From the sequence record OQ708376.1: a stretch of DNA of 64,000 bases; one strand, 5' to 3'. This DNA comes from Escherichia phage vB_EcoM_CRJP21. Both the position numbers and the translations under genes were made by a program. Below, one piece after another: positions 1 through 64,000 of the stretch. The notes below the pieces were generated by a model, which saw only the letters and a program-made list of their open reading frames with translations, did not search any database and was not told the DNA's origin. Within the stretch, counting starts at the first letter, position 1, and each line of letters begins with the position of its first letter.

Positions 1-1059
1 AACAGTACACCAGCATCTGCTCGTTACACTTATGTTAAAAAGAATAAGAGTACTGAGATGCTTGTTTTGCGTGATGCTGATATTATACCAATGAAAGAGA
101 ACTATGACGGGACAACATATGAACCTGTTCATTTCTTGCCTATTATTCCATTATCATTGTTTGGTAATGATAGTATGTCAGTTGGTTATAAGAGTACAAT
201 TCTACCACATAAAATTGAAGATATTATTGATAATTGCATTCGTGCTATTGATAAAAAACCACTAAAAGAAATGACCCCATATTATGTTTCATGTGGTGCA
301 AGTGATGTTGTGACTAAGCTTGATGAAAATAAGTATGAATTCTATGGTAAAGCTGAGGTTATTGATGCAAGCACTGTTAAAGTAACAGGCTTACCACCTA
401 ATTACAGTATTGAGAAATTCATCGAAAAACTAATCAAAATGAGTGATGATGGTGAGATTCGTGATTATGACAATGATAGTACTGATGTAATTGATATTAC
501 CATTAAACTTCCACGTGGAACGTCAGCTAAATGGACAGAGATGGATGTTATTGAGTATTTTGGCATTAACAAAAAAATGACTCAACATTTAACTGTTCTA
601 GGTGAAAATGGCAAAGTGAAAGTTTACGATACTACGATGGATTTGATTAAAGACTTCGTTGATTTCCGTTTCAAATATTACATCAAGCGTTATGAAAAGA
701 AACTTGATGATTGTGCTGCTGAAGTTCGTTATAAAATTCTAATTAAAGAATGTTTCGATAATGATATGATTGCTAAGGTAAAAGGATTTGCAAACCGTGC
801 TGAAATGGTTGAATTCGTTAAATCGTTAAATACCGAAATTGAAGCAACGGAAGAGAATATTCAAAGCATTGTAAACTTCCCTTCATATCGCTGGACGCAA
901 GATAATTATCAATCAGTACTACAAGATATTCAAGATAATCTTGATTTGATGGATAAGTACAATGAACTGTTATCTAATCATGACTTAATTTGGGACATTT
1001 ATAAATCTGAACTAAAAGAACTAAGAAAGATTGACTTTACTCCTAAATCAGACAATTGA
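1..1059 (+). CDS. 52: DNA topoisomerase II, GyrA-like subunit (T4 gp52-like); 5'-truncated by window edge
   Basis: Frame 1 is open from nt 1 (no upstream stop), so the CDS starts outside the window. Segment PIIPLSLFGNDSMSVGYKSTILPHKIEDIIDNC matches the GyrA/ParC region around P-LLVNG..GIAVGMAT-IPPHNL-EV; downstream tower-like region follows. Confidence 0.75.
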   Translation, partial: NSTPASARYTYVKKNKSTEMLVLRDADIIPMKENYDGTTYEPVHFLPIIPLSLFGNDSMSVGYKSTILPHKIEDIIDNCIRAIDKKPLKEMTPYYVSCGASDVVTKLDENKYEFYGKAEVIDASTVKVTGLPPNYSIEKFIEKLIKMSDDGEIRDYDNDSTDVIDITIKLPRGTSAKWTEMDVIEYFGINKKMTQHLTVLGENGKVKVYDTTMDLIKDFVDFRFKYYIKRYEKKLDDCAAEVRYKILIKECFDNDMIAKVKGFANRAEMVEFVKSLNTEIEATEENIQSIVNFPSYRWTQDNYQSVLQDIQDNLDLMDKYNELLSNHDLIWDIYKSELKELRKIDFTPKSDN

Positions 1060-1069
1060 TATATTTAAT

Positions 1070-1100
1070 GGAAGACCTTATGGGTCTTCCTTGTCCTTTA
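1070..1100 (+). terminator. Putative intrinsic terminator after the topoisomerase gene
   Basis: Hairpin GGAAGACC-TTATG-GGTCTTCC followed by TTGTCCTTT; the U-tract is weak. Confidence 0.45.
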
Positions 1101-1108
1101 TATAAATA
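1101..1108 (+). promoter_or_regulatory. T4-type late promoter box TATAAATA
   Basis: Exact TATAAATA about 39 nt upstream of the ATG at 1147, consistent with gp55-dependent late promoter geometry in T4. Confidence 0.5.
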
Positions 1109-1146
1109 ATCTATAGATAATGGCAGCTTGGCTATGGAGAATTATA

Positions 1147-3540
1147 ATGACAACTTTTACCCCACGATGGGATATAAAAGCCGATGCTCGATATATACAA
1201 GAAGGACAAGACATTCTTGTGCGTTTGAGTATCAATAAAGAAAGCACAACGGATGATAGCTATGTATTAAATGAAGATGAATACTTAGAAATGATTCTTA
1301 ACATACAATGCTTGGATAGTTCAGGTGCTGTATTTGATCCAGAACCACATTATACTTTTTATGTTGGTAATGACGAAAATACTTTTGTTCCTATTTCAGA
1401 TGGTACAACTGGTAATAAATTAGTAAATGGTAAGCATAAGTGTAAAATCAGCAAAAATGAATTTAACTTATCTGCAAGTACTAATAGTGAAGATGTTTAT
1501 TTTATAAAAATTCATTGTAAAAATGATGGAACCTATAATAATACAGAAATTATAAATTTTTATTTACAAGCAGTAAATGTTATGTATTTTGGAAATATTT
1601 CACCAAGTGGTGTTCTAGGATTAACTGATACATCAATAACATATGATAGTCAAGAAGTTTGGGTTACACCAGGAGTTGAGATTGGTGATGACAAAAAGCT
1701 TTATTGTATTGGTGATGTTGAGTATGGCTCCAACAGTACATTGTTCGTTCAAGGATTTGGAAGAAGACGACCTTTCATTTTGGGTACTGACATGACTACT
1801 GATATTACACCTCGTGTCTTTTTTCCAGCATATCGTTTGATTGACATGGATATTTCTGAAGTTCCAGATAAACATATTACGAATGATTTCGCAGTATTCA
1901 AGCCAGCACAATCAACATGGCCTATTTCTGGTATAAACAAAGAAGTAAAAGTTAATATTCAAAATAGAAATGGTAATTTAATTGACACTGGAATGGTGTT
2001 CAACCCAAATGGGCAATTATTGCAAACATTTTTATATGACTCAGATGCTTGTGATGCATATTTTAAAGTTGAGATTGTTGATATATTAAGTACATACACC
2101 GAAGAAAGTGAAAGGTTTGCTATCAATCAACGATATAAAGCATATCAAATGTGGGTTTGTCCTGAAGACATAGATACTATATATTCTATTTCAGAAAAAC
2201 CACTACCCAATCATTTATATCAATTAAAAGATAATGTTGTGTATCCATACGTAATTAGTGGTGAATACGATAATGGAACAATTAAGCCCGTTTATGATAG
2301 TAGTGATTGGATTGATTTAGGATATTATGACTCTACTCTTGGTGATAATATCATTGGTATGCAAAAAATGTTCAGGGTTTTGATAAACGCAGAAGAAGGT
2401 AATAATATAAACTTTATTACTGATAGTGATTTAGGAACCATACATGTTGGTGAATATTTTGGAGACAGTATATATCCTAAAATTGAAACTGATAGCTCTA
2501 ATCAAGTTTCGTATGTTTTAGATGGTGGTGATGACATTAGAAAGTATGGGATAGATTTGACACCAGATGGATATCTTGTAGGAACTGCATATGCCAAAAG
2601 TATTGATTTTAGTGAAAATGATGATATTAAATTATCGTTTTATGTTAAAGCATTTAGTACTGAAGGTGGTGAAGCAAGAAAAATATTTAACCTTAAGATT
2701 GTAAGAGGATTCGGACAGAATTATTTGAGTGCACATGTATTACCTTCGGTTGCATTTGAGAGAGAATGGTTTAAATGTATAAGTACTTCATCATTCACTA
2801 ATCAACTATTTTTCCGACAATCTGACAATAGATATGGTCTTCAGAAAATACCGAAGATGTTATTGAAAGAAAACTTCCTAAGTCAAACGTATCCATATAC
2901 TAACCTTTCTGATATCAAGAAAGTATTGAGAAATAGTATAATTAACCCAAATGGAACTACTATTCCAAATGGAAAATTTAAAATGGTAATGGGTAATTAT
3001 AAAATAATATCAGCACTTGACAATCAAGGTAACTTACAATATGATCTATTATATAGAGAGGTTTTACCTGAAGGTTCTTTAGTATCTGTATCCAAAAATC
3101 CACGTCAATATACTCAAATCGACAACGGTCAGCTTGGTGAATTATTTGGTTTACGACAAAATATTTTTCAGGCTATTGGTGAAGACACAACCAACTTAGT
3201 AAAAGACCCAACCGATTTACAAAATCGTGGTCTATACGTTGATGCGATACCAAGTATCAGTGATGAAATGCTTGATACGGTCCCAAGATTTATGAATCAC
3301 CCATACATTGAAGATGGTATACAGAAAAAATTCATGCCTATCATTCCAGTTGCATATTGTCAACCAGGCAAAGGTGAAGCATTTTTCAACACTTTACTTC
3401 AGAACAATGAACATGGTACAATGGTAGGTGTAGAGTTCGAAATCACATCGGTTGAATTCGGATACTTTTCGCATGAATCAGTGAATTATGTTTCAGATAC
3501 ATTTTTGATTACATTGCAAAACAATAACATAGGAGGTTAA
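1147..3540 (+). CDS. Large hypothetical protein (about 797 aa), probably a late/structural gene
   Basis: Long ORF (track 1120..3540); start moved to ATG 1147, which has an upstream GGAG. Preceded by a TATAAATA late box. No catalytic motif recognised. Confidence 0.6.
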   Translation: MTTFTPRWDIKADARYIQEGQDILVRLSINKESTTDDSYVLNEDEYLEMILNIQCLDSSGAVFDPEPHYTFYVGNDENTFVPISDGTTGNKLVNGKHKCKISKNEFNLSASTNSEDVYFIKIHCKNDGTYNNTEIINFYLQAVNVMYFGNISPSGVLGLTDTSITYDSQEVWVTPGVEIGDDKKLYCIGDVEYGSNSTLFVQGFGRRRPFILGTDMTTDITPRVFFPAYRLIDMDISEVPDKHITNDFAVFKPAQSTWPISGINKEVKVNIQNRNGNLIDTGMVFNPNGQLLQTFLYDSDACDAYFKVEIVDILSTYTEESERFAINQRYKAYQMWVCPEDIDTIYSISEKPLPNHLYQLKDNVVYPYVISGEYDNGTIKPVYDSSDWIDLGYYDSTLGDNIIGMQKMFRVLINAEEGNNINFITDSDLGTIHVGEYFGDSIYPKIETDSSNQVSYVLDGGDDIRKYGIDLTPDGYLVGTAYAKSIDFSENDDIKLSFYVKAFSTEGGEARKIFNLKIVRGFGQNYLSAHVLPSVAFEREWFKCISTSSFTNQLFFRQSDNRYGLQKIPKMLLKENFLSQTYPYTNLSDIKKVLRNSIINPNGTTIPNGKFKMVMGNYKIISALDNQGNLQYDLLYREVLPEGSLVSVSKNPRQYTQIDNGQLGELFGLRQNIFQAIGEDTTNLVKDPTDLQNRGLYVDAIPSISDEMLDTVPRFMNHPYIEDGIQKKFMPIIPVAYCQPGKGEAFFNTLLQNNEHGTMVGVEFEITSVEFGYFSHESVNYVSDTFLITLQNNNIGG

Positions 3541-3541
3541 T

Positions 3542-3853
3542 ATGTTTAATCCGTTTTTTGACCCGTCTGGAATGACGGAAAAAGAACTACAGTTAAAAAT
3601 TAATGAACAGTCAATGCGTTTAACTTCTGCTCGTGCTGCTGGCCTAAGCGACATGATTATTGGTAATATGCAAACTGTCTTAAATCAATGTTATGCTGAA
3701 CTAGAACTTCGCCAAGGACAAAAAGAAAAAACTGTTTATGACGAAGAAGATCCATGTATCTTCGATATGGATTCATATCTAACTGACAACGAAGAGGCCC
3801 AGAAGAAGAAAAATGAAAGTACAAGGAAACAGATTTATAAGTCCCAATGGTGA
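3542..3853 (+). CDS. Hypothetical protein (103 aa)
   Basis: ORF with strong RBS (TAGGAGG, then ATG); start overlaps the upstream stop (TAATATG). Confidence 0.5.
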   Translation: MFNPFFDPSGMTEKELQLKINEQSMRLTSARAAGLSDMIIGNMQTVLNQCYAELELRQGQKEKTVYDEEDPCIFDMDSYLTDNEEAQKKKNESTRKQIYKSQW

Positions 3854-4331
3854 TGTGAAATGTAATCTTAACGCAGTTGTTTATGCAATCAATTGCGGTG
3901 CAGATATCCAGTACTTACAATTGCAGGAAATTGATGAACCTGAAAGGTTGAAATTCAATGATAACTGTAAAAAATTTGGCTTAGAACAACGTATGCTGGA
4001 TTATACAATTGAGCATGATAAAAATCATGAACTGTGGCGATATGATCCAGTATACGACAATATAAATCTGCGTGACTTTTTCTTACAAAAATGCACATCC
4101 GATGAAGCACGAAAACGTGTTGAGTATGAACTTGATTTATATGAATATTATAATATGACAAAGCTACTAAGATGTATGATATGGCTTGTTGATTATATGG
4201 AAGAAAATGAGATCTTTTGGGGTCTAGGTCGTGGAAGCTCTGTTGCATCATACTGTTTGTTTTTGATTGGACTACATATGGTAGATTCATTGAAGTATGA
4301 ACTTGATGTTAACGAATTTTTGAAATGGTAG
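3813..4331 (+). CDS. DnaE-like (Pol III alpha) fragment; non-catalytic PHP/palm-junction segment (start may be ATG 3753)
   Basis: C-terminal segment RVEYELDLYEYYNMTKLLRCMIWLVDYMEENEIFWGLGRGSSVASYCLFLIGLHMVDSLKYELDVNEFL resembles the DnaE region [55 protein letters not shown] (from memory). The ORF ends just before where the catalytic PDFD aspartates would lie. Confidence 0.45.
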   Translation: MKVQGNRFISPNGDVKCNLNAVVYAINCGADIQYLQLQEIDEPERLKFNDNCKKFGLEQRMLDYTIEHDKNHELWRYDPVYDNINLRDFFLQKCTSDEARKRVEYELDLYEYYNMTKLLRCMIWLVDYMEENEIFWGLGRGSSVASYCLFLIGLHMVDSLKYELDVNEFLKW

Positions 4332-4349
4332 AAAAACATGTGATATAAT
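4320..4349 (+). promoter_or_regulatory. Sigma-70-type early promoter
   Basis: TTGAAA, 18 bp spacer, TGTGATATAATGTTT (extended -10) upstream of the gene at 4395. Confidence 0.5.
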
Positions 4350-4394
4350 GTTTATTGTAGGCTTATATCACACATACAATAAAAGGATTTTGAT

Positions 4395-4739
4395 ATGTCT
4401 AAACATACAACTTATCGTGGTACAACAATTGACATGGATATGCTCAAGTACCAAAATCAACATCAGGTAGCATTAGGTAATGCTAATTTAAACGCACGTG
4501 GTGATAAAATCGGTTCAGGTGGAACAATTATTAAAACTCGTGAAGAGTTGATTCAAGAAAAAGAACGAGAAATGCAAATTCCTGATTATATCCCTGAACA
4601 TCAACTTCATAGTACTGAACATGGTACGGATGAAGTATGGGATGATGAGAGTTTTGAAGTTAAGCCCGAAGAACAAGAAGCTGAGGTTTCTGAAGAGAAG
4701 AAAGCACCACGTCGAGCTAGAACCAAAGATCAGGAGTAA
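4395..4739 (+). CDS. Hypothetical protein (114 aa), acidic C-terminus
   Basis: ORF with RBS AAAGGA upstream of the ATG. Confidence 0.55.
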   Translation: MSKHTTYRGTTIDMDMLKYQNQHQVALGNANLNARGDKIGSGGTIIKTREELIQEKEREMQIPDYIPEHQLHSTEHGTDEVWDDESFEVKPEEQEAEVSEEKKAPRRARTKDQE

Positions 4740-4747
4740 TATATTAA

Positions 4748-5074
4748 ATGACTAATAAAGTAATGACTGCATGTAAAGGTAAAGTACTGGTAACTGAACT
4801 GGAACATGGTGAACGCAAAACAGCAGGTGGTATCGTTTTAACAAACGATGACGGTAAAATTAGAGGTATTCGTTCTCGCTGGGCAAAAGTTTATTCTGTA
4901 GGCGAAGACATTACTGATATTAAAGAAGGTCAATGGATTTTAATTGATCATGGTCGATGGTCAAGAACTATTGAAGTTGATGGTATTGAATTAAACTTGG
5001 TTGATTATCCAGCCGCAGTTAGTTTAGTTTCAGATGAAGATCCACGAACTAAAATGCTAACCTTTGGTCGTTAA
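4748..5074 (+). CDS. GroES-like co-chaperonin (functional analogue of T4 gp31)
   Basis: 108 aa; KTAGGIVLT, VYSVGED and EGQWILIDHG segments match the GroES pattern (K.AGGIVLT, V.AVG.G, GD.V.F). Confidence 0.65.
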   Translation: MTNKVMTACKGKVLVTELEHGERKTAGGIVLTNDDGKIRGIRSRWAKVYSVGEDITDIKEGQWILIDHGRWSRTIEVDGIELNLVDYPAAVSLVSDEDPRTKMLTFGR

Positions 5075-5088
5075 TAAAATATAATTAA

Positions 5089-5120
5089 AGCTCGGATGAA
5101 TATCTGGGCTTTTTATTTGG
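5089..5120 (+). terminator. Weak putative terminator
   Basis: Imperfect hairpin CTCGGAT-GAAT-ATCTGGG followed by CTTTTTATTT. Confidence 0.35.
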
Positions 5121-5127
5121 ACAGATT

Positions 5128-5400
5128 TTGATGATAACTGATGATGGAAAATTTAGTTTCAAGGATGTAACATTAGTATCTAAAAACGGAAGATTCATGT
5201 TTGAAGATAGAAAAAATACCAAATATGTATATGAAGTTTCACATGATATGTTTAAAGTTTTATTAGTTGCATCGGCCCAAGCTGAAAGTACTGGGATTAA
5301 AAATAAGGCAAATTCTTTTAATTTTTTATTAAATCAATTGGAAATGACAGAAGAACTTTTCACGGCTTTATTATATAATTCAGCCGATTGGATTCTATAA
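5128..5400 (+). CDS. Hypothetical protein (90 aa)
   Basis: ORF in the gap between the GroES-like and clamp-loader genes. Confidence 0.45.
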   Translation: MMITDDGKFSFKDVTLVSKNGRFMFEDRKNTKYVYEVSHDMFKVLLVASAQAESTGIKNKANSFNFLLNQLEMTEELFTALLYNSADWIL

Positions 5401-5423
5401 CACGTACACATAAGGAAATAAAA

Positions 5424-6377
5424 ATGACCACACTATGGACTGAAAAATATCGCCCACAATCAATGGAAGATTATGTATCAAAAAATGATGCACTACGCCA
5501 GAAAATGGAAGAATGGATTAAAACTGGTGACATTCCACATATTGGGTTTTTTGGCCCAGCAGGAACTGGTAAAACATCTGCGATCAAAGTACTCATTAAT
5601 GGATTGGTACAGAATGGACACCTTGACCCAAGTGATGTGACTACGCTTAACATGTCGGATGAGGGTATTGATGCAGTTCGTGATAAAATCGATGCCGCAG
5701 CAAAGCTATCATGTTTTGGTAGGTATCGTATCTTTGTTCTTGAAGAAATGGAGCAGATGAACCATAAAGCACAAGGTAGTTTGAAACGTGTAATGGAAGA
5801 CTACCATGAAAACGCTCGCTTTATTTTAACAAGTAACGAACCACATAAAATTCAAAAACCTATCATTTCTCGTGTTCAAGTTATTACAATCGAAAAGCAT
5901 GATATGGAACAATTCATGACTCGAATTTATAATATTCTTCTAGCAGAAGGTGTTGATTTGAGTAGTGATGATAGTGTTGAACAAGTTCAAAAGTATATCA
6001 ATGCTTCCTATCCTGATTTCCGTAAAACACTAAACGTATTGCAAAGTTCAGTTGTTGATGGTAAGCTAGTAAAACTTGAAGATAGTATTGAAAATTCAGC
6101 AGGGTATCGTACTGCAATTGTTGAAGCATTAAAGGCAGGAAACATTCGCCAAATGCGTGAACAAATTGTACAAAATATCCCTGATGATGAGATGGATGCA
6201 TTCTTTTCTTATCTGTATCGTAATGCTGAAATGTTCAGTACTGATGAAATCACACTGATGAAGATTAAAGTTAAAATTCGTGATGCAGTTGTTAAGCAAG
6301 CAACAGTATCAGACCGTGAAATGAATCTTAGTGCTTTACTGTGTGAGATTGACCTAATTTGTTCGGGGAACATGTAA
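5424..6377 (+). CDS. 44: Clamp-loader ATPase subunit (T4 gp44-like, RFC/AAA+ family)
   Basis: Opens MTTLWTEKYRP; Walker A GPAGTGKTS; Walker B-like FVLEE; SRC-like IISRV; start moved to ATG 5424 behind RBS AAGGAA. Confidence 0.85.
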   Translation: MTTLWTEKYRPQSMEDYVSKNDALRQKMEEWIKTGDIPHIGFFGPAGTGKTSAIKVLINGLVQNGHLDPSDVTTLNMSDEGIDAVRDKIDAAAKLSCFGRYRIFVLEEMEQMNHKAQGSLKRVMEDYHENARFILTSNEPHKIQKPIISRVQVITIEKHDMEQFMTRIYNILLAEGVDLSSDDSVEQVQKYINASYPDFRKTLNVLQSSVVDGKLVKLEDSIENSAGYRTAIVEALKAGNIRQMREQIVQNIPDDEMDAFFSYLYRNAEMFSTDEITLMKIKVKIRDAVVKQATVSDREMNLSALLCEIDLICSGNM

Positions 6378-7003
6378 TGAAACCACGTTGTATAGTTTTT
6401 GATTGTGATGAAGTTCTATTGGACCATATGGGTATGCTTTCTGAGTTTGTAAAACAAACTTATAATATCACACCATCAACACCATACCCATTAGAATATG
6501 ATTTATCAGACTGGTTGGGTGTTCCTCAACCTGAAGTTAAAAAGATTCTTGAACAGTTCAACCAACAATCATATTTGTTTGGGTTGTTAAAGCCAGTCGA
6601 ACCAAATACAGTTGATATTGTACAAGAGCTACGTGATCGTTTTCATAAAGAAAAATTCGTAGTACTCACAAAATGTGGTAAAAAAGGCTATGGTGAAGTT
6701 TTACGAAATGTAAATCTAATGCGTGAATTTGGTGAAAACTGCTTTGATGAGATTATTATCATAGAAATGAATGAATCAAAGAAAGAAGCATTAGAGGATT
6801 TACAAACACGATATGATGTAAAACTAATGATTGATGATTATATCAATAATATTGAAACTGCTATGGGTCTTGGTATTCCATCAGTTATGATGGGATGTTC
6901 TCATAATACTATGTATAAGAATCATAGTGGTTTTGAATATATCGAAAACTGGACAGAACTTAGACTGAAAATTTATTCAGTACTAGGTAAATATTACAAA
7001 TAA
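6377..7003 (+). CDS. HAD-superfamily 5'(3')-deoxyribonucleotidase-like phosphatase
   Basis: N-terminal IVFDCDEVLLD (HAD motif I, DxDx[TV]) and C-terminal KLMIDDY (motif IV DD); start is coupled to the gp44-like stop (TAATG). Confidence 0.6.
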   Translation: MKPRCIVFDCDEVLLDHMGMLSEFVKQTYNITPSTPYPLEYDLSDWLGVPQPEVKKILEQFNQQSYLFGLLKPVEPNTVDIVQELRDRFHKEKFVVLTKCGKKGYGEVLRNVNLMREFGENCFDEIIIIEMNESKKEALEDLQTRYDVKLMIDDYINNIETAMGLGIPSVMMGCSHNTMYKNHSGFEYIENWTELRLKIYSVLGKYYK

Positions 7004-7015
7004 AACTTTTAAATT

Positions 7016-7045
7016 GGGGTTTGATTCAAACCCCTTTTGTTGTAT
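7016..7045 (+). terminator. Intrinsic terminator
   Basis: GGGGTTTG-ATT-CAAACCCC hairpin followed by TTTTGTTGTATTTT. Confidence 0.7.
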
Positions 7046-7099
7046 TTTAAAAGTAGTAAATAGTATTATATGTGCTAGTTTTTAAGGATAATATAAAAT

Positions 7100-7663
7100 A
7101 TGGACGATTTAGATTATACAGATAATGCTATTCAGCAGTTGTATGATAACAGTGGTATGTTAGATATACTTCTTGCTGTAGAGAAATATTTCGATGATAA
7201 TGATTTATATGCGTATAAAGGAATTATTGAGGGTGAGTTGGTAGAGGGGCCAATTGTAAGTAAGTATTGGTGTACTGTTACATTTAAATACTATCGTGAA
7301 AATTTTCCCGATCCTACCGCATTCTCTATTTTAGAGAAACATGGAACTAAAGTATATGTTAAAGCTGATTATGAAATAACTCCTATTAAAGAACCAAATC
7401 GTCAAGCTGACATGAAAAGTGTAGCGACACAATCTGGCTCTGTACGTATACCAAAAAATGAAAGAATCCCAGTACTATTGGTTAGAGTGCAGATTCCACG
7501 AAACTTGATTAATCCAGAAAGTTTTGATGAATATAAACTAATGGCAGCAGAATTCAATAGTAATCCAATGAATTCTCCTGAGAATATTGAAGAACCTGTA
7601 ACTGGTGATGATGTGGATTTAGATGTAGAAGTAACGGATGAGACACAAGAAGGTGGAATGTAA
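7100..7663 (+). CDS. Hypothetical protein (187 aa), acidic C-terminus
   Basis: ORF; same length as T4 gp62 and near the gp44-like gene, but no sequence motif supports that identity. Confidence 0.55.
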   Translation: MDDLDYTDNAIQQLYDNSGMLDILLAVEKYFDDNDLYAYKGIIEGELVEGPIVSKYWCTVTFKYYRENFPDPTAFSILEKHGTKVYVKADYEITPIKEPNRQADMKSVATQSGSVRIPKNERIPVLLVRVQIPRNLINPESFDEYKLMAAEFNSNPMNSPENIEEPVTGDDVDLDVEVTDETQEGGM

Positions 7664-8343
7664 TGAAAAAGAAATTAAATGAACAAGGCTTACGTCCGCA
7701 AGTTCTCAAAGATTTGATTCATCCTATCATTAGTGTTGATGAATATACTCCTAAAATTGAAGATAGTAATATTGTTATTATGTTTCAGGTACTTAACAAT
7801 TTTGATGCAGCATATGATTTATCTTCTTTTATTGAAAAATCACCTATTGATGTAGCTGATACAGAAGCAGCAGAAACACCAAATTTAGATGGTCGATATC
7901 AAGTTTATGTTGAAATGGAACGAAATGCCGAATTCCCTGAAAAACTTTTACGTTTAATTAAAACTATTGAAAATATTTGTCCAGACCCAGGTTGGAAAAT
8001 ACAACTATATGGTGTTAATGACCCAATCGATGTTGATTTTGAAGAAATACAGCAGAGAATTGATTTGGGTATTCCTAGTTCAATTAGTGAGTTCCTTGAT
8101 TATGCTGGTGTTTCAGTAATCAAAGAAGGAAACATGTTGACATTAAAAACAGCATATGGTAAATTACATTACAGTACTGGAAGCGGTTTTGTTTCAGAAA
8201 CATATGTGAAAAAGTTATTAAAGAATGATACACAATTAGACACTTCGCGTCTTAGTTCCATACTAGGGGAAAGCTATACAGTACTACGAAGTGGTGATCA
8301 ATATGTAATTGGAAGAAACGGGAAATATTTGGTGTTGCGATGA
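7663..8343 (+). CDS. Hypothetical protein (226 aa)
   Basis: ORF with start overlapping the upstream stop (TAATG). Confidence 0.55.
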   Translation: MKKKLNEQGLRPQVLKDLIHPIISVDEYTPKIEDSNIVIMFQVLNNFDAAYDLSSFIEKSPIDVADTEAAETPNLDGRYQVYVEMERNAEFPEKLLRLIKTIENICPDPGWKIQLYGVNDPIDVDFEEIQQRIDLGIPSSISEFLDYAGVSVIKEGNMLTLKTAYGKLHYSTGSGFVSETYVKKLLKNDTQLDTSRLSSILGESYTVLRSGDQYVIGRNGKYLVLR

Positions 8344-9158
8344 GAATTTTAAATATGCTTAAATCTCTTCACGAAACAACCAAATTACATCAGGATGAAA
8401 AGTATCGTCGCAGCCTTACTAAAGATTTAGCATGTCGTATGTATATGCGTAGATTTGAAATTTCAAGAATTGGTAAAGGCTGGGATGATGTAAATCGTGA
8501 AGACATTGATCCAGATGCAATTTTTAAAGCATACATGGCTAGAAAAGTTTTCATAAATGAAAAAACTTTTTATATTGATAGTGATAGAGAATTAGAAAAT
8601 AAATTTACAAAAGGTTTATGGAAGATATGGTGTGTTGAAGTATTCGGTGAAGTATTACCTGAGCCACCTGTTCCAGAAACTTATAAAGATTTAAAAAGTA
8701 TTTTTGATAATGAACATATACATTCAAATTTCTCATTATATGATACTGTGTCAGAAGCTGTATTTTATGGTGAGTTACATGGTCATAACAAATACTTTGA
8801 TAGTATGGTTAGTTTTGATTTGTTTTGTCACTTGCCTGGTGTATCAAGTTGGACATGTGACCAACACAGAGCAAGTAAGATTGATAAGCGAAAATTCTCG
8901 GCCCAAAGATTTATGCAAGTTGCTATGAGTATGTATAAACTTGATTATCTTGGTTGTCCAGAACCATATAAACATTTTTGGAAAGAAAGAGCACAAAAAT
9001 GTTTAAACTATTGTATAATCCGTTTAATGGACACATACATTCTTAAGTTTAGAAATGCAACTGTATACGACATGCCTGAACCACCAAAGAATGAAAAATA
9101 TCCACCTGTCAAGACATTTGTATGGTACAAGGATAAAAGTAACAAAAGGATGCACTAA
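8340..9158 (+). CDS. Hypothetical protein (272 aa)
   Basis: ORF overlapping the upstream stop by 4 nt. Confidence 0.55.
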   Translation: MRILNMLKSLHETTKLHQDEKYRRSLTKDLACRMYMRRFEISRIGKGWDDVNREDIDPDAIFKAYMARKVFINEKTFYIDSDRELENKFTKGLWKIWCVEVFGEVLPEPPVPETYKDLKSIFDNEHIHSNFSLYDTVSEAVFYGELHGHNKYFDSMVSFDLFCHLPGVSSWTCDQHRASKIDKRKFSAQRFMQVAMSMYKLDYLGCPEPYKHFWKERAQKCLNYCIIRLMDTYILKFRNATVYDMPEPPKNEKYPPVKTFVWYKDKSNKRMH

Positions 9159-9178
9159 GGTGCGTCCTTTTTTCTTTT
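9148..9178 (+). terminator. Intrinsic terminator
   Basis: GGATGCAC-TAAG-GTGCGTCC hairpin followed by TTTTTTCTTTT. Confidence 0.7.
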
Positions 9179-9184
9179 CAGGTG

Positions 9185-9213
9185 TTGACATGTGTAGTCG
9201 AAGTATGTACAAT
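9185..9213 (+). promoter_or_regulatory. Sigma-70-type early promoter
   Basis: TTGACA, 17 bp spacer, TACAAT. Confidence 0.5.
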
Positions 9214-9254
9214 ATCACCATAGCGTAAATTTTAATTGATTATGAGGTTTTATA

Positions 9255-10382
9255 ATGAAAGGTAAATATTTTTTCATTGAAAATGGCAAAGAAGTTGAGA
9301 TTCAAGAATTTAACTATAATTATGTACTGAACTCTTTATTGAAACAATATGACCGTTCATCAAACAAAAAATACATTTACAATGTAATTGTACGTCGCAC
9401 CTATGACTCGCTGGGTAATCCGTTATTTGATGTAAAAACTCTGTCATTAGATGAAATCTATTTTGATAATAAACGTCTGAAAGTTCTTGATTTAATGAAG
9501 GATAAAATTCATTTTAGTAATATTAGAATTGATCCTAACATGCCAGTACCGCCATTAGAGCGTGAATATCGTGAATGGAAAGAAGGTCGTGCCAAACCAC
9601 GTTTAGACTTGGTACAAACATCACCAGATGTACCTGCACCTATTGTTCTTAAGAAAAAACCTATCAACCCAGACGATAGCAGAATTGATGACATTGAAAG
9701 ATGGGTTGAATTCCCTAGTACTATTGAAAAGAATTCAGTAAAAGTACTAGACTGGTTTGTAAACTTACCAGTTTGTGCACAAGAAATTGGAACTAAGATT
9801 CAACAAATTTCAGAACGTCAATTGGATCTTAACTCAGCATTACAACAGCATAGTGATTATATTAGAATGCTTATGAATAACCTTACTGTTGCGTTGGAGA
9901 CGTTGTTCCCATTGAAGCCGACCTTTACACAGAAATTGTTTGGTAAAACTGATATCAAAGTGCAACCATCAGATTTGCCAAAAGTGATGAAAGCACTAAA
10001 TGAAGCAGTTAAGTATGACACTAATAAGTTTAGTGGTCTTAGTACGATGTTTTCAGAACTTAGAAACGAAGTTAATGAAATCAAAAATGAACTTGAATAT
10101 GGTAAGTTGGGTTGTGAATACGCACTACGTTGTGTGGATGATGCGTTTGAATATGAATTAACATTAGAACGTATTATGAAAATGGGAATCACCACCTCCA
10201 TGACTGAAACGAGCATTATTGCAACAAGTAAGCAATATCAAGTTGATATGAATCGTATGGTAGATATTCAAACTATTACTATTCCTTTGATTATCAATCG
10301 TTTACAATCACAGACAGGTAAAGCTGTGGATGAGAGTACTGTAGAAATTATTCGTAATCTGGCATATGGTAACAAAGAGTAA
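9255..10382 (+). CDS. Hypothetical protein (375 aa)
   Basis: Long ORF; no recognised motif. Confidence 0.6.
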   Translation: MKGKYFFIENGKEVEIQEFNYNYVLNSLLKQYDRSSNKKYIYNVIVRRTYDSLGNPLFDVKTLSLDEIYFDNKRLKVLDLMKDKIHFSNIRIDPNMPVPPLEREYREWKEGRAKPRLDLVQTSPDVPAPIVLKKKPINPDDSRIDDIERWVEFPSTIEKNSVKVLDWFVNLPVCAQEIGTKIQQISERQLDLNSALQQHSDYIRMLMNNLTVALETLFPLKPTFTQKLFGKTDIKVQPSDLPKVMKALNEAVKYDTNKFSGLSTMFSELRNEVNEIKNELEYGKLGCEYALRCVDDAFEYELTLERIMKMGITTSMTETSIIATSKQYQVDMNRMVDIQTITIPLIINRLQSQTGKAVDESTVEIIRNLAYGNKE

Positions 10383-10391
10383 AAAAAATAC

Positions 10392-10439
10392 TTGACTATC
10401 ATACGTGCTGCCCGTATAATGTTTATCACAGAGCAGCAC
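10392..10439 (+). promoter_or_regulatory. Sigma-70-type promoter flanked by an inverted repeat (candidate operator)
   Basis: TTGACT, 17 bp spacer, TATAAT; inverted repeat GTGCTGC ... GCAGCAC brackets the -10 box and the predicted start site. Confidence 0.55.
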
Positions 10440-10468
10440 ATCATATTAAATTAAACGAGGAATACTAA

Positions 10469-11605
10469 ATGTCCGAGAAAGAAATCAATCCTAAAAAAGC
10501 ATCCACCGCAGCTAAATCAGCAAAACGCACTACTAAAACTGCGTCTAAAGGTCATACAATTGATGCAAGTGATATTTTTAACCAAACTACAAAATCACTA
10601 CCAGTACTGAAAGATGTTAAGGGAAATACTATGTCTCTAACAGTTCAAAACATCAATACTGTTGGTACAACTGCTGGTGCTGCTGTTGGGCGTTTGGCTG
10701 ATGAAATTATGTCTAAAGTTAATGTAACGGATGACAATACCGAGTTTGGTAAATCAATCACCACAATTCTTACGTTGACTCGTGCAGTTGATATTGACAG
10801 TCTTCAAGAAGATAAATCAATTGTTGGTCGTATTAAGAAATTCTTTGTTAATGCTCAACAGAAAGTAGGTGATCAGTACAAAAACAGTAAAGAGCAAATT
10901 GACGAAATTATGAAAACTCTTCAAACTGGTATTAATCGCCAGCACGGAGAATGTGAATGGCTTGATAAAGCATATAATGAAAACAAAGAATATTTGTTTG
11001 AATTACGTGATACATTAGTTGGTTTAGAAGAAGTAACTAAAACACAAGATGCATTATTATTAGAAATGCAAGCAGACAAAAATGTAGACTCTTTTGCTAT
11101 TCAAGAGCAAAAGATGATTTGTGAAGCACTTTCTAAACAAGAAGATAAGATTCGTCGTCTTATCATGATGTGCGAGCTAAGTGGTCCACGTTTGATGAGT
11201 ATGAAAAAAGTAAACTTGAACACTGTTTCTAAGTTTGAAGATTTAAAATCTGTTGTTATTCCAGCATGGAAGTCTCAATTGGCTGAACAGTTAATTTCCG
11301 AGCGTCAACGTAAGGATAATGAACTAGGCAATCTAATTGATAATGAGACAAACCGTCTTTTGGAAACTAACTCTAAAATGGTTGCAGCAAATATGTTGGA
11401 CGCAGCAAAGGCAAACAACCGTGGTATTGTGGATATTAAAACCTTGCGTAATGTACATAAAACGATGATTGACAGTATTGAAGCAGTTATTGAAGAAGAG
11501 AAAAAAGGCAAATTGGAACGTGAACGTGCTAAACAGGAAATTGCACAACTTTCCTATGAACTGGAAGACACTCTTCGTGAAATTGCCGAAAAAGCTAACA
11601 AGTAA
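10469..11605 (+). CDS. Hypothetical coiled-coil protein (378 aa) with Lys/Ala/Thr-rich N-terminus
   Basis: ORF with RBS AACGAGGAA; low-complexity N-terminal region; no family assigned. Confidence 0.6.
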   Translation: MSEKEINPKKASTAAKSAKRTTKTASKGHTIDASDIFNQTTKSLPVLKDVKGNTMSLTVQNINTVGTTAGAAVGRLADEIMSKVNVTDDNTEFGKSITTILTLTRAVDIDSLQEDKSIVGRIKKFFVNAQQKVGDQYKNSKEQIDEIMKTLQTGINRQHGECEWLDKAYNENKEYLFELRDTLVGLEEVTKTQDALLLEMQADKNVDSFAIQEQKMICEALSKQEDKIRRLIMMCELSGPRLMSMKKVNLNTVSKFEDLKSVVIPAWKSQLAEQLISERQRKDNELGNLIDNETNRLLETNSKMVAANMLDAAKANNRGIVDIKTLRNVHKTMIDSIEAVIEEEKKGKLERERAKQEIAQLSYELEDTLREIAEKANK

Positions 11606-11608
11606 TAG

Positions 11609-11637
11609 TTGACATATGAGTGCGTTTTTAATATAAT
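11609..11637 (+). promoter_or_regulatory. Sigma-70-type early promoter embedded in the terminator hairpin
   Basis: TTGACA, 17 bp spacer, TATAAT; the -10 box lies in the loop of the upstream terminator. Confidence 0.6.
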
Positions 11638-11660
11638 CTTATTGAAAACGCACTCTTTTT
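11618..11660 (+). terminator. Intrinsic terminator
   Basis: GAGTGCGTTTT ... AAAACGCACTC 11 bp stem followed by TTTTT. Confidence 0.65.
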
Positions 11661-11684
11661 AATGTACAGATAAGGAACTAACTT

Positions 11685-12374
11685 ATGAAACGTCGTCATA
11701 TTAGTGTTGATATTGAAGCTCTTGGAACACCTGAACTTTCCGGTTATGATATTATTATCCCAAATTACGCAGCAGTAGTAGTTCCAAGTAAACCTGAAAA
11801 TGACATTCGTCAGTTCTTATATATTAAATTACCATACCAGGATCAAGTTGCTACTGGTTTAAAATCAGACGCAGGTGCAATGGATTTTTGGATGAATACA
11901 TGTCAGAAAGAATACCCTAATGCATATTATGAAGTTGCCAGTACTATGAAACTCAAAGCACCTGAACTGTATGGACCGAATGGTCAATCACGACGATTTT
12001 TTGCATACAGTAGTATTGTTGATTTCTGGAAAGAATTACGTTACAATGATTATGGTGAAGAAGTTCCTCATTCAGTATGGGGCAACGGATGTAACTTCGA
12101 TTGTAGTATTTTACAAGCAAACCATTTAAAACTAATGAACGCTGGTGAGTTGTGGAAGTATGATGCACCTGAAAATGCACGCACATTGAAACGTTTATTG
12201 AATGAAGAAGCTCGTATTGAAATGGATGAAATCGTTTCGGTACAGTTGGATAAATTTATCACATATGCAAATACGTGTGGGATTAATGGGTTGGAGTTAC
12301 ATCACCCACTGTTTGATGCAGCACGTGAAGCAATCCAGATTTCATTCTGTCTAAACAAGCTTAAAATGGATTAA
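11685..12374 (+). CDS. dexA: DnaQ-like 3'-5' exonuclease (T4 DexA-like)
   Basis: 229 aa; N-terminal ISVDIEALGT (Exo I DxE motif) and C-terminal HHPLFDAAREAI (Exo III-like H..D); size and motifs resemble T4 exonuclease A as I recall it. Confidence 0.55.
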   Translation: MKRRHISVDIEALGTPELSGYDIIIPNYAAVVVPSKPENDIRQFLYIKLPYQDQVATGLKSDAGAMDFWMNTCQKEYPNAYYEVASTMKLKAPELYGPNGQSRRFFAYSSIVDFWKELRYNDYGEEVPHSVWGNGCNFDCSILQANHLKLMNAGELWKYDAPENARTLKRLLNEEARIEMDEIVSVQLDKFITYANTCGINGLELHHPLFDAAREAIQISFCLNKLKMD

Positions 12375-12377
12375 TAC

Positions 12378-13472
12378 ATGAATTTCATTATTCTGTTAAT
12401 ACCTGCTCTTATCGTTGTATTCGTTATGAAATACATGTACGATAAGCATATCAGTACTAAAGAACTATTGATTCATATTGCTTGTTGTCTGGTTGGTGCG
12501 GCTCTTGTTCTTGGTATTTCATACGCAATCAACTATAGCCAGCTTTATGATGTTGAGATTCTGAATGGTCAAGTAACTTCAAAATACAGCCACAAAGAAT
12601 ATTGCACACAATCTAGTTCATGTAAGCACTATACATGGCATGAGAAGTGCCATACGCGATATGATAGTAAAGGTAAATCACATCGTGAGTGTGAATCATA
12701 TAAGGTTTTTGATTACTCATATGAAGTTGATTGGTATGTGAAAAGTACAGTAGGTGAGTTTGAGATTGAACGTGTGAACCGTCAAGGTACAATGACACCA
12801 CCACGTTGGCAGCAAGTTATTATTGGTGACTATGCCGCAGCAGAGAGTTCATATATCAACTATCTATTTGCTGATAAGAACTCATTGTTTAGTCCTGAAG
12901 AACTACACAACATGTATGATGAAAAGTATCTTAGTACTATTCCAGAATACCCAAGTGTAGTTGATTATTACAAAACACATCACGTAATTAACACTACAAA
13001 TTACAACGTTGATGGTTACGATGAATACCTTCGTAATGAGCTAAAAACGATGGGTGCACGAAAGCAGGTAAACATCCAAGTACTAGTTTATGATTACAAA
13101 GATGTTGATTTTGTTGATGCTACCCTTGCATCGTGGCGTGGTGGTAAGAAGAATGATGTTATTATGTTCTTTGGTATTGACAATGATGGTAACGTTGTAA
13201 AATTTTACAGTACATCATTTGCACAAGGAATGAAGAATGAAGAGTTACATGCAAAGATGCGTATTGATGCATTAAATGAAAAATTAACTCTTGACTTACT
13301 AGTTAAAGAAGTACATAATATTGACAAACATTTTGAGAGACTCTCTAATAAAGAGTTTGAGTACTTGTCAGTAAAAATGGAACCTAGAAAAGATGTTCTT
13401 ATCGGTGCTTCCATTGTGTTGTTGATTCTGTCTATTTTCATTGGCCTTTATATGAGGGATAACGATTTATGA
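12378..13472 (+). CDS. Membrane protein (364 aa) with Cys/His-rich soluble domain
   Basis: Hydrophobic helices at the N-terminus (IILLIPALIVVFV, CCLVGAALVLGISYAI) and C-terminus (VLIGASIVLLILSIFIGLYM); cluster CTQSSSCKHYTWHEKCH. Confidence 0.55.
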   Translation: MNFIILLIPALIVVFVMKYMYDKHISTKELLIHIACCLVGAALVLGISYAINYSQLYDVEILNGQVTSKYSHKEYCTQSSSCKHYTWHEKCHTRYDSKGKSHRECESYKVFDYSYEVDWYVKSTVGEFEIERVNRQGTMTPPRWQQVIIGDYAAAESSYINYLFADKNSLFSPEELHNMYDEKYLSTIPEYPSVVDYYKTHHVINTTNYNVDGYDEYLRNELKTMGARKQVNIQVLVYDYKDVDFVDATLASWRGGKKNDVIMFFGIDNDGNVVKFYSTSFAQGMKNEELHAKMRIDALNEKLTLDLLVKEVHNIDKHFERLSNKEFEYLSVKMEPRKDVLIGASIVLLILSIFIGLYMRDNDL

Positions 13473-14023
13473 ATGGTAAACTCCTTGCGTTAATTGGTAT
13501 TTTGGTAGTTATCGTACTAATGGTGTTTGGTTCTATTAGTATGTATGTTGGTGCACATGATCGTGCAGTTGAGTTTGAAGGAAACATTAAAAAGTACTAT
13601 GATGCATCAGAAAGTCAACTTAGCAATTATACTCTTACTATTCAAGATAAGGTTCAAGTAGCCGATAAGTATAAAGATGCGTTGAAAGAAACGATTGAAT
13701 CATACTTTAAAGGGCGTGAAGGTGTTGACCAGAAGTTTGTAATGTCACAGATTCAACAACAGGTTCCAAATCTTGATCCTAAAATTTATCAGGAATTGAT
13801 GGTGACAATTGAAACAGGACGTACAAAGTTCAACAATCTTCAGAAAATGAAAATTGACCAGTGTACTGATTATGCTAAGTTCCGCAAAGGCTTCTGGAAT
13901 TCCAAAATTCTTGATTCGAATACGTTTCCAAGTGAAAATATTGAACACCTTTGTACAGTAGTATCTGATACGCGTACCAAGAAAGCAATGGATACTGGTA
14001 TTCAAGAATCAATTAAACTATAA
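13469..14023 (+). CDS. Membrane-anchored protein (184 aa)
   Basis: N-terminal TM helix LLALIGILVVIVLMVFGSISMYV followed by a soluble domain; start overlaps the upstream stop. Confidence 0.55.
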   Translation: MNGKLLALIGILVVIVLMVFGSISMYVGAHDRAVEFEGNIKKYYDASESQLSNYTLTIQDKVQVADKYKDALKETIESYFKGREGVDQKFVMSQIQQQVPNLDPKIYQELMVTIETGRTKFNNLQKMKIDQCTDYAKFRKGFWNSKILDSNTFPSENIEHLCTVVSDTRTKKAMDTGIQESIKL

Positions 14024-14032
14024 TTAAATGTT

Positions 14033-14058
14033 GGGAGTACTTTGTACTCCCCTTTTCT
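14033..14058 (+). terminator. Intrinsic terminator
   Basis: GGGAGTAC-TTT-GTACTCCC hairpin followed by CTTTTCTAT. Confidence 0.65.
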
Positions 14059-14070
14059 ATGGGGTGTACT

Positions 14071-14658
14071 ATGTTTTTAAAAAATACTTATGAATTAATT
14101 AAAATGCTTCAAAATATGAATTCCGGCGGCTTGTTTCCCTATTACTCTGAGGATGAAACTCATCGTTTAGTCCTTAAATTGGATGAAACTGGACGTATTA
14201 TATCACTAAGAACAACAGTCCCCAGTGTAGAACCAGTAATTACCAAATCAACTCAAAATTCAGGAACTGCTGTTAAAACACCACAAACATACAACTCTAA
14301 TTACCAACAACCACAAATGTACACGATTAGCACTCCACCTATTAAACGAGTTGCTTGTATTGTGAATATAAAAGTATCTAAGGACTATCGCGACTTAATA
14401 TCAGTTGAATGGTCAGAACTAACATCATCATTAGCAACACATGGATTTGTAGTAACAAATACAGGTCTAGCACAAAATGTGAAAGAAGGACAACAGATCA
14501 TGAGTGCATTGTATCTTAGTAATGGTTGTGTTATCATCAATGGTAAGTTGTATAGCGATGCCGACCCCACTGCATTCACTGAAGATTTGATTGGTGATAA
14601 AGAATACAGCATTCTTGAAATTATGAATTTGAAAAAGGTATATGAAAACCATGACTAG
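14071..14658 (+). CDS. Hypothetical protein (about 195 aa)
   Basis: ORF (track 14059..14658); start moved to ATG 14071 because 14059 lies inside the terminator U-tract. Confidence 0.5.
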   Translation: MFLKNTYELIKMLQNMNSGGLFPYYSEDETHRLVLKLDETGRIISLRTTVPSVEPVITKSTQNSGTAVKTPQTYNSNYQQPQMYTISTPPIKRVACIVNIKVSKDYRDLISVEWSELTSSLATHGFVVTNTGLAQNVKEGQQIMSALYLSNGCVIINGKLYSDADPTAFTEDLIGDKEYSILEIMNLKKVYENHD

Positions 14659-15223
14659 ATTTCATCAAGATGATTTGCCATTTATACAAGAACTAGAAGA
14701 ACTGGTGATAAGTATTATGGATGAAATTAGTACTTGGGATATAACAGTTTTTCGAAATGTATATGATAAAGTGGTGAATTTTAAAAATGTTAATATTGAA
14801 GTAAAACATAATAATTTTTACTTAACAAAACAATTCATTCTAACTCGACCAGGATCAAAGCCAGTTAAACGTAATTTATCATTCGGACACCTGATTGGTG
14901 CAGAAAATGTACATGATGAATGGGTTGATTCAATCTATTCGTATACAAAAGAACTTATTCCTGATATTGAGAAAAAATATTATCTTAGTATCACATTAGA
15001 TGAAAACGGTAATCTTAATGCATATTCAATAAATTCTTCTTCAAATGTTCCATTACATTCAGTGACGATTGGTGATAAAAAAATGCTAATAAATTCTGAA
15101 ACATGGTATAATAGAGAAAATTTCGCAGCAGAATCATTTCAGTACTCAGTATCTGAACCAAAGTCACCTTTTGATTTAGTGTTTGTTAATAATATTATTT
15201 TACGTTTTGGTGTAGGAGTGTAA
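14642..15223 (+). CDS. Hypothetical protein (193 aa); weak resemblance to the FFQxS family (ESFQYSV)
   Basis: ORF overlapping the upstream gene end. Confidence 0.5.
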   Translation: MKTMTRFHQDDLPFIQELEELVISIMDEISTWDITVFRNVYDKVVNFKNVNIEVKHNNFYLTKQFILTRPGSKPVKRNLSFGHLIGAENVHDEWVDSIYSYTKELIPDIEKKYYLSITLDENGNLNAYSINSSSNVPLHSVTIGDKKMLINSETWYNRENFAAESFQYSVSEPKSPFDLVFVNNIILRFGVGV

Positions 15224-15226
15224 TTT

Positions 15227-15580
15227 ATGCTAATTTATTTAAGTGTTATTGTAATTTCATTACTGGTATCATTCGCTGTTCTTAAAATTGTTGCTATTTG
15301 TAGAAGTAAGATTGATAGTTCTGAAACTAGATCAGTACTTGACTTGATTATGGACCATCCTAAAATCTGTGGTATTATTGTATTATTCGTTGTACTGATT
15401 AATACATATATTGTCAGGGAACATTTATATAATATGTATGATTGTAGTGTGCGTTCTATTTCACAAGGTGTTGAAACAGACTATAGTTGGTACTATGAGA
15501 AATGTCGATTTAAAAACCAGCATGGTATTTGGGTTGATTTTGATAAACTACGTGGAACACCTTCAGGAGAAGAAGAATAA
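15227..15580 (+). CDS. Small membrane protein (117 aa)
   Basis: Two hydrophobic segments (LIYLSVIVISLLVSFAVL, ICGIIVLFVVLINTYIV). Confidence 0.5.
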   Translation: MLIYLSVIVISLLVSFAVLKIVAICRSKIDSSETRSVLDLIMDHPKICGIIVLFVVLINTYIVREHLYNMYDCSVRSISQGVETDYSWYYEKCRFKNQHGIWVDFDKLRGTPSGEEE

Positions 15581-15582
15581 TT

Positions 15583-16074
15583 ATGTTTGAATTCCCAGAA
15601 GAGTCATTTAACTTCATTGACCCTACTGATGATGGATACCGACATATTAACATTTATAGTAAAGCCAGAACGAAGTTAGGTAGAGATCTATCTAACTTTT
15701 CTTCGCATAGCTTCACACTTGAACCATATGGTTGGTTCCCTTCAGTTGAAACATTTTACTTTTGGTTTTTAACTGGGCAAAAACATGATGACCTTATAAA
15801 AGTATCTGGTGCAGCAGCAAAAGCAGCCGCTAACAAATATATGCATGATCGAATTGAAATGACGGATGATTGTATTTCTATTATTCAAGATGCTATTTGT
15901 GCTAAGATAATTCAAAATCCAGAGTTAGCCGAAAGATTAAGAAAAAGCAAGTTGCCTTTTTACCATTACTATGTATATGGTGGTAAAGTTGTAGATGTAT
16001 CCGACGAACATGATTGGTTTGTTAAAACATTCGAATATATAAGAACTGTGTTAAAGGAAAACTATGATGGGTAA
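15583..16074 (+). CDS. NADAR-domain (YbiA/DUF1768-like) protein
   Basis: INIYSKARTKLGRDLSNFS ... PSVETFYFWF and PELAERLRKS ... YVYGG segments resemble the NADAR pattern seen in E. coli YbiA (INFYS ... FSNF ... SEHYFQ ... ELRALL ... WGDGG). Confidence 0.55.
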   Translation: MFEFPEESFNFIDPTDDGYRHINIYSKARTKLGRDLSNFSSHSFTLEPYGWFPSVETFYFWFLTGQKHDDLIKVSGAAAKAAANKYMHDRIEMTDDCISIIQDAICAKIIQNPELAERLRKSKLPFYHYYVYGGKVVDVSDEHDWFVKTFEYIRTVLKENYDG

Positions 16075-16345
16075 ATGTTGGGTATGCTTCAAGGTGTTTG
16101 ATGAAGAATATGAAATAATATTAGATGTATTGCCACAGCAGTACATGGTATGTAATGGAAAATACAAATTGGACACCTACCCGACCCCCAAGTACATGGG
16201 AATATGTCCTTTGTGTGATGCAAATGGCGTGTCCAATAGTGAGATTTCATTCACTAACCAAGCCACAACTAACTGTGTATCTGGGTATATAAGAGAGAAT
16301 CGAGAATATTTTATTAGGAGATTATATGAACGACAAAATCTTTGA
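16064..16345 (+). CDS. Cys-rich zinc-ribbon-like protein (93 aa)
   Basis: CWVCF ... CNGKYK ... CPLCD cysteine pairs. Confidence 0.45.
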   Translation: MMGKCWVCFKVFDEEYEIILDVLPQQYMVCNGKYKLDTYPTPKYMGICPLCDANGVSNSEISFTNQATTNCVSGYIRENREYFIRRLYERQNL

Positions 16346-16556
16346 TACATATGACATCGATACTTTACTAACACCATCTGATAACAGTACTGTTAAAATG
16401 GACATGTACTGGATTGTCGTTGATAAAAAAGTATTTAGACATAAAATTACTAAAGTTTGGCAATGTAATAAAAACAAATCTATTGTTGAAGGATTGGCAC
16501 AATGCATTCCTAATGCAGAGGTTTTATTTTTACCATACGCATATACAAAGGAATAA
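16326..16556 (+). CDS. Hypothetical protein (76 aa)
   Basis: ORF with RBS AGGAG upstream. Confidence 0.45.
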   Translation: MNDKIFDTYDIDTLLTPSDNSTVKMDMYWIVVDKKVFRHKITKVWQCNKNKSIVEGLAQCIPNAEVLFLPYAYTKE

Positions 16557-16557
16557 A

Positions 16558-16719
16558 ATGAAAAAAACTTGGAAAATATTCACAATACCTGCTATAATGT
16601 TGTTATTGGCACTTTTCACACCGCAGAGTCATGTATTGTCTCTTAATATTGTGGAAATAATTCTTCTTGTAATTCACTGTGTCGTGTGTTATAATTATGT
16701 AAAAGGTGATAAAGAATGA
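16558..16719 (+). CDS. Small membrane peptide (53 aa)
   Basis: Start moved to ATG 16558 behind AAGGAA; hydrophobic IFTIPAIMLLLALF. Confidence 0.4.
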   Translation: MKKTWKIFTIPAIMLLLALFTPQSHVLSLNIVEIILLVIHCVVCYNYVKGDKE

Positions 16720-17138
16720 AGTTCTTTAAAATTCGAATTGGTGTAAGTTCTGGTTTATCTCATTGGGTATTTTATGATTTACCTGATAGTTATACTATTG
16801 ATGATGTAATTGATTTATATACCGAAGATCAACAATGGGTGTTAGATACAGAAACACATAGAATTGATTGTCAAGAGATTAGTGAAGAAGATTACAAGCA
16901 CGGAAAGCAAGCCATGAAGTATTTTGAAACAAATATCAAAATGCTGTCTGAAAACGTATTTCCTGTAAAAGAATGGGCAATTTTACTTGCTAATCCTAAA
17001 AAACCTGTTAGAATTGGTTATCCAAATTTTCATATGGTGTATCGTATGAATGATAAGCGAGAGCTTAACTATCAATACGATTACGATTCATCTAAGTTTG
17101 GAGTTCTTAAACAATTTTTAAAGGCTTATCCAGTATGA
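16716..17138 (+). CDS. Hypothetical protein (140 aa)
   Basis: ORF overlapping the upstream stop. Confidence 0.5.
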   Translation: MKFFKIRIGVSSGLSHWVFYDLPDSYTIDDVIDLYTEDQQWVLDTETHRIDCQEISEEDYKHGKQAMKYFETNIKMLSENVFPVKEWAILLANPKKPVRIGYPNFHMVYRMNDKRELNYQYDYDSSKFGVLKQFLKAYPV

Positions 17139-17470
17139 GTGAAGATAGTAAAGAGTATATTTTACGTTGTTCTTGTGGCGATAAAATGGAGCATTGCGTT
17201 CACATTGCACAATTTGACTTGACAGAGGAATATGGAGATGATAAACTTGGTCAATGTCTGATAAGTATGCGTTTAAATCCTTTTTTAAAATGGTATAACC
17301 GTGTATGGGTTGCAGTAAAGTATGTTTTTGGTGTAAACGACTATCAATATGTAGAAGCAACAATTGATGTTGACATTCTAAAAGAAGTTGTGTTACAATT
17401 AGAAGATACTAGAACTGATGAGGTTAAAAAAGAACAAAGAGAAAAACGTACTGATGTGAAGGTTTTATGA
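17135..17470 (+). CDS. Hypothetical protein (111 aa)
   Basis: ORF overlapping the upstream stop. Confidence 0.5.
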   Translation: MSEDSKEYILRCSCGDKMEHCVHIAQFDLTEEYGDDKLGQCLISMRLNPFLKWYNRVWVAVKYVFGVNDYQYVEATIDVDILKEVVLQLEDTRTDEVKKEQREKRTDVKVL

Positions 17471-17661
17471 GTACTGAACTTTATGAAAAAAAGTACTGTA
17501 CAAATTGCTCAACTGAGTATACAATACAAGGTATGTTGATTTGTACAATATGTCAGTCAAAGAAATCAGCAACTTTCATCGTTGATGATAGATTTGGTGA
17601 TTTGAAACAGTTTAAAGCAAACCGCAATCTTCGTATTTTTAGCAATCTAAATAAGGAATAA
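17467..17661 (+). CDS. Zinc-ribbon-like small protein (64 aa)
   Basis: CTNCS ... CTICQ CxxC pairs. Confidence 0.45.
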   Translation: MSTELYEKKYCTNCSTEYTIQGMLICTICQSKKSATFIVDDRFGDLKQFKANRNLRIFSNLNKE

Positions 17662-17664
17662 TAT

Positions 17665-18093
17665 ATGAATATCGAACAAACTATCCGTGAACATTCTTTC
17701 TTCGCTCCAGAAACTGGTCGTGTTATTGAGAGCGTCAAAATCGAAGAACTAATGGTCAATGTTAAATACAAAGAACCAAATGATGAGATTAGCAGTACTT
17801 TTTGTGCTCTACGTGCACCATTCCGTAATGAAAAAGCTAAGAAACCAGCATATGTTCTTGCCATTGCACTGGGTTGTGTTGTAAAACTTGCAGTTGATGA
17901 AAATCTTCTGAATATTAAAGTTGCACCAAGCAATGACGATGAAAACATTGATTTGAACTTTGATGGTTCTCTTGATGAAGATGTATTTTTCCAACAGTCA
18001 CTTGTTTACGACTTCCGTACAGTGACACATTCTCACATCAAGTTCATTAATGAAATGGTTGAGATTGTTGCTGAATACGAAGAATCTCTCTAA
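17665..18093 (+). CDS. FFQxS-motif paralog family member
   Basis: Motif instance DEDVFFQQSLVYD near the C-terminus; RBS AAGGAA. Confidence 0.6.
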   Translation: MNIEQTIREHSFFAPETGRVIESVKIEELMVNVKYKEPNDEISSTFCALRAPFRNEKAKKPAYVLAIALGCVVKLAVDENLLNIKVAPSNDDENIDLNFDGSLDEDVFFQQSLVYDFRTVTHSHIKFINEMVEIVAEYEESL

Positions 18094-18103
18094 GTAAATA
18101 CAA

Positions 18104-18128
18104 AAGCCTCCATTATGGAGGCTTTTAT
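18104..18128 (+). terminator. Intrinsic terminator
   Basis: AGCCTCC-ATTAT-GGAGGCT hairpin followed by TTTTAT. Confidence 0.5.
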
Positions 18129-18146
18129 CACATAAGGAAATGAAAT

Positions 18147-18698
18147 ATGATAGACCAAATTAAAATCCTTACAAAGCAAATCACTGATTTTCTTTCTGAT
18201 AAAGATGGATTTAATACAGAAGTAAAAATGCACGGTGTTAGTGTTGATGTAATTGCACCAAATGGTAATGTAACAAGTTACGACATGTATGAATTACTTC
18301 TTTATACTCTAGCAGTACGTAAACTAGGTAGTGATATTGAACTCAATATCAATACTGATGAAAGTGGGAATAAAATTTTTGCAATCAACACCAGTGCTAA
18401 ATTCGATATCAGTACTGAAATTAAAAAAATAAATGAAAGTTTTATTGGCTTTAAGCATGAATCAATTCAAAGTGTTTTTATTGGAAAGCAAACTTCTAAT
18501 AGTGAATGCCCATATTGTGTAATGACTTTATATAAAGATGGAAACTGGATGCGTCAAGATTTAGTATTTGCTGAACTTCTGTATGCATTTACACATGAAC
18601 TTAAAATCGAATTGGACGATAGTGTTTATTGCTTTAAGAAAATTCGAAATATAACTAAAGATATACAAACCCAACTTAAAGAATTAAATGATAAATAA
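18147..18698 (+). CDS. Hypothetical protein (183 aa)
   Basis: ORF with RBS AAGGAAA. Confidence 0.55.
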   Translation: MIDQIKILTKQITDFLSDKDGFNTEVKMHGVSVDVIAPNGNVTSYDMYELLLYTLAVRKLGSDIELNINTDESGNKIFAINTSAKFDISTEIKKINESFIGFKHESIQSVFIGKQTSNSECPYCVMTLYKDGNWMRQDLVFAELLYAFTHELKIELDDSVYCFKKIRNITKDIQTQLKELNDK

Positions 18699-18814
18699 AT
18701 ATACCAGAAATGGTTAACATATCATGTTACTTTCCTCCCTTACATAATAATGATGCGTTATTATATTTTCATTTTGTTCTTATTCCCCTTTTGGTACAAA
18801 ATCATTTTAGTACT

Positions 18815-18840
18815 GCCCCGATCTTCGGGGCATTTTTCTT
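18815..18840 (+). terminator. Intrinsic terminator
   Basis: GCCCCGA-TCT-TCGGGGC hairpin followed by ATTTTTCTT. Confidence 0.6.
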
Positions 18841-18858
18841 ATCTAAAATTGAGGATAT

Positions 18859-19254
18859 ATGAAGAACAATATTGGAACTTCAATAATTAAACCACTTTCT
18901 TATTACCTTGAAAAATTTAGAAGCACAAATGGTAATAAATTTAATAATATATTTCAGTTCTCTCATAAAGAATATATTACAATTGATCATTTTTCAAAGA
19001 AACTAATGTATGTAAATGATAATAGTCATATTATTAAATTATCATTCGATATTGAGTTAGATAAATTAACATTTACGGAATACATTAATCAAAAAACTTC
19101 TTTTTTATGTCAATACAATAGGAAAGTATATAGTAATATTTCTATGTATCTAAATGATGAATATCACTTTCAACAATCTACAATAGAAGAAGTATTGTTC
19201 AGTACTGAAGAATTAAAAGAACTATATTACTGGTATAATTATTTCACATCTTGA
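18859..19254 (+). CDS. FFQxS-motif paralog family member
   Basis: Motif instance NDEYHFQQSTIEE; first gene of a six-gene tandem array. Confidence 0.6.
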   Translation: MKNNIGTSIIKPLSYYLEKFRSTNGNKFNNIFQFSHKEYITIDHFSKKLMYVNDNSHIIKLSFDIELDKLTFTEYINQKTSFLCQYNRKVYSNISMYLNDEYHFQQSTIEEVLFSTEELKELYYWYNYFTS

Positions 19255-19309
19255 CATTATTGTGGGTTTATCCTACAATACATGATGATGCTGCATTGAG
19301 GATAAATTT

Positions 19310-19720
19310 ATGAGTTTAGATTTACACAATGAACTAAAATATTTTTTAGATTTGGACATATCAGAATTGAACCACCACGTCAATCATATGACTAGTACTG
19401 TATGGTGGTCTAATGATCAAGACGACCCAATTATCCAACTAAGTGATGAATCGTCAATTATGCGATTTTATAAGATTAATTATAAAAAGAACATCAAGAT
19501 CACATATGTACCATACAAAAACATACTACTAGTCGAAACACTTAATCCAAGTTCTTTATTAAAAATCACCGATTTAGATACATTACAAACAAGTGAATCT
19601 TTATTCCAACGTTCATTAGTTGATGATCTTGGTGGTATTACTTTTGAAGATATATTACAATTGAAGAATATGTATAGTGAATTGTTGGAGATTAAAAACA
19701 CTTTAGTAATGGGGAATTGA
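19310..19720 (+). CDS. FFQxS-motif paralog family member
   Basis: Motif instance TSESLFQRSLVDDLGGITFEDI. Confidence 0.6.
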   Translation: MSLDLHNELKYFLDLDISELNHHVNHMTSTVWWSNDQDDPIIQLSDESSIMRFYKINYKKNIKITYVPYKNILLVETLNPSSLLKITDLDTLQTSESLFQRSLVDDLGGITFEDILQLKNMYSELLEIKNTLVMGN

Positions 19721-19721
19721 T

Positions 19722-20126
19722 ATGGTAAGTTTACTAGATATTGATAATACCAGTTTAGTGCTGGTGAAAAAAGGTTTAATTCCAAATTCTAAAAAAATTG
19801 ATTATGCTGTTATTGAAACAAATATTGGAAATATCTGGTACGACTCTGAAAGGGATATTGTGTTTAGCTGTGTAGACAGTGATCGTTCTGAATGTTGTAG
19901 AGTCGGTCATGACGGACAATTTGTTTTTGAATTTCGTTATTGGAAGGACGCAAAATTTCACCAAGAACTGGTTGCTTTGTCAAATGAACTATATACAGAA
20001 GAATCGTTCTTCATGGCTAGTACTATTAATGATTTTGGTTCAGTTACATTTGAGTACTATAAAAAAATATACGCACTATCCAGAGAAGTTATGAAAATTA
20101 TCAGAACTGCTGAAGGTAAAGAATAA
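19722..20126 (+). CDS. FFQxS-motif paralog family member
   Basis: Motif instance TEESFFMASTINDFGSVTFE. Confidence 0.6.
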   Translation: MVSLLDIDNTSLVLVKKGLIPNSKKIDYAVIETNIGNIWYDSERDIVFSCVDSDRSECCRVGHDGQFVFEFRYWKDAKFHQELVALSNELYTEESFFMASTINDFGSVTFEYYKKIYALSREVMKIIRTAEGKE

Positions 20127-20127
20127 C

Positions 20128-20505
20128 ATGACTACTATATATGATATTTTGGGTGTTCTGAGTAGAAATATAGATGATGATTTTGTTATTGTTCAAGATA
20201 CTAGAAATACATTTCAACTACCAATAGGTTCACCAGATAGGTTAATTTTTAATAGATACTCAAATGAACTAACTTACATCCATGATGGGATTGCAATTGT
20301 ATCAGTTTCTATAAACGACTATACAATACGATATGTATATGACTTCAACGATTATTGTACAAGAATCCACAGTATTGATATTTCCGAAGAGGAACTATTC
20401 CAATTGTCATTGATTGAGAAAAATGTAATAGGAATTACAGAAATTGGTATTATTAAAAAAGCATTAAACTATACAAATATAAGAATTAATGGTGGGTGCA
20501 GATGA
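20128..20505 (+). CDS. FFQxS-motif paralog family member
   Basis: Motif instance SEEELFQLSLIEKNVIGITE. Confidence 0.6.
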   Translation: MTTIYDILGVLSRNIDDDFVIVQDTRNTFQLPIGSPDRLIFNRYSNELTYIHDGIAIVSVSINDYTIRYVYDFNDYCTRIHSIDISEEELFQLSLIEKNVIGITEIGIIKKALNYTNIRINGGCR

Positions 20506-20957
20506 ATGTTGACGAAATAAAAAATCATTTTGAAATTGCAATGTCATGTGAATTTGACACACAACGTGTTCATGACCCGAAAGAACATATACGCATTTGT
20601 TGTGAATTGTCAGATGATTGTAATATTTTTATTGGAAAAACCTATGACATGATCGATCTTTCATGTATAGATCCATTGGAAAGAAAAACAAAATATTTAT
20701 ATCTGTACAACACAACATCAGATACGATTGCAATACAACTAATATCAACCACAACATCCCACAGTTATTATAACATAACTGAGGTTAGTAGTTTAACGTT
20801 AACCGAAGAAGGATTCTTTCAACAATCGCTTATTCGTGAAATTGGTGTTAGTTATGATGAGTTAAATGTATTAGTAGATTGTTTCGAAAAATTGAGTACT
20901 TTTGTATTATCCCTTTTTAATATACAGTCGCAAAATCCAATGGTGGTGAAATGCTAA
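20496..20957 (+). CDS. FFQxS-motif paralog family member
   Basis: Motif instance TEEGFFQQSLIREIGVSYDEL. Confidence 0.6.
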   Translation: MQMNVDEIKNHFEIAMSCEFDTQRVHDPKEHIRICCELSDDCNIFIGKTYDMIDLSCIDPLERKTKYLYLYNTTSDTIAIQLISTTTSHSYYNITEVSSLTLTEEGFFQQSLIREIGVSYDELNVLVDCFEKLSTFVLSLFNIQSQNPMVVKC

Positions 20958-21391
20958 ATCCAAGTAAATTTCTCCACTTACTTTCGATAACATCAATACC
21001 GGATCTTACCAGTGAAACTAATGAATATCGTGAAGCTGGGGTGGTGTCTATGGAACTCGATACATTTGACCACAAATGCTATGTGACATATGACCCACCG
21101 CGTTATGGTAAAGAACATTCTTCTTTTATTTTTGTATTCGTATACACTGTATATGATAATACAACACTTGATGATGTTTGTATTGACACTTACGAAATTT
21201 GTGATAATATCATAACTGATGACAACAATAACTCATTTGATATGTCACTATATAACACAGAAGAATCGTTGTTTCAACTTAGTACTGTTATTGATGCACC
21301 ATCATTAGAAGATATAAAACAATTTCAAGAACATCTTGACGCAGTTCGTGAGATGTTCTATAATCATTATCCAGAAGTAGAGTTCAATTAA
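20951..21391 (+). CDS. FFQxS-motif paralog family member
   Basis: Motif instance TEESLFQLSTVIDAPSLEDI. Confidence 0.6.
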   Translation: MLNPSKFLHLLSITSIPDLTSETNEYREAGVVSMELDTFDHKCYVTYDPPRYGKEHSSFIFVFVYTVYDNTTLDDVCIDTYEICDNIITDDNNNSFDMSLYNTEESLFQLSTVIDAPSLEDIKQFQEHLDAVREMFYNHYPEVEFN

Positions 21392-21405
21392 CTAAAGGTA
21401 ATAAG

Positions 21406-21666
21406 ATGACTAAAGTAGTTCGTAAACGCCACATGATGAACATGGATGAATTTCGTACATTTGACAAATATCGTACTATGTTTCGTATGCTTTCACAGGG
21501 CCGTCCAATCGTCATTGTAACAGAGAATTACATGTCACCTGAGATTATGTTTGGTAATTATGAAAAGGTCTTCATGTTGTACGTGAAGCGTGGATTACTT
21601 ACAATCAAGACATTAGCTGAAGCAACTGATGAAGATATGGATGGTGATAATACCTTTACCATGTGA
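21406..21666 (+). CDS. Hypothetical protein (86 aa)
   Basis: ORF with RBS AAAGGTAA. Confidence 0.5.
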   Translation: MTKVVRKRHMMNMDEFRTFDKYRTMFRMLSQGRPIVIVTENYMSPEIMFGNYEKVFMLYVKRGLLTIKTLAEATDEDMDGDNTFTM

Positions 21667-21675
21667 GGAAATATA

Positions 21676-21753
21676 TGTCTGAAAAGCCAAAAGAACCATT
21701 AGATCGTGATGATGATTTTTATGACGAACGATATGGAGATGATGATGAGTGAA
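21676..21753 (+). CDS. Small acidic peptide (25 aa)
   Basis: Strong RBS GAGGAAA then ATG; MSEKPKEPLDRDDDFYDERYGDDDE; below the ORF-track length cut-off. Confidence 0.3.
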
Positions 21754-21996
21754 CATAGTGCTGTGCTTAAAAAGATTTTAAAGGAACTTGATGGTGAGTT
21801 TAATGTCACAGAAGAAGAATATCAGCATTGGAAGAAAGGTTTTGAACAACTAACCGAGTATGATAAAGTGTTCAATATGATTGGTGTAATTAGCCAGTAC
21901 TTACTTGGTGGAGGACGTGCAAGTGCTTCAATTCTGGCATCTGCAATCATCTGTACATCACGATGGTGTGATGAAAAAAGTTTGGAAGATTTCTAA
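21745..21996 (+). CDS. Hypothetical protein (about 83 aa)
   Basis: ORF (track 21706..21996); start placed at ATG 21745, coupled to the stop of the preceding small ORF. Confidence 0.4.
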   Translation: MSEHSAVLKKILKELDGEFNVTEEEYQHWKKGFEQLTEYDKVFNMIGVISQYLLGGGRASASILASAIICTSRWCDEKSLEDF

Positions 21997-22011
21997 ATAA
22001 GATGCTATAAT
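21982..22011 (+). promoter_or_regulatory. Putative sigma-70-type promoter
   Basis: TTGGAA, 18 bp spacer, TATAAT upstream of the methyltransferase gene. Confidence 0.4.
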
Positions 22012-22048
22012 ATATTATAGTACCTTAACAATATAAAAAGGATTTTAT

Positions 22049-22909
22049 ATGAAACCTATCCGAGTACTTTCTCTTTTTAATGGAATGAGTGTGGGATATA
22101 TGGCATTGCAAGATGCTGGTATCCCAGTTGAAAAATATTATTCATCCGAAATTGACAAGTACGCAATAGCTGAATCTCAAGCTAACTTTCCTGATATTAT
22201 CCAATTGGGTGATGTAACTAAGTGGAGAGAATGGGATATTGAGTGGGATAAAATAGATTTATTAATGGGTGGTTTCCCATGTCAAGCCTGGTCAGTTGCA
22301 GGTAAACAGGGTGGTTTAAATGATATACGTGGGCAGTTATTTTTAGTAATGGTTGAAATTTTTGATCATATCAAAAGTCTCAATCCTAACTTGAAATTTC
22401 TGTTTGAAAATGTTAAAATGAAGGAAGATTTCAAAGAATACATTAATAGTATTTTAGGAATCACGCCAGTACTGATAAACTCCCAGCATTATACGCCTCA
22501 CTTCAGGCAGAGATATTACTGGTACAGTACTGATAAGCTTTTTATACCACCTGCATTATCCAATGCACCTAAACTTCAAGATATTATTGAAGATGGTTGG
22601 TACACTGACAGAACCGCTTCGTACTGTATAGATGCTAACTATTTTAAAGGTGGTGATTGTAACCAGTACTTTAATAAATCCAGACGACAATTGGTGTTTC
22701 GTGACCCAGTGATCAGTCGTCAATATCTATTAGAGAATGGCAAAAGAAATATTGACTATAGACACTTAAGTGTAGTAGAATGTTGTAAATTACAGGGTGT
22801 TCCTGAAGATTTCTTTAAAGTGTCTAGTAAGACACAAGCATACAAAATGCTTGGGAATGGATGGACTATGCCAGTTATATCACATTTACTAAGAGAGATA
22901 TTCTTTTGA
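22049..22909 (+). CDS. DNA (cytosine-5)-methyltransferase
   Basis: Motif I LFNGMSVG, motif IV GFPCQAWS (catalytic PCQ), motif VI FENV, motif VIII FRQRYYW, motif X LGNGWTMPV; 286 aa. Confidence 0.8.
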   Translation: MKPIRVLSLFNGMSVGYMALQDAGIPVEKYYSSEIDKYAIAESQANFPDIIQLGDVTKWREWDIEWDKIDLLMGGFPCQAWSVAGKQGGLNDIRGQLFLVMVEIFDHIKSLNPNLKFLFENVKMKEDFKEYINSILGITPVLINSQHYTPHFRQRYYWYSTDKLFIPPALSNAPKLQDIIEDGWYTDRTASYCIDANYFKGGDCNQYFNKSRRQLVFRDPVISRQYLLENGKRNIDYRHLSVVECCKLQGVPEDFFKVSSKTQAYKMLGNGWTMPVISHLLREIFF

Positions 22910-23391
22910 ACATAAACAAATACCAAACTTATATAAAACGTACAGAAAGTTTCAAACGGCTGGCTGTAAAATCTGAATTAGAATTTAATTTGTATTATCC
23001 TAATATTGGTGATGAGGTATTTTATTGCTCTCATTCAAAGAATGGAACTTTACTTAAATCGGGTAAAGGAACTATTGTTGATATGACCGCAAATTTCAGA
23101 GGTAAACTTAATGTAATGTACAAAGTACAAGATTCAAGTACTGAGTGTATTCATGAAGTGATGCATAACATACCTGCATATCCAAAAGATTTTGTTCAGC
23201 TAATATCTCGAAGGGAGAAACCTATGTTTTATTGTGGTTATGACAAATTAACCAAACAAATTATTCCTAATACTATGGGAAAATTTAAAAGTGATGTGAA
23301 ATCTGAACTTGAAAAGAAATTTGGCACGTCATGGGAAACTGAAAACGAGTTTATCGAAATTCGTTTAATTGAAATTACTATACTTGAATAA
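22861..23391 (+). CDS. Hypothetical protein (176 aa)
   Basis: ORF overlapping the methyltransferase 3' end by 49 nt; start uncertain. Confidence 0.45.
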   Translation: MDYASYITFTKRDILLNINKYQTYIKRTESFKRLAVKSELEFNLYYPNIGDEVFYCSHSKNGTLLKSGKGTIVDMTANFRGKLNVMYKVQDSSTECIHEVMHNIPAYPKDFVQLISRREKPMFYCGYDKLTKQIIPNTMGKFKSDVKSELEKKFGTSWETENEFIEIRLIEITILE

Positions 23392-23397
23392 TTACAA

Positions 23398-23420
23398 ATC
23401 CACGCATTGCGTGGATTTTT
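23398..23420 (+). terminator. Intrinsic terminator
   Basis: ATCCACGC-ATT-GCGTGGAT hairpin followed by TTTT. Confidence 0.65.
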
Positions 23421-23433
23421 CATAGGTGCATAT

Positions 23434-23949
23434 ATGCCAATTCCTTATGTTAAAATTATTAATAATATTCTCGATTCATGGGAAGATGTTATTACTGGTA
23501 AAAAGCAACCATCACCAGTACATGCTTTATCTGGGAAACTTCAATTCAGAATGTCAAACCAAACTGAAACATTTAATAATCATGATATTTGCATTACATT
23601 AAAAACACCTATTAGTATTGTAATTAAAAAAAATAAAGATGATGAATTGACATTATCTATTGGTCGTGATAAAATCATTTTAAGTAATTTGTCTGAAGAA
23701 GAATTCTTTCAAAGAAGTACTATTATCGATATGAAAGATTTCACATATGAATCATTGGTTGAACTCAATACACGTTTTAACGATATTCAGGAACGATTGC
23801 GACCAATTCTTCGTATCGAAGAAGAAGCCTGGATTGAAAGTATTAGGAAGATGCAAGAAATGTTGAAAGAAAATATTAACAATCTGGGTAAAGCTACAAT
23901 GGAATTTGGTAAAACTTTTAAACTGAACTTTTCAAAGGATCGTAAATGA
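23434..23949 (+). CDS. FFQxS-motif paralog family member
   Basis: Motif instance SEEEFFQRSTIIDMKDFTYESL; track start 23407 is TTG inside the terminator, so ATG 23434 was used. Confidence 0.55.
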   Translation: MPIPYVKIINNILDSWEDVITGKKQPSPVHALSGKLQFRMSNQTETFNNHDICITLKTPISIVIKKNKDDELTLSIGRDKIILSNLSEEEFFQRSTIIDMKDFTYESLVELNTRFNDIQERLRPILRIEEEAWIESIRKMQEMLKENINNLGKATMEFGKTFKLNFSKDRK

Positions 23950-24401
23950 AAATTGATAATTTGATTCATGTTTTAGGATCTTTACATAAAATATTATCAC
24001 ATCTACATGAGATAAAGAAACTGGGATATAACATCTCAAATTCAATTGAAACTACATTTAAATATCAATCAATTACTGGTGATGGTTATTACATAATCGA
24101 ATATACCTATGAAACCGATCCAGACTTCTATCCTCTTACGTTGAGAATTTATCCAACAAATCCGAGAGGAATTCACGACATATCATCAATTTCACTTGAT
24201 CCAGATGGTGAAACGAGTATTGAATACAATAATGATTCAAAACCAGAATTTTACATTGATGATATTAAAATGATGTTCAACGATGAATATGTGTTCCAGC
24301 AAAGTACTGTGCATGATGTTGGAAGTACTAATGGACAATTTTGGAATACATGTTATTATCATATGATTGAAATTTGTAAATTACTAAAAGGCGATGATTA
24401 A
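23946..24401 (+). CDS. FFQxS-motif paralog family member
   Basis: Motif instance NDEYVFQQSTVHDVGST. Confidence 0.6.
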   Translation: MKIDNLIHVLGSLHKILSHLHEIKKLGYNISNSIETTFKYQSITGDGYYIIEYTYETDPDFYPLTLRIYPTNPRGIHDISSISLDPDGETSIEYNNDSKPEFYIDDIKMMFNDEYVFQQSTVHDVGSTNGQFWNTCYYHMIEICKLLKGDD

Positions 24402-24784
24402 TGAAATACAGCATTGAAGTACATTATACTACAGGGGACACTGAAAATTGTTATGACGTTCTTAATACAATTGATATTCAATGGTCTTCTAAAGAGGAAG
24501 CAGTTGCTGCTTTACAGTGCCTAAAAGAGCATTGGGTGTTTTATATGAAGCAAGATAATTGCTATACTAAAGAACACGAAACTATCGTTGAAAATGCTAA
24601 ACAAAAAGAGTGGTTTGACCCAATATCACCAGAATATTCATTCTTGGTTAAAGTTGGCGATGTGACAGTTCCATTACGAACACCGTGGAACGGCTACTTT
24701 GAAACTCTTCATAATGCACGAGTTGTCGCTGTTGATAATCCTGAGCAAATCGATTTCGATTCATTGGACTGGAAAAAACTATGA
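24401..24784 (+). CDS. Hypothetical protein (127 aa)
   Basis: ORF overlapping the upstream stop (TAATG). Confidence 0.5.
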   Translation: MKYSIEVHYTTGDTENCYDVLNTIDIQWSSKEEAVAALQCLKEHWVFYMKQDNCYTKEHETIVENAKQKEWFDPISPEYSFLVKVGDVTVPLRTPWNGYFETLHNARVVAVDNPEQIDFDSLDWKKL

Positions 24785-25224
24785 CAGTACTGCACCAATT
24801 GAAGAAGGTTAAGCATCCAGTTGTATACGAGGATTGGAAACGACAGAAGTTGATGGGTGATTTTTATTTCCCAAAATCTAAAGTTCTTGCGAATTCAAGA
24901 TGTACATATGTCACACATAATGATAAAGATACAGTATTTGTTGAAATGGGTTTCAATCCATCAAATACAATGTTCAGTACTAACCAGACATTTTACAAAT
25001 TTCATATCCAAAAAGATTCATTTTCTATCATGATTTTAAAACTTTTAGTTGAAGATCTGCTATACCGTGGTGAACGTGTTCCTTTATCATTAGTGGATAT
25101 TCCTTATGATAATTTAGAGGAAATGTACTTCCAACAGTTGACAGTACAAGAAAACTTTGGTATGATAGGACTTCAAGAGTTAGAGATGATTAAGCAAATT
25201 CGTGATATCTACTTTAAGGAGTAA
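24781..25224 (+). CDS. FFQxS-motif paralog family member
   Basis: Motif instance LEEMYFQQLTVQENFGMIGLQEL. Confidence 0.55.
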   Translation: MTVLHQLKKVKHPVVYEDWKRQKLMGDFYFPKSKVLANSRCTYVTHNDKDTVFVEMGFNPSNTMFSTNQTFYKFHIQKDSFSIMILKLLVEDLLYRGERVPLSLVDIPYDNLEEMYFQQLTVQENFGMIGLQELEMIKQIRDIYFKE

Positions 25225-25226
25225 CT

Positions 25227-25370
25227 ATGCCAGTACGTAACAGTACTTCACGCTTTACGCTTCAACAGAAAGCAGATCTTTTGAATATGGCTAACAAAGA
25301 TTCTAATTTTTACTATCTAGTACTCGGTGGGTCAGTAGAAAAGATTGACCTACGTGAGTGTATGAAATAA
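25227..25370 (+). CDS. Small hypothetical protein (47 aa)
   Basis: RBS AAGGAG then ATG 25227; not in the ORF track (below length cut-off). Confidence 0.4.
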   Translation: MPVRNSTSRFTLQQKADLLNMANKDSNFYYLVLGGSVEKIDLRECMK

Positions 25371-25387
25371 CAAAAAGGGGACTAAAA

Positions 25388-25558
25388 ATGAGTCTACGTG
25401 AATCATGGGAACAATTTAAAGAAGAGATTGGTTATCGTGGTGTTAAGATTGAAAAAATCAATCGAACCGAAAGCATCAAAGCCAGTACTAATGGCACTAC
25501 CTATGATCGTTATGATGAAAAGTATGGTTTGCATTCTAAACCGAAGGATACTGAATAA
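25388..25558 (+). CDS. Small hypothetical protein (56 aa)
   Basis: Track 25358..25558; start moved to ATG 25388 behind AAGGGGA. Confidence 0.4.
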   Translation: MSLRESWEQFKEEIGYRGVKIEKINRTESIKASTNGTTYDRYDEKYGLHSKPKDTE

Positions 25559-25701
25559 TGGTATACACTAACATTTTTACTGGTATTATGCGTAAATTTA
25601 TTAATGGTACTGGATACGTATCTAATGACAACGGTAGTACATGGGTAAAAAATAATACGTCTGAATCTTTAGTAAAAAGTCTTCCGTATTATAAAGCTTG
25701 A
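25558..25701 (+). CDS. Small hypothetical protein (47 aa)
   Basis: ATG overlaps the upstream stop (TAATG); not in the ORF track. Confidence 0.35.
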   Translation: MVYTNIFTGIMRKFINGTGYVSNDNGSTWVKNNTSESLVKSLPYYKA

Positions 25702-25726
25702 CACATGAAAATGGAGTATATATAAT
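25698..25726 (+). promoter_or_regulatory. Sigma-70-type early promoter
   Basis: TTGACA, 17 bp spacer, TATAAT. Confidence 0.55.
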
Positions 25727-25758
25727 ACTCCTATATTAATTAAACGAGGATATACGAA

Positions 25759-26331
25759 ATGGCTGGTGTTGATAAAATTTGTGAATTCAGTTCAGATTAT
25801 GAAGGTTACGAGATGTACAAGTCCAAGCGTAATCACATTCAAGTACTGTCAAAGTACCGTAAAGAATTCCGAGGCCACAAAGCAACATTGTATGTTTTTG
25901 AGAATGGATATTCTGAAGTTTTCACAAGTGGTGGGTACAGTACAGCTAACATGGCACATATCAACCCAAACCCAACTGAAGATGATTGGAATAGTGGTAA
26001 CGCTTTTCGTATTTCAATTTTGAATAAAATGAATCGTTACGACCGTTATTGTACATTCTTTGAAAATATTTCAGAATACAAGCAAGCATTAAAGAAATAT
26101 AATCAACGCTTACTAATGAATTATGATTACATTCTTCATGTGCCAACTGTTCCAGGTCAGGTTAATGGTCTGTATACGAATAGTACACATGATTTAACTG
26201 CGGTGAAGCGTCGCCTCAAACGTATGTTGGGTTGTCGTAATTTAACAATCAAGGTTATGCGTAATGAATCAATGTATAACTTTTTAGATGTACTACACTA
26301 CACACTGAAGGATAATAATGGAAACGATTAA
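25759..26331 (+). CDS. Hypothetical protein (190 aa)
   Basis: ORF with RBS AACGAGGA. Confidence 0.55.
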   Translation: MAGVDKICEFSSDYEGYEMYKSKRNHIQVLSKYRKEFRGHKATLYVFENGYSEVFTSGGYSTANMAHINPNPTEDDWNSGNAFRISILNKMNRYDRYCTFFENISEYKQALKKYNQRLLMNYDYILHVPTVPGQVNGLYTNSTHDLTAVKRRLKRMLGCRNLTIKVMRNESMYNFLDVLHYTLKDNNGND

Positions 26332-26515
26332 GTTTATGTTTGAGGTGTTTGTTGCATTCATCTTATGTGCTGTGTCTCTTACTATTGCTTTAATCCCAGT
26401 AATCGTTTACCAAGTTAATGGTGGGACAGATCCAACAATTGATATTTTACTTCGTTGTTTTGGCTTTTTTATATGGTTGGCGATGTTTATGTACTACATG
26501 CATCTTGAGGATTGA
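26318..26515 (+). CDS. Small membrane protein (65 aa)
   Basis: Two hydrophobic helices (FVAFILCAVSLTIALIPVIV, FGFFIWLAMFMYY). Confidence 0.5.
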   Translation: METIKFMFEVFVAFILCAVSLTIALIPVIVYQVNGGTDPTIDILLRCFGFFIWLAMFMYYMHLED

Positions 26516-27348
26516 TTATGTCATTAGAAAAAATAATCATTTCTGAATTCCGAAAGTATATCATGGATTGTGATAGAGATGTGCAGCGTAAGTTCAATGA
26601 GTACCTTGACAAATATCCGTATTTGATGTTTAATCCGTTTGAAACTGATGATGATTTATATCTTGGTTTTTACATAGGATTTACTCAACGAATTCTTCAT
26701 AAAGATGAAATGAAACAATCTGAGATTTGGGTAGAAACTGACTCATCAGAGTCTAATGTTTTTTATCTTTATACATATTATGCCGAAATTGTTAGAGATA
26801 CGACACCTGATGGTTGTCTATTTATACAATCGTCTGATATTGAAAGAATATATATCGAACCTGTATCTTTAGATATGGTTGCCCAGCTTCCAACTATCCA
26901 ACAGTTAGGTGCAGACGAATTAACTTATTCTGTATTTGAATATCTAGGTAGAGATGATTTGACTCAAGAAATTGATAAAATGGTTTCTAAATATACTTCA
27001 TCACTTATTTCAAATGGTAAACTTAAATTAGAATTAATTTTTGAAGATACTAGTATTAATCCAGTAAGAGGGGTAACAATTGGAAAAGTTACCATACGTG
27101 TTGTTTACGATAATGAAGTATTAGGATATATTTCAAAACGTGGACATGATTTATGTATAATTAGTACATTCGTTGTTTCTCGTAAAAAATGGAATGATTT
27201 AATGCAAAAAATCGTGGACGGTAGTAAAATTCGTGATATAATATGTAATGACATGGTAATTATTAATCCTGATGTTGACTGTGATGTATATTTTCCAGTT
27301 CCTGGATTTACACGAGAAAACTTTAGTAAATTGAAGGATAAGAAATGA
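26512..27348 (+). CDS. Hypothetical protein (278 aa)
   Basis: ORF overlapping the upstream stop. Confidence 0.55.
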   Translation: MIMSLEKIIISEFRKYIMDCDRDVQRKFNEYLDKYPYLMFNPFETDDDLYLGFYIGFTQRILHKDEMKQSEIWVETDSSESNVFYLYTYYAEIVRDTTPDGCLFIQSSDIERIYIEPVSLDMVAQLPTIQQLGADELTYSVFEYLGRDDLTQEIDKMVSKYTSSLISNGKLKLELIFEDTSINPVRGVTIGKVTIRVVYDNEVLGYISKRGHDLCIISTFVVSRKKWNDLMQKIVDGSKIRDIICNDMVIINPDVDCDVYFPVPGFTRENFSKLKDKK

Positions 27349-27635
27349 AAATTTTAGAAGTCTTGCTAGAAAAAGATGCATCTGGTACTCTTTATGTTGG
27401 TAATGAGTTCAGTCCAGATCCAATTGATATGTTACAGAGAATCCAAACACTGACTCAAAACATCTCGGTTAAAAAACCGTTTCAGAAAGAATTGGAAATC
27501 TTTTGTGATAAAGATATTGAACAGCATGATAATGTGATTTCAGATATTAAAAGTCTATTGACAAAAAATGGTTATGTAGAGTATAATCCTCCTATCGTAA
27601 TCGTTATTCCAGACTTCATGAAAGGAACAATTTAA
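27345..27635 (+). CDS. Hypothetical protein (96 aa)
   Basis: ORF overlapping the upstream stop. Confidence 0.5.
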   Translation: MKILEVLLEKDASGTLYVGNEFSPDPIDMLQRIQTLTQNISVKKPFQKELEIFCDKDIEQHDNVISDIKSLLTKNGYVEYNPPIVIVIPDFMKGTI

Positions 27636-27904
27636 TGACTAAAGAAGAAATGAAATCTCGCTTAAGCGAACTGAAGAAAGAACGTAAACTAGTACGTTTA
27701 GACTGGGATATCCTTAACAGGAAAGATGAGCAATCATATGCTAACTGGAGTTCTGATAAAGTACGAAATGACCGTTCTAAAGAAGATGCAAAGCAATTCA
27801 TGGCATTATCGAAGCGACTATCATCTTTGAACAGTGAAATTACTGGCCTTCAGAAAGAGATTATTTCCATTCTTAAAGCGGAGATTGAATCACTCTATGA
27901 ATAA
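27635..27904 (+). CDS. Hypothetical coiled-coil protein (89 aa)
   Basis: ORF with start overlapping the upstream stop (TAATG). Confidence 0.5.
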   Translation: MTKEEMKSRLSELKKERKLVRLDWDILNRKDEQSYANWSSDKVRNDRSKEDAKQFMALSKRLSSLNSEITGLQKEIISILKAEIESLYE

Positions 27905-28193
27905 ACATGAAGTAATTCATTTTGATGATAAGATCTATATTCCAAATATTGATAGTACTGAAACATATTACCTAATCAATAAGATTATGGCTGAAACAAA
28001 TACGTGTTGTCGTCAACAGCCAGGAAAATATGAGTTCAGTCAGACTATTGGTTATTACCGATATGATATGTTAGAATCATTTACAATTGATAAGTCTAAA
28101 GTTATTGACATTCTTGTACAGAATGGATATAATGAACAACGTGTAAATAATACAGATTTACCAGTTTCAAAAATTGTTCTTTCTAATAATTAA
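27897..28193 (+). CDS. Hypothetical protein (98 aa)
   Basis: Track 27834..28193; start moved to ATG 27897, coupled to the upstream stop. Confidence 0.45.
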   Translation: MNKHEVIHFDDKIYIPNIDSTETYYLINKIMAETNTCCRQQPGKYEFSQTIGYYRYDMLESFTIDKSKVIDILVQNGYNEQRVNNTDLPVSKIVLSNN

Positions 28194-28196
28194 AAA

Positions 28197-28225
28197 TTGG
28201 ACAAGAACAGATATTGTGATATAAT
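28197..28225 (+). promoter_or_regulatory. Sigma-70-type early promoter
   Basis: TTGGAC, 17 bp spacer, TGTGATATAATGTTT. Confidence 0.5.
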
Positions 28226-28308
28226 GTTTGTTATCGGCAGATATTAAAATGCAAACCATTCCTCAATGATGAGGGTTTTTCATAAAAAAGAAATAAAAGG
28301 GTATTAAA

Positions 28309-28518
28309 ATGGCTAAAGAAACTAACGCACAAGTACTAGATATCACCGACTTCGACCGCACTGTGAACTACATTCAATTCCAGATTCATCAAGCAGAAGA
28401 AGCTCTAGCAGTATTCCACGGTACTGGTGCAAGGCCAATCCGTTTTGCTCACTTGATTGCATGGAAGAAAAGTCTTCAAGAAGAACTATCTGAACTGCGT
28501 AAAGCAAATCGTAAGTAA
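28309..28518 (+). CDS. Hypothetical protein (69 aa)
   Basis: ORF with RBS AAAGGG. Confidence 0.5.
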   Translation: MAKETNAQVLDITDFDRTVNYIQFQIHQAEEALAVFHGTGARPIRFAHLIAWKKSLQEELSELRKANRK

Positions 28519-28529
28519 TTTATCTTACC

Positions 28530-28558
28530 GCCTCATCATTTTTGATGGGGCATTTTAA
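28530..28558 (+). terminator. Intrinsic terminator
   Basis: GCCTCATCA-TTTT-TGATGGGGC hairpin followed by ATTTTAAT. Confidence 0.55.
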
Positions 28559-28583
28559 TCATATAAAGTAAGAGGATTTATAA

Positions 28584-29090
28584 ATGAGTGTTGAATATTG
28601 GTTTTTGTTTGTGTGTATTGGTACACTTGCATTAATCACCATTGGATTGATTTTCAATACCATGATTAGTGGAAGTAAGTACTTTAAGACATTCCAACTT
28701 TTAATGTCTGCTATGCCATATAGTGCTGATGCCGAAAAAACAATTTCTCTAATTTTAGATAAGTTCGATGCAAATCTTTTGGTGGCTAAAATTTCAGCAT
28801 GTGATACAAATATTTCATTTTACACTGTAGAGACAGAACAGAATGGGATTGATACACAATACTCAAATCCAGTAGTTGCTGAAATTTTCATTGGTTCAAA
28901 ATATTATGCCTATGGATATGTAAGAAAATATTATTCAGAAGCAAAAGCTGAGTTGACGAAGAAGCGACCATCAATAAAAACTTTAAAACGCATCATTGCG
29001 TTGGAAAAATCACTTCGTGGTCAAACAAGCGTTAATGAGCCACCATCAGTGATTAAATCCAAAAAAAGTAATGTTGTGGAGTTGGAGTAA
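28584..29090 (+). CDS. Membrane-anchored protein (168 aa)
   Basis: N-terminal TM helix WFLFVCIGTLALITIGLIF; RBS AAGAGGA. Confidence 0.55.
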   Translation: MSVEYWFLFVCIGTLALITIGLIFNTMISGSKYFKTFQLLMSAMPYSADAEKTISLILDKFDANLLVAKISACDTNISFYTVETEQNGIDTQYSNPVVAEIFIGSKYYAYGYVRKYYSEAKAELTKKRPSIKTLKRIIALEKSLRGQTSVNEPPSVIKSKKSNVVELE

Positions 29091-29380
29091 TGGAACCAGA
29101 AAAATCAAGAAAAATTCTTATTGATGTCCAAACTAAATTACTAGATATTATGGAAATCATCAATGAGTTACCACAGGGTTATCAGTACAAAGTTCGTGAA
29201 ATGTTATCTTGTGCCGAAACCGTTGTTTCTATGTACGATGATATTCAACATGGTATTATCCCTGATATTCTCAAAGATGACGTAAATATTAACACTGAGG
29301 TAAAAGAAACTAAATTAGAATCAGAAACAGTATCTAATAAAAAAGTTCTAGACCTTAGTGGTATAAAAATTAATATCTAA
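29090..29380 (+). CDS. Hypothetical protein (96 aa)
   Basis: ORF overlapping the upstream stop (TAATG). Confidence 0.5.
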   Translation: MEPEKSRKILIDVQTKLLDIMEIINELPQGYQYKVREMLSCAETVVSMYDDIQHGIIPDILKDDVNINTEVKETKLESETVSNKKVLDLSGIKINI

Positions 29381-29402
29381 AAAACATCCAATAGGAGAAG
29401 TA

Positions 29403-29552
29403 ATGAGTAATCAAAAAATCGACTTAGTAGTAAAACTTCAAGAGATTCAAGCACTAGCTAAAGACCTTGATAACACACGTGCATCAGTAGTTGATTCACT
29501 ATGTGCAACAATCCTGACTGTTTTTACAGATTACGAAAAGAAATCTGATTAA
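29403..29552 (+). CDS. Small hypothetical protein (49 aa)
   Basis: RBS TAGGAGAAG then ATG; followed by a terminator; not in the ORF track. Confidence 0.4.
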   Translation: MSNQKIDLVVKLQEIQALAKDLDNTRASVVDSLCATILTVFTDYEKKSD

Positions 29553-29564
29553 ACGTTACTTTGT

Positions 29565-29597
29565 AAATACCCAGTCAAGTACTGGGTATTTTTTTAA
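29565..29597 (+). terminator. Intrinsic terminator
   Basis: AAATACCCAGT-CAAGT-ACTGGGTATTT hairpin followed by TTTTT. Confidence 0.7.
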
Positions 29598-29606
29598 GGA
29601 AATAAA

Positions 29607-29999
29607 ATGACTGAATCTGAACTACGTGAAATGATAGATTTCATTTATGAAATGGTACAAGATAAAAATAACATCAATACAATTGCATCTGGTCCAAGAC
29701 AAATTGGTAACCAAATAACATATTCTTTGTCCTTATGGTTACACCCGTGCATTAAGGTTGATTGTTTGTATTTCCGTCCTGATATTGATGCTTATTATTT
29801 TGTCAATCATGATGCATTAATGAAACCACATAATCGTCCAGTTGATGATAACTTTGTGACGCACCCATTTTACCTTGCTGATTCCGAAGAGGATGAGTTT
29901 CAAAAGAACACAACGTTAAGCCCAGGTGAAATTTGCATCCCTTACACACTAAAAGATAAAATGATTTACATCACAGAAGTTATGAAAACATGCTGGTAA
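29607..29999 (+). CDS. Hypothetical protein (130 aa); possible divergent FFQxS-family member (SEEDEFQKNTTL)
   Basis: ORF with RBS TAAGGAAA. Confidence 0.5.
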   Translation: MTESELREMIDFIYEMVQDKNNINTIASGPRQIGNQITYSLSLWLHPCIKVDCLYFRPDIDAYYFVNHDALMKPHNRPVDDNFVTHPFYLADSEEDEFQKNTTLSPGEICIPYTLKDKMIYITEVMKTCW

Positions 30000-30046
30000 G
30001 TGCAATGAAACTCTGATATAATACTATGACTTACTAAGGAGAACAT

Positions 30047-30616
30047 ATGAACTTTATTAAATTCAACACATATGAGTCAGAAGCATACTTTAATACAAAT
30101 AATAAATTTAATATTATTCTTAAAGACGGAACGGTTGTTATCGGAGTATCATTGCTTTCATTTGATGGCGAAAAACTCAAAACTGTTTATAAATTCACCA
30201 ATCTTGATGGTGATTACTGGGATACGTCAGATGTATCTAAAATTTGCACACATTATGTATTTGAATCTATTGAAGTTGGTGATGGCTGGGCATTGACCTG
30301 TAATGGTAATAAAGTATTTTCTGGTAACATATTTGGAGTAATTTCCAGTAAAGAAATCGTAGACCATCATCTTCATGTTCTCAATAATAACGCCAACACT
30401 TATACACCTGATAATATCAAAATTCACGATATTGTAACATATACTGATTATAATGGTTTCAGACATAAAGCAATCGTAACTGAAGTTAAAAAACCAAAAA
30501 ATTATTTAGACCACGGTTTAATTGAAGTATATATGGTAGGTGGCGAAAAACAATACTTTGATCATTTCACTTATACTGGTTGGGATAGATTCCTAACCGT
30601 TATTGAGGAATACTAA
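30047..30616 (+). CDS. Hypothetical protein (189 aa)
   Basis: ORF with RBS AAGGAGAA. Confidence 0.55.
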   Translation: MNFIKFNTYESEAYFNTNNKFNIILKDGTVVIGVSLLSFDGEKLKTVYKFTNLDGDYWDTSDVSKICTHYVFESIEVGDGWALTCNGNKVFSGNIFGVISSKEIVDHHLHVLNNNANTYTPDNIKIHDIVTYTDYNGFRHKAIVTEVKKPKNYLDHGLIEVYMVGGEKQYFDHFTYTGWDRFLTVIEEY

Positions 30617-30617
30617 C

Positions 30618-31106
30618 ATGCCGATTCGTGGTGTCCCAGAACCATTAATGGAAGTTATTAAGCATGTTCGCATTGGAGATCGAGAAGTTAATCTTCGCCG
30701 TAATAACATTTATTACTTTAAAACTTCAGAAATGAGTTCTGTGCAGATTGTCATTGGTACATCTATTAAGATTACTCGTGTACTTGATGGTAGTACTGAC
30801 TTCGTTGAATATAATGTACTTACTAATAAAGTAACGCATATATATAAATGGAGTGGGTATAAAACTATTAAGTATGAATTTGACTTAGCTAGAACTGAAG
30901 AAGAACGATTTATGCTGAGTACTATCAATCCAGCAAACTATCCCGATCTTGATGCATTTTTGCTAATTTTAAAATTGTATAATGAAGCAAATCAGAAAGC
31001 TAAAGAGTATGATAGAATCATGTATGAACGCCGAAAAGAACGTGCACAAAAAAGTTATGATCTGTATGATAGCCCATACGTGAAATATAGTAAGGGGTCG
31101 AAATGA
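30618..31106 (+). CDS. FFQxS-motif paralog family member (divergent)
   Basis: Motif instance TEEERFMLSTINPANYPDLDAF; start moved to ATG 30618 behind GAGGAA. Confidence 0.5.
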   Translation: MPIRGVPEPLMEVIKHVRIGDREVNLRRNNIYYFKTSEMSSVQIVIGTSIKITRVLDGSTDFVEYNVLTNKVTHIYKWSGYKTIKYEFDLARTEEERFMLSTINPANYPDLDAFLLILKLYNEANQKAKEYDRIMYERRKERAQKSYDLYDSPYVKYSKGSK

Positions 31107-31507
31107 ATAAAGAAGTTCAAATTATCATAACTCCACCTATACAAAGTCTGGATGTATCCATTAGTGATTTTTTGGAAAAATACTATGAATGGTTTAATGA
31201 AGATTCAGTAATTTATAACCATTCATTACCAGATGGTTTCGTGGAGCTTATCGAATTAAATTCAAAATCACTATACTTCTGTGTTGAATACAATGATTAT
31301 ATGACAGATGAAGCTTATCGCTTTCGTTGTACATTGTATCCGAATTATTTTTCAATAGGTTATAAAGATTACCAGTACTGTACCACTAACTATAGTGTTG
31401 AGGAAGAATTTCAGTACAATTTACTTTATCCTGATTTAGATTATACGATTGCAGTACTGTTGACTAAAATCATGGATTTTTATAAAGATAAATATAATGC
31501 AGCCTAA
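31103..31507 (+). CDS. FFQxS-motif paralog family member (divergent)
   Basis: Motif instance VEEEFQYNLLYPDLD. Confidence 0.5.
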   Translation: MNKEVQIIITPPIQSLDVSISDFLEKYYEWFNEDSVIYNHSLPDGFVELIELNSKSLYFCVEYNDYMTDEAYRFRCTLYPNYFSIGYKDYQYCTTNYSVEEEFQYNLLYPDLDYTIAVLLTKIMDFYKDKYNAA

Positions 31508-31682
31508 GACATTTGATGAGTGGTTTAATCTACACTATAATATAAATGCAGCAGATATATACTATTTTAAGCTTGAATTGTATATATCATTGCGTAACCC
31601 AATTGAGTACTATAACAACATTATCAATTGTGATGATTTTGGTACATATTTTAGTATAGCCGTTATGGATATTAAGAGATGA
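31497..31682 (+). CDS. Hypothetical protein (61 aa)
   Basis: ORF overlapping the upstream gene by 11 nt. Confidence 0.4.
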   Translation: MQPKTFDEWFNLHYNINAADIYYFKLELYISLRNPIEYYNNIINCDDFGTYFSIAVMDIKR

Positions 31683-31858
31683 CACATGAAGAATGGATGG
31701 CAATGATGAAAAAACGTTATGACCAGTTTGGAAATGGATTTATTGATGGTCATTTCGATATTTTACGAGACAAATATAAGTTCGAATCATATGTACTAGA
31801 TGAGAATGGAAATCGTTGGTTCATCTATGAGCTTGCGGTTAGAGACAAAAAAATATAA
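31679..31858 (+). CDS. MTHEEW mini-protein family, copy 1 (59 aa)
   Basis: MTHEEWMAMMKKRYDQFGNGFIDGHFDILRDKYKFESYVLDENGNRWFIYELAVRDKKI; not in the ORF track (below length cut-off). Confidence 0.5.
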   Translation: MTHEEWMAMMKKRYDQFGNGFIDGHFDILRDKYKFESYVLDENGNRWFIYELAVRDKKI

Positions 31859-31884
31859 TAACCTTTTCCATTGTCCATTGCAAT

Positions 31885-31955
31885 GCTTTCTTTACAGAAG
31901 AATAAATGAAACACTTAATTGAACTGGATACATAAAATGACACACAAAGAATGGA
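31885..31955 (+). repeat. About 71 bp direct repeat, copy A (degenerate upstream module plus start of MTHEEW gene)
   Basis: GCTTTCTTTACAGAAGAATAAATGAAACACTTAATTGAACTGGATACATAAAATGACACACAAAGAATGGAT is about 90% identical to 32404..32474. Confidence 0.7.
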
Positions 31956-32113
31956 TAGAGTCACTAAAATATAAACATGATCATTTTGGATTTGGTATAC
32001 GCCAAGGCCATTATGATGTTTTGAACGATAAAAAAACGTTCGAATCATTGGTTTTGGACGAAGATTCCAACCACTGGTTCATCTACGAGCTTGCTATTAG
32101 AGATAAAAAATAG
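31937..32113 (+). CDS. MTHEEW mini-protein family, copy 2 (58 aa)
   Basis: MTHKEWIESLKYKHDHFGFGIRQGHYDVLNDKKTFESLVLDEDSNHWFIYELAIRDKK; track 31919 start trimmed to the conserved ATG. Confidence 0.5.
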   Translation: MTHKEWIESLKYKHDHFGFGIRQGHYDVLNDKKTFESLVLDEDSNHWFIYELAIRDKK

Positions 32114-32118
32114 TAAGA

Positions 32119-32454
<336 letters not shown>

Positions 32455-32455
32455 A

Positions 32456-32638
32456 ATGACACACGAAGAATGGATGTCCAAACAGCATAAAGAACATGAC
32501 TGCTTTGGGAATGGCATTCGTCAGGTACATTATGATATATTAAGAGATGAAAATCTTTTCAGGTCATATGTTTTGGATACCAGAAAACCCTGGTTTATAT
32601 GCGAACTGGCATTTAGAAAGTCAAATAATCAAAACTAA
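32456..32638 (+). CDS. MTHEEW mini-protein family, copy 3 (60 aa)
   Basis: MTHEEWMSKQHKEHDCFGNGIRQVHYDILRDENLFRSYVLDTRKPWFICELAFRK; track 32438 start trimmed to the conserved ATG. Confidence 0.5.
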   Translation: MTHEEWMSKQHKEHDCFGNGIRQVHYDILRDENLFRSYVLDTRKPWFICELAFRKSNNQN

Positions 32639-32654
32639 ACAAGGAATACAAAAA

Positions 32655-32873
32655 ATGGAAACAACTTTATTAGAAGTTATTCAATCATTAAAACCTGAAG
32701 ATGAGGTTCAAGTACTACTACATGGTTATCGTGTAAAAGGTACTGTGGTTTTAGTCAATGATACAACATTGGTTATTACAGAAACAAACCCATATGATAG
32801 TAATCAACTTGCCAATATCCATATCGATATCACTGGAATTATTGGTGTCGGTGTATCTAAAACACTTGCATAA
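32655..32873 (+). CDS. Hypothetical protein (72 aa)
   Basis: Track 32547..32873; start moved to ATG 32655 behind AAGGAA, since the upstream part overlaps copy 3. Confidence 0.45.
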   Translation: METTLLEVIQSLKPEDEVQVLLHGYRVKGTVVLVNDTTLVITETNPYDSNQLANIHIDITGIIGVGVSKTLA

Positions 32874-32893
32874 ATCATTAATTCATTATATAA

Positions 32894-33022
<129 letters not shown>

Positions 33023-33026
33023 AATA

Positions 33027-33103
33027 CGGGGTATAGCACAATTGGATAGTGCAAGAGAATTCTAATCTCTAGGTTGGGGGTTCAAGTCCCTCTACCTCGG
33101 CCA
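33027..33103 (+). tRNA. tRNA-Arg (anticodon TCT)
   Basis: Acceptor CGGGGTA / TACCTCG; D-stem GCAC/GTGC; anticodon stem-loop AGAGA-ATTCTAA-TCTCT; T-loop TTCAAGT; CCA encoded. Confidence 0.8.
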
Positions 33104-33126
33104 ATTTTAATTAAAGGTTAAAAACC

Positions 33127-33453
<327 letters not shown>

Positions 33454-33461
33454 AAAAAAAG

Positions 33462-33875
<414 letters not shown>

Positions 33876-33935
33876 CTAAATAATTCAGTACTGAGGATAT
33901 TAATATGTTTAAAGATGAACGTCCAGATTTGTAAA

Positions 33936-34066
<131 letters not shown>

Positions 34067-34069
34067 TAC

Positions 34070-34229
<160 letters not shown>

Positions 34230-34244
34230 CAATGCGAGGTATAA

Positions 34245-34502
<258 letters not shown>

Positions 34503-34510
34503 GAATTTAA

Positions 34511-34912
34511 ATGAAAAAGAATGACTTGATCAAAATGCTTCAAGAAATTGACGGCAATCCAGAGATTGTTATTTGGAATGGATACGTCGATGATTATATG
34601 AACATCGAAAAAGGCTTGACTAAAATCACTCTAGTCAAAGAAACCGAACAGTTTCTTCAGGGTGCATTAGAGCACGAATGGTGTGAACGTAACAATACAT
34701 TCGACATTCCAGAAGACCAACGAACCAAGATTGCAGAACGTGCTAAAGAACTGCATAAGAAACGCGAATACGATTTCCAGAACCCATATGTCACTGAAGA
34801 CGAATTCAATCGCTGGTACGGTAAAAAGAAATTGACAAAGTATGTCCTTTCACCTAAACTACGTGGTAAGACTTCACTTGGTGTATTCAACGCCGCAGAC
34901 TTAAACTACTAG
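34511..34912 (+). CDS. Hypothetical protein (133 aa); paralog of 34925..35140 at the N-terminus
   Basis: N-terminal MKKNDLIKMLQEIDGNPEIVIW matches MKAKDLIKILQNNPEADILIH in the next gene. Confidence 0.5.
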   Translation: MKKNDLIKMLQEIDGNPEIVIWNGYVDDYMNIEKGLTKITLVKETEQFLQGALEHEWCERNNTFDIPEDQRTKIAERAKELHKKREYDFQNPYVTEDEFNRWYGKKKLTKYVLSPKLRGKTSLGVFNAADLNY

Positions 34913-34921
34913 CGGGTATTA

Positions 34922-35471
<550 letters not shown>

Positions 35472-35531
35472 TACAACCGACAATGACGAAAGAACAGTTA
35501 TCAACATTTATCAACGCAGCATTAGATAAAA

Positions 35532-35563
<32 letters not shown>

Positions 35564-35615
35564 TACCAAGCAGCTTGAAGAACTTTGTAGTGCTGCACCT
35601 ATGCCGACTCTTGGC

Positions 35616-35716
<101 letters not shown>

Positions 35717-35728
35717 TATCTTACTTCT

Positions 35729-35818
<90 letters not shown>

Positions 35819-35824
35819 TACACT

Positions 35825-36250
35825 ATGACATACAACATTGTTAAAATGGTGAACTATGTATTAAAAAACAACGCATGGTCACTGCATGATGTACAATTAG
35901 AAGATATTGGTGAAGTTAGAGTATTTTGCTATGATCCAGATTTGAATCAAACCACAGATTTGAGTAAATGTTTTAATATTTTTCTTGGTTATGAATTCAA
36001 TAATCATTTTTATTCATTTGATGTGTATTTTGAAAAAGTTATATTCAGAAGTTATGAATGTGATAATGAAGATTATGATTATGATGATGAATCAATTGAA
36101 TTGAATGTTAACGATATTGATACTGAAGAAAAATTCTTCCAGTACTGCCTCCTTAACGACACATTAGGATTAACATTTGAGGACATTAAAGCTATACTTA
36201 AAGTTCAAAAGTTGATTCCAGAAGAGGTACTAAATCCATTAAATGACTAG
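35825..36250 (+). CDS. FFQxS-motif paralog family member
   Basis: Motif instance TEEKFFQYCLLNDTLGLTFEDI. Confidence 0.6.
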   Translation: MTYNIVKMVNYVLKNNAWSLHDVQLEDIGEVRVFCYDPDLNQTTDLSKCFNIFLGYEFNNHFYSFDVYFEKVIFRSYECDNEDYDYDDESIELNVNDIDTEEKFFQYCLLNDTLGLTFEDIKAILKVQKLIPEEVLNPLND

Positions 36251-36608
36251 TCTAATAGTACGTATAATGCAAGATGTTTGTAATAACCTTTATACAGGCA
36301 ATTTTGACGATCCGAACATAAAAATATTATGTTATGATGGTTTTACAATGGTACATCCATCCTATTCAAATAATATCTACGTAGCATATACAGGTGAAAA
36401 TCTATTGTATCAATTTGATATATATAGTACAATGACAAAGATAATTTTGGATGCCTCTAAACCAGCAATCTTTATTGCTTCTCATGATTACCATTACACT
36501 GAAGAATCACTATTTCAGTACTCAATGATTAATGACATTGGTGGGTTGACATTGGATGAGGTTAATGCTATACTAGCTGTCTCACGTTTGGTTAAAACCC
36601 ACAATTAG
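36243..36608 (+). CDS. FFQxS-motif paralog family member
   Basis: Motif instance TEESLFQYSMINDIGGLTLDEV. Confidence 0.6.
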   Translation: MTSLIVRIMQDVCNNLYTGNFDDPNIKILCYDGFTMVHPSYSNNIYVAYTGENLLYQFDIYSTMTKIILDASKPAIFIASHDYHYTEESLFQYSMINDIGGLTLDEVNAILAVSRLVKTHN

Positions 36609-36617
36609 GAGATTCAT

Positions 36618-36809
36618 ATGTTCTGGAATTTATTATGCTTGTTTGGTCGTACATTGGTTCTTGCTATTATTCATACACCTGGTATTCGTAATTATGTTTC
36701 TTATGAATTTAAGAAAAATTATCACAACAATACTGAAGTTCGTACAACTAAGATGTGCAAAGACTTCAAGGTAGATGTTCCACCATTCAAGAAGTACGAG
36801 GATGAATAA
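36618..36809 (+). CDS. Small membrane protein (63 aa)
   Basis: Hydrophobic N-terminus FWNLLCLFGRTLVLAII; RBS TAGGAGA. Confidence 0.5.
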   Translation: MFWNLLCLFGRTLVLAIIHTPGIRNYVSYEFKKNYHNNTEVRTTKMCKDFKVDVPPFKKYEDE

Positions 36810-37093
36810 TGGAATTCATTGTTGCACCTGATGAACTTAAAACATTCACGTTCAGAGATAATAACAATTATCCTTATACAAATCATTCATTGAATTCATT
36901 ACATGTTATTGCAATCATTGCATCTGAATACAGGGATAATCCATGTATTGATTTTAAAACCACTGATGGCGAATATACATGGGTGATCCCAAAAGATAAA
37001 TATAGTTATCAAGGGGCAGTAGAAATTCGTGACTCGATTCTAAAACAAATCGAAGATGGAAATACTCATCCTAAACTAAACACTCAGTACTGA
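36809..37093 (+). CDS. Hypothetical protein (94 aa)
   Basis: ORF with start overlapping the upstream stop (TAATG). Confidence 0.5.
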   Translation: MEFIVAPDELKTFTFRDNNNYPYTNHSLNSLHVIAIIASEYRDNPCIDFKTTDGEYTWVIPKDKYSYQGAVEIRDSILKQIEDGNTHPKLNTQY

Positions 37094-37106
37094 AATCGTT
37101 TAACCC

Positions 37107-37160
37107 GATAGCTTCTAGTCAGTACTGATTCCTCCTTATGTATAGAAGCTATCACTTTTT
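37107..37160 (+). terminator. Intrinsic terminator (long hairpin)
   Basis: GATAGCTTCTA ... TAGAAGCTATC 11 bp stem with a 25 nt loop, followed by ACTTTTTT. Confidence 0.6.
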
Positions 37161-37249
37161 TACGTATAATGATATTACCCTCAAATTCATTATATTCGTT
37201 ACCCTCTAACAGTATCTTTTTATTCCTCTTGGATGCTGTAATTTAGAAG

Positions 37250-37309
37250 TTGACTTTTTAACTTCTACTGTGTTATACTTAAGGCTGATTCGATGAATCG
37301 GCCTTTTTT
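37250..37309 (+). promoter_or_regulatory. Promoter followed immediately by a terminator-like hairpin
   Basis: TTGACT, 18 bp spacer, TATACT; then GGCTGATTC-GAT-GAATCGGCC hairpin plus TTTTTT directly upstream of the gene start at 37328. Confidence 0.45.
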
Positions 37310-37327
37310 CTTATATAGGTGAATGCA

Positions 37328-37747
37328 ATGAGTTATTTGTTTACTTTAATTGATAAGTATGTTGACATTGTATACCGTCAAGTTTGTAGTGATACGTTTG
37401 AAACAAAAAACCCAATTAGAGATGGCATTTTTGATGTTGTCGTTGGATCATTTTTGAATGGATACACCGAGACATTATACAACAGTAATAATATTTTTAT
37501 TTCAGTTCAATCCAGACATACATCAGACTATGCTGTTAGCATTGATATTTGGGAAAATAATATAGAAATAGATATAACGGAACATACTAACATTCATGTT
37601 GATGATACATTTAATCAATTAACTGAAGAAATGTACTTGCAGTTGAATTTTGTACATAATCTTACAAATATCAGTTATGATACATTAAGGAAAATATGTT
37701 TTCTTAGTGGGGTGATCCGTAGTAATATGAGTAAGGATGGGAAGTGA
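37328..37747 (+). CDS. FFQxS-motif paralog family member (divergent)
   Basis: Motif instance TEEMYLQLNFVHNLTNISYDTL; track start 37319 is GTG, so ATG 37328 behind AGGTGA was used. Confidence 0.5.
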   Translation: MSYLFTLIDKYVDIVYRQVCSDTFETKNPIRDGIFDVVVGSFLNGYTETLYNSNNIFISVQSRHTSDYAVSIDIWENNIEIDITEHTNIHVDDTFNQLTEEMYLQLNFVHNLTNISYDTLRKICFLSGVIRSNMSKDGK

Positions 37748-37748
37748 A

Positions 37749-38165
37749 ATGTTAAAAATTCCACCTAAGTCGTTAACACATCTTATTGAATGTGGTGTAA
37801 TATTTTCCGAAGGTGATACCTCATCATACACATTGGTCGATGAGCCTTATAATTTTTCATACCAATCTTATAAAAATAATTCTAAAATTTCTTGTAGATA
37901 TGCTGAAAACATATTAATAGATGTTTCGTTACATAATGTTCCGAAATTTTACATTGATATCTTTGGTGATTCTTTGACAATTCGAACATATGATTATTTT
38001 ATTAATAAAGACCTCTTGAGTCTTCCAATTGAACATGATACTATAGATTCAGAGATGTTCTTTCAACTATCAACAGTTTACGATTTACAGGGTTTAACTG
38101 TTGAGCAGTTGAATGGAATATTTGAGATTTCACGAAACATACGAAGCAGGAATAAAAATGTCTAA
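37749..38165 (+). CDS. FFQxS-motif paralog family member
   Basis: Motif instance DSEMFFQLSTVYDLQGLTVEQL; start ATG 37749 coupled to the upstream stop. Confidence 0.55.
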   Translation: MLKIPPKSLTHLIECGVIFSEGDTSSYTLVDEPYNFSYQSYKNNSKISCRYAENILIDVSLHNVPKFYIDIFGDSLTIRTYDYFINKDLLSLPIEHDTIDSEMFFQLSTVYDLQGLTVEQLNGIFEISRNIRSRNKNV

Positions 38166-38568
38166 TATTTTAAATGAAAAAACAGTTGATGTTGTTATTG
38201 GTGTTCTTAACACCGCAACTTCATTTCAGAAGAAACACAGTGTTGTATACTTTGGTGAAGATTGTTGGCTGAACTATACTAATAATTCGTTTATAATTCG
38301 TGTAGAGGCTGATGATATTGGATTAACCGTTCAGGTAGGATGTGCCAAAACTGACAAACAAATCACTGTCATTGTTGATAAACTTACGTCTTCTTTTTAT
38401 GATAGTATAGATGATTGTGAACACTATAGTTCAACATTTTATGATACAGAAGAAGAACATTTTATGGAAAGTACTGTTCAAGAGTTAGCTATTCCATATA
38501 AGCTAATGAAAGCAGTGAGTGATTTAATTTTAAAATATAAAAAAATAGGAGTTACTAATGCAATTTAA
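38158..38568 (+). CDS. FFQxS-motif paralog family member (divergent)
   Basis: Motif instance TEEEHFMESTVQELAIPY; start moved to ATG 38158 behind AGGAA. Confidence 0.5.
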   Translation: MSNILNEKTVDVVIGVLNTATSFQKKHSVVYFGEDCWLNYTNNSFIIRVEADDIGLTVQVGCAKTDKQITVIVDKLTSSFYDSIDDCEHYSSTFYDTEEEHFMESTVQELAIPYKLMKAVSDLILKYKKIGVTNAI

Positions 38569-39004
38569 TGGTAAAGTTTCCAAAGTAGGTTTGGTTTTTG
38601 AAAACTGTGAATTTGTTGATATTGATGTAAAGAATGTTTTATGGATGCATATTGCTGATGAGAAGACTCTTTGTAGCCGTTTTTCAAACGGTCTGACAAT
38701 TAGTACTGTTATCGGTGAGTTCGGTATTGCATTACGCAGCAATACACCATCGGATTTCATGGACAACTCTACACTGTTAGACCGTTTAAAAATGCGTGAC
38801 GTTACACACGTTTATCTATATGATACTAACGGTGTTGAACAGCGTTATGTAGTTGAATGGGCTAATTATAACCTTAGTGATCAATATTCAGTAAACCAGC
38901 GTGTTCAAATCACCCCTGGTGGTAATATTGTGTTTGTTAGTTCAACTGGTAAATTAATCAGTGTAGATGATAAAAACATTGACCTATTCACAGCATATAA
39001 CTAA
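38558..39004 (+). CDS. Hypothetical protein (148 aa)
   Basis: ORF with RBS ATAGGAG. Confidence 0.55.
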   Translation: MQFNGKVSKVGLVFENCEFVDIDVKNVLWMHIADEKTLCSRFSNGLTISTVIGEFGIALRSNTPSDFMDNSTLLDRLKMRDVTHVYLYDTNGVEQRYVVEWANYNLSDQYSVNQRVQITPGGNIVFVSSTGKLISVDDKNIDLFTAYN

Positions 39005-39015
39005 TACGAGCTTCC

Positions 39016-39435
39016 ATGAAAACAATCAAAATTCATTTCAAAGACACTTGGACAGAAGTAAGTACTGGTAATATTCAGGATATTTTATATAGTACTGAAA
39101 CTATTCATGTTTATGATGAAGAGACTGCTTCCGAGCAGTTAAAAGTTTTGCATCGTAGTGTTGGTGTGCACACTGAATATGGCATTAAACATACTCGTGA
39201 ATTACTTAATACTAATCACATTGAAACCCGTAAAGCAAACTTATCAAAAGAAGAAATGTTCGATTTCATCCTGAACCATAAAGTTCATATTGAGCCTGAT
39301 GGGTCTATATGGGAGAACACTGCTGGACAAAAAGTGCTGAAAAAATATCATGTTTCAATTGATAATGTAAAAATGTCAGGGTATGATTTGGAAGATGCAA
39401 TTAATGAATATGTATCTAGGCAGAGGGCAAATTGA
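39016..39435 (+). CDS. Hypothetical protein (139 aa)
   Basis: ORF following the upstream gene by 12 nt. Confidence 0.55.
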   Translation: MKTIKIHFKDTWTEVSTGNIQDILYSTETIHVYDEETASEQLKVLHRSVGVHTEYGIKHTRELLNTNHIETRKANLSKEEMFDFILNHKVHIEPDGSIWENTAGQKVLKKYHVSIDNVKMSGYDLEDAINEYVSRQRAN

Positions 39436-39806
39436 TGAGCTTGATAACATTTACAATTATTTGTTGCATTACTATTGTACTTTGTCGCCTGATTCATGTA
39501 TACTCATATCATAAAGCGTTGCGAATCGAACAAGAGATTTACAACGAAAACCGAGAACCAGAACCAGTCAAGAAGCCACCATCACCTTATGGGTTGAAAC
39601 GTGAGATGCATTCTCAAAGTAAAAAGTGGGGTTATGCAATTACTAAAAATGGCTACATCTATACTGCAAGTAATGGTTATTTTCAAATTCACCACGAATT
39701 AGAAGTGGCAGTTCAAATTTTGTGGGAGATGGAGGACATTGGTGGTTATGAGCGTACTAAGTTTGAATTCATATCAAATGATCCAGGAACTTCACGAGAA
39801 ACATGA
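39432..39806 (+). CDS. Membrane-anchored protein (124 aa)
   Basis: N-terminal TM helix LITFTIICCITIVLC. Confidence 0.5.
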   Translation: MMSLITFTIICCITIVLCRLIHVYSYHKALRIEQEIYNENREPEPVKKPPSPYGLKREMHSQSKKWGYAITKNGYIYTASNGYFQIHHELEVAVQILWEMEDIGGYERTKFEFISNDPGTSRET

Positions 39807-39840
39807 TATAATTGTTGATGTGGAGAAGAAGGAAGTCGTT

Positions 39841-39951
39841 ATGAAAAAGCAAGCATATAGAATTTTAGAAGACTTCCATCTAAAAGCATTTATAATGAAG
39901 TTCTGTACAGATGAACATCTTACCGGACGAGTAATACGTAAGGAGTTGTAA
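39841..39951 (+). CDS. Small hypothetical protein (36 aa)
   Basis: Track 39739..39951 overlaps the upstream gene; ATG 39841 behind GGAGAAGAAGGAAG is the most plausible start. Confidence 0.3.
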   Translation: MKKQAYRILEDFHLKAFIMKFCTDEHLTGRVIRKEL

Positions 39952-40293
39952 ATGAACTTAAGTTCAACAATTCAGTACTTGAGCAGTAACTTCGAGAAAA
40001 TTATTTCTCGCGGTGGGATGATTGTACACCCAGAAACAGAGGAAATGTACATCATTGGATTTGATAAAAATTCTTATGATCAAGTACTTGTAATTTCCAA
40101 GTTAGAAAGTTATAATGAAGTTGTTCAGTTTTGCTGTACCGAATTTGGTATCTATATTAAAGACGCTGAAACTAATACAATTTCGCATTATTTTTACCAC
40201 ACACTGATGGGTACTAAAGACTTCGGCTTGAAGTTCGATGATTTAGTACAATGTCACTATATGTTTAAAACCTTCCCAGCTAGTGGGCATTAA
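39952..40293 (+). CDS. Hypothetical protein (113 aa)
   Basis: ORF with start overlapping the upstream stop (TAAATG). Confidence 0.5.
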   Translation: MNLSSTIQYLSSNFEKIISRGGMIVHPETEEMYIIGFDKNSYDQVLVISKLESYNEVVQFCCTEFGIYIKDAETNTISHYFYHTLMGTKDFGLKFDDLVQCHYMFKTFPASGH

Positions 40294-40306
40294 GGAGTAT
40301 ATCAAT

Positions 40307-41095
40307 ATGAGCAACATTTTCTTCAAAACTATTTCTTTCAAAAAAGCATCTTACTCCTACGCCTACGTTGATGGTAAAGTGCTTAATATTGTACTGGATG
40401 GTGTTGACGTACCAGTTGAATTTAAAACACATGAAGAAGCAGTTGAAGGTGCTAAAGAATTGAATTCAATTCTTAATGGTGAAGTAAGTCAAAAACAACA
40501 TGTAAAATCTGATTTAGATGTACTTTTGGAAAAAATCAAAACTGGTGAAGTATTAGAAATTTTAGACAACTGTAATGAAAAACTTCGTAATGTAGTTAAT
40601 AATGTTCGTGACCAGATTCAAGAAAAAGCACTAGAGCAAGCATTCAAACATGTATCCAAGAATGCTGAATCTCGTATTGACGGTATGGTTAAAAATCTTG
40701 ATGATGTACTATCTCATCTCTTTACTAAAGAATACGAACAAGAAGTTGAAGAAGAACCAGTAAAAGAAACTAAAAAAGAAAAACGTAGCTTTGGCTCAGG
40801 TGATGATGTGTTTGGTTTTACGAATGTCCGAACAAGTGCAGATGAACCAAAAGAAATTAGTGAGATGCTCATTGGTGACATGACAACTAAGCAGCTTCGT
40901 AATGAAATTGACAAGTTTGTAACTAGTTGTATCAAATCAGAACGTGCACAAAGTATGTTTAAAAGCATTAGTGAGAACTTTGGTCCAGAAGCAACTGAGC
41001 AGGCACTAACTGCATTTAAAGAATTGATTTATAATGTAGCCATTAGCAATCCAGATAAAACACTTGAAGAAGTTCTACGTGACAATTTCAAATAA
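40307..41095 (+). CDS. Hypothetical acidic protein (about 262 aa)
   Basis: Track 40283..41095; start moved to ATG 40307 behind TAAGGAG. Confidence 0.55.
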   Translation: MSNIFFKTISFKKASYSYAYVDGKVLNIVLDGVDVPVEFKTHEEAVEGAKELNSILNGEVSQKQHVKSDLDVLLEKIKTGEVLEILDNCNEKLRNVVNNVRDQIQEKALEQAFKHVSKNAESRIDGMVKNLDDVLSHLFTKEYEQEVEEEPVKETKKEKRSFGSGDDVFGFTNVRTSADEPKEISEMLIGDMTTKQLRNEIDKFVTSCIKSERAQSMFKSISENFGPEATEQALTAFKELIYNVAISNPDKTLEEVLRDNFK

Positions 41096-41110
41096 TTAGA
41101 TAAAATTAAA

Positions 41111-41137
41111 GCCACTACAATGTAGTGGCTTTTTTTA
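41111..41137. terminator. Bidirectional intrinsic terminator between convergent genes
   Basis: GCCACTA-CAATG-TAGTGGC hairpin with T-run on the plus strand and A-run upstream, so it is U-rich on both strands. Confidence 0.65.
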
Positions 41138-42292
41138 TTATGCGTTGTAACCAACTATTACGACTGAGCAGTCAAGCGGTTCTACTACTTTAAGAATTAC
41201 ATTATCATCTTCATCCACTTGTATTTCACTATGAACTACATGATTGTCTGAAGAATATAATTGAACTTGTGGTAGTGCTTTACCATGTTCAGTTACTGGA
41301 ACTGAGATAGAGTACATAGAGTCTTCACCGAGAACCCACTCACTTAAAGTATATTCTTTATGGAAAGGAGTAGTATGCAGTGTTTTTCCGATTATACTCA
41401 AAGAAACAGGTAAATTATCAGTTTGATACACAGTAATATTACCTTCTGCGTCTACAGAAAGATCTACACCAACTTGATATAAGTCACCACTGTATGCTTG
41501 AAGTGCTAAGTACTGTCCACGATCATGAACATCAAATGGAACAACCGCAGAAAATACACCTTCCGAAACAGGTTCAAATTGGGATAGAAGAACTGATGTA
41601 ACAAAATCAATATCCTCACCACTTTCAAGAACATCAAATTCCACCACTTTAGTGTTATAATATGGAGAAGTGAGCGTAGCAGTACCTTTCCCTGATTGTG
41701 TGATAACATCAACTGGAATTGTAAATGCATCATTAACAAATTGGGTAGTAAAGTATTCTGTCCCGTCTGGTAATACGATTGTTATTACCATACCGTTAGT
41801 ATCAATTTCTGAACCAGTGTTGAATAATTTACCACTAATTGAGTCATTACCAACAAATACTGGTGAAATGAGAATATTATCTATATCACGATCTATAATA
41901 CCACATTCAGGTGTATACATATGATACAAGGTTTGTGAACTACCTAAAATTGTTTTATGTAGCATAAATTTATATACAAATCCAGTATCAGTTTCTTGTG
42001 GCTCTTCAGAATATCCACGAACAAAGAAACAATTTTTATTAATTTCACTTAATAGTTGGTCATTAGTTTTATTGTAATTTAATAGATAACCTTTATTATC
42101 TTTAGTTGTTATTTGTACTTTACGATATATTATATTAGTTCTTGGATCAACTAAATCATATAATCTATGGCTTCTTTGGCGATAGATTCTAATATTTTTT
42201 AGTCTAGTTCCATCGTTGAGGATTGCACCATCAACAACATAACCACATTCACCAAACTTATAGCGTCCAGCCGCAGCAATTGACCTTGACAT
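41138..42292 (-). CDS. Hypothetical beta-rich protein (384 aa); the only clear minus-strand gene in the window
   Basis: Long minus-strand ORF not overlapped by any plus-strand gene; convergent with the upstream gene across the bidirectional terminator; candidate divergent promoter on the minus strand around 42300..42345. Confidence 0.6.
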   Translation of the reverse strand: MSRSIAAAGRYKFGECGYVVDGAILNDGTRLKNIRIYRQRSHRLYDLVDPRTNIIYRKVQITTKDNKGYLLNYNKTNDQLLSEINKNCFFVRGYSEEPQETDTGFVYKFMLHKTILGSSQTLYHMYTPECGIIDRDIDNILISPVFVGNDSISGKLFNTGSEIDTNGMVITIVLPDGTEYFTTQFVNDAFTIPVDVITQSGKGTATLTSPYYNTKVVEFDVLESGEDIDFVTSVLLSQFEPVSEGVFSAVVPFDVHDRGQYLALQAYSGDLYQVGVDLSVDAEGNITVYQTDNLPVSLSIIGKTLHTTPFHKEYTLSEWVLGEDSMYSISVPVTEHGKALPQVQLYSSDNHVVHSEIQVDEDDNVILKVVEPLDCSVVIVGYNA

Positions 42293-42352
42293 TTATCCCT
42301 CCATTGGTATAATTATTATAACGTATTTATTATGCATATCCAAAAAATGAGC

Positions 42353-42381
42353 TTGACTGGTGTATGATTTGGTGTTATCAT
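42353..42381 (+). promoter_or_regulatory. Sigma-70-type promoter
   Basis: TTGACT, 17 bp spacer, TATCAT. Confidence 0.5.
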
Positions 42382-42408
42382 GTAGTGAATGAATAATGAG
42401 GTGTTTTT

Positions 42409-42993
42409 ATGAATGTTATTGATAATAGATTAGTACTGAAAAATGGAAAAATGACTGTTAAGTTATATAAAGATGAAGCTGATTCTTTTATGGCAAAAGC
42501 GATTGAAAAATCAGAACGATATAAACTTTTGGCTCCAGCAAGTAAATCGCCATATGGTTTTAATCATGCACATAGTCATTTTGTTGGTATGGTGTGTGAG
42601 CACGCATCTTTAGTACTTTTTAATGAAATTGAAAACAATACTGGTATTAAACTTAATATCGATCCAGCATTCCAAAATGAAGCACGTGACGGTGAATGTG
42701 ATATTAAGGTAAACAACCTTCGTATTGAAGTAAAAGGTATCAAGTATAAATCATGGACTGACTTTGGACCATGTGTTAGTACTCGACAGTTAAAAAATAT
42801 CCAGAAAAAAGCTGACGTAATACTATGGGTATTGTATAATGAGAAAAAACAAGAGTTCACGTTTGAGGGATTCAACTATGTAAAAGATATTAGTTCTATC
42901 CCAGTTATCCTCACTGGTGTACCAGGGCGACCAATGATTGAAAATCACCCAGTACTCGGTATTATGAAACCACTACAGGAGTTACCATTGTGA
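42409..42993 (+). CDS. Hypothetical protein (194 aa), possible PD-(D/E)xK nuclease fold
   Basis: Segment ARDGECDIKVNNLRIEVKG fits a D ... ExK arrangement; weak. Confidence 0.5.
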   Translation: MNVIDNRLVLKNGKMTVKLYKDEADSFMAKAIEKSERYKLLAPASKSPYGFNHAHSHFVGMVCEHASLVLFNEIENNTGIKLNIDPAFQNEARDGECDIKVNNLRIEVKGIKYKSWTDFGPCVSTRQLKNIQKKADVILWVLYNEKKQEFTFEGFNYVKDISSIPVILTGVPGRPMIENHPVLGIMKPLQELPL

Positions 42994-43217
42994 TTACTGC
43001 AACTGTATATCAAGATATCAATGAAGAATTTCATTCTAAAATTGCGTTCTTATCATTTCCTGTACTCCCAGCAGTTGGGTCAACGTTGAATCTTACCATT
43101 TGTGGTTTTGAGAAATATTATAAAGTACTAGATATTGAGTACTGTGCTGATGTATATTCATGTAATAGTGAAATTGCAATTCCAGTATCAATCGATATTA
43201 TTGTAAAAGAGGTTTGA
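42990..43217 (+). CDS. Hypothetical protein (75 aa)
   Basis: ORF overlapping the upstream stop. Confidence 0.45.
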   Translation: MITATVYQDINEEFHSKIAFLSFPVLPAVGSTLNLTICGFEKYYKVLDIEYCADVYSCNSEIAIPVSIDIIVKEV

Positions 43218-43675
43218 TTATGTTTAAGAATTTTATGGTTATCGTAGCAGTACTGTTTGGTACATCATGTTTCATTTCCCCAGTACACGCAGAAGAACAA
43301 CGTCAAACTATTAAAACTATTGGGACTGGTAAAACTCCCCCTAAACGTACTGCTGAAGAATACATGCCTGAAATGCGTGAACGTTATCGTCAGACATACA
43401 GGGAAAAACATGCTAATGATAAACCCATCAAGAAGCATAAATGGGAAGTTGTTAAATCTCCTTCATTTTGTGCTGGATATGCTAAAGTAAAGATTGAGCA
43501 GCACAAAAACCAGTACTATAAAGATATGTATTCCTTCTATGACTCCAGAATTTCTGACACAGATATGATGGCAGGGAAGGTTGATAAAGAAGAATTTCTA
43601 CAAGGCTATGATATGATGGACGATGACAAAATCATGGAATGCGTTGAAGTGTATGAAAAATACAGAGGCTTCTGA
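43214..43675 (+). CDS. Secreted/periplasmic protein (153 aa)
   Basis: Signal-peptide-like N-terminus MIMFKNFMVIVAVLFGTSCFISPVHA. Confidence 0.55.
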   Translation: MIMFKNFMVIVAVLFGTSCFISPVHAEEQRQTIKTIGTGKTPPKRTAEEYMPEMRERYRQTYREKHANDKPIKKHKWEVVKSPSFCAGYAKVKIEQHKNQYYKDMYSFYDSRISDTDMMAGKVDKEEFLQGYDMMDDDKIMECVEVYEKYRGF

Positions 43676-44151
43676 TGTTAACAATAGTGTTGTTGGTTAG
43701 TCCATTTGTGTATTTTGTGCTGTATAATATTTTTAGTAATGCTAATCATTTTAAATATGCACAAACAATTGCAAAGCATGAAGGTTTTTGGAATTTTTTC
43801 CCAGCATTACTATGCTCATATCTATACCATGAACGCTATTTCATTTTTCCTGAATATAAAAATTATGGTTATGATTCTAAAGTAAATGGTATAATTGAGT
43901 ACTGTATAAGAAATTATATTAATAATAATGATAACGTCCAAGTAAGAATAGGAAATGGTAATATATCAAGAATAGTTTTCATACCTGATATACAAGACCC
44001 AATATACTTATATCCATATGATTATAGTATTAGTGTAGGTTGTTCGATACATGGTAGTAAATCTATGTACGATTATTTTATCTTACCACCAACACAAATT
44101 AGATTAATAGAAAAATATTTGAGGGAAAAGTTTGACAACAAAGATTCTTAG
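43675..44151 (+). CDS. Membrane-anchored protein (158 aa)
   Basis: N-terminal TM helix LTIVLLVSPFVYFVLYNIF. Confidence 0.5.
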   Translation: MLTIVLLVSPFVYFVLYNIFSNANHFKYAQTIAKHEGFWNFFPALLCSYLYHERYFIFPEYKNYGYDSKVNGIIEYCIRNYINNNDNVQVRIGNGNISRIVFIPDIQDPIYLYPYDYSISVGCSIHGSKSMYDYFILPPTQIRLIEKYLREKFDNKDS

Positions 44152-44192
44152 TATTATAATTAACACACCAAGTAACCCAAGGGGGATGGAAA

Positions 44193-44651
44193 ATGGATGT
44201 ATTAGCTACAAATTTCAAACGTAACACAGAAGAGCGTGAAGGTTATTTGAGTATTAGTGAAGTTGTCGATGACAATTTTAAACAATACATTTTTAATAGT
44301 GCAATTAAATTAAAATGCACAAAAGATTCACCTGATCGTAGCTTTACTAAATGGATTGCGTATTGGGAAGATTCACCAGTTGCAATTGAAATGACTGTGA
44401 TTACAACAGTACTTGAAACAGGTTACATCAAAGCCATTATAGTTGATAAGAAAGTCCGTACTCTTGATGAAATTAATCCATATCCAGCCCGAAATTCTAA
44501 AGTTTTTGGTGTGTTGGTTGATGGTAAATTTATGATAGAAAAAGATGCAAAGGAATATGTAATTAATAAACTTCAAACTACATCAGAAAAAAAGGAAGTA
44601 GTGGACCAAAACTCTGTTGATGCAATCAAAAAAGCATGGGGACTAAAGTAA
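44193..44651 (+). CDS. Hypothetical protein (152 aa)
   Basis: ORF with RBS AAGGGGGA. Confidence 0.55.
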   Translation: MDVLATNFKRNTEEREGYLSISEVVDDNFKQYIFNSAIKLKCTKDSPDRSFTKWIAYWEDSPVAIEMTVITTVLETGYIKAIIVDKKVRTLDEINPYPARNSKVFGVLVDGKFMIEKDAKEYVINKLQTTSEKKEVVDQNSVDAIKKAWGLK

Positions 44652-44652
44652 T

Positions 44653-45075
44653 ATGTTCACACTAAGTAATGCAAAATATCTTTTTCTTATTAGTATTATT
44701 GGTTGGGTTATGGCTCCAGTGCTAAATGCACTGGGGTTTTCCGATGAACATAAACTTTTAAATGTTTCAGGTTTAATTCAGGGTATTTCATGGTATACAT
44801 TAATTATATTTTCAGTGTGCATCAATACATTTGCCCGTGATTATCGACGTTTGTTATATCTGAAAGTATTTGGAACTACACGATATAGTTTTGTTTACAC
44901 TTTCATTTTAGTACCGTGTATGTTATATGCATTTGTATTTGATTACTATACATATCTATGGGTATGTGGAACTATGTTTGTTATGTTGGAATACATCAGA
45001 ACTGTTCAAAACTCATATGCCGATGAGTTTCATGATCTAGAAGTTAAACGAAAATTAACGGAGCTAAACAAATGA
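44653..45075 (+). CDS. Multi-pass membrane protein (140 aa)
   Basis: Several hydrophobic helices (LFLISIIGWVMAPVL, WYTLIIFSVCI, FVYTFILVPCMLYAFVF). Confidence 0.55.
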   Translation: MFTLSNAKYLFLISIIGWVMAPVLNALGFSDEHKLLNVSGLIQGISWYTLIIFSVCINTFARDYRRLLYLKVFGTTRYSFVYTFILVPCMLYAFVFDYYTYLWVCGTMFVMLEYIRTVQNSYADEFHDLEVKRKLTELNK

Positions 45076-45497
45076 GAGGCTATAATAAGATTTGTATTTT
45101 TGTATTTTTAGTTTGTGCATTCAATTCGTTTGGTTACTACTGTACAGAAAATAATATTTCATATGGTTTAAATCCTTTGTGGTTTACAATTTCCAATGTA
45201 GCACAAATTGGTATTGCTCTTATGTCTGCACTTATGTTCTGTCCAATTGTCACTATGGATACTGATCATGAAAGGCTTGGATTTCTCCGTGATACTGGAG
45301 ACGAACCTTACAGTAGATTGATTGTGTTGTATCCATTTATTGTTATTTTAGGTACTAACATCCAACTTGGGTCATTATCTAATAGTGTTACATCAGCAGC
45401 TATTGCTATATTTGCATTCACATTTTTTATGGTACACAAATCAGTACTTAATTGGTATATCACAAAAATGGCAGAAGAAGGTACTAAAAATACTTGA
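45072..45497 (+). CDS. Multi-pass membrane protein (141 aa)
   Basis: Several hydrophobic helices (ICIFVFLVCAF, IGIALMSALMFCPIV, LIVLYPFIVILG, AAIAIFAFTFFMV). Confidence 0.55.
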   Translation: MRGYNKICIFVFLVCAFNSFGYYCTENNISYGLNPLWFTISNVAQIGIALMSALMFCPIVTMDTDHERLGFLRDTGDEPYSRLIVLYPFIVILGTNIQLGSLSNSVTSAAIAIFAFTFFMVHKSVLNWYITKMAEEGTKNT

Positions 45498-45523
45498 CAT
45501 AATTTAGTATGTTATATATAATT
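45494..45523 (+). promoter_or_regulatory. Sigma-70-type promoter
   Basis: TTGACA, 18 bp spacer, TATAAT. Confidence 0.5.
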
Positions 45524-45556
45524 ATTTTGTTAAAAACAAATTAGAGTAAGGAACTT

Positions 45557-45808
45557 ATGAACATCGATAAGGTCAAAGAACTTAGTGCTGCACTAATTAA
45601 GAATGAAGAAGTTTGTGAAGAACTTCGCAGTACTATCAAAGTTGAGTACGCACGACTCCAAGGTATGCTTCAAGAATCAGAATGGGTAGTAACTAAATCT
45701 ATCGAAGCAATCTATAAGGATATCGAATCCCTTTTCAACAAGAAAAGTAAGATTGAATCTGATTCATATAACAAACGTAAAGAGTTATCTACTGCACTTG
45801 GTATCTAA
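45557..45808 (+). CDS. Hypothetical protein (83 aa)
   Basis: ORF with RBS TAAGGAA. Confidence 0.5.
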   Translation: MNIDKVKELSAALIKNEEVCEELRSTIKVEYARLQGMLQESEWVVTKSIEAIYKDIESLFNKKSKIESDSYNKRKELSTALGI

Positions 45809-45814
45809 AAGTAT

Positions 45815-45843
45815 TTGACATAACAAATAATATGGAGTACAAT
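45815..45843 (+). promoter_or_regulatory. Sigma-70-type promoter
   Basis: TTGACA, 17 bp spacer, TACAAT. Confidence 0.55.
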
Positions 45844-45882
45844 GTGCTCCTAATTTAATTATCAGCTAAAAAGGAAAACATT

Positions 45883-46143
45883 ATGAAATCTATTCTCGTT
45901 GCAGTTAACCTGGTTGCTTCCCCATCTTTCAACTTCAAACAAGTTGTTGCTGATAATCTGAAGAAGATCTGTCCAAACGCTGAATTGACTTTCTGTGTAT
46001 TTGATTCAGAAAAAGTAACTAAAGTTGATCTAAACTATCTTTTGAACGAAGTACAAAGCGTTTCTGGTGAAAGTAACTTAAAAGTTCTTCATGAGATTGC
46101 AGAAGATTATGATGACACTCTAGTAATTTCGGAGAAATTCTAA
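45883..46143 (+). CDS. Hypothetical protein (86 aa)
   Basis: ORF with RBS AAAGGAAA. Confidence 0.5.
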   Translation: MKSILVAVNLVASPSFNFKQVVADNLKKICPNAELTFCVFDSEKVTKVDLNYLLNEVQSVSGESNLKVLHEIAEDYDDTLVISEKF

Positions 46144-46148
46144 ATCAA

Positions 46149-46568
46149 ATGATTACATTCATTCAGTACTTAATCATTAAATTTTTTGGCTATTATACGA
46201 TTGAGGGCAAAGCTACGCTTGCACATAAAATCTTTGTAGCATTATGTACGGGTGATTATGACGTATTGAATAAGTACTGTAAATCTAAAGAATGTATTGA
46301 TATAATGGCACTTCGTATCTATGAGTGCCGATCCAATAGATACAATTTTTACCAGTACAGATTTGATAAAGAAGAATTTGATAGCATCAAAATGCTAAAG
46401 AATTTATGTAACAATAAAAAGAATATGCATATATCAGAATTTGTTGCTTTGTATTTTTATTTAAAAAGTTCATTGTATATGAACACGATGCAAAGATTCG
46501 ATACTAGAATTAATGTATTCACCGATAAAGAATTTTATATATACGATAAATTCTTAGATAAGGTTTAA
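46149..46568 (+). CDS. Hypothetical protein (139 aa)
   Basis: ORF 5 nt after the upstream stop. Confidence 0.5.
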   Translation: MITFIQYLIIKFFGYYTIEGKATLAHKIFVALCTGDYDVLNKYCKSKECIDIMALRIYECRSNRYNFYQYRFDKEEFDSIKMLKNLCNNKKNMHISEFVALYFYLKSSLYMNTMQRFDTRINVFTDKEFYIYDKFLDKV

Positions 46569-46569
46569 T

Positions 46570-47067
46570 ATGACAACTGTTTATATTGATAAACGATTAA
46601 ATTTATTGATTACCGATTCTAGAGTTACGTCAACTATACCACGAAACTTATTTGGTTTTTTCCCACTAAGACCAAAATATCAATATGGAGTTGTTAATCA
46701 AAAAACTTTATATGTACATGACCGTTTATTCAGTGCTAGTGGGTCAGTAAGTGAAATTGATAAAGTACTGGATTGGTTAATTAATAAAGTACCAGTTATA
46801 CCTGACAGAAAGTTAAGTTGCCATTGTGTGCTTCTTTCTAAAGATTATGTTATTCATATGATTTTAACTAAAGGAAAGTTTATTAAAAAACTTGAATATC
46901 TACATGAAGACTACACTTTCTTTATGGGAAGTGGTGGAGAATACATGGTAGATGCTGCTATTCATGAAGAACATACAACTTTATATGATAAAGTGTTTAG
47001 TACTTTCATGGATGTGCATAACCATGATTGCTTCACAGATGATAATATTAATGTATATCGATTTTGA
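46570..47067 (+). CDS. Hypothetical protein (165 aa)
   Basis: ORF with start overlapping the upstream stop (TAATATG). Confidence 0.5.
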   Translation: MTTVYIDKRLNLLITDSRVTSTIPRNLFGFFPLRPKYQYGVVNQKTLYVHDRLFSASGSVSEIDKVLDWLINKVPVIPDRKLSCHCVLLSKDYVIHMILTKGKFIKKLEYLHEDYTFFMGSGGEYMVDAAIHEEHTTLYDKVFSTFMDVHNHDCFTDDNINVYRF

Positions 47068-47088
47068 TTTCGTCATTAGGAGATGTAA

Positions 47089-48054
47089 GTGAAAAAGCTT
47101 GATTTAAATACAATTGCCGAAGAAGTTCTGGATGAATGTTTTTCTAATGAAGAAGTCAACACACTAGAAGCCTTAGATTTCGTTGAAGATAAAGATGAAA
47201 ATGAAGGTAAAGTACAAAGCAGTTTCAAATATAATATTACACTTAAGCGACCACCAAATGTTTCCAATGAAGATCTAATTCGTGATATTCAAGCTGGTAT
47301 CAATGTAAAGAAAAACACTGAACTGTTAGTTCGTTACAATTATGGACTTATTATTGATGTAGCAAGTAAATGTACTTGTTATATCCCATTTGAAGATAAG
47401 ATTTCATATGGTGTTGAGGGGTTCATGAGAGCACTAAAAACCTTTGATCTTAATAAGAATGTGAAGTTCATTACCTATGCTTCTTCTAGTATTTACATGA
47501 CAGTTTATAACGAAAGTTCTGACGCTAACTATATGGTACACTTCCCACGTTATATGAGTGTTCATAAGATCAAAGTAAAAAGATTCTGTCAGGAATATAT
47601 GCGTAAACATGGTGTTCGCCCAACTCCTGAAATAATCTCAGAGGGTACTGGGATTGAGATTCAGCATGTTAATAACTGTTTGTTATTTCAAAGCGAATAC
47701 ACTTCTCTGGATGCACCATTAGACGGTGTTACCGATGGTACACTAGGTGACATTATTCATTCACCTGCTTCTGATTTTAACCTCAATGTTGATAGTATTC
47801 GTGCACCTTTACGTTATGCTATCAATGAACTGACTAACGAATTGAGTACTAAAGAACGTGAGATTATCCAGCGTGTTCATGGTCTAGGTGAATATGAACC
47901 TGAAACGCTTCGTGAGATTGCTGATAATGGTTTTGTTGATGATAATGGAAAATATGTTAAATCCCGTTCATCAATACACCGAAAGTACAGTGAAGCTATG
48001 CAAAAGCTTAAGAAGTTAGTACTTGCAAAAGGGTACGAATACGAAGATTTCTAA
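47089..48054 (+). CDS. Sigma-70-family RNA polymerase sigma factor
   Basis: Region 2-like LLVRYNYGLIIDVASK ... FEDKISYGVEGFMRALKTFD ... FITYASSSI and region 4-like LSTKEREIIQRVHGLGEYEPETLREIA ... SRSSIHRKYSEAMQKLKKL; GTG start behind AGGAG. Confidence 0.75.
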   Translation: MKKLDLNTIAEEVLDECFSNEEVNTLEALDFVEDKDENEGKVQSSFKYNITLKRPPNVSNEDLIRDIQAGINVKKNTELLVRYNYGLIIDVASKCTCYIPFEDKISYGVEGFMRALKTFDLNKNVKFITYASSSIYMTVYNESSDANYMVHFPRYMSVHKIKVKRFCQEYMRKHGVRPTPEIISEGTGIEIQHVNNCLLFQSEYTSLDAPLDGVTDGTLGDIIHSPASDFNLNVDSIRAPLRYAINELTNELSTKEREIIQRVHGLGEYEPETLREIADNGFVDDNGKYVKSRSSIHRKYSEAMQKLKKLVLAKGYEYEDF

Positions 48055-48063
48055 AGAACAAGG

Positions 48064-48090
48064 GTTGGCTTATGCCAACCTTTTTTTTAT
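48064..48090 (+). terminator. Intrinsic terminator
   Basis: GGTTGGC-TTAT-GCCAACC hairpin followed by TTTTTTTT. Confidence 0.75.
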
Positions 48091-48118
48091 GGGATGAAGT
48101 AAAAGTTTGTGATATAAT
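48090..48118 (+). promoter_or_regulatory. Promoter with extended -10
   Basis: TGTGATATAAT with a weak -35; would transcribe into the ORF-free GC-rich segment downstream. Confidence 0.45.
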
Positions 48119-48129
48119 TATCTTGTACA

Positions 48130-48600
48130 ATTCTGTTGGCATGATATTCATGTACCTGATCCACTCGAAAACGTAGAGGGCAGTTGAGCAGTCCGACAGT
48201 GCGAACAGCAAAAGAAACCCGTTAGATGTGGGCATAGTTTGAACCCCTCACGGCAATGCGGCTGTATAAAGAACCACGTTAGGATAGCTGGTGGTTCCTT
48301 GATAGACATATAAGGATAACACCTTACGAATTATCTAAGGGAGAGTTATCGAATTTTGTACAGGAAAGTTGCGTCCAAAATTTGAGTACTCACATTAAGT
48401 ATTTGATTGCATAGATACTTAATGAAGATACACTATGTTTAAAAGTGTAGACCGTCATATGAAACTGAAGTAGAGAGAAACAGGATGACCCGCTTTCGCA
48501 CTCGTTATGAGTAATCTTCAATGCAATAGCTCTGATACCATCAGCGTCAAATTTCCCTCCTTGTGGGGGGAAGAAAAATCCCTTCCTCAAATCCCGTCAA
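48130..48600 (+). ncRNA. Candidate structured noncoding RNA (GC-rich, ORF-free segment)
   Basis: About 470 nt with no plus-strand ORF; local GC around 47-52% (hand count on two 60-nt lines) against about a third genome-wide; hairpins such as GAACCAC ... GTGGTTC, TTAAGTAT ... ATACTTAA and TTCCCTCC-TTGT-GGGGGGAA; own promoter upstream and a separate promoter downstream. Confidence 0.35.
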
Positions 48601-48611
48601 TATTAAAAGTC

Positions 48612-48640
48612 CTTGACAGTTATTAATCATTCGCGTAGAA
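48612..48640 (+). promoter_or_regulatory. Sigma-70-type promoter
   Basis: TTGACA, 17 bp spacer, TAGAAT. Confidence 0.5.
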
Positions 48641-48705
48641 TACGTAGTATTAGAAGCGAACAGACATCTCGAAGAGATGGATGATTAACCATTAAGGAAT
48701 ATCAA

Positions 48706-48915
48706 ATGAATTCAGTAATCTTTTTAGTAGTCGCTTTCTCTGTTAATTCCGGTGTACAAATAACCCCAATGAATTCCATGAATCAATGCATAGCAGTACG
48801 TGATAGTACATACGAACAAGTAAACAAAGATATTTGGATTACAGTTAGTAAAGAACAAATGTGGTGTTACAATAGTAATACTAACACAAAGCTTATTGTA
48901 GGACAAACTCAATGA
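48706..48915 (+). CDS. Small secreted/membrane protein (69 aa)
   Basis: Hydrophobic N-terminus MNSVIFLVVAFSVNSGV; RBS TAAGGAA. Confidence 0.5.
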   Translation: MNSVIFLVVAFSVNSGVQITPMNSMNQCIAVRDSTYEQVNKDIWITVSKEQMWCYNSNTNTKLIVGQTQ

Positions 48916-49142
48916 GTTATGGCGTTCGTTTTGAGATTCGTTCTATTGTCATCAATGCAGAGAAACAAGTATCGTTGGATGGTGATATACGTGAAATTTA
49001 TCTATCATGTATCCGTGCGAAATCTGAAGCAGATGCCTTAGTACAAATGTATAGTTTTAACTTTTCAAATGGATTCTATTTGGTACGAGTTATTGAAGTG
49101 AAAAAAGTACTTATTGGTTGTAGCATAGAAGGATTAATGTAA
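48912..49142 (+). CDS. Hypothetical protein (76 aa)
   Basis: ORF overlapping the upstream stop. Confidence 0.45.
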   Translation: MSYGVRFEIRSIVINAEKQVSLDGDIREIYLSCIRAKSEADALVQMYSFNFSNGFYLVRVIEVKKVLIGCSIEGLM

Positions 49143-49143
49143 A

Positions 49144-49932
49144 ATGAGCACTATAGATGAACTGATTCGACGGAATTCAAAATATTACCAACCATCAGAA
49201 ATTGTAGGTAACATTACCAAATCAGAGTTTGGTCCAAATACTCGAAAACTCATTCATGTAATGTCACGTGATGGCTTTAAATGTGATTGTTGCGGTGAAT
49301 CTAATGTAGTATTCACTTTACACAAGCACAGTACTAAAGATCGTTATAAATTCAGACCTTATGTACTTAAAGGGAAACGCCTTGTACGCATGACGTTAGA
49401 CCATAATGTACTGGACTGTCTTCAGGGCGGTAATGATAAAGAGAACATGACTGCACTGTGTGAAGATTGTAACGCATTACGCCAGCATAAGTTTGCTGAA
49501 TACAGTGAGTTTAAACACTGGTATAATAACGCGGATCGTTCAATCGAGCCTGACGTTAACTACTGCTTCATTGAGTACATTAAGAATGCCAAAGATACAT
49601 ACATTCTTAAATCAATGTCACCTATTACCGTGTTTCCTGAGAACCTATTCACTACATTAAAGAATAGTTTTATTGTAGGTGATATTGATGCATTCAAGTA
49701 TTTTGACAAAGGTGCAAAACATTTTGAAATTCAATGTCTTAGTACTGCACTATGTGAACTCATTAAAATTTACATAAAAGAGTATTTGGGTATTGACAAT
49801 GTACGTGTACCAGAGTATACTTTTTCTATTGAATTCGATTGTGAATCAATCAAAGAGTTTGGAATTCTTTTCAATAAACAAATAGAACTTGCAATTCAAA
49901 ACGAAATCAAGTACTATACTACTAACATTTAA
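49144..49932 (+). CDS. HNH-family endonuclease (homing-endonuclease-like)
   Basis: FKCDCCGES ... TLDHNVLDCLQGGNDKENMTALCEDCNALRQH: paired CxxC with His/Asn core typical of HNH. Confidence 0.6.
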   Translation: MSTIDELIRRNSKYYQPSEIVGNITKSEFGPNTRKLIHVMSRDGFKCDCCGESNVVFTLHKHSTKDRYKFRPYVLKGKRLVRMTLDHNVLDCLQGGNDKENMTALCEDCNALRQHKFAEYSEFKHWYNNADRSIEPDVNYCFIEYIKNAKDTYILKSMSPITVFPENLFTTLKNSFIVGDIDAFKYFDKGAKHFEIQCLSTALCELIKIYIKEYLGIDNVRVPEYTFSIEFDCESIKEFGILFNKQIELAIQNEIKYYTTNI

Positions 49933-49947
49933 TCAGAGGAAATTATC

Positions 49948-50130
49948 ATGCAAATTATCATTCTTATCGTTGGCATCATGCTGGGTGTTTACGGTCACTC
50001 CTGGATGAACGAGAAGTTTCCTAATACGCGTCCTGAGTATTGCAGTTCTAATGTATTCCAGAATGGTGAGAAACCAAAGGAAAGCATTGGTAAAAAGCTG
50101 GATAAAGTACTTGATGTGATCAATGAATAA
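49948..50130 (+). CDS. Small membrane protein (60 aa)
   Basis: Hydrophobic N-terminus MQIIILIVGIMLGVYG; RBS AGAGGAAA. Confidence 0.5.
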   Translation: MQIIILIVGIMLGVYGHSWMNEKFPNTRPEYCSSNVFQNGEKPKESIGKKLDKVLDVINE

Positions 50131-50341
50131 GGGCCATAAAATGTTTAAACCGAATTCCAATGTTGGTAAGAAAGTTCAATTACTTGAAGATGTATCCACC
50201 ATGAGTGGAATTTTCCCAAGAGGTCACATCATGACTATTATTGCCGAAACATCCCGTGGGTGGGATTTGGAAGATGCTGATGGTAATCGCATCCTTGAGG
50301 CTGGATTCTATGGTCATCGTGAATATAAAATCGTTGATTAA
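50123..50341 (+). CDS. Hypothetical protein (72 aa)
   Basis: ORF overlapping the upstream stop. Confidence 0.45.
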   Translation: MNKGHKMFKPNSNVGKKVQLLEDVSTMSGIFPRGHIMTIIAETSRGWDLEDADGNRILEAGFYGHREYKIVD

Positions 50342-50350
50342 GGATACAAC

Positions 50351-50434
50351 ATGACTTTAGAGATTGTCTTTGGTATTGTTAGCTTAGTCGTCTGTGTGGG
50401 TTGGTTTGGGTATCTGATGATTTTTAGTGATTAA
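50351..50434 (+). CDS. Small hydrophobic peptide (27 aa)
   Basis: RBS TAAGGATA then ATG; MTLEIVFGIVSLVVCVGWFGYLMIFSD; not in the ORF track. Confidence 0.3.
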   Translation: MTLEIVFGIVSLVVCVGWFGYLMIFSD

Positions 50435-50437
50435 TAC

Positions 50438-50465
50438 TTGACATAAGATATCAGTACTGTATAAT
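50438..50465 (+). promoter_or_regulatory. Sigma-70-type early promoter with CAGTACTG spacer palindrome
   Basis: TTGACA-TAAGATATCAGTACTG-TATAAT-GTTT. Confidence 0.6.
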
Positions 50466-50510
50466 GTTTATATCAAACGAAATCCACTTTAACAAATGAT
50501 AGGAAATATT

Positions 50511-50789
50511 ATGTCTTTTTCTAAAGAAGAACGTGACCTTATTAAAAAAGCAATCTGGTTTTATGCTAATGAAGGGAAGTGCGATGAAGAAAAAGCACGT
50601 GAACTGTGTAATATCTTTGAGAAGAAACAAGATCTAAAAGTGTATCGTATCCGTGATTTGGATGAAGGGGATCGTATTGTCCTAGCTGAAACAAAAGAAG
50701 AAGCAGAACAAATCTTCACTGATAAAAACGAAAATCCACATTGGATGGAAGAAGTCTGTGATGTTAAAAAAGGTACTTATATCGATTGA
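50511..50789 (+). CDS. Hypothetical acidic protein (92 aa)
   Basis: Track 50496..50789; start moved to ATG 50511 behind TAGGAAA. Confidence 0.5.
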   Translation: MSFSKEERDLIKKAIWFYANEGKCDEEKARELCNIFEKKQDLKVYRIRDLDEGDRIVLAETKEEAEQIFTDKNENPHWMEEVCDVKKGTYID

Positions 50790-50814
50790 CAGTACTGAAT
50801 AATAGCAGTATTAT
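50786..50814 (+). promoter_or_regulatory. Sigma-70-type promoter
   Basis: TTGACA-GTACTGAATAATAGCAG-TATTAT. Confidence 0.5.
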
Positions 50815-50827
50815 GTTTTATATAAAA

Positions 50828-50887
50828 GGGAATGCAGTGAAAGGAAAGACAGCATAATCGTACTCGTCACTGCGTTCCCGCCCTTTT
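50828..50887 (+). promoter_or_regulatory. Long leader hairpin (5'-UTR structure or attenuator)
   Basis: GGGAATGCAGTGA ... TCACTGCGTTCCC (13 bp, one mismatch) then GCCCTTTT, between the promoter and the RBS of the gene at 50909. Confidence 0.45.
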
Positions 50888-50908
50888 AAATTAAATGAGG
50901 AATTAACT

Positions 50909-51217
50909 ATGTTTCAAACTAACACTCAAGGTTTTGTAATCATCGATTTGAATCAAAACAGCGGTCATTGGATGAAACCTACTGACGCATGTATGCAGTT
51001 TGATTTCTTAGGTTACAAAATTAGTGTAAGTACTGGTGCTTCTGTACTGAGAGGTGGTTGTATCGTTGAACATCTGGTAACTGATCCAGAAGGTCGTGAG
51101 TATGAAATCGCAGGTTCAGTACAAGATGCCATTATGTTTGTATGTCAGCGTGAAATGAATGGTTCGAATTCAAATGCACTGACTCATGCTCTTTCTCAAG
51201 AAGTGGAGGTTCGTTAA
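50909..51217 (+). CDS. Hypothetical protein (102 aa)
   Basis: ORF with RBS ATGAGGAA. Confidence 0.55.
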   Translation: MFQTNTQGFVIIDLNQNSGHWMKPTDACMQFDFLGYKISVSTGASVLRGGCIVEHLVTDPEGREYEIAGSVQDAIMFVCQREMNGSNSNALTHALSQEVEVR

Positions 51218-51462
51218 TGAAATACATTGTAGCAGTACTCGTCGCATTTCTACTCACTGCATGTGATGCTTCTACCAAAGAACGTACAAGTGATTTTGTT
51301 CTACCTGCTGAATTAAAAGAAGCAGGGTGTAAGATTTATCGTATGCAACAAGATGGTGCTGGTGCGACTTTATACACTGTGTACTGTCCTAATGCAAATA
51401 CAAGTACTGGATACACTAGCGGTAAAACACGAATCAACACTTCCGTAATTCATGGAGAATAA
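51217..51462 (+). CDS. Putative lipoprotein (81 aa)
   Basis: Signal peptide with lipobox MKYIVAVLVAFLLTAC. Confidence 0.55.
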   Translation: MKYIVAVLVAFLLTACDASTKERTSDFVLPAELKEAGCKIYRMQQDGAGATLYTVYCPNANTSTGYTSGKTRINTSVIHGE

Positions 51463-51464
51463 CA

Positions 51465-51833
51465 ATGAGCCTTGATACAACACGTGCAGCAGATTTATTA
51501 ACTCGTCTGAATGATGAAGAATATCTTGCTGAGATAAAGTACAAGCTTGACAAACTTGTTCGAAGTGCTGAAGTAATTGAAGTTGAAGGTCACTTACCGA
51601 TGGATCAATACCATAGGTTCAAGGAAGATATGGTTTATTATCCTAATGAAATTTGGATTGAGTGGCAACATTGGACTAACAAAACTCTTCGCATTGAAGG
51701 GTATTGTGTGAAGTATGAAAGTTCACCTGGTGATGTTACAAAAACTCTATCAATTTGGTGTACAAAAACAAATGAACTCGTTGAGGTGAATTTGAATTAT
51801 ATGAATGGATTCCGTTGGGGTGATGTTAAATGA
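51465..51833 (+). CDS. Hypothetical protein (122 aa)
   Basis: ORF 2 nt after the upstream stop. Confidence 0.5.
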   Translation: MSLDTTRAADLLTRLNDEEYLAEIKYKLDKLVRSAEVIEVEGHLPMDQYHRFKEDMVYYPNEIWIEWQHWTNKTLRIEGYCVKYESSPGDVTKTLSIWCTKTNELVEVNLNYMNGFRWGDVK

Positions 51834-52105
51834 TTAAAAAACTCTTGACTGGAATCATTGTGTGCAGTACAATGTTTCTTACAGCATGTAATGATGACGG
51901 CAGGTTTAGTGCAAAAGACTTAGTTCGTCAGGATTGTACATTCACAGGTAAGTCTTTTATTAACGAGTATGAAATATGTACACAATCAGGTCGTATCTGT
52001 GGTGGTTGGGAAAAACGTCAGGAGCGATTGTATGTATATGAATGCCCTGGACATCACAACAAAGTACTAAGCACACACAAACTTGTTTATGATAAGGTTG
52101 AATAA
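51830..52105 (+). CDS. Putative lipoprotein (91 aa)
   Basis: Signal peptide with lipobox MIKKLLTGIIVCSTMFLTAC; several Cys residues. Confidence 0.55.
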   Translation: MIKKLLTGIIVCSTMFLTACNDDGRFSAKDLVRQDCTFTGKSFINEYEICTQSGRICGGWEKRQERLYVYECPGHHNKVLSTHKLVYDKVE

Positions 52106-52320
52106 TGACTACCAATGAAATGATGCAGGTTATTTGGGATAAAGGTTGTGATATTAAAATCACTAGTACTGATGTTCGTGTATTCAAAACTGAATATATG
52201 GAGTACTTGGACCTTGATACTTATAATAATATTGTATCAATTGAACACAAAGGTGCAGTACTGGAAACCATTGACGTAGTACTCAAGAAAGCTACCGACC
52301 TATTAGGAGTGGCAGTGTGA
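52105..52320 (+). CDS. Hypothetical protein (71 aa)
   Basis: ORF with start overlapping the upstream stop (TAATG). Confidence 0.5.
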   Translation: MTTNEMMQVIWDKGCDIKITSTDVRVFKTEYMEYLDLDTYNNIVSIEHKGAVLETIDVVLKKATDLLGVAV

Positions 52321-52463
52321 ATAACAAAGAGTGGGAAGATTACCGCAAGAAGTGCAGGGAGTTTGATAAAGAACTTACTGGTACAGTGAATGCAGTAATG
52401 TGGGTATCTGTAATTATTGCAGTTCTTGCGTTGGGTGCTATTATTATTAATAAATTATTCTAA
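52317..52463 (+). CDS. Small membrane protein (48 aa), GTG start
   Basis: RBS TAGGAG 7 nt upstream of GTG; C-terminal TM helix VMWVSVIIAVLALGAIII; not in the ORF track. Confidence 0.3.
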   Translation: MNNKEWEDYRKKCREFDKELTGTVNAVMWVSVIIAVLALGAIIINKLF

Positions 52464-52473
52464 GGCGAATATC

Positions 52474-52674
52474 ATGTTTACTTTATATCTCGCAGTAGTT
52501 CTCACCAATGGTGAAATCACTCGTACTATTGGTGAAGGTGTATATAAAACACCAGACCAGTGCTACTCTGCCACTCATTGGCCTCGCGATAGTGGGGATG
52601 AAACTCGCACTGAATTCAAATGCATGAAAGTAAAAGGTGATTTTGTTAACCTTAAGGTTATCGAGGCGAAATAA
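52474..52674 (+). CDS. Small protein with hydrophobic N-terminus (66 aa)
   Basis: Track 52417..52674; start moved to ATG 52474 behind TAAGGCGAA. Confidence 0.45.
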   Translation: MFTLYLAVVLTNGEITRTIGEGVYKTPDQCYSATHWPRDSGDETRTEFKCMKVKGDFVNLKVIEAK

Positions 52675-53192
52675 TGGATATTAATGAGTTGTTGAAATTA
52701 GTGTTTAATCGTGAACGCCGCGATACAAGACCAATTGAATATCAAGATGTGATACGCATTGAAACTGATTTCTGTTATGGTAAAACAACTCATGACCTTT
52801 TGAATCTCTCTGGAAAACGCTATGCTGATGTTTGTTTTTCAGAGAGAAGTGATGGTTCAGAAATAACGAGTACTGATATTGTTTGTTACGCACGCAGTGC
52901 TGATAAATCTTATGAAATAGAACTTATATATTCCCCTAGTTCTAAAACAAATCATCACCGCCATATTTTATATGATGTTTACACACCACCTGGTATTGCT
53001 GAATATTTTGTTATTGATTATAGTACTGAAGAAAATGTGTTTCAACAAAGTTTGATTCATAACTTTGAGGTGAATGATCCATTAGTACCAAAGTTGTTCA
53101 AACTACTTGACACCATCGATGTTGATTTTGAATTTGTTATGTGCATTAGAACTTCTTTATTCAATGAATTCATGGAACTTTTTAATATATGA
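52674..53192 (+). CDS. FFQxS-motif paralog family member
   Basis: Motif instance TEENVFQQSLIHNFEVNDPL. Confidence 0.55.
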   Translation: MDINELLKLVFNRERRDTRPIEYQDVIRIETDFCYGKTTHDLLNLSGKRYADVCFSERSDGSEITSTDIVCYARSADKSYEIELIYSPSSKTNHHRHILYDVYTPPGIAEYFVIDYSTEENVFQQSLIHNFEVNDPLVPKLFKLLDTIDVDFEFVMCIRTSLFNEFMELFNI

Positions 53193-53410
53193 ATAGATAC
53201 TATGTTGTGTATGAACACGTCTCTGAATTTAATAACATACGCGGGTTTTCCAGAGTAGTCACCAAGATGGATGTATTCATTCGTGCTCTTAGTGAAGTAG
53301 ATGCACTGTTTAAATTGTTTGATGAAATTACAAAGTATAACACACCTAAAACACACCGCTATGTGGAAACTGTACATAGCATTATGCTAACTGAAAGTGA
53401 TGAGGAATGA
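53189..53410 (+). CDS. Hypothetical protein (73 aa)
   Basis: ORF overlapping the upstream stop. Confidence 0.45.
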   Translation: MNRYYVVYEHVSEFNNIRGFSRVVTKMDVFIRALSEVDALFKLFDEITKYNTPKTHRYVETVHSIMLTESDEE

Positions 53411-53413
53411 TAA

Positions 53414-53632
53414 ATGAATTTATATCTAGTTGAAGGTTTAGTACAAGTCTATAAACCAGAAGGTGAAGGTCAACGTTTTTCACACGTAGAAGAATTTAAG
53501 TACGTTGTACAGGCTGATGGTCAGTACGATGCGGAAATTCAAGTAGATGAATCATTCCGTAAGAAAAATGAAATTGGTAAATTTCAATACCAGAACTTAC
53601 AATATAAAGTATGGCCTAGTATAAATGACTAA
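53414..53632 (+). CDS. Hypothetical protein (72 aa)
   Basis: ORF 3 nt after the upstream stop. Confidence 0.45.
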   Translation: MNLYLVEGLVQVYKPEGEGQRFSHVEEFKYVVQADGQYDAEIQVDESFRKKNEIGKFQYQNLQYKVWPSIND

Positions 53633-53840
53633 GATGTGGTGGTGTCATGGTGTATATAACGTGTATGTAAATGGTAGATATAAAATGTCTAGTACCTATG
53701 CAAGACGTGTTAATGCGAACAACCAAGTTGATGCTGCTTGTGAGATCATTGAGTGGTATGCTGAGTTCAATGCACCTGACTATATGTACGAAATAGTTAC
53801 AATAAATGTTGTACAAATCGATACATCTTTGATACAATAA
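53625..53840 (+). CDS. Hypothetical protein (71 aa)
   Basis: ORF overlapping the upstream gene by 8 nt. Confidence 0.45.
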   Translation: MTKMWWCHGVYNVYVNGRYKMSSTYARRVNANNQVDAACEIIEWYAEFNAPDYMYEIVTINVVQIDTSLIQ

Positions 53841-53872
53841 CCACATCAAAAAAATTGCATCTGAGGATACTT

Positions 53873-54535
53873 ATGTTAGTTAATCTTAATTTCATCACTT
53901 CACCTGACTGGGCATTACGTGGAGTTTCTTTAAACTTCAAGGAAACTATGTTTGACTACATTGGTGAGTGTACATTGGTAAATGCAACTTTTGATCCAAA
54001 TCATCCGTTTTGGGCTGAAATTCATGATCCAAATGTAAACAACAATACATCTGTTATGACTATTGTCCAGACTAAACATGCAGGTATCCTTGCAGGTTAT
54101 CGACCTGCACATGCAATTGAACACTTCACTGATTACGATGTCGTGGATGAATACCCAATGATCCATGAAGATGGAAGTCTATACACATCTGAAGACTTCC
54201 GTGCTATCTTTAATAGTACTGATGATATTCTACCAAGTGGACGTCCACGTCCTGAGTCTTATCTTATGCATCCATCTTATGGTGTAGCAGATACGCTTGA
54301 ACAGATTATGAATAAGTACAAGAACCTAATTGAAGGTCCAGAAGAAATTGTCCTGTGCTATCACCCAGTACTGAAGTCTGAACAACCAAAGGATGGTGGA
54401 TGGCGTTGGCATAAGAATGGTGAGTATATCGGTACTAAACGAAGTAAAGAACGTTTTGAGTACTTGTATGATGAGCCAGATGTTGATGTGGTTTTGTGTT
54501 ATAATTTTATTAAGGTGAAAAAGAAATGTATCTAG
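53873..54535 (+). CDS. Hypothetical protein (about 220 aa)
   Basis: Track 53855..54535 begins at TTG; start moved to ATG 53873 behind TGAGGATA. Confidence 0.5.
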   Translation: MLVNLNFITSPDWALRGVSLNFKETMFDYIGECTLVNATFDPNHPFWAEIHDPNVNNNTSVMTIVQTKHAGILAGYRPAHAIEHFTDYDVVDEYPMIHEDGSLYTSEDFRAIFNSTDDILPSGRPRPESYLMHPSYGVADTLEQIMNKYKNLIEGPEEIVLCYHPVLKSEQPKDGGWRWHKNGEYIGTKRSKERFEYLYDEPDVDVVLCYNFIKVKKKCI

Positions 54536-54768
54536 TACTAAGTTTTGTTGTTGCACTATTGTTTATGTTCTATCCTACACTAGTGGCATTAGCCACTAGA
54601 CGAACGATGGTAGATCTCACTACTGTATTCTTGCTAAACGTGGCATTAGTACTGGTGTCTATTATCATTCCAGTGAGCTTTACAGTTATTGATATTATTT
54701 CGGTATTACTCTTCGTGTTAAGTTATCTTATGCTTATTGAAGAAACAAATGTTGACAAACGTTCGTAG
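54526..54768 (+). CDS. Small membrane protein (80 aa)
   Basis: Two TM helices (LVLSFVVALLFMFYPTLVALA, LLNVALVLVSIIIPVSFTVIDIISVLLFVL). Confidence 0.5.
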   Translation: MYLVLSFVVALLFMFYPTLVALATRRTMVDLTTVFLLNVALVLVSIIIPVSFTVIDIISVLLFVLSYLMLIEETNVDKRS

Positions 54769-54779
54769 TACTGTATAAT
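54752..54779 (+). promoter_or_regulatory. Sigma-70-type early promoter with GTACTG spacer motif
   Basis: TTGACA-AACGTTCGTAGTACTG-TATAAT-GGTT. Confidence 0.6.
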
Positions 54780-54825
54780 GGTTCCTGTAGTCTGAAACTT
54801 AACACTTAAACTTGAGGTAAAAAAT

Positions 54826-55152
54826 ATGCTATCAGTACTAATTTCAATTCCGTCTTTAATTCTGATTTGGCTTCTGGTTTACGAATGCTTTATTACTGAT
54901 GATAATGATAAAAAAGAGTTCTCTGAGTTGTTTATGCTTGATTCACCGATTGTGCGTATTTTCTATACAGTAGTTGTGGTTTCAGTAATTGTATGGGTTT
55001 TGAGTTTTATCTTCCCACTCGGTGCAGTAGTTAAAACTTTGGATTTAGTTGAGAACTTTGTTGCAATTATGTGGCTAATCAAAGCACTATTTGCAGGAAA
55101 TGTTAAAATTTGGATTGATATTATCAAATTCAAGTTCACGAATAAGATGTAA
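54826..55152 (+). CDS. Membrane protein (108 aa)
   Basis: Multiple hydrophobic helices (VLISIPSLILIWLLV, FYTVVVVSVIVWVLSFIF). Confidence 0.5.
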   Translation: MLSVLISIPSLILIWLLVYECFITDDNDKKEFSELFMLDSPIVRIFYTVVVVSVIVWVLSFIFPLGAVVKTLDLVENFVAIMWLIKALFAGNVKIWIDIIKFKFTNKM

Positions 55153-55230
55153 CAGTGAAAATATCTCTATAGTATTAAATACTTCTGTACATATATATAG
55201 TACAGAAGTATTTCTCGTTAGAGGTTTGTT

Positions 55231-55590
55231 ATGAAGAGTTATATAAAATTAATAGCACTTGTGTGTGCATTATTTTCATGTTTTAGTTATGGTGCAGCAG
55301 CAGAAACATATTGTCGTAGTACTAAGGGAACGTGGCATGTATTGACTAACGACCCTAGAAATGGTAAAAATATAGTTGTTGATGGTGTGATTTATCGTTT
55401 TAAAGTAGAAAGTATTATCGGTAATAAAAAAATCTCGACTTATAGAGATGATTCTGGTACATTAGCAAACGTAATATTAATTGTAGACCCAAGAACTGGT
55501 AATGGTGATATCTATATAGTAATTTACTTGGACTCATCGGTACGCCGTGACCTAGATATAGATAAATTGAACTTACACTGTGAAATATAG
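55231..55590 (+). CDS. Secreted protein (119 aa)
   Basis: Signal peptide MKSYIKLIALVCALFSCFSYGAAAE. Confidence 0.55.
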   Translation: MKSYIKLIALVCALFSCFSYGAAAETYCRSTKGTWHVLTNDPRNGKNIVVDGVIYRFKVESIIGNKKISTYRDDSGTLANVILIVDPRTGNGDIYIVIYLDSSVRRDLDIDKLNLHCEI

Positions 55591-55601
55591 GACTTAAAAA
55601 A

Positions 55602-55979
55602 ATGGTAAACACTATTTTACTTTTGTTGTTGAATATTCCAATTATTCTGTCTTTTTTAATTTCTATTTTTATGGCAGGATATTGTTTAGTTGCAGTAATT
55701 CATTTCATTTTAACAAACAAATATGTCCTAATTTCTAAGCTTGATTCTATTTTTGCTTGCGATTCGATTGCTTATAACTTGTGGTTAATTTGTTCTTGCA
55801 TTATGGGAGTAACTTTCCTTCTGTATGTATTTGATGTCCTTGACCAAAAGTTCGTATACATCAGTACTGGATTGGCTCTTTATCCTGCTACGTGGTACTT
55901 GATTTACGTTGGTGATATATGGTATAGTACTTATAAAGAATATCAGTACAAGAAATCACTTAACGTTGGAGGAAAATAA
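55602..55979 (+). CDS. Membrane protein (125 aa)
   Basis: Hydrophobic helices (ILLLLLNIPIILSFLISIFMAGYCLVAVI, LWLICSCIMGVTFLLYVF). Confidence 0.5.
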   Translation: MVNTILLLLLNIPIILSFLISIFMAGYCLVAVIHFILTNKYVLISKLDSIFACDSIAYNLWLICSCIMGVTFLLYVFDVLDQKFVYISTGLALYPATWYLIYVGDIWYSTYKEYQYKKSLNVGGK

Positions 55980-55981
55980 TC

Positions 55982-56332
55982 ATGAAAATTATTTTATTTT
56001 TTGTATGTATGTTAATGTGTGGATTGTCATATGCTGAACCATTGGAAGGTTTAGTTTGTACAGATGGTAATATTAAACATATCTATCAAGGTGATAGTGA
56101 CGATCGAGATATTGTATATATTGATGGACAATCATATACGTTTGTTAAAGAGCATACAGTAGGCGACATTAGCTTCACTGAGTTTTCTAACGACACAGAC
56201 CCTAACTTCTTAGCGTTTATTGAAGTAGATGTATATGAAGATAGTAATGGCACACAATATGCTAAATTAGTTATGATGCGTCGTGGTGCTAAAGAAACTA
56301 GTTTTGGTGGCTTGTGTAAATATAAGGATTGA
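55982..56332 (+). CDS. Secreted protein (116 aa)
   Basis: Signal peptide MKIILFFVCMLMCGLSYA. Confidence 0.55.
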   Translation: MKIILFFVCMLMCGLSYAEPLEGLVCTDGNIKHIYQGDSDDRDIVYIDGQSYTFVKEHTVGDISFTEFSNDTDPNFLAFIEVDVYEDSNGTQYAKLVMMRRGAKETSFGGLCKYKD

Positions 56333-56336
56333 TATT

Positions 56337-56528
56337 ATGTTGATTTATCAAAGTGATAATATTCGTGTTATGCAGCATCCCTACTTACAAATCTTTGATG
56401 TGCAGCAGTATATGGAAGGTGATGACCCAAGAACCTATGGTCGTAAGTATGATTACTTCACTGTAAAGCAGTGTAAAAATATTAACGAAGTACGACAATT
56501 AGTTCAAGAACTTCAAAACAAAGGTTGA
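56337..56528 (+). CDS. Hypothetical protein (63 aa)
   Basis: Track 56283..56528; start moved to ATG 56337 behind TAAGGATTGA. Confidence 0.45.
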   Translation: MLIYQSDNIRVMQHPYLQIFDVQQYMEGDDPRTYGRKYDYFTVKQCKNINEVRQLVQELQNKG

Positions 56529-56554
56529 CTTCGGTCAGCCTTTTTTGTTATAAT
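56523..56554 (+). terminator. UUCG-tetraloop terminator that also carries a -35 box (composite terminator-promoter module)
   Basis: GGTTGAC-TTCG-GTCAGCC then TTTTTT; embedded TTGACT followed 18 bp later by TATAAT. Confidence 0.7.
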
Positions 56555-56582
56555 TCTCTTAATAAATTAGAGGATTTTAATT

Positions 56583-57023
56583 ATGTATGTATATCGTTTT
56601 GAACTTAAATTCAGTTACATTGAACCTAACTTAGAACCTGCACGAACTGTAGGTCCGTTTGCACGGTATTCAACCAGATACAGTACTAAAAATGGATTTG
56701 ACCGTTTGCTTATGACTACACCTTCTCAATTCCAACCTGAACCAACTGAGGATGGGATCTATTCAATCAAAAGTGGATGGGTATTTGGCTGTCAAAGTTT
56801 GAAAGATTTGTTCAGATTCTTCACTATGGACTTGGGTAAATTGCATCGTGCTGGGTTTGCTATATCTGTATATGAAGTTCCAGACCACCATGTAGACATT
56901 GGTCGTAATCAGGTTCAGTACTATTGCGGTAGTGCTAAATTAGTTCGTATCATGTCAGTTAAGGAAGCAAAGGATGAGTTCCGACAAAGTAAAAGAGAAA
57001 CACATGAGGTAATATATGGATAA
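56583..57023 (+). CDS. Hypothetical protein (146 aa)
   Basis: ORF with RBS AGAGGATT. Confidence 0.55.
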   Translation: MYVYRFELKFSYIEPNLEPARTVGPFARYSTRYSTKNGFDRLLMTTPSQFQPEPTEDGIYSIKSGWVFGCQSLKDLFRFFTMDLGKLHRAGFAISVYEVPDHHVDIGRNQVQYYCGSAKLVRIMSVKEAKDEFRQSKRETHEVIYG

Positions 57024-57360
57024 AACTCAAATAGAATTAAAGAAATTTGTTTCATTCTATCTTCCTGATGACCCACGTAATTCACAAAAAGATATTGAAT
57101 ATTATAATATCCTATCTAAACAGTTAATGAGAAAGTTTCAACAGTGTTTAACTATATTCAATACAGATGGAAGACGTAGATACCGAATCGTTTCAATGAA
57201 TGATGAAAACGCAAATTTCTTTGATTACGATGTAGTTTTTAGAGCATATAATGATGATCGTATAAAATTAAATTATGATCAAATTATACTTGACCTGAAT
57301 GTTATATGTGTTATAATCACTCACGTAGCCGAACTTAATGGTTTTAAAGAATGGTATTGA
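57016..57360 (+). CDS. Hypothetical protein (114 aa)
   Basis: ORF overlapping the upstream stop. Confidence 0.5.
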   Translation: MDKTQIELKKFVSFYLPDDPRNSQKDIEYYNILSKQLMRKFQQCLTIFNTDGRRRYRIVSMNDENANFFDYDVVFRAYNDDRIKLNYDQIILDLNVICVIITHVAELNGFKEWY

Positions 57361-57374
57361 ATAGAGGATAACAT

Positions 57375-57641
57375 ATGAAGCTTAAATTACAATATAATGG
57401 ATTTACTTTACGTAATGATACTGAATTTATTAATCGTTCTCCTGGTGCTGAACTGTTTTTACGAGAGATGAACATTCCTTTCATCATTACTACAGTGGGC
57501 GACCGTGAAGTTCTACAATATGCAGAGCATCCGATTATTGATGTTCCTTGGTACTCTGAGCATATGTACATGGATATGGCACGTCGCTACAACTGTAAGT
57601 TCGTAGTTGAAGGTGATAAAATTACAGTCGAATTTAAATAA
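57375..57641 (+). CDS. Hypothetical protein (88 aa)
   Basis: ORF with RBS AGAGGATAA. Confidence 0.5.
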   Translation: MKLKLQYNGFTLRNDTEFINRSPGAELFLREMNIPFIITTVGDREVLQYAEHPIIDVPWYSEHMYMDMARRYNCKFVVEGDKITVEFK

Positions 57642-57653
57642 GGTAAATTAAAA

Positions 57654-57947
57654 ATGATCAGTACTTCAGTTAATGAAAGCATCGTCGCTGACGTAGAAAT
57701 GGTTAAAGAATGTGCAGATGAAACTCTTCGTGATATGTACATTAATGATTTAATTACTGAATACGGTAGTCGTGGTGTACACGAATTTATTCGTTTAAGT
57801 GGAGAGTTGATGAAAAATCGAATTCGTATGAAGCTTAACGTACATCCAAAAGCATGGGCATTTACATTAAAATACGCAGAAGATATTGTTAATTTGCGTC
57901 GAACTGAAGTATATGAACGTTTGCACAATGGTATGTTAGATAAATGA
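57654..57947 (+). CDS. Hypothetical protein (97 aa)
   Basis: ORF with RBS AAGGTAAA. Confidence 0.5.
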   Translation: MISTSVNESIVADVEMVKECADETLRDMYINDLITEYGSRGVHEFIRLSGELMKNRIRMKLNVHPKAWAFTLKYAEDIVNLRRTEVYERLHNGMLDK

Positions 57948-57999
57948 TTGTAAAATAGGAATTCTTAAATGAATTCCTTTTTGTTTATAAGGTATAGTA

Positions 58000-58221
58000 A
58001 TGAAATATATAGTACTTGTACTGATATTATTCAGTACTGTTGTAAGTGCTAAACAAAAAGAATATGTTAAATGTATAAATTATGAAGAGAAATATGTTGA
58101 AACATATAAAAAAAGTATAATTAAAAACGTTTCGATTACTAACAGAGCAACAATCATTGTACTTAAAAATGGGTTAATTATGCTATATAAACCACACGTT
58201 AAATGTGAAATTATTAATTGA
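58000..58221 (+). CDS. Small secreted protein (73 aa)
   Basis: Signal peptide MKYIVLVLILFSTVVSA. Confidence 0.5.
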   Translation: MKYIVLVLILFSTVVSAKQKEYVKCINYEEKYVETYKKSIIKNVSITNRATIIVLKNGLIMLYKPHVKCEIIN

Positions 58222-58228
58222 GGAAATT

Positions 58229-58801
58229 ATGAATCGTAAAGGTCGTTTTAAAGTATCAAAAAAGAACAAAAGTTCTAGGTTTAAACCTATTGTTTTAACA
58301 GTTAAATCTAACAAAGATTTAACTGCACTTAGTAAAAAGATAATTTCATCTAAGATTGAAGTATCATACGTAAATTCATTAAAATATATGAATGTCAAAC
58401 CACTGGACCAACTCATTTCACTTATATTTGAACGTAATGATTTTGAGATATCAGTAGATGATTATAGAGCCTATAATGCTGGTTTCATTAATGTTACTTG
58501 TAATAAAAAACTAACTGAGTTGGAAAATTTGTCATGTATAATAAATCTAGATAAAGGTGTTGTGAAGTACCATTTTGTACATTTCACTAATATCAATAAT
58601 GGAATGGGTGTACAATCCAGACCTATAGTGCCTACGTGTGATGTTACTAAATTAGCAAAGCTCAATGATGAAGAATATTTTCAAGAAAGCATTGTAACTG
58701 AGCATTTAGATGATATAATAGCTACTTACAAAGAATGCATATGGGTGTTGAATGCTATAAAACCTAAATTGTGTTTAATGAATATTGTTCGTGATTTATG
58801 A
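58229..58801 (+). CDS. FFQxS-motif paralog family member (divergent)
   Basis: Motif instance NDEEYFQESIVTEHLDDI; start moved to ATG 58229 behind TGAGGAAA. Confidence 0.5.
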   Translation: MNRKGRFKVSKKNKSSRFKPIVLTVKSNKDLTALSKKIISSKIEVSYVNSLKYMNVKPLDQLISLIFERNDFEISVDDYRAYNAGFINVTCNKKLTELENLSCIINLDKGVVKYHFVHFTNINNGMGVQSRPIVPTCDVTKLAKLNDEEYFQESIVTEHLDDIIATYKECIWVLNAIKPKLCLMNIVRDL

Positions 58802-58814
58802 ATGGGGAATCGTA

Positions 58815-59258
58815 ATGAGTTGGGTAAATGTTAATAGTATTGAACTTAACGAACAAGATATTTTTGCATTTGTAAATTTAACTAATAACACAGTACTAAA
58901 AGGGCGTTTGTTCAGTGCTAGTGATGGGTACAAATGGATCTCTTTGATGGATGATAGTGGTGTGATTTATAATGTAATGCAATTACCCCAATGGGTATAT
59001 AGTAACACTGCTGACGATGTTCTTACCGCAGTTATGCGTGAGTTTGAAAAACTCCCAGGTGGTGATATCAAAAACAAAGTTTTTAATGCAGAACGTAAAA
59101 ATTATACAGCACAGCAATTGGAATCCCTTGCCATTGCTGCTTATCAAGCTGCTATTAAGAAGCCAGAGTGCGTTATTCTTAAGTATGTACCAGACTTAAA
59201 ACTTACGTTGGAAGACATGGATGCATTCATTTTTACATCTGAACTTGAACAGTACTAA
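58815..59258 (+). CDS. Hypothetical protein (147 aa)
   Basis: Track 58785..59258; start moved to ATG 58815 behind GGGGAA. Confidence 0.5.
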   Translation: MSWVNVNSIELNEQDIFAFVNLTNNTVLKGRLFSASDGYKWISLMDDSGVIYNVMQLPQWVYSNTADDVLTAVMREFEKLPGGDIKNKVFNAERKNYTAQQLESLAIAAYQAAIKKPECVILKYVPDLKLTLEDMDAFIFTSELEQY

Positions 59259-59266
59259 TTTAACTT

Positions 59267-59337
59267 TGGGACAACCATTCTTATTATGATATAATGTTTT
59301 ATGTCATTCGATATAAATGACAACGGAACTATAAATA
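59267..59337 (+). promoter_or_regulatory. Tandem early (sigma-70-type) and T4-type late (TATAAATA) promoters
   Basis: TGGGAC, 17 bp spacer, TGATATAATGTTTT; then exact TATAAATA at 59330..59337, about 37 nt before the ATG at 59374. Confidence 0.5.
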
Positions 59338-59373
59338 TTATAGTAAAATTTATCTCTTATAGGAGTTATAAAA

Positions 59374-59757
59374 ATGGTTGATAAATGGAATAAGAAAGAT
59401 CCATCACATGATGTTGATATTTCTGGTCTAGACAATGCACATAAGCACAAGTATCTAGATTCACTAGGTCTTCTAAAACCAGACCAAAGTCTTGCACATG
59501 ATCGTCCATCCCGTGAAAAAGCATTTAGCCTAGAATCACTAGGTCATGAGCTTAATCGTGTGTTTGAGGATCACCCAATCTATGTACGTGATATTATCGA
59601 GAAACTTAAAGTAACTCCTAAAGAGCACTTTAAAGCAACTGTACACTCTGCATTCCGTGCATTGCATGATTCTCTAAAGAAAACTCACAATCTTCGTAAA
59701 ATTCATGATGAAATCGTGAATGCAATCGAAAGTGAAAAACATAAGTTCAAGAAGTAA
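59374..59757 (+). CDS. Hypothetical protein (127 aa) with SLGLL module; probable late gene
   Basis: KHKYLDSLGLLKPDQ resembles KLRYVNSLGLLNATQ in the 60028 gene; TATAAATA box upstream. Confidence 0.55.
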   Translation: MVDKWNKKDPSHDVDISGLDNAHKHKYLDSLGLLKPDQSLAHDRPSREKAFSLESLGHELNRVFEDHPIYVRDIIEKLKVTPKEHFKATVHSAFRALHDSLKKTHNLRKIHDEIVNAIESEKHKFKK

Positions 59758-59762
59758 TAAAA

Positions 59763-59796
59763 AGGGGTTGACTAAGGTCAGCCCTTTGTTGTATCA
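59763..59796 (+). terminator. Terminator hairpin with embedded -35 (composite module)
   Basis: GGGGTTGAC-TAAG-GTCAGCCC then TTTGTTGT; embedded TTGACT followed 18 bp later by TATCAT. Confidence 0.6.
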
Positions 59797-59826
59797 TAAC
59801 TTCTCAATATAACTGAGGTATCATAT

Positions 59827-59940
59827 ATGCAAGGTTTGAAATTTGTAGTTGCTGCACTCATCGCCGCAGTTCTGGTTGGTGGTGTATTCTATGTAGTGGA
59901 TCAAAAAGTAAATCCACCTGCACAAGAACAATCTAAGTAA
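59827..59940 (+). CDS. Small membrane peptide (37 aa)
   Basis: RBS TGAGGTA then ATG; MQGLKFVVAALIAAVLVGGVFYVV; flanked by terminators; not in the ORF track. Confidence 0.4.
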   Translation: MQGLKFVVAALIAAVLVGGVFYVVDQKVNPPAQEQSK

Positions 59941-59948
59941 CAAAATAA

Positions 59949-59986
59949 GGTTGACTTCGGTCAGCCTTTTCTTTATACTATAAATA
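59949..59986 (+). terminator. UUCG-tetraloop terminator fused to an early promoter and a T4-type late promoter box
   Basis: GGTTGAC-TTCG-GTCAGCC then TTTTCTTT; embedded TTGACT, 17 bp spacer, TATACT; exact TATAAATA at 59979..59986. Confidence 0.65.
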
Positions 59987-60027
59987 TAGTCATAGAGAAA
60001 AAAATGAAATCTATGGAGAGAAATCAA

Positions 60028-61515
60028 ATGCCAAGTAATTTTACTGATAAAAATGGTGGTAACATGGCTGGTCACTCTGATAAATGGAGTGAACGCAACC
60101 GCCGTCCAAATAGTTATCAAGCAGGTCAAGGTTCACGTGGGTCACGTAACCAAGGAACTGGTCTAGCTGGTAAAGCAAACGCAGAAGCAGGTGAAGTTAA
60201 GAGTACTGAGAACATGACTGAGCTAGAAAAGCTACGTTATGTTAACTCATTAGGTCTTCTTAACGCAACACAAAAACAACGCCTTGCTGATATGGAACGT
60301 GCTGAGAAAGAACAAGCAGTTCCTAAAGAAGAACCAAAAGCAGAAGTACCTAAAGCTGCTAACCCTGTTAAAGAGTTATCAGATAACTTAGGTAAGATCT
60401 TTGCTAACAAACCACAGTTGATTCAGGGTATTGTCAAAGCACTACAGGCAGTTCCTAAAGAAGAACTCAAAGGTAAAGCACAAGCTGTACTTGATGTAAT
60501 GAAAGGTAATAAGAGCACTGAACCAACTGAAGTATTCAGTACTATCATGCGTGCACTTGAAGGTACACACAAAGAAGATTCCAAAGAACCTGAACAGGGT
60601 GAAGCAAGTCTTGATGGTATTCTTAAAACTTTTGATAATATTGGTAAAGCAGACCGTGCTAATGCCCAGCAAGTCAAGAATGTACTGGCTAAACTTGAAA
60701 ACCGTTTAGAAGGTAAAGACAATAAGGTTAAGCTCGTATCAGATGCAGTTAACAGTGCACTTAAATCTTATGTACAAGGTGAGAAAAGTCGCTTCGTAAC
60801 AGCTATGGATGCTGCATTCAACACTATGAAAAAGTATGAAGCAGAACATGGTGAGAAGGTAACACCAGATGGTTATCTAAAGCGTGCAGATGAAGAGGGT
60901 GCAGTTGAACAGAAAGATGTTGAGCCTGAGCAAGAAGAAATACCTGATACCGTTGATATGGATGGATACATTCATCGTCCTGAGATGGAAGAGTTTGGGT
61001 CAGATAAAGAAGGTTTTGAACATGCAATGGCAGTATATAAAGCATTAGTTAAAAATCCAGATTATGCTAACCGTTTTGTTGACGAGTTTGATAGTGCATG
61101 GAATAACTACAAAGAGAAAGGTTATGACTTCCCTGCTGAAGCTGCATTCTTTGAACTTGGTAAACTATTAGCTAAACATGGAATTGACGTTGGTTCATCT
61201 GATTCCGAAGGTATGGAAGAAGAACATCTTGAAATGACCGATAAATCAATTCATGAACTTCAAAAGCTAATGATGTGGATATCCGAGATTGGCAAAAAAG
61301 CAGGTGCTGATCGTAAAAGTATCAACAAAAACATTAGTTGGATTAAAGATAATGTTGGTAACAATGCTCGTAAACTTCAAAAGGCGTGGGCTGATTTAGT
61401 AAATGGTGCAGATGATGTTGACATTGAATCACCAGAAGCATATGAGTATGCACTAACTACACTTGATAACTCATTCAAAGAGTACGACAGTGGTGTTGGA
61501 AAGGATAAAAAATAA
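60028..61515 (+). CDS. Large charged hypothetical protein (about 495 aa) with SLGLL module; probable late gene
   Basis: Track 60004..61515; start moved to ATG 60028 behind GGAGAGAAA; Lys/Glu-rich; visibly higher GC than its neighbours; TATAAATA late box about 42 nt upstream. Confidence 0.6.
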   Translation: MPSNFTDKNGGNMAGHSDKWSERNRRPNSYQAGQGSRGSRNQGTGLAGKANAEAGEVKSTENMTELEKLRYVNSLGLLNATQKQRLADMERAEKEQAVPKEEPKAEVPKAANPVKELSDNLGKIFANKPQLIQGIVKALQAVPKEELKGKAQAVLDVMKGNKSTEPTEVFSTIMRALEGTHKEDSKEPEQGEASLDGILKTFDNIGKADRANAQQVKNVLAKLENRLEGKDNKVKLVSDAVNSALKSYVQGEKSRFVTAMDAAFNTMKKYEAEHGEKVTPDGYLKRADEEGAVEQKDVEPEQEEIPDTVDMDGYIHRPEMEEFGSDKEGFEHAMAVYKALVKNPDYANRFVDEFDSAWNNYKEKGYDFPAEAAFFELGKLLAKHGIDVGSSDSEGMEEEHLEMTDKSIHELQKLMMWISEIGKKAGADRKSINKNISWIKDNVGNNARKLQKAWADLVNGADDVDIESPEAYEYALTTLDNSFKEYDSGVGKDKK

Positions 61516-61525
61516 ACATTTAAAA

Positions 61526-61550
61526 GGTTGACTTCGGTCAACCTTTTTTT
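61526..61550 (+). terminator. UUCG-tetraloop terminator
   Basis: GGTTGAC-TTCG-GTCAACC followed by TTTTTTT. Confidence 0.75.
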
Positions 61551-61586
61551 GTAAATATAAAAGAGGAATTAAGAAGAGGGATTACA

Positions 61587-61838
61587 ATGAAAAAATATAT
61601 TATATTTGGAATTGTATTATTTTCCAGTACTAGTTATGGTGCAGATTATCATTGCTCCGTAGCAAGACAGGATTTCAGAAATGGGGATTTCTATACCACT
61701 TCATACACAAAAGGAATAATACACGACATCGACACAACTATTGGATTTAATGCATTTGATAACAAAGATTCATATACTTCAGGTATACTATCTGAGCGTA
61801 AGACTGATGTAATGGGAATAGAAAAAGAGTTCCGGTGA
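61587..61838 (+). CDS. Small secreted protein (83 aa)
   Basis: Signal peptide MKKYIIFGIVLFSSTSYGA. Confidence 0.5.
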   Translation: MKKYIIFGIVLFSSTSYGADYHCSVARQDFRNGDFYTTSYTKGIIHDIDTTIGFNAFDNKDSYTSGILSERKTDVMGIEKEFR

Positions 61839-61848
61839 TTCAGTAGCA

Positions 61849-62172
61849 ATGTGCAATGACATTGAAAGTACTAAAACAATTTATTATAATAATGAACGTA
61901 ATTATCGTTTTCATAATTTAACCACAAATAAAAGTTTACTATTTTACAATTGTAAAGAAGTAAAACTCCCACCCGACAATAGCTGTAACCCGACGAACCC
62001 ATCACCAGCACAATGTAATACTCAATCTGAACCTGATAACAATAAAAAAGACAAAGATAAAGATAAAAAAGAAGACAAAAAACCTTTAAAAGATAAAAAG
62101 AAAGATAAAAAACCTAATCCGTTTAAAAATAATAAACCAGCACAACCCGATATGACGTGTAAAATAAAATAA
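61849..62172 (+). CDS. Cys- and Lys-rich low-complexity protein (107 aa)
   Basis: KDKDKDKKEDKKPLKDKKKDKKPNP repeat tract; several Cys residues. Confidence 0.4.
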   Translation: MCNDIESTKTIYYNNERNYRFHNLTTNKSLLFYNCKEVKLPPDNSCNPTNPSPAQCNTQSEPDNNKKDKDKDKKEDKKPLKDKKKDKKPNPFKNNKPAQPDMTCKIK

Positions 62173-62181
62173 GGATATATA

Positions 62182-62601
62182 ATGAAAAAGATTTTTTTAA
62201 GTATTATTTTAGTACTTTTTAGTTTTAATGTATATGCAGCAGATGCTAAACAGGTTGCAAATACAGTAAAAGATGTTATAGTAGATAATGCTCCTACATT
62301 AGAGGAAATTGGGGTAAAAACTTGTGATATAGTAATATATAATTTAGTTAATGATGAACGAGTTATGTTGAATACGTATGAACAAGTAGTCCCATTGGTT
62401 GAATCTGGTGATGCTTTTAGCTTTACATATAAAGTTAAATTAACAGGAGGGGTTGAAGTTAATCTTGACATTGATACCGCTTCAGTACTAAAAGATAAAC
62501 TAGGATATGTGTTCAATCGTATTCGTGAAGAAGGTCATCTTAAGTATGTTTATGAAAGTAAAATACTAAAACGTGCAATAGTTATAGAAAACTGTAAATG
62601 A
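62182..62601 (+). CDS. Secreted protein (139 aa)
   Basis: Signal peptide MKKIFLSIILVLFSFNVYAADA; RBS TAAGGATA. Confidence 0.55.
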   Translation: MKKIFLSIILVLFSFNVYAADAKQVANTVKDVIVDNAPTLEEIGVKTCDIVIYNLVNDERVMLNTYEQVVPLVESGDAFSFTYKVKLTGGVEVNLDIDTASVLKDKLGYVFNRIREEGHLKYVYESKILKRAIVIENCK

Positions 62602-62609
62602 TAATAAAA

Positions 62610-62642
62610 GGGTTGACTTCGGTCAGCCTTTTTTGTTATGAT
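62610..62642 (+). terminator. UUCG-tetraloop terminator with embedded -35 (composite module)
   Basis: GGGTTGAC-TTCG-GTCAGCC then TTTTTT; embedded TTGACT followed 18 bp later by TATGAT. Confidence 0.7.
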
Positions 62643-62670
62643 GTTGATATTAACTACAGAGGATAAAGTA

Positions 62671-63312
62671 ATGACTAAGCAAGAAATATTCAAAACTTTA
62701 ATTGACATTTTGCGTCCATCAAAAACTCGTTGTGCGATGGAGTTTGATATTCCTTATGCTGAACGCGTAATCTTTCCACAAGTTAAAGCTGCTGGACTTA
62801 CTTTGCTTGGAATGGGGATGTACTCTGTAGTAGTTGAACATAAAAACTATCCTGGACGAGCATTTAAAGTAACCACTTCACGCTGGGATGGTTTTCGTGC
62901 TTATGCAAAGTACTGCATTGAAAACGCAGGAACCAAGTTTCTTCCAGTGATCTACAGTGCCAACGAACAAGGAAACTTTGGATGGTATGAGATGGACAAG
63001 TACTATCCTATAATTAAACAAAAAAATAATTATGATGACTTTGTTAGTACTAAAATTGGAGATTTGTATTCGTATGCACATGCTGGTCAGTACGCAACTT
63101 CAGTGAATGATATGCGTGGAAATTCTGAAGAGATTGCTATTGCAACGGTCGCTGCTAACATCATGAAAGAGTTTCACGGGCGTTTTGTACCAGACATTCA
63201 TTCAAGTAATGTGATGATGGATAAAGATGGGAATGTATTCATTACTGATCCTCTTTCGTGTGATGTGCGTAGAGAAATACCAATTACTGAAGAAGATCCA
63301 GTTTTTTATTGA
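62671..63312 (+). CDS. Putative atypical protein-kinase-like protein
   Basis: AFKV (VAIK-like lysine), DIHSSNVMMD (HxDxxxxN-like catalytic loop) and FITDP (DFG-like); track start 62638 lies in the terminator U-tract, so ATG 62671 behind AGAGGATAA was used. Confidence 0.45.
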   Translation: MTKQEIFKTLIDILRPSKTRCAMEFDIPYAERVIFPQVKAAGLTLLGMGMYSVVVEHKNYPGRAFKVTTSRWDGFRAYAKYCIENAGTKFLPVIYSANEQGNFGWYEMDKYYPIIKQKNNYDDFVSTKIGDLYSYAHAGQYATSVNDMRGNSEEIAIATVAANIMKEFHGRFVPDIHSSNVMMDKDGNVFITDPLSCDVRREIPITEEDPVFY

Positions 63313-63373
63313 CAGAACTGATGTTCTGATGTATTCTTAATAAACCATAAAAATTGCGGTAAAGGATAAAATC

Positions 63374-63655
63374 ATGCGTTCATTTGAAAACTTAATAGGT
63401 AAGCATCTTTTATCTGAAATTGATGCAGACGTTAAAGAATTATCCAAATCAAAAAGTTACATTCATTTGGATGAACTGTTTGTTAAGTACGGTGAGATTG
63501 GTTTTAAGTCATTATTTGTTTTTACTATGAAAGTACATAGTTTAAAGTACTTCGATTTGAGTGCTAAAGATGGTGAACCGAATCTATATTACATGTATTA
63601 CCTTAAGAACAAAGATGAAGCTAATACATTACTCTCTGAATATATATTGGGGTAA
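63374..63655 (+). CDS. Hypothetical protein (93 aa)
   Basis: ORF with RBS AAAGGATAA. Confidence 0.5.
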   Translation: MRSFENLIGKHLLSEIDADVKELSKSKSYIHLDELFVKYGEIGFKSLFVFTMKVHSLKYFDLSAKDGEPNLYYMYYLKNKDEANTLLSEYILG

Positions 63656-63657
63656 AA

Positions 63658-63996
63658 ATGGAACAATATTTTGAATTAATAAACAAAGTATCATTTTATG
63701 TAGTATCTTTGGTTTGGGTGTATTATATGTTTTGCTATATTATTGCATTCTTCCGATACACTACTTTATATGAACGTATCTACTATGATGCCCCAATTTC
63801 ATTCTTGATGTTTTGTGCCTGTACGTGGGGAATATTAGAAGTACTGATATGTGGGTATAGTACTGATGAATTAAATCTGGTATCGGTGTTGACTGGGTTT
63901 TCATTTGTTGTTATGATAGCTGCCGTTCCAGTATGGTTGTTCTTTGGACTAGTTCATCGCATTGATATATGGCGTTCTAATATCCCTGAAAAGTAA
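63658..63996 (+). CDS. Multi-pass membrane protein (112 aa)
   Basis: Hydrophobic helices (FYVVSLVWVYYMFCYIIAFF, FLMFCACTWGILEVLICGY, VSVLTGFSFVVMIAAVPVWLFFGLV). Confidence 0.5.
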   Translation: MEQYFELINKVSFYVVSLVWVYYMFCYIIAFFRYTTLYERIYYDAPISFLMFCACTWGILEVLICGYSTDELNLVSVLTGFSFVVMIAAVPVWLFFGLVHRIDIWRSNIPEK

Positions 63997-64000
63997 GGAT

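Follow-up and report, generated by a model that had tools for sequence, protein, structure and literature searches.

A compact DNMT3-like C5-cytosine DNA methyltransferase of an Asteriusvirus jumbo coliphage, probably a self-methylase

The reading frame at 22049-22909 of the analysed stretch of Escherichia phage vB_EcoM_CRJP21 (the window, 64,000 nucleotides of record OQ708376.1, to which all positions refer) encodes a genuine, canonical C5-cytosine DNA methyltransferase with motifs I-X in the normal order. Its product is probably a solitary SAM-dependent enzyme of Asteriusvirus, compact and DNMT3-like, that marks the phage's own DNA. This self-methylase reading is supported by the family assignment, the motifs, purifying selection, the lack of nuclease neighbours and the 5mC published for close relatives. 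The first-pass annotation had likewise read the gene as an orphan C5 self-methylase, and on the grounds of family, motifs, selection and the 5mC of relatives that interpretation is retained, while AGTACT, its candidate target, is given up.

The gene, its motifs and its orthologs

The frame runs from ATG to stop exactly within these limits on the plus strand and specifies 286 amino acids (Table 1). The protein matched the profiles PF00145 (E=4.1e-38, 132 bits versus a cutoff of 22), TIGR00675 dcm (120 bits, cutoff 100.65) and phrog_116 (E=1e-60), which together with motif inspection bear out the initial assignment to the C5-cytosine methyltransferases. Of the core motifs named at that stage, PCQ, ENV and GNGW were found as described, while 'QRR' corresponds only loosely to the RQR within FRQRYYW (QxRxR motif). 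The AlphaFold model (pLDDT 94.1, pTM 0.90) showed a two-lobed methyltransferase fold. Purifying selection on the gene is strong: dN/dS is 0.11 in the comparison with L011 and lies below 0.06 in that with Erwinia phage Hallingskeid. In the homolog search for the family, 8000 candidates were scored, all at E<=1e-10, and the genome scan gave 502 matches.

Table 1. Positions of the methyltransferase gene, its motifs and neighbouring elements in the window
Feature	Position	Strand	Remarks
Sigma-70-like promoter match (TTGGAA, 18 nt, TGnTATAAT)	21982..22011	+	Just upstream; consensus match only
Shine-Dalgarno-like AAGGA	22038..22042	+	6 nt ahead of ATG; read from sequence
C5-cytosine DNA methyltransferase gene	22049..22909	+	286 aa + stop; ortholog = 121Q gp91, G17_00216
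Motif I (SAM binding), FNGMSVG, residues 10-16	22076..22096	+	DNMT3-type spacing F-x-G-x-x-x-G; direct inspection
Motif IV, PCQ, residues 77-79, catalytic Cys78	22277..22285	+	P77 and C78 invariant in 53-sequence alignment
Motif VI, ENV, residues 120-122	22406..22414	+	E120, N121 and V122 invariant in 53-sequence alignment
Motif VIII, RxR (R153-Q-R155), within FRQRYYW	22505..22513	+	R153 and R155 invariant in 53-sequence alignment
Conserved core of target-recognition domain (TRD), TDRTASYCIDANYFKGGDCNQYFNKSRRQLVF, residues 186-217	22604..22699	+	53-sequence alignment
Motif IX, RHLSVVECCKLQ, including ECCKLQ, residues 244-249	22760..22795	+	R238, L240 and E244 invariant in 53-sequence alignment
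Motif X, GNGW, residues 269-272	22853..22864	+	Direct inspection; N270 invariant in 53-sequence alignment
176-aa ORF	22861..23391	+	Downstream; 49-nt overlap with methyltransferase 3' end; phrog_28599 (unknown function)
Terminator-like hairpin	23396..23418	+	Closes methyltransferase transcription unit; annotated terminator in G17

The motif order is canonical, and the TRD sits between motifs VIII and IX. Glu120 of the motif VI ENV is the residue that contacts the flipped cytosine. In the alignment of 53 sequences, L7, S8, L9, F10 and G12 of the motif I region were invariant, as were C193, A196, Y198, K200, K210 and R212 of the TRD core, in which D187, R188, K190, S191, D195, N197, G201, G202, Y207, R213 and Q214 were conserved in at least 90% of the sequences. 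This TRD block is almost invariant over thousands of phage and prophage homologs, and directly after it (residues 218-236) homologs carry a variable insert of 0-100 aa. By the published criterion for motif X (PMC12783734), the retained Asn270 marks the protein as a predicted SAM-using methyltransferase, not a Cx-SAM-using CmoX.

The phage is an Asteriusvirus jumbo coliphage of 350 kb, and the window is 99.9% identical to vB_EcoM_G17. The protein is 100% identical in G17, Sharanji (recorded host, K-12 MG1655) and E9.1, and 99.3% identical in 121Q. The orthologs of GAP32, CBB and Hallingskeid share 75-78% protein identity over the full length, with the same protein length and the same TRD; that of Hallingskeid (CDS0275, 78% identical) has a near-identical TRD, the orthologs of Hallingskeid and Kaldavass are 76-78% identical, and a RaK2-like ortholog shows about 64% identity. 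In G17, 121Q, PBECO4, phAPEC6, Sharanji, GAP32, CBB and Hallingskeid, the gene likewise lies among small early-type genes, and the annotated jumbo-phage orthologs show no difference of substance from the 286-aa enzyme.

The gene was already known, because it is annotated in the records of relatives and mentioned in genome papers: more than 40 GenBank records annotate it, with frameshifted natural variants among the Salmonella SD-series records, the identical protein is listed as a cytosine methylase in G17 and Sharanji, and the genome papers of phAPEC6, Sharanji, RaK2 and CBB mention the methyltransferase as presumed protective methylation. It is ordinary for a phage and of little value as a discovery. 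The labels given to relatives, 'haeIIIM' in Sharanji, 'DNMT2' in one GenBank ortholog record and 'HpaII methylase' for one 83%-identical homolog, are automatic best-hit names without specificity information.

The gene lies in a plus-strand run of small genes, with terminators at its bounds. Promoter-like sequences are as frequent in the region as in shuffles (39 versus 35.8), so that the sigma-70-like match is not evidence of function. All flanking ORFs are shorter than 200 aa, none with a Pfam match above threshold, and the G17 annotation lists hypothetical proteins throughout the 8 kb on each side. Among the ten flanking ORFs, no nuclease or defence family was detected with Pfam, PHROGs and PADLOC, in agreement with the earlier statement that no restriction endonuclease is adjacent. 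When the 135 neighbours of homologs elsewhere, in bacterial genomes, were tallied, no endonuclease recurred; the genes seen there included SSB, DNA polymerase A, replisome organiser, dUTPase, dCMP deaminase, other methyltransferases and Mom. The term orphan holds because no nuclease family is detectable in either set.

Target site and alternative readings

Virion DNA of Hallingskeid and Kaldavass carries 5mC at CC[AT]GG and 6mA at GATC as determined by Nanopore, and the native-versus-amplified (WGA) comparison for Hallingskeid reported GATC and CCWGG as the only modified motifs (PMC11780129). For RaK2, the genome paper mentions, as 'data not shown', resistance of the DNA to methylation-sensitive enzymes and bisulfite detection of 5mC (PMC3622015). 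The 5mC in virions of these relatives indirectly supports SAM-dependent methyl transfer to cytosine C5 in DNA by the predicted enzyme (PMC11780129, PMC3622015). The sole other methyltransferase of Hallingskeid, CDS0623, is a PF05869 Dam-type N6-adenine enzyme; the ortholog is the lone C5 enzyme there, and therefore one C5 enzyme matches one 5mC motif, leaving CCWGG as the leading candidate target. The authors of that Erwinia-phage study pointed out that host methylases could account for the CCWGG mark (PMC11780129). A literature search on Dcm or a CCWGG methylome in Erwinia hosts such as Erwinia aphidicola yielded no report of either. McrBC requires R-5mC, and neither of the E. coli Type IV enzymes McrBC and McrA recognises C(5mC)WGG. 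Because of the ortholog Nanopore data and this lack of recognition, we tentatively regard CCWGG, methylated at the inner C in the same pattern as by E. coli Dcm, as the most likely target motif.

Such a specificity would be convergent with that of E. coli Dcm, to which the phage protein is not orthologous. CCWGG is kept in the genomes (25 versus 33-46 expected in the window; 51 versus 39-58 in Hallingskeid), a retention that is not unique because GGCC, CGCG and GCWGC are likewise retained in the window. Among 68 other family-bearing phage loci, no 5-mer palindrome is more depleted than CCWGG (0.41), and the deamination products CTWGG/CCWAG are not in excess (0.98); this pattern looks like restriction avoidance and counts against family-wide CCWGG protection. 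An attempt to read the target off the depleted or retained k-mers of these 68 loci gave an ambiguous result: GATC is methylated in the relatives but still depleted, so that depletion does not discriminate between targets.

As an alternative, the same orphan enzyme could target a CpG-containing motif, the CCWGG mark of the relatives coming from host Dcm. The best structural and sequence matches are all CpG-specific DNMT3 enzymes, and the RaK2 paper speaks of bisulfite-detected methylated 'CmpG', a poor fit to CCWGG, and of resistance to CpG-methylation-sensitive enzymes (PMC3622015). The window is also depleted in CpG (0.76), TpG/CpA is in excess (1.25), and GTGC/GCAC (1.21) and CTGG/CCAG (1.16) are slightly so. 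However, AT-rich genomes are commonly poor in CpG, and the ratio ranges from 0.06 to 1.56 among family-bearing loci; the RaK2 statement is a truncated one marked 'data not shown', and the RaK2-like ortholog is only about 64% identical. No CpG-type motif was reported from native-versus-WGA Nanopore sequencing of two phages whose enzymes are 76-78% identical, and dense CpG methylation would expose the DNA to McrA, McrBC and Mrr of K-12, on which Sharanji grows. A CpG target is rather unlikely. Far less probable is a target, GCGC or CCGG, that the phage has purged from its genome; the enzyme would then leave phage DNA unmarked and act on host DNA or persist as a relic. GCGC is completely absent (0 versus 22-27 expected in the window, 39-51 in Hallingskeid and 14-16 in L011), the CCGG ratio is 0.2-0.3, phage methylomes would not reveal such a specificity, and the 83%-identical homolog carries its HpaII label. 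Nevertheless, 15-17 classic 6-bp palindromes are wholly purged together with GCGC in the window and Hallingskeid alike, and the loss of GCGC and CCGG fits general restriction avoidance because at least 15 unrelated 6-bp palindromes are equally purged; GCGC shows no depletion in other family-bearing loci (0.88), automatic names say nothing of specificity, and strong purifying selection on an enzyme with no substrate in its own genome would need an extra, unsupported function. Methylation of AGTACT, suggested by the first-pass annotation because of its over-representation, deserves hardly any credence. The excess itself was confirmed, and no other hexamer of the window is over-represented as strongly (157 copies of AGTACT versus 17-31 expected, about 9-fold, z=23-38; z about 34-48 with 17 expected), but it is a bare hexamer, not embedded in a longer conserved palindrome, with copies scattered over coding sequence in all three frames. 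It is also the top over-represented hexamer in two related jumbo phages with an ortholog, and no other function is known for it. Against this, Hallingskeid combines the excess (155 versus 16 in 50 kb; some 1,100 sites in the whole genome) with an enzyme of 78% identity, and modification was reported for GATC and CCWGG alone. The excess is missing from 68 other family loci with the same TRD core (pooled ratio 0.45); it is confined to this phage lineage and does not track the methyltransferase family. Moreover, AGTA(5mC)T would create an R-5mC McrBC site per ~400 bp, hard to square with the growth of Sharanji, which has the identical enzyme, on McrBC+ MG1655, and a methylation target would not be expected to stand out by over-representation. 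The correction keeps a wrong link from spreading.

Two further readings question the orphan status or the chemistry. It is extremely improbable that the 176-aa ORF encodes a small, unrecognisable restriction endonuclease forming a phage-borne restriction-modification pair with the methyltransferase. The overlap and common transcription unit suggest co-expression, and restriction enzymes often escape profile searches; the ORF gave no Pfam or PADLOC match and no Vsr domain. Its homologs, however, form 4 clusters, all within this phage lineage, other genes take its place in Hallingskeid, and no recurrent nuclease lies next to homologs elsewhere; the ORF is not a conserved partner of the methyltransferase. 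Its structure model, built on only 5 near-identical sequences, is uninformative (pLDDT 47), with a beta-rich core and no recognisable PD-(D/E)xK layout. A different chemistry or substrate has a next to negligible probability, whether as a CmoX-like Cx-SAM cytosine carboxymethyltransferase, as the first step of TET-type hypermodification or as a DNMT2-like tRNA methyltransferase. Phage homologs with the C5-methyltransferase fold do perform such reactions (PMC12783734, PMC8256090), these phages carry many tRNA genes, and one ortholog bears the DNMT2 label. The CmoX type, however, needs SPPC and an Arg in place of the motif X Asn (HhaI N304), whereas the phage protein has GFPCQ and GNGW with the invariant N270 and no linked CmoA (PMC12783734). 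For the TET-coupled type, which has an adjacent TET/JBP dioxygenase (PMC8256090), neither the G17 annotation nor Pfam revealed TET/JBP, CmoA or glycosyltransferase in the flanking ORFs. Matches to DNMT2/TRDMT1 (4e-10 to 1e-6) are far weaker than those to DNMT3 (2e-23), and the 'CFT' motif of the DNMT2 TRD does not occur in the sequence.

More curious than the methyltransferase are two by-products of the analysis, the AGTACT excess and the complete absence of GCGC. A deamination route from AGCGCT to AGTACT was considered and rejected: the GTAC excess (~120-215 sites) is far above the GCGC deficit (~25), and its second step would demand relaxed specificity.

Proposed role of the enzyme

The enzyme has a single-domain architecture, with a Rossmann catalytic core and a very short TRD. 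During infection, the enzyme would flip out the target cytosine for attack on C6 by Cys78, and the methyl group of SAM would then be transferred to C5, presumably on replicating phage DNA. Progeny genomes would carry 5mC at a short motif and would be shielded there from host Type II restriction. Methylation may in this way supplement the main strategy of the phage, the purging of restriction sites from its genome.

A wider proposal, which we put forward as a doubtful one, is that the enzyme belongs to a very large family of compact DNMT3-like orphan methyltransferases in phages and prophages of many bacterial phyla, with one shared specificity, CCWGG in the enterobacterial jumbo phages, and that among prokaryotic and viral sequences this family is the closest relative of the eukaryotic DNMT3 catalytic domain. 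A shared specificity is proposed because the TRD core is almost invariant. If true, recognition of CCWGG by a TRD unrelated to Dcm would represent convergent mimicry of a host epigenetic mark, giving protection from EcoRII-type enzymes while going unseen by Type IV restriction. Knowledge of the motif would have modest practical value: phage-therapy and cloning laboratories could learn from it which restriction systems these jumbo phages evade and which Type IV or retron-type sensors may be set off.

Comparison with known methyltransferases

E. coli Dcm and M.EcoRII, both specific for CCWGG, share superfamily and chemistry with the phage enzyme, and the ortholog Nanopore data make the same C(5mC)WGG mark possible. 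The phage enzyme is, however, not an ortholog of them (NF007772, 21.4 bits versus a cutoff of 710); compared with E. coli Dcm, it is about 190 aa shorter, with an unrelated TRD and no overlapping vsr. With M.HhaI and M.HaeIII it has motifs I-VI in common (E about 1e-17) and an identical catalytic mechanism, but the similarity does not extend beyond the N-terminal half, the phage enzyme has a different, shorter TRD, and a cognate endonuclease is lacking. M.SpyI of phage phi1207.3, 30% identical over the full length, was rejected as a guide to specificity, its TRD being unrelated and its gene part of an LlaJI-type restriction-modification cassette. The GpC-specific, TET-linked phage C5 methyltransferases of Burke et al. 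were likewise set aside as a parallel, there being no TET neighbour at this locus.

The 'Dcm-like' methyltransferase of K42/Bas06 triggers retron Ec86 and acts via a CCWGG site (bioRxiv 10.1101/2023.08.16.553469), indicating that such phage enzymes can be sensed by host defence. It is also a small orphan C5 methylase of a coliphage, modelled by its authors on DNMT3A. As a member of the present family it was rejected (MZ501090 40087-40797, 236 aa; BLASTP E=0.04, hhalign probability 5%), and the conserved TRD block is missing from it.

The best PDB sequence match is the catalytic domain of eukaryotic DNMT3A/3B/3C (E about 2e-23, residues 2-282), and DNMT3A/B/C domains fill the best 50 of 275 PDB structure matches at E<=0.001 (TM 0.79-0.80, 25-28% identity). 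Shared with DNMT3 are the size of about 285 aa, the F-x-G-x-x-x-G motif I, a short TRD loop and a similar C-terminal 'W-[ST]-x-PVIxHL' helix. Unlike DNMT3, the phage protein has no PWWP or ADD domains and keeps the canonical Asn in motif X, where DNMT3 has Arg, and no CpG motif was reported in the ortholog methylomes. The phage enzyme resembles DNMT3 but is not a member, and comparative studies of mechanism could make use of it as a DNMT3-like methyltransferase of small size.

Methyltransferase gene and its neighbourhood

The first-pass annotation had described a 286-aa reading frame with Dcm-type motifs, and this was confirmed by the ORF call, profile scores and motif inspection (see the table for coordinates). 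The predicted product matches PF00145 (E=4.1e-38, 132 bits against a cutoff of 22), TIGR00675 (120 bits, curated threshold 100.65) and phrog_116 (E=1e-60), scores far over curated thresholds that assign it by sequence to the C5-cytosine DNA methyltransferase (MTase) family. Direct inspection showed motifs I to X in canonical order. On the opposite strand only ORFs of 55-56 aa were detected, and these look spurious. The dN/dS ratio was 0.11 against the ortholog in L011, a related jumbo-phage locus (76% identity), and <0.06, with synonymous sites saturated, against that of the Erwinia jumbo phage Hallingskeid, pointing to strong purifying selection.

Features of the methyltransferase gene and its surroundings
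Feature	Position	Strand	Remark
MTase ORF	ATG 22049, stop codon end 22909	+	286 aa
Motif I, FNGMSVG	residues 10-16		direct inspection
Motif IV, PCQ	residues 77-79		direct inspection
Motif VI, ENV	residues 120-122		direct inspection
Motif VIII, RQR	residues 153-155		direct inspection; inside FRQRYYW
Motif IX, ECCKLQ	residues 244-249		direct inspection
Motif X, GNGW	residues 269-272		direct inspection
Shine-Dalgarno-like AAGGA	6 nt 5' of MTase ATG	+	
176-aa ORF	22861-23391	+	overlaps MTase 3' end by 49 nt
Terminator-like hairpin	18814-18832		bounds the gene run holding MTase
Terminator-like hairpin	23396-23418		bounds the gene run holding MTase

The gene sits in a plus-strand run between two terminator-like hairpins. 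Searches of Pfam, PHROGs and PADLOC with the ten ORFs flanking MTase (20128-25224) returned no nuclease or defence family; all ten fall into phage-specific families without assigned function, and the annotation of Escherichia phage vB_EcoM_G17 lists only hypothetical proteins for 8 kb on each side. Homologs of the overlapping 176-aa ORF form 4 clusters, all within this phage lineage; beside the Hallingskeid ortholog, CDS0275, other genes take its place. Its structure model was of low confidence (pLDDT 47), with a predicted beta-rich core at residues 45-102. A total of 502 MTase relatives turned up in bacterial and archaeal genomes across many phyla. A set of 135 ORFs immediately adjoining such relatives represents phage replication and nucleotide metabolism, including SSB, DNA polymerase A, replisome organiser, dUTPase and dCMP deaminase, together with N6/N4 methylases, Mom and a T4-type capsid protein, and no restriction endonuclease recurs among them. 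The proposed absence of an adjacent restriction endonuclease was thus upheld, and the reading as an orphan self-methylase is supported at the sequence level by the lack of a detectable nuclease neighbour and by purifying selection.

Seven adjacent small ORFs of 125-171 aa (19722-21391 and 23434-25224) have a common C-terminal motif, (T/S)EE.[FLY]FQ.S[TL][IV].D, at pairwise identities of 20-26%, and form a tandem paralog array, split by the block 21406-23391 that holds MTase.

The 3 kb around MTase is 99.9% identical to G17 and Sharanji and 99.5% to 121Q, all Asteriusvirus jumbo myoviruses of 348-373 kb, and 45 phage records match the DNA of this region. G17, Sharanji and E9.1 encode exactly the same protein (100% identity), and the versions from jumbo phages of Erwinia, Xanthomonas, Pectobacterium and Cronobacter (Hallingskeid, Kaldavass, XbC2, CBB and GAP32) share 75-78% identity with it. 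Since matching records already label the gene DNA cytosine methyltransferase or modification methylase, and it figures as presumed protective methylation in the publications on phAPEC6 and Sharanji (PMC7247149, PMC11895373), the feature is already known at the level first claimed. Against SD-6_S16, SD-1_S14, CMSTMSU and TH47 (OR699182, OR699183, MH494197, MT446416), relatives infecting Salmonella and E. coli, MTase aligns in 2-3 pieces or incompletely; the cause may be a frameshift, a truncation or a sequencing error, and copies that are truly broken would be natural knockouts.

AGTACT excess and loss of restriction sites

In the window, as in Hallingskeid and L011, AGTACT far exceeds every other hexamer in over-representation: the window holds 157 copies, where a first-order Markov model predicts 17 and a second-order model 31 (z=23-38). 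For the extended form CAGTACTG the count is 26, with 0.7-2 expected. The first-pass claim of over-representation therefore stands, but the sites lack an extended conserved flank and do not belong to a longer conserved palindrome. Their distribution over all three reading frames (61/29/41) and non-coding DNA (26) indicates a DNA-level signal. The excess is lineage-specific, being conserved in E. coli and Erwinia jumbo phages (L011, 68 against 6; Hallingskeid, 155 against 16 in 50 kb; also the related locus L001) and absent from unrelated phages (pooled ratio 0.45 in 68 other phage loci with the MTase family).

GCGC is missing entirely from the window (22-27 expected), Hallingskeid (39-51; L170, PQ464590 110000-159999), L011 (14-16) and L001. 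Both the window and Hallingskeid also lack 15-17 classic 6-bp Type II palindromes, including PstI, PvuII, NcoI, BamHI, KpnI, SalI, XhoI, SacI and SphI sites (among the sequences CTGCAG, CAGCTG, CCATGG, GGATCC, GGTACC, GTCGAC, CTCGAG, GAGCTC, GCATGC, TGGCCA and others), and in jumbo-phage sequences the ratio is 0.2-0.3 for CCGG and about 0.5 for GATC. Such loss reflects either an unusually thorough restriction-site purge or avoidance of a phage-encoded nuclease. Within the window CpG falls short of expectation (odds ratio 0.76) and TpG/CpA exceeds it (1.25), and GTGC/GCAC (1.21) and CTGG/CCAG (1.16) are slightly over-represented; this is compatible with 5mC deamination, although such a pattern is also frequent in AT-rich genomes. 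MTase itself is less curious than two features conserved in this jumbo-phage clade, the 9-fold AGTACT excess and the complete exclusion of GCGC.

Candidate target sites

Hallingskeid CDS0275 is 78% identical to MTase with a near-identical target-recognition domain (TRD), and Nanopore comparison of native and whole-genome-amplified Hallingskeid DNA detected modification only at GATC (6mA) and CC[AT]GG (5mC) (PMC11780129). About 1,100 methylated AGTACT sites would scarcely have escaped this analysis. Moreover, McrBC targets R-5mC, AGTA(5mC)T is such a site, and Sharanji, with an identical MTase, has K-12 MG1655 as recorded host. On these grounds, and given the lineage-bound excess, AGTACT, first proposed as a candidate, was rejected; it is apparently not methylated and is most improbable as the target.

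The methyltransferase complement of Hallingskeid consists of just two enzymes, CDS0275 and CDS0623, the latter a Dam-type N6-adenine enzyme (PF05869, E=9.5e-32), and since one 6mA and one 5mC motif were detected, the simplest assignment of the C5 enzyme would be CCWGG. By this analogy CCWGG is a tentative target of MTase, at somewhat under even chances; a CpG-containing motif is unlikely, and another motif takes the remaining probability. CCWGG is retained in the window (25 against 33-46 expected) and Hallingskeid (51 against 39-58), and the assignment fits the restriction-avoidance pattern of the genome. C(5mC)WGG is the sole 5mC pattern known to be tolerated by E. coli's own Type IV systems. 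Host methylases might instead have made the Hallingskeid mark, as the study's authors themselves suggest (PMC11780129); our literature search found no data on Erwinia Dcm. Also counting against CCWGG, a passage on jumbo phage RaK2 reports methylated CpG by bisulfite ('data not shown'; PMC3622015), MTase is not an ortholog of E. coli Dcm, and in the 68 other family loci no 5-mer palindrome is more depleted than CCWGG (527 against 1276 expected, ratio 0.41), often with 0-1 site per 20 kb, with no excess of its deamination products in these loci. GGCC (0.50) and CGCG (0.52) follow in depletion there.

Comparison with known methyltransferases

Alternative chemistries are excluded as judged from sequence. 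CmoX carboxymethyltransferases require SPPC and Arg in place of the motif-X Asn (PMC12783734), whereas MTase carries GFPCQ and GNGW and its N270 does not vary among homologs; similarity to DNMT2 is much weaker, its CFT motif being missing, and no TET/JBP partner is present among the flanking ORFs. Two further leads were dropped: M.SpyI (30% identical) has an unrelated TRD, and the K42/Bas06 'Dcm-like' enzyme, which triggers retron Ec86 via CCWGG and was modelled by its authors on DNMT3A (bioRxiv 10.1101/2023.08.16.553469), shows no homology past the generic fold.

Between motifs VIII and IX, the TRD block DR.KSYCIDANY.KGG...QYF.KSRRQLVF hardly varies, even in homologs with as little as 49% identity. 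TRDs ordinarily differ with specificity, yet this block is conserved, suggesting a recognition core common to the family. After this core and before motif IX (query residues 217-236), the sequences of the 53-member homolog alignment carry an insert whose length ranges from 0 to about 100 aa; it is hypervariable among homologs, minimal in jumbo-phage enzymes including this one, and may modulate specificity within the family.

The AlphaFold model of MTase, built from 53 homologs, is of high confidence (pLDDT 94.1, pTM 0.90), and each of its 50 best PDB hits is a DNMT3A, 3B or 3C catalytic domain (TM 0.79-0.80, 25-28% identity). For M.HhaI and M.HaeIII the sequence match is confined to the N-terminal half (E about 1e-17), while DNMT3, the best PDB sequence match, aligns over residues 2-282 (E about 2e-23).

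Follow-up and report, generated by a model that had tools for sequence, protein, structure and literature searches.

Array of TEExΦFQxS-family genes downstream of tRNA-Thr in an Asteriusvirus jumbo phage: conservation, allele replacement and relation to the tRNA island

Genes and protein family at the locus

The window, a 64,000-nucleotide stretch of Escherichia phage vB_EcoM_CRJP21 (OQ708376.1), derives from a jumbo coliphage of the genus Asteriusvirus (PBECO4/121Q/phAPEC6 group). Directly after tRNA-Thr lie five genes of one protein family, designated F1 to F5 (Table 1), and both their coordinates and their family, as given in a preliminary description of the sequence, were confirmed. The 16-nt spacer between tRNA-Thr and the ATG of F1 was identical in JP4, 121Q, ph0011, and phAPEC6. 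The array is composed of 2 + 3 genes, split by two ORFs outside the family (o63 and o94, assigned to the uncharacterized phrog_28948 and phrog_30132) and a 225-nt intergenic region with two terminator-like hairpins. The array had been counted as the second of its kind; the window was instead found to hold 21 members in approximately seven groups, with the first ten upstream members located 7-14 kb from any tRNA.

Table 1. Features of the window. Where two E-values are given for the family HMM, that of the independently trained profile stands first.
Feature	Position	Strand	Evidence and remarks
Upstream arrays, first group	17665, 18859, 19310, 19722, 20128, 20496, 20951	+	Family HMM
Upstream arrays, second group	23407, 23946, 24781	+	Family HMM
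Upstream arrays, third group	29607, 30603, 31103 (to 31507)	+	Family HMM
tRNA-Gly	32141-32213	+	ARAGORN, Rfam
tRNA-Ser	32933-33022	+	ARAGORN, Rfam
tRNA-Arg	33027-33103	+	ARAGORN, Rfam
Promoter module TTGACTAAATA(G/A)TTCAGTACTG	33463, 33872, 33941 (33463..33969)	+	Repeat family D4; exact pattern matches
Island family member	33522-33875	+	117 aa; TEEEYFQMS; HMM 4e-7 and 1e-22; phrog_34619; between tRNA-Arg and tRNA-Ser
tRNA-Ser	33976-34065	+	ARAGORN, Rfam
tRNA-Met	34070-34148	+	ARAGORN, Rfam
tRNA-Asn	34153-34225	+	ARAGORN, Rfam
Sigma-70-type promoter	35415..35442	+	TTGACA-16-TATAAT, 12/12 consensus match
tRNA-Thr(tgt)	35735-35808	+	ARAGORN; Rfam RF00005, 67.4 bits; last gene of the phage's sole tRNA island
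F1	35825-36250	+	141 aa; pI 4.1; TEEKFFQYC; HMM 2e-4; phrog_17453 at 7e-58
F2	36243-36608	+	121 aa; TEESLFQYS; HMM 5e-11 and 3e-27
o63	36618-36809	+	Non-family ORF, no family HMM match
o94	36809-37093	+	Non-family ORF, no family HMM match
Terminator-like hairpin	37107..37162	+	11-bp stem then CACUUUUUU; MFE -17.2 kcal/mol, z = -5.1
Promoter-like site	37250-37279	+	TTGACT-18-TATACT
Second terminator hairpin	37281-37305 + U-run	+	Directly after the promoter-like site; MFE -14.6 kcal/mol, z = -4.5
F3	37328-37747 (alternative GTG start 37319)	+	139 aa; TEEMYLQLN; HMM 1e-3 (ORF 37319) and 6e-18; phrog_35192
F4	37749-38165 (alternative ATG 37737)	+	138 aa; DSEMFFQLS; HMM 4e-10 (ORF 37737) and 5e-20; phrog_17453 at 1e-11
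F5	38158-38568 (alternative ATG 38113)	+	136 aa; TEEEHFMES; HMM 3e-5 (ORF 38113) and 4e-15; phrog_24027
Solitary members	52674-53192; 58205-58801	+	Family HMM

For the assignment of family membership, an HMM was trained on ten members at 17.6-25.2 kb as sole input and searched against the window's 265 ORFs. All five ORFs after tRNA-Thr, as well as the member at 33522, were matched by this profile, and since it was built without the tested genes, the assignment is not circular. In a second iteration, the five genes were recovered with E-values of 4e-15 to 3e-27. The complete relative EC22.5-2 was found to encode 60 members in its whole genome, about one-tenth of its ORFs; these and the 21 of the window lie on a single strand, and the motif is present in all. 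An exhaustive search of 1.84 billion proteins returned 164 representative clusters (50% identity) at an E-value of ≤1e-3, compared with just 34 close relatives in a word-indexed protein search. The TEExΦFQxS ("FFQxS") family is very large and specific to RaK2-like jumbo phages.

PHROGs divide the family (17453, 35192, 24027, 34619, and others) and carry no functional annotation for it. Pfam gave nothing for the five genes and isolated single matches only among 149 members, NCBIfam gave no matches, and the best E-value in the PDB profile search was 0.18; the BFVD matches were exclusively uncharacterized proteins of UB, CBB, GAP32, fHe-Yen9-04, and RaK2. A weak match of 23407 to MutS_IV fell under the Pfam cut-off and was rejected. 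The literature on PBECO4, 121Q, phAPEC6, CBB, RaK2, UE-S1, and Sharanji treats paralogs in general terms only, without a description of this family or of transcript timing. CMSTMSU was left out as a comparison genome, its record being marked unverified and its ORFs apparently frameshifted.

The family proteins are 105-230 aa long and mostly acidic, with a pI of 4.1-5.0 for 17 of the 21 window members. Mean column identity in a 149-sequence family alignment was 9%. The signature T-E-E-x-[YFL]-F-Q-x-S-[TL]-[VI]-x-D is near-invariant and located in the first helix of a constant helix-loop-helix; in the form [TSN]-E-E-x-Φ-F-[QM]-x-S, it was found in the tested genes ~30-35 residues from the C-terminus. 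Across 180 homologs, the key residues were conserved at 91% (E), 97% (E), 99% (F), 91% (Q), and 92% (S), the F3 motif being degenerate, with L for F and N for S. A structure was modelled for F2 (AF2; pLDDT 90.9, pTM 0.85), and the remaining members were aligned to the family. The model comprises a helix at residues 4-15, five strands, a helix at 87-96 containing the motif, and a helix at 104-114, and no solved fold matched it. The predicted architecture, based on this model, is a hypervariable N-terminal helix and beta-meander followed by the constant helix-loop-helix. The T-E-E-E stretch also resembles a helix N-capping box, and conservation of the motif may be partly structural rather than due to a partner interface. 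Two other likenesses were rejected: the spacing of E-x-x-Y-F-Q-x-S differs from that of the TEV protease site ENLYFQ/S, with no sign of a 3C-like protease, and the pattern does not fit a PIP-box or beta-clamp motif.

It was also considered whether the motif is kept by a function at the DNA or RNA level or by gene conversion between paralogs, for example as a site of recombination or regulation connected with the CAGTACTG palindrome. There are 26 copies of this palindrome where 0.68 are expected, some of them overlapping codons of the motif (in F1, F-Q-Y: TTC CAG TAC TG); short direct DNA repeats (families D5 and D7) coincide with the motif, and the breakpoint of the F1 replacement in 121Q lies just upstream of it. 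However, the codons for the invariant residues vary freely among members (CAA/CAG; AGT/TCA/TCT/TCG), and the constraint therefore acts on the protein. With the palindrome absent from the motif in most members, and the motif conserved in 180 representatives that share ~15% identity overall, an origin at the nucleic acid level appears extremely unlikely.

Synteny and allele replacement

The order and copy number of tRNA-Thr-F1-F2-o63-o94-F3-F4-F5-o148 were the same in all Asteriusviruses examined (JP4, ELP-22, 121Q, ph0011, and phAPEC6). The 15-48 kb portion of the window was also colinear with the Klebsiella Alcyoneusvirus Muenster, in which an HNH gene and small ORFs sit between the five-gene array and the tRNAs. 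Family positional orthologs in Muenster were 25-48% identical (30% for F5), and neighboring genes mostly 40-73%. Within the family, the nearest paralog of F1 was F2 (30% identity, 4e-13), F4 was related to F2 and F1, and F5 and 33522 were reciprocal best paralogs. No paralog pair exceeded 38% identity, indicating that there was no recent duplication.

Divergence within the array was concentrated in the family genes. F2 was only 72-81% identical to its JP4 counterpart at the nucleotide level, within DNA that is otherwise 99-100% identical, and among 36 phage records it fell into two allele classes (at least 97% and 66-75% identity), having been replaced by a 73%-identical allele. Its dS relative to the divergent allele was 0.70-0.98; versus JP4, it was 0.70, compared with 0-0.12 for its neighbors. 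In 121Q, the middle of F1 was replaced, the central part being 69-76% identical at the nucleotide level between 99% identical flanks. Amino acid identity to ph0011 was 41% for F3, 56% for F4, and 65% for F5, compared with 95% for o63 and o94, and the latter two retained 95-100% across relatives while the flanking family genes diverged. Omega values were 0.2-0.7 in the diverged family-gene comparisons versus 0.04-0.27 in neighboring genes; as omega was <1 for every gene, positive selection is not demonstrated. Within 35825-38568, the limits of the replacement tracts are gene boundaries or points a little upstream of the protein motif, not the promoter module described below. The high dS of the swapped alleles indicates exchange of old alleles rather than rapid local evolution. 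Judged from these comparisons, the array is old and positionally fixed; its genes change through rapid amino acid divergence and through the exchange of entire genes, or parts of them, for deeply diverged alleles, not by duplication.

The tRNA island and growth of the family

The Rfam search over 29-41 kb returned nothing beyond the seven tRNAs, and Sharanji and EC22.5-2 have the same seven and no further ones. As the preliminary description had proposed, the 33522 gene lies inside the tRNA island between sigma-70-like promoters, at 33463-33490 on one side and 33872/33941 on the other, and constitutes a cassette with a repeated promoter module on both sides. This module (TTGACTAAATAGTTCAGTACTG) bounds the island cassettes and coincides with the homology breakpoints between close relatives (33893/33894, 33933/33953, and 33974); in every Asteriusvirus relative retrieved, 2-5 copies of it lie where cassettes join. 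The three copies in the window are recombination joints between island cassettes. In the window, the module was seen only in the island and at 50438. No copy was found at the boundaries of the 35825-38568 array.

The islands of close relatives differ in HNH endonuclease genes, in tRNA replacements and additions, and in the copy number of the MTHEEW small gene. A divergent family member (phAPEC6 gp092c/121Q gp130; ADEEDEFQKRT) is absent from the window and is bounded by the module in relatives. HNH endonuclease genes were found between tRNAs in JP4, ph0011, and Muenster, the last including a gene whose annotation notes similarity to the T5 HNH endonuclease TflIV. In the window's island, no HNH match was obtained among ORFs 33127, 33522, 34245, 34511, 34925, 32239, and 32547, the other island ORFs being short. 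These comparisons show the tRNA island to be a hotspot of recombination and insertion, with a plasticity of its own.

It had further been suggested that such a hotspot seeds or amplifies family members, with arrays growing at tRNA boundaries. The plasticity of the island, with its endonucleases, tRNA swaps, and extra cassettes, the module-bounded gp092c/gp130 member, and Salmonella phage Munch, in which family genes directly follow tRNA-Arg, tRNA-Ser, and tRNA-Glu, are consistent with this. The distribution of the family argues against it. In EC22.5-2, all seven tRNAs lie in one island; only 9 of the 60 members are within 5 kb of it and 51 are farther, and 12.6% of random island placements did at least as well. 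The largest field in this complete relative, 35 members in two adjacent arrays (3 + 32), has no tRNA nearby. No enrichment was observed at tRNA flanks (6/23 versus a background of 43/200, 21.5%; p=0.37), the copy number of the five-gene array is constant across the genus, and recent paralogs are lacking. The same five-gene array was not literally found at unrelated, tRNA-free positions, but the family as a whole was. The growth model is largely refuted at the level of the whole family, and tRNA co-location as the explanation of its expansion is judged quite unlikely, even though the hotspot character of the island itself stands. The adjacency is best read in reverse: the family genes form a permissive field in which tRNAs, HNH endonucleases, and promoter-bounded cassettes have gathered.

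Hyperplastic regions and PeSL cassettes have been described in T4-like phages (Arbiol et al. 2010, PMC2839356; Comeau et al. 2014, PMC4122927). The present region is similar in its blocks of small ORFan early genes between conserved modules, in a short repeated regulatory module at cassette junctions where indels and replacements of relatives end, and in a composite terminator/promoter joint, here at 37107-37312 and not repeated. It differs in that a PeSL joins a terminator stem-loop to an early promoter downstream, whereas the repeated module seen here has no upstream stem-loop and is a promoter whose spacer contains an 8-nt palindrome. This module is also missing from the array's boundaries, and the swapped genes are not unrelated ORFans but belong to a single huge paralog family. 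The free-standing HNH genes between tRNAs (as above) and the variable tRNA content of close relatives resemble the homing-endonuclease-rich tRNA regions of T4, including SegB, and T5, although the scanned island ORFs of the window lack an HNH match. The endonucleases explain the flux of the island, not the family arrays.

Expression, possible function, and significance

The perfect sigma-70-type promoter at 35415 is the putative start of an early unit with tRNA-Thr, F1, and F2, and the hairpin at 37107 is predicted to close the transcription unit of the first sub-array. The 37250..37312 element, which was 100% conserved in JP4 and phAPEC6, may act as a composite terminator/promoter joint ahead of F3. 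Host sigma-70 RNA polymerase would then transcribe the array early in two units, the first running from P35415 through small ORFs, tRNA-Thr, F1, F2, o63, and o94 to the terminator, and the second from the terminator/promoter joint through F3, F4, F5, o148, and onward. Promoter-like sites were not over-represented in the region (57 found versus 65.7 expected), and the proposed early timing therefore rests on a few perfect matches.

Some properties of the family recall internal head proteins ejected with the DNA, such as T4 IPI-III, for which the conserved T-E-E would be a prohead protease cleavage site. The T4 IPI-III genes are hypervariable and located near the T4 tRNA cluster, and the T4 and phiKZ proteases follow cleavage-after-Glu rules, which the near-invariant Glu-Glu resembles. 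Like IPI-IPIII, which are injected and counteract restriction, the family is small, acidic, and fast-diverging, its alleles are deeply polymorphic among closely related phages, and its hypervariable paralogs adjoin virion genes (40283-41095 and 41138-42292, virion proteins in phAPEC6 and JP4). However, the virion proteome of phAPEC6 contains gp077 and gp078c, whereas gp079-gp148, a range that includes the orthologs of window positions 17.6-38.6 kb, are all missing from it, and its listed rows hold nothing between gp037c and gp077, the estimated (not mapped) range of the 52674 and 58205 orthologs (PMC7247149). In all, 0 of the window's family orthologs were detected among the 62 virion proteins. 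Mass spectrometry can miss small, low-abundance virion proteins. In the F2 model, the motif opens a packed helix, predicted with confidence, at two-thirds of the chain length. This is not the place of an N-terminal targeting peptide, and no such peptide was evident; cleavage at the motif would yield just ~30-aa fragments. No sequence or fold relation to IPI-IPIII was found, and an internal head role is considered very unlikely.

The overall reading favored here, at a probability of roughly 0.6, is that of an old, fixed array that changes by allele replacement, would be expressed early from sigma-70 promoters, and would supply a repertoire of host- or defense-binding proteins. The family would be an arms-race gene family whose cytoplasmic products bind or inhibit proteins of the host or of its defenses, in which the variable beta-sheet would confer specificity and the constant helical module would provide a shared scaffold or a shared partner contact.

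A stronger version, which we regard as unlikely, would make the ~60-gene family a combinatorial anti-host or anti-defense repertoire, each hypervariable beta-sheet binding a different target and the TEExΦFQxS helix docking one shared partner, e.g., a host protease, a chaperone, or a phage hub, with F2-type dimorphism kept by frequency-dependent selection. If so, the family would be a phage counterpart of the poxvirus families that combine a variable domain with a constant adaptor. Poxvirus and ASFV multigene families are lineage-specific expansions in large viruses, and the present family is similar in its tens of tandem, fast-diverging paralogs, its sizeable share of the genome, its restriction to one lineage, and its presumed host interaction. 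It is unlike them in fold and motif, in showing no sign of recent "accordion" changes in copy number, and in having arrays positionally conserved between genera.

About one-tenth of the genes in 350-kb coliphages that are therapeutic candidates belong to one uncharacterized family, which has a confidently predicted fold unrelated to any solved one and a near-invariant signature of five residues. An appealing causal story is corrected, in that tRNA hotspots are largely refuted as drivers of the family's growth, and PeSL-type shuffling of promoter-bounded cassettes appears to operate in the tRNA island of RaK2-like jumbo phages. As an ancient, fixed, apparently non-virion, and allele-exchanging family, these "hypothetical proteins" become a tractable target.

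Layout of the array and its protein family

The 6 kb around the array were matched by Asteriusvirus jumbo coliphages, including PBECO4, 121Q, G17, phAPEC6, JP4, and Sharanji, with 94 to 98% coverage and 96 to 99% identity, and positions 285 to 348 kb of the 352-kb genome of EC22.5-2 were colinear with the window (G+C content, 33%) at 98 to 99%. Five FFQxS-family ORFs (F1 to F5) had been described downstream of tRNA-Thr, with a further member inside the tRNA island. A noncircular HMM, built from only the ten members at 17.6 to 25.2 kb, was run on the window's 265 ORFs and recovered F1 to F5, the members at 33522, 30603, and 52674, and, more weakly, 58205. Since the HMM was built without the array genes, recovery of all five confirmed the observation, and the placement of 33522 between promoters within the island was also borne out. 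The view of a second array of five held in part: the members are real, but they form groups of 2 + 3 genes, with two nonfamily ORFs (o63 and o94) and 225 nt of spacer between them, the spacer holding two strong hairpins that resemble terminators, and this is one of about seven groups among the window's 21 members.

Coordinates of the features discussed
Feature	Location	Strand	Remark
F1 ORF	35825-36250	+	
F2 ORF	36243-36608	+	
F3 ORF	37328-37747	+	
F4 ORF	37749-38165	+	
F5 ORF	38158-38568	+	
tRNA-Thr(tgt)	35735-35808		ARAGORN + Rfam; 16 nt before F1 ATG
Island family member	33522-33875		Flanked by tRNA-Arg and tRNA-Ser; sigma-70-like promoters on both sides
Divergent-subtype copies	29607-29999; phAPEC6 (L007) 3827-4210; 121Q (L003) 4645-5016		
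Divergent F2 allele + insertion	36243-36608 vs JP4 (L001) 9012-9597, ELP-22 (L002) 8606-9191		
MTHEEW-type members	31679-31858, 31937-32113, 32456-32638, 33127-33291, 33288-33452		
tRNA-Leu(taa)	121Q (L003) 3173-3254		
Additional tRNA-Gly	ELP-22 (L002) 4834-4909		
Tandem tRNA-Thr	CMSTMSU (L004) 8702-8855		
Munch-shared module	34066-34912; Munch (L006) 12005-12562		133-aa ORF at 34511-34912
CAGTACTG sites (examples)	33477, 33886, 33955, 35163, 37085, 37120, 50452		

No match for the family proteins was found in Pfam or NCBIfam, PHROGs scattered them over several families without annotated function, and no description of the family, motif, or fold was found in the literature searched. When 1.84 billion representative proteins were searched exhaustively with the family profile, 164 clusters were matched at E ≤ 1e-3, with representatives of 110 to 200 aa for most of the 150 matches listed. 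Mean column identity was just 9% in the family alignment of 149 sequences. Across 180 homologs, the E, E, F, Q, and S residues of the signature T-E-E-x-[YFL]-F-Q-x-S-[TL]-[VI]-x-D were conserved at 91, 97, 99, 91, and 92%, respectively. An explanation of the motif at the DNA level is contradicted by the codons for its invariant residues, which vary among members; therefore, the constraint acts on the protein. Most window members (17/21) are acidic, with a pI of 4.1 to 5.0, and a divergent subtype carries the motif S/A-[ED]-E-E-D-E-F-Q-K-[NR]-T. The array is an unexceptional, conserved portion of this uncharacterized paralog family, which is very large. Separately, one of the 149 representatives (alignment A2) matched Pfam RecQ-1-like_HTH (PF21220; 3.7e-12), which could mean either that it is a fusion, hinting at a partner related to nucleic acids, or that it was included by chance.

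Conserved gene order and exchange of alleles

The order tRNA-Thr, F1, F2, o63, o94, F3, F4, F5, and o148 (the ORF following F5) was identical in JP4, ELP-22, 121Q, ph0011, and phAPEC6, with the tRNA-Thr-to-F1 spacer unchanged. In Klebsiella phage Muenster (Alcyoneusvirus), 32 kb were colinear gene by gene with positions 15 to 48 kb of the window, positional family orthologs being 25 to 48% identical and neighboring genes mostly 40 to 73%. Within the window, paralogs reached a maximum identity of 38%, and the only clear reciprocal best pairs were F1-F2 (30%, 4e-13) and F5-33522; F2 and F4 were also related. The conserved synteny and the low identity of the paralogs indicate that the array is ancient and its copy number stable.

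Variation was of a different kind. JP4 was 99 to 100% identical to the window across the array region apart from F2, which had 72 to 81% nucleotide and 73.5% amino-acid identity and a dS of 0.70 (adjoining genes, 0 to 0.12). ELP-22 likewise has a divergent F2 allele in DNA otherwise 99 to 100% identical, and both phages have an additional 224 bp where F1 meets F2; this insertion encodes a 71-aa ORFan and had no match in a PHROG search. Across 36 phage records, the F2 alleles fell into two classes. In 121Q, only the middle of F1 was replaced (69 to 76% identity), the tract stopping just before the motif, and in ph0011, F3, F4, and F5 were 41, 56, and 65% identical to their window counterparts, with the intervening o63 and o94 at 95%. 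Omega was 0.2 to 0.7 in comparisons of diverged F genes versus 0.04 to 0.27 in neighboring genes and never exceeded 1. On these comparisons, the array varies by exchange of deeply diverged alleles and faster protein evolution, not by duplication.

The tRNA island and the distribution of the family

The preliminary description had proposed that the tRNA region, as a recombination hotspot, might explain how the family expands. That the region is a hotspot was upheld, since relatives differ there in HNH genes, tRNAs, copies of MTHEEW-type genes, and one family member. HNH endonuclease genes lie in the islands of JP4 and ph0011, 121Q has tRNA-Leu(taa) in place of the window's tRNA-Arg(tct), and ELP-22 has an additional tRNA-Gly; the set of tRNAs shifts readily even between near-identical phages. 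The variable family member (gp092c in phAPEC6, gp130 in 121Q; motif ADEEDEFQKRT), translated from both genomes, is located beside tRNA-Ser and is absent from the window, and weak family-HMM hits suggest that JP4, ELP-22, and ph0011 have a similar copy in this position. The Muenster island is at the corresponding position, and almost none of its content is that of the window; two HNH endonucleases are present, and small ORFs plus an HNH gene stand between the last tRNA and the downstream family array. Tandem tRNA-Thr genes were seen in CMSTMSU, and the second tRNA-Ser anticodon was called act in 121Q and EC22.5-2 versus gct in the window.

Interleaved with the tRNA genes is a second small paralog family (54 to 60 aa, phrog_10970) with the N terminus M-T-H-[EK]-E-W-[MI]. 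The repeat families D1 to D3 reflect the shared 5' ends of these genes. The 54-aa gene occurs in two or three tandem copies in relatives, the 165-nt copies numbering three in phAPEC6, 121Q, and ph0011 and two in the window. This family is tied more closely to the island than the FFQxS family.

The promoter module TTGACTAAATA(G/A)TTCAGTACTG, also written TTGACTAAATAGTTCAGTACTG, has 3 copies in the window's island and 2 to 5 in each Asteriusvirus relative fetched, always at cassette junctions. Homology breakpoints at 33893/33894, 33933/33953, and 33974 fell inside these modules or at their edge. Breakpoints at a repeated promoter module resemble the PeSL-mediated shuffling described for hyperplastic regions of T4-like phages (PMC2839356, PMC4122927), but the anatomy of the module differs.

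Three further features were observed in the window. The 8-nt palindrome CAGTACTG had 26 sites versus 0.68 expected from shuffles and may serve as an operator or as a recognition site. The repeated early-promoter module has it in its spacer, the terminator hairpin at 37107-37153 has it in its loop, and at 35160 it is nested in a longer palindrome of 14 nt, ATTCAGTACTGAAT. The tRNA-Met and the 133-aa ORF following it are common to Salmonella phage Munch, with identities of about 78% (nucleotide) and 76.7% (amino acid), versus 23 to 50% for other genes common to both phages, and look like a laterally exchanged tRNA-plus-gene module. Finally, a 600-nt stretch (35140-35735) without an ORF of more than ~37 codons was 89 to 100% conserved in relatives and matched no Rfam family; at 35415 it carries a perfect promoter, just upstream of tRNA-Thr it carries two short ORFs (about 36 to 37 aa), and annotators place spurious minus-strand ORFs in it.

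The island does not account for the expansion of the family. Sharanji and EC22.5-2 have only the same seven tRNAs in a single 3.8-kb island, and among 966 ORFs of ≥60 aa scanned in EC22.5-2 (OR845138.1), 60 belonged to the family, all with the motif. The largest field, comprising arrays of 3 and 32 (57,087-85,036, all + strand), is outside the window, with no tRNA near it; others were at 98.8, 138.9, and 152 kb, and the remainder in the window's region. Within 5 kb of the island were 9/60 members, a number that 12.6% of random island positions equaled. Flanks of tRNA clusters in the window, Munch, and Muenster were not enriched in family genes (6/23 versus 43/200 regionally, p = 0.37). Hotspot-driven expansion is thus largely refuted, and the causal interpretation was right only marginally, in that the island is a hotspot. 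Read most simply, the field was dispensable and already crowded with family genes when tRNAs, endonucleases, and cassettes entered it by insertion.

Proposed expression and role

A perfect sigma-70 promoter at 35415-35442 would drive the small ORFs, tRNA-Thr, F1, F2, o63, and o94 in a first unit, with the hairpin at 37107-37162 as its end. The F3-F5 unit may start from a promoter-like site (37250-37279) that overlaps the second terminator (37281-37312). That the family encodes internal head proteins is contradicted by the position of the motif and by the phAPEC6 virion proteome, which lists gp077 and gp078c, just downstream of the array, and none of gp079 to gp148, the range holding orthologs of window positions 17.6 to 38.6 kb (PMC7247149).

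Instead, the family may be expressed early and act in the cytoplasm as a repertoire of proteins that bind or inhibit host or defense proteins. This is the weakest step, to which, taken by itself, we give roughly one chance in three; a variable recognition sheet with a constant helical module would fit it, and so would the acidic, nonvirion character of the proteins, their deep allelic polymorphism, and the restriction of the expansion to one lineage. The components of the mechanism counted as established are gene order, conservation, mosaicism, motif constraint, the fold as predicted, and the fact that the reported virion proteome lacks the family. The array as originally described is of moderate to low interest, and the family is of higher interest as an experimental target.

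Follow-up and report, generated by a model that had tools for sequence, protein, structure and literature searches.

The gene encoding gp155, which lies on the minus strand, is a core and anciently conserved gene of the Rak2-like jumbo phages and encodes a virion protein. Its inverted orientation is ancient and fixed in the lineage, and does not point to recent acquisition. We regard it as very likely that gp155 is a conserved late virion gene of these phages, whose product joins an N-terminal module to a string of Ig-like domains and serves as an outward-facing decoration or adhesin, and that the inversion is old. An earlier note on this DNA had taken the same gene for a horizontally acquired moron, a proposal that our results contradict. 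The case is, overall, an ordinary one that was mostly known already.

The source of the window, that is, the whole 64-kb stretch of DNA that was analysed, is an Asteriusvirus, a jumbo coliphage similar to 121Q, PBECO4 and JP4. Identity with 121Q, tested over 4 kb (window positions 40000-44000), is 99.5%. As the earlier note had stated, gp155 is encoded by the sole minus-strand gene in the 64 kb, which starts with ATG. It is also the single minus-strand feature among genes 54-208 in the annotation of 121Q, the stretch spanning the window, and every one of the remaining minus-strand ORFs of at least 100 aa overlaps plus-strand genes. These data show that the gp155 gene runs against the direction of a long surrounding block of plus-strand genes with host-type sigma-70 promoters. 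The arrangement described for its two flanks, convergent with the upstream gene across a bidirectional terminator and divergent from the gene at 42409, was confirmed, and the hairpin scores as a terminator on both strands. A tblastn search of the window with the gp155 protein identified no paralogue within the 64 kb, and an Rfam scan of 40200-43300 yielded nothing near any gathering score, indicating that the spacer contains no known RNA family. The features of the region are summarized in Table 1.

Table 1. Coordinates of the genes, domains and predicted regulatory elements at the gp155 locus
Feature	Position in window	Strand	Basis
Upstream gene convergent with gp155, encoding another virion protein (121Q gp154 / phAPEC6 gp078c)	40283..41095	+	phrog_14991, annotation, mass spectrometry
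Predicted bidirectional intrinsic terminator hairpin common to gp154 (+) and gp155 (-)	41108..41132	both	Terminator scoring, folding, G17 annotation
gp155 gene (121Q gp155 / phAPEC6 gp077 / JP4_CDS0131 / CBB_496 homologue), 384-aa virion protein	41138..42292	-	ORF, phrog_10468, annotations, mass spectrometry
Three tandem Ig-like beta-sandwich domains of gp155 (residues ~138-222, 231-314 and 327-383), as modelled	41144..41881	-	AF2, Foldseek
Proposed virion-attachment domain: N-terminal module of gp155, residues 1 to ~135	41888..42292	-	Alignment, database search
Predicted early promoter toward the 194-aa gene, perfect sigma-70 consensus (TTGACA-16-TG-TATAAT)	42286..42313	+	
Shine-Dalgarno sequence of gp155 (GGAGGG)	42297..42302	-	Read from sequence
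Predicted T4-late-type promoter core (ATAAATA), first base 38 nt 5' of the gp155 ATG (TAAATA core at -37)	42324..42330	-	
Second sigma-70-like promoter, predicted (TTGACT-17-TATCAT with TG extension)	42353..42381	+	
Gene for the 194-aa PD-(D/E)xK-fold protein (121Q gp156)	42409..42993	+	

The identity of gp155 as a structural protein is supported by both profile searches and proteomic data. The phrog_10468 profile ('virion structural protein') matches it with an E-value of 7.6e-184 over residues 1-383 of the 384-position profile. The phAPEC6 counterpart gp077, which is 99.5% identical to gp155, has been detected in purified virions by mass spectrometry (42.88 kDa, 10 unique peptides, 37.8% coverage; PMC7247149 Table 1), and CBB_496 is marked as detected in CBB virions (PMC5259590 supplement). 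The homologue of the convergent gene product, phAPEC6 gp078c, was found in virions by the same method (4 peptides, 21.4% coverage; PMC7247149). All of the 60 phage records matched by tblastn contain a full-length gp155 homologue. In the 12 genomes inspected, which range from Escherichia to Xanthomonas phages (CBB, GAP32, BF, fHe-Yen9-04, Munch, XbC2 and XaC1 included) and span at least three named genera (Asteriusvirus, Mimasvirus and Eneladusvirus) plus unclassified phages, the lone-inverted position of the gene is identical, and the same divergent gene of ~190 aa is located beside it. This conservation extends to deeply diverged relatives, with protein identities of 31-40%.

That gp155 might be a recently acquired moron with its own promoter and terminator, serving exclusion, defence or host fitness, is extremely improbable on these data. 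The self-contained regulation on which this proposal was based does exist: the gene has its own late-type promoter core and is followed by the bidirectional hairpin. As a strand-inverted and transcriptionally autonomous promoter-gene-terminator unit inside a differently transcribed block, it resembles the morons of lambdoid phages. In contrast to those morons, however, it is invariable among relatives, compositionally ordinary and a virion protein of a lytic jumbo phage; phages of this group have been described as strictly lytic (PMC11895373). In checks for foreign origin, GC content (0.336, z 0.29), GC3 (z -1.53) and a CAI-like index of codon usage (z 0.48) were all ordinary relative to 85 plus-strand genes, and the GC profile across the region is flat. 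The gene is not patchily distributed, the profile search assigns it a core phage function, it carries a predicted late structural-gene promoter, and no defence match was detected in PADLOC, NCBIfam or Pfam. The moron proposal therefore fails because gp155 is conserved in place, ordinary in composition and a core virion component; on each of the counts that the earlier note had named as refuting it, the result goes against it. Neither gp155 nor gp156 looks recently acquired.

The hairpin between gp154 and gp155 folds with -18.2 kcal/mol on the plus strand and -16.6 kcal/mol on the minus strand (z -5.4 and -5.6, respectively, versus shuffles), and a terminator is also annotated at this position in the record of phage G17. 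As for the spacer on the opposite side of gp155 (42293..42408), the earlier note had described -10/-35-like elements on both strands. Promoter-like elements are indeed present on both strands, but the description requires two amendments. On the plus strand, the perfect sigma-70 consensus promoter is located partly outside the spacer because its -35 box overlaps the gp155 start codon. On the minus strand, the spacer contains just a 10/12 match to a sigma-70-like promoter, and the conserved element is a T4-late-type ATAAATA (42330-42324). The window contains 10 perfect sigma-70 consensus promoters, all on the plus strand, versus 0.13 expected. A CTTGAC or ATTGAC box in the orientation of the second plus-strand promoter occurs in the majority of the spacers examined in relatives.

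The TAAATA sequence is present 30-41 nt upstream of the gp155 ATG in all 12 genomes, whereas the flanking spacer diverges, and AGGAG/GGAG-type boxes ahead of the gene are retained in all relatives. The ATAAATA of gp155 resembles the gp55-dependent late promoters of T4 (TATAAATA) in its appropriate distance from the start codon and its lack of a conserved -35 box. It also shares its core with the late motif predicted for CBB and GAP32, an assignment that is motif-based throughout the Rak2-like phages. The CBB counterpart is listed as late promoter Porf_496 (PMC5259590 Table S7), which the CBB authors count among 35 ATAAATA late promoters 5' of structural genes. In the window, the motif also precedes the virion genes gp54, gp199 and gp201 on the plus strand; of its five intergenic, sense-oriented occurrences, four precede virion genes and one a tRNA gene (Fisher p = 3e-5). 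It is absent from gp154, even though this is a virion protein gene. From these motifs, we infer the promoter class and the late timing of gp155. A gp55-like late sigma factor has been reported for CBB (CBB_244), and homologues of gp33 and gp45 were not found, according to the CBB authors. Another sigma-70-family factor, distinct from the gp55-like one, is encoded in the window at 47089-48054. In the literature, we found no transcriptome of this phage group (Asteriusvirus).

On this basis, the following expression scheme can be proposed. Early plus-strand transcription would halt at the bidirectional hairpin and resume at the two predicted sigma-70 promoters, leading into the PD-(D/E)xK-fold gene and the subsequent genes. 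Late in infection, polymerase equipped with the gp55-like factor of the phage would transcribe gp155 from the gene's private T4-type late promoter as far as the same hairpin, where the transcript would end. The conserved N-terminal module would then dock the protein on the particle, from which the variable Ig-like string would project outward and act as a short and flexible decoration or adhesin.

According to alignment and modelling, gp155 begins with an uncharacterized N-terminal module (~125 aa), to which three Ig-like domains are joined. Of the 46 residues of gp155 that are invariant in the alignment, 26 fall in this module. In a search of 1.84 billion representatives, the module was always located at residues 1 to ~120, in proteins ranging from 124 to 1859 aa. 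Its stand-alone form is the 125-aa virion protein gp347 of phAPEC6, which is abundant in virions (75.2% mass-spectrometry coverage). Searches of Pfam and the PDB identified no sequence relative of the module. Its AF2 model is weak (pLDDT 30-88; moderate for residues 18-93 and low for residues 94-134). When the 384-aa model was compared with PDB and BFVD by Foldseek, only generic Ig-like and adhesin proteins and the protein's own relatives were retrieved, leaving the fold of the module without a class.

The three Ig-like domains were predicted with pLDDT values of ~85-96, and the Foldseek matches of the model were Ig-like, adhesin and filamin domains. Like the stalk repeats of bacterial adhesins, they are modelled as beta-sandwich domains, and the first of them is homologous to the repeats in pAdhesive_17 adhesins of 1000-2500 aa. 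In relatives of gp155, strings of Big_2, Invasin_D3 or Big_1 domains are attached to the same N-terminal module. Ig-like domains are known from phage virions (Fraser et al. 2006, as cited in PMC5259590). In contrast to such domains and to the adhesin repeats, those of gp155 fall under the threshold of every Pfam Ig family, the best match being NUP210 Ig with an E-value of 0.018. No above-threshold family was found for either gp155 or the 194-aa protein in Pfam, NCBIfam or PADLOC, and gp155 gave only chance matches in phmmer and profile searches against all PDB chains.

By analogy, the most likely role of gp155 would be that of a surface decoration protein or adhesin following the logic of T4 Hoc and T5 pb10. 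The decoration protein pb10 of T5 consists of an N-terminal capsid-binding domain and one C-terminal Ig-like domain. Its parts are thus arranged in the same order as proposed for gp155, with an N-terminal anchor followed by an outward-facing Ig-like portion; it differs in having one such domain instead of three, and no sequence relationship was detected. T4 Hoc, the architecture of which is described in PMC10385173, is a flexible surface fibre that combines one particle-binding domain with three Ig-like domains, and is similar to gp155 in both this composition and its length (376 versus 384 aa). Its gene is likewise late and has a promoter of the TATAAATA type, the gp155 assignment being by motif. 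However, Hoc is bound to the capsid through its C-terminal domain, whereas the proposed anchor of gp155 is N-terminal, so that the order is reversed. Because of this N-terminal anchor and the lack of any sequence match in the PDB, gp155 is placed outside the Hoc family, although it may work like Hoc.

A more far-reaching and rather doubtful interpretation is that the N-terminal module represents a new virion-docking domain. It would form one of the abundant decoration proteins, as yet unassigned, when alone, as in gp347, and the hexamer-centre fibres or the capsid or tail 'hairs' when attached to 1 to >15 Ig-like domains. The 10-Å map of phAPEC6 shows a fibre at each hexamer centre, to which no gene has been assigned, and we found no cryo-EM study of better than 10 Å for this phage group in the literature. 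If this interpretation is true, gp155 would be a Hoc analogue with a reversed domain order, and both paralogues, gp155 and gp347, would have been kept as lone inverted late cassettes.

Why the gene is inverted is a separate question. The same late motif serves gp54, gp199 and gp201 on the plus strand; therefore, inversion is unnecessary for late expression and may be without function. In line with this, the cassette could have been acquired or inverted once in the Rak2-like common ancestor and then kept for its self-sufficiency, its orientation being a neutral accident, an explanation to which we assign slightly less than an even chance. In phAPEC6, the module paralogue gp347 is likewise encoded by a solitary, inverted gene that has a hairpin of its own, as would be expected if either orientation is open to small, autonomous late cassettes, and the convergent partner of gp155 varies between genera, a methyltransferase gene being inserted in Mimasvirus and Eneladusvirus. 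However, neither the orientation nor the overlap of early with late promoter elements has been lost across divergence down to 31-40% protein identity, a persistence that points to at least weak selection. There is another explanation, which we consider improbable: the face-to-face promoters may form a mutually exclusive switch that turns the nuclease operon off and gp155 on. The geometry is suitable, with the predicted start of the overlapping plus-strand promoter near 42320 and that of the late promoter near 42317. The plus-strand promoter belongs to a clearly non-random set, and in most relatives examined, the strand opposite the late motif carries a TTGAC box at a distance of 10-35 nt from it. 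Nevertheless, the exact overlap is limited to phages resembling 121Q or fEgEco12; the second TTGAC box of CBB and fHe-Yen9-04 is located upstream of the late motif and not over the start codon, and the -35 box at 42286 is partly dictated by the Met-Ser-Arg codons of gp155.

The neighbouring 194-aa protein, gp156, has a confident PD-(D/E)xK fold with an alpha-beta-beta-beta-alpha-beta core. The nuclease-like D...ExK arrangement that the earlier note had graded as weak turned out to be better supported than this grading implied: it corresponds to D98...E107-V-K109, in which D98 marks the start of strand 99-101 and the E107-x-K109 motif lies in strand 104-112. Together with E64 in helix 54-78, these residues are invariant in 45 homologous sequences, and we propose E64, D98, E107 and K109 as candidate catalytic residues. 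The NOV_C family scored 14.5 bits against gp156 (cut-off, 22.1), and 3 of the 45 members match NOV_C. NCBIfam and PADLOC yielded nothing for the protein, and searches of all PDB chains with the sequence and its profile gave chance matches only. Matches to dihydrodipicolinate synthase covered only a short C-terminal stretch and were dismissed. In all genomes examined, the gene is found at one and the same syntenic position (53-92% identity), and gp156 is a PD-(D/E)xK-fold protein that is conserved universally and apparently expressed early.

In its core fold and E...D...ExK tetrad, gp156 is similar to PD-(D/E)xK nucleases of the Hjc, I-Ssp6803I and D212 type. Unlike these, it carries an additional hairpin and helix at its N terminus, along with a conserved N-H-x-H-S-H segment at residues 52-57, and it scores under the threshold for every curated family. 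We give little credence to the idea that it acts as a mobile homing endonuclease or a Holliday-junction resolvase: its distribution is neither sporadic nor mobile as in I-Ssp6803I-like homing, the site being fixed in every genome examined, and the resolvase role is ranked low because the clade already has an endonuclease VII homologue. We did not adopt a functional connection between gp155 and gp156, for which the sole evidence is that the two genes are neighbours, in a region where synteny holds throughout.

Since the gp155 locus contains no moron, defence or exclusion cassette, it is of small importance for the question originally raised. It does, however, provide a caution that strand inversion combined with a private promoter and terminator is no indicator of recent acquisition in jumbo phages, in whose genomes late structural genes are scattered through early regions as autonomous cassettes. 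The conserved PD-(D/E)xK-fold protein gp156 represents one modest lead. The other is the N-terminal module, which is shared by virion proteins of 125 to ~1860 aa and could help to match the capsid and tail fibres of 121Q, phAPEC6 and CBB to their genes.

Window positions 40000-44000 share 99.5-99.8% identity with ~20 Asteriusvirus jumbo coliphages of ~350 kb (JP4, 121Q, PBECO4, phAPEC6, G17 and others) and 78-86% identity with coliphages of a second tier; position 40000 of the window is equivalent to position 82178 of 121Q. The anatomy described in the earlier note was confirmed. Gene 155 is the sole minus-strand feature among 121Q genes 54-208, which span the entire window, and the remaining minus-strand ORFs of at least 100 aa all overlap plus-strand genes. 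The proposed bidirectional terminator is a hairpin with folding energies of -18.2 and -16.6 kcal/mol (z, -5.4 and -5.6), and the G17 record carries a terminator annotation for it. Around the 116-bp spacer between gp155 and gp156, the gene of the 194-aa neighbour, both strands likewise contain promoter-like hexamers. In Mimasvirus/Eneladusvirus relatives, the orthologues of gp155 and gp154 are separated by a SAM-dependent (tRNA) methyltransferase gene, leaving only 11-15 nt between it and the structural gene's stop codon; a bidirectional terminator as in the 121Q group is therefore not universal.

Features of the gp155 locus and related elements (window coordinates unless a segment is named; L-numbers denote sequence segments from related phages)
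Feature	Position	Strand	Remark
gp155, 384-aa ORF	41138..42292	-	ORF call; gene 155 in 121Q annotation
Hairpin, perfect 11-bp stem	41108-41132	both	terminator score on each strand
ATAAATA before virion genes	1102 (gp54); 59331 (gp199); 59980 (gp201)	+
ATAAATA before gp155	42330-42324	-
ATAAATA before tRNA-Gly	32118-32124	+	tRNA-Gly at 32141-32213
TATAAATA	1101-1108; 59330-59337; 59979-59986	+	full T4 late consensus
Perfect sigma-70 consensus promoters	11609, 25698, 27558, 28105, 35415, 42286, 44132, 45494, 50438, 54752	+
Perfect sigma-70 promoter, TG extension	42286-42313	+	directed at 194-aa gene
Second promoter, TTGACT-17-TATCAT	42353-42381	+	nearer to 194-aa gene
Sigma-70-family factor	47089-48054	+	regions 2, 3 and 4
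Methyltransferase gene	L004 5150-5689; L005 5146-5685; L011 1949-2491; L012 1947-2486; L014 1950-2489
125-aa paralogue gene	L018 4998..5375 (OR699282.2 84248-84625); L020 1201..1578		phAPEC6 gp347

The main interpretation drawn from this anatomy, that gp155 is a horizontally acquired moron, proved wrong: conservation in place, ordinary composition and a core phage function, which the earlier note had itself named as contrary to it, were all found. Full-length homologues were detected by tblastn in 60 phage records, at identities as low as 31-40% in Pectobacterium phage CBB, Cronobacter GAP32, Serratia BF, Yersinia fHe-Yen9-04, Salmonella Munch, several Erwinia phages and Xanthomonas XbC2 and XaC1. 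The annotations of 12 genomes were inspected, and in each the homologue is the lone gene on its strand, convergent with the upstream block and divergent from a gene of ~190 aa that is orthologous to that of the 194-aa neighbour. Against 85 plus-strand genes, the GC content (0.336; z, 0.29) and CAI-like index (0.719; z, 0.48) of the gene are ordinary and its GC3 is slightly low (z, -1.5). As for function, the gp155 orthologue of phAPEC6 (gp077; 99.5% identical; 42.88 kDa) was identified in purified virions by ESI-MS/MS with 10 unique peptides and 37.8% coverage, as was the convergent neighbour, gp078c (PMC7247149 Table 1). For CBB, the supplement of PMC5259590 marks the orthologue, CBB_496, as a structural protein that was detected, and gp155 matches phrog_10468, 'virion structural protein' (E, 7.6e-184). 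Searches of defence-system models with gp155 and gp156 yielded no match for either.

The sequence upstream of the gp155 start codon, GCATAATAAATACGTTATAATAATTATACCAATGGAGGGATAAATG on the minus strand, contains a putative late-type promoter element. TAAATA, most commonly as [AG]TAAATA[CT], lies 30-41 nt upstream of the ATG in 12 of 12 genomes, and the rest of the spacer is poorly conserved. The element is ATAAATA, a motif that in the CBB study preceded 35 structural genes and was compared there with the T4 late promoter, TATAAATA (PMC5259590); the list given by its authors includes the orthologous site, Porf_496 (ATAAATACTTTATA; PMC5259590 Table S7). Five intergenic, sense-oriented ATAAATA motifs occur within 80 nt of gene starts in the window, four of them before annotated virion genes (4 of 9 virion genes versus 1 of 139 others; Fisher p = 3e-5, with the tRNA-Gly site conservatively counted as non-virion). 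This fifth motif stands 17 nt ahead of tRNA-Gly, with which the tRNA cluster begins, and gives a hint of possible late transcription of the phage tRNAs. The full T4 consensus has only three plus-strand copies, located 11-36 nt before the first in-frame start codons of the gp54, gp199 and gp201 ORFs; the octamer is otherwise depleted in the window (5 observed versus 12.6 expected).

The surroundings are of early type. Ten TTGACA-N16-18-TATAAT promoters, all on the plus strand, were found against 0.13 expected by chance, which marks an early region that host polymerase would transcribe from many restart points; this fits the view of the CBB authors, who took the syntenic CBB_390-546 as early (PMC5259590). 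The -35 box of the promoter with the TG extension overlies the gp155 start codon, and one or two TTGAC boxes in the same orientation are kept in most relatives examined. Judging from motifs and conservation, early plus-strand transcription would most likely stop at the hairpin and resume at the two promoters before gp156, and gp155 would remain silent until the late polymerase uses ATAAATA, its transcript also ending at the hairpin. The plus-strand genes gp54, gp199 and gp201 use this motif too, so the strand inversion probably has no bearing on timing; it may be an ancient, tolerated accident. The early region also encodes a sigma-70-family factor, RpoD/RpoS-like with every match below equivalog cut-offs, which differs from the late factor of gp55 type described in CBB (PMC5259590).

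The nuclease-like D ... ExK arrangement noted in gp156 (phrog_16175, 194 aa; 42409-42993 on the plus strand) was substantiated. This protein is more conserved than gp155 (53% identity in XaC1, 92% in the nearest cluster). Because its AF2 model is confident (pLDDT 90.4, pTM 0.87) and E64, D98, E107, K109 and Q127, invariant in 45 sequences, map to the helix and strands where they are expected, we assign it by modelling to the PD-(D/E)xK fold and predict that it is very probably a nuclease, with matches below threshold for every curated family. Its fixed genomic position speaks against a homing endonuclease, and the clade has another protein homologous to endonuclease VII, which speaks against a resolvase; the apparently early expression from sigma-70 promoters leads us to guess that it acts in takeover or in DNA metabolism. 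A conserved N-H-x-H-S-H segment (residues 52-57) directly before the catalytic helix may provide an extra metal ligand set.

In the AF2 model of gp155 (14 sequences; mean pLDDT 80), a small beta domain (residues 18-93; pLDDT 70-88) and a segment of low confidence yet high conservation (94-134) precede three beta-sandwich domains (~138-222, 231-314 and 327-383; pLDDT ~85-96). With 26 of 46 invariant columns in the first 139 residues, conservation is concentrated at the N-terminus, and the Ig-like part varies. Two invariant cysteines, C16 and C130, flank the N-terminal module and may form a disulfide or metal site. Foldseek matched the model to Ig-like, filamin or adhesin domains and, among viral models, to gp155 relatives and other Ig-bearing virion proteins; the first Ig-like domain also has 10-20 matching repeats in the large pAdhesive_17 adhesins of bacteria. 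When 1.84 billion representatives were searched with a profile, 160 relatives were retrieved; the first ~122 profile positions align without exception to residues 1 to ~120 of proteins of 124-1859 aa, in which strings of Big_2, Invasin_D3, Big_1 or HYDIN-type Ig domains make up the rest. No sequence relatives of the module were found in Pfam or PDB.

The module alone constitutes a 125-aa virion protein (33% identity; E, 1e-15), 100% identical to phAPEC6 gp347, which is among the best-covered virion proteins (75.2%; PMC7247149). Its gene is also lone and strand-inverted, with its own hairpin terminator; it is preceded by CAAATA instead of TAAATA, and the surrounding opposite-strand block encodes PhoH, Nudix, Sir2, HslV and dCMP deaminase.

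By analogy with T5 pb10, we infer that gp155 consists of a particle-docking module and an outward string of Ig-like domains, a logic also seen in T4 Hoc with the order of parts reversed. Mildly new here are two points only: the family of modular N-terminal domains and the fold assigned to gp156. The gp155 gene, already known as a virion gene, is conserved and probably expressed late; it lies inside an early-type region, beside a conserved nuclease-fold gene, and is a candidate for encoding the fibres at hexamer centres or the tail hairs seen in the 10-Å map of phAPEC6.
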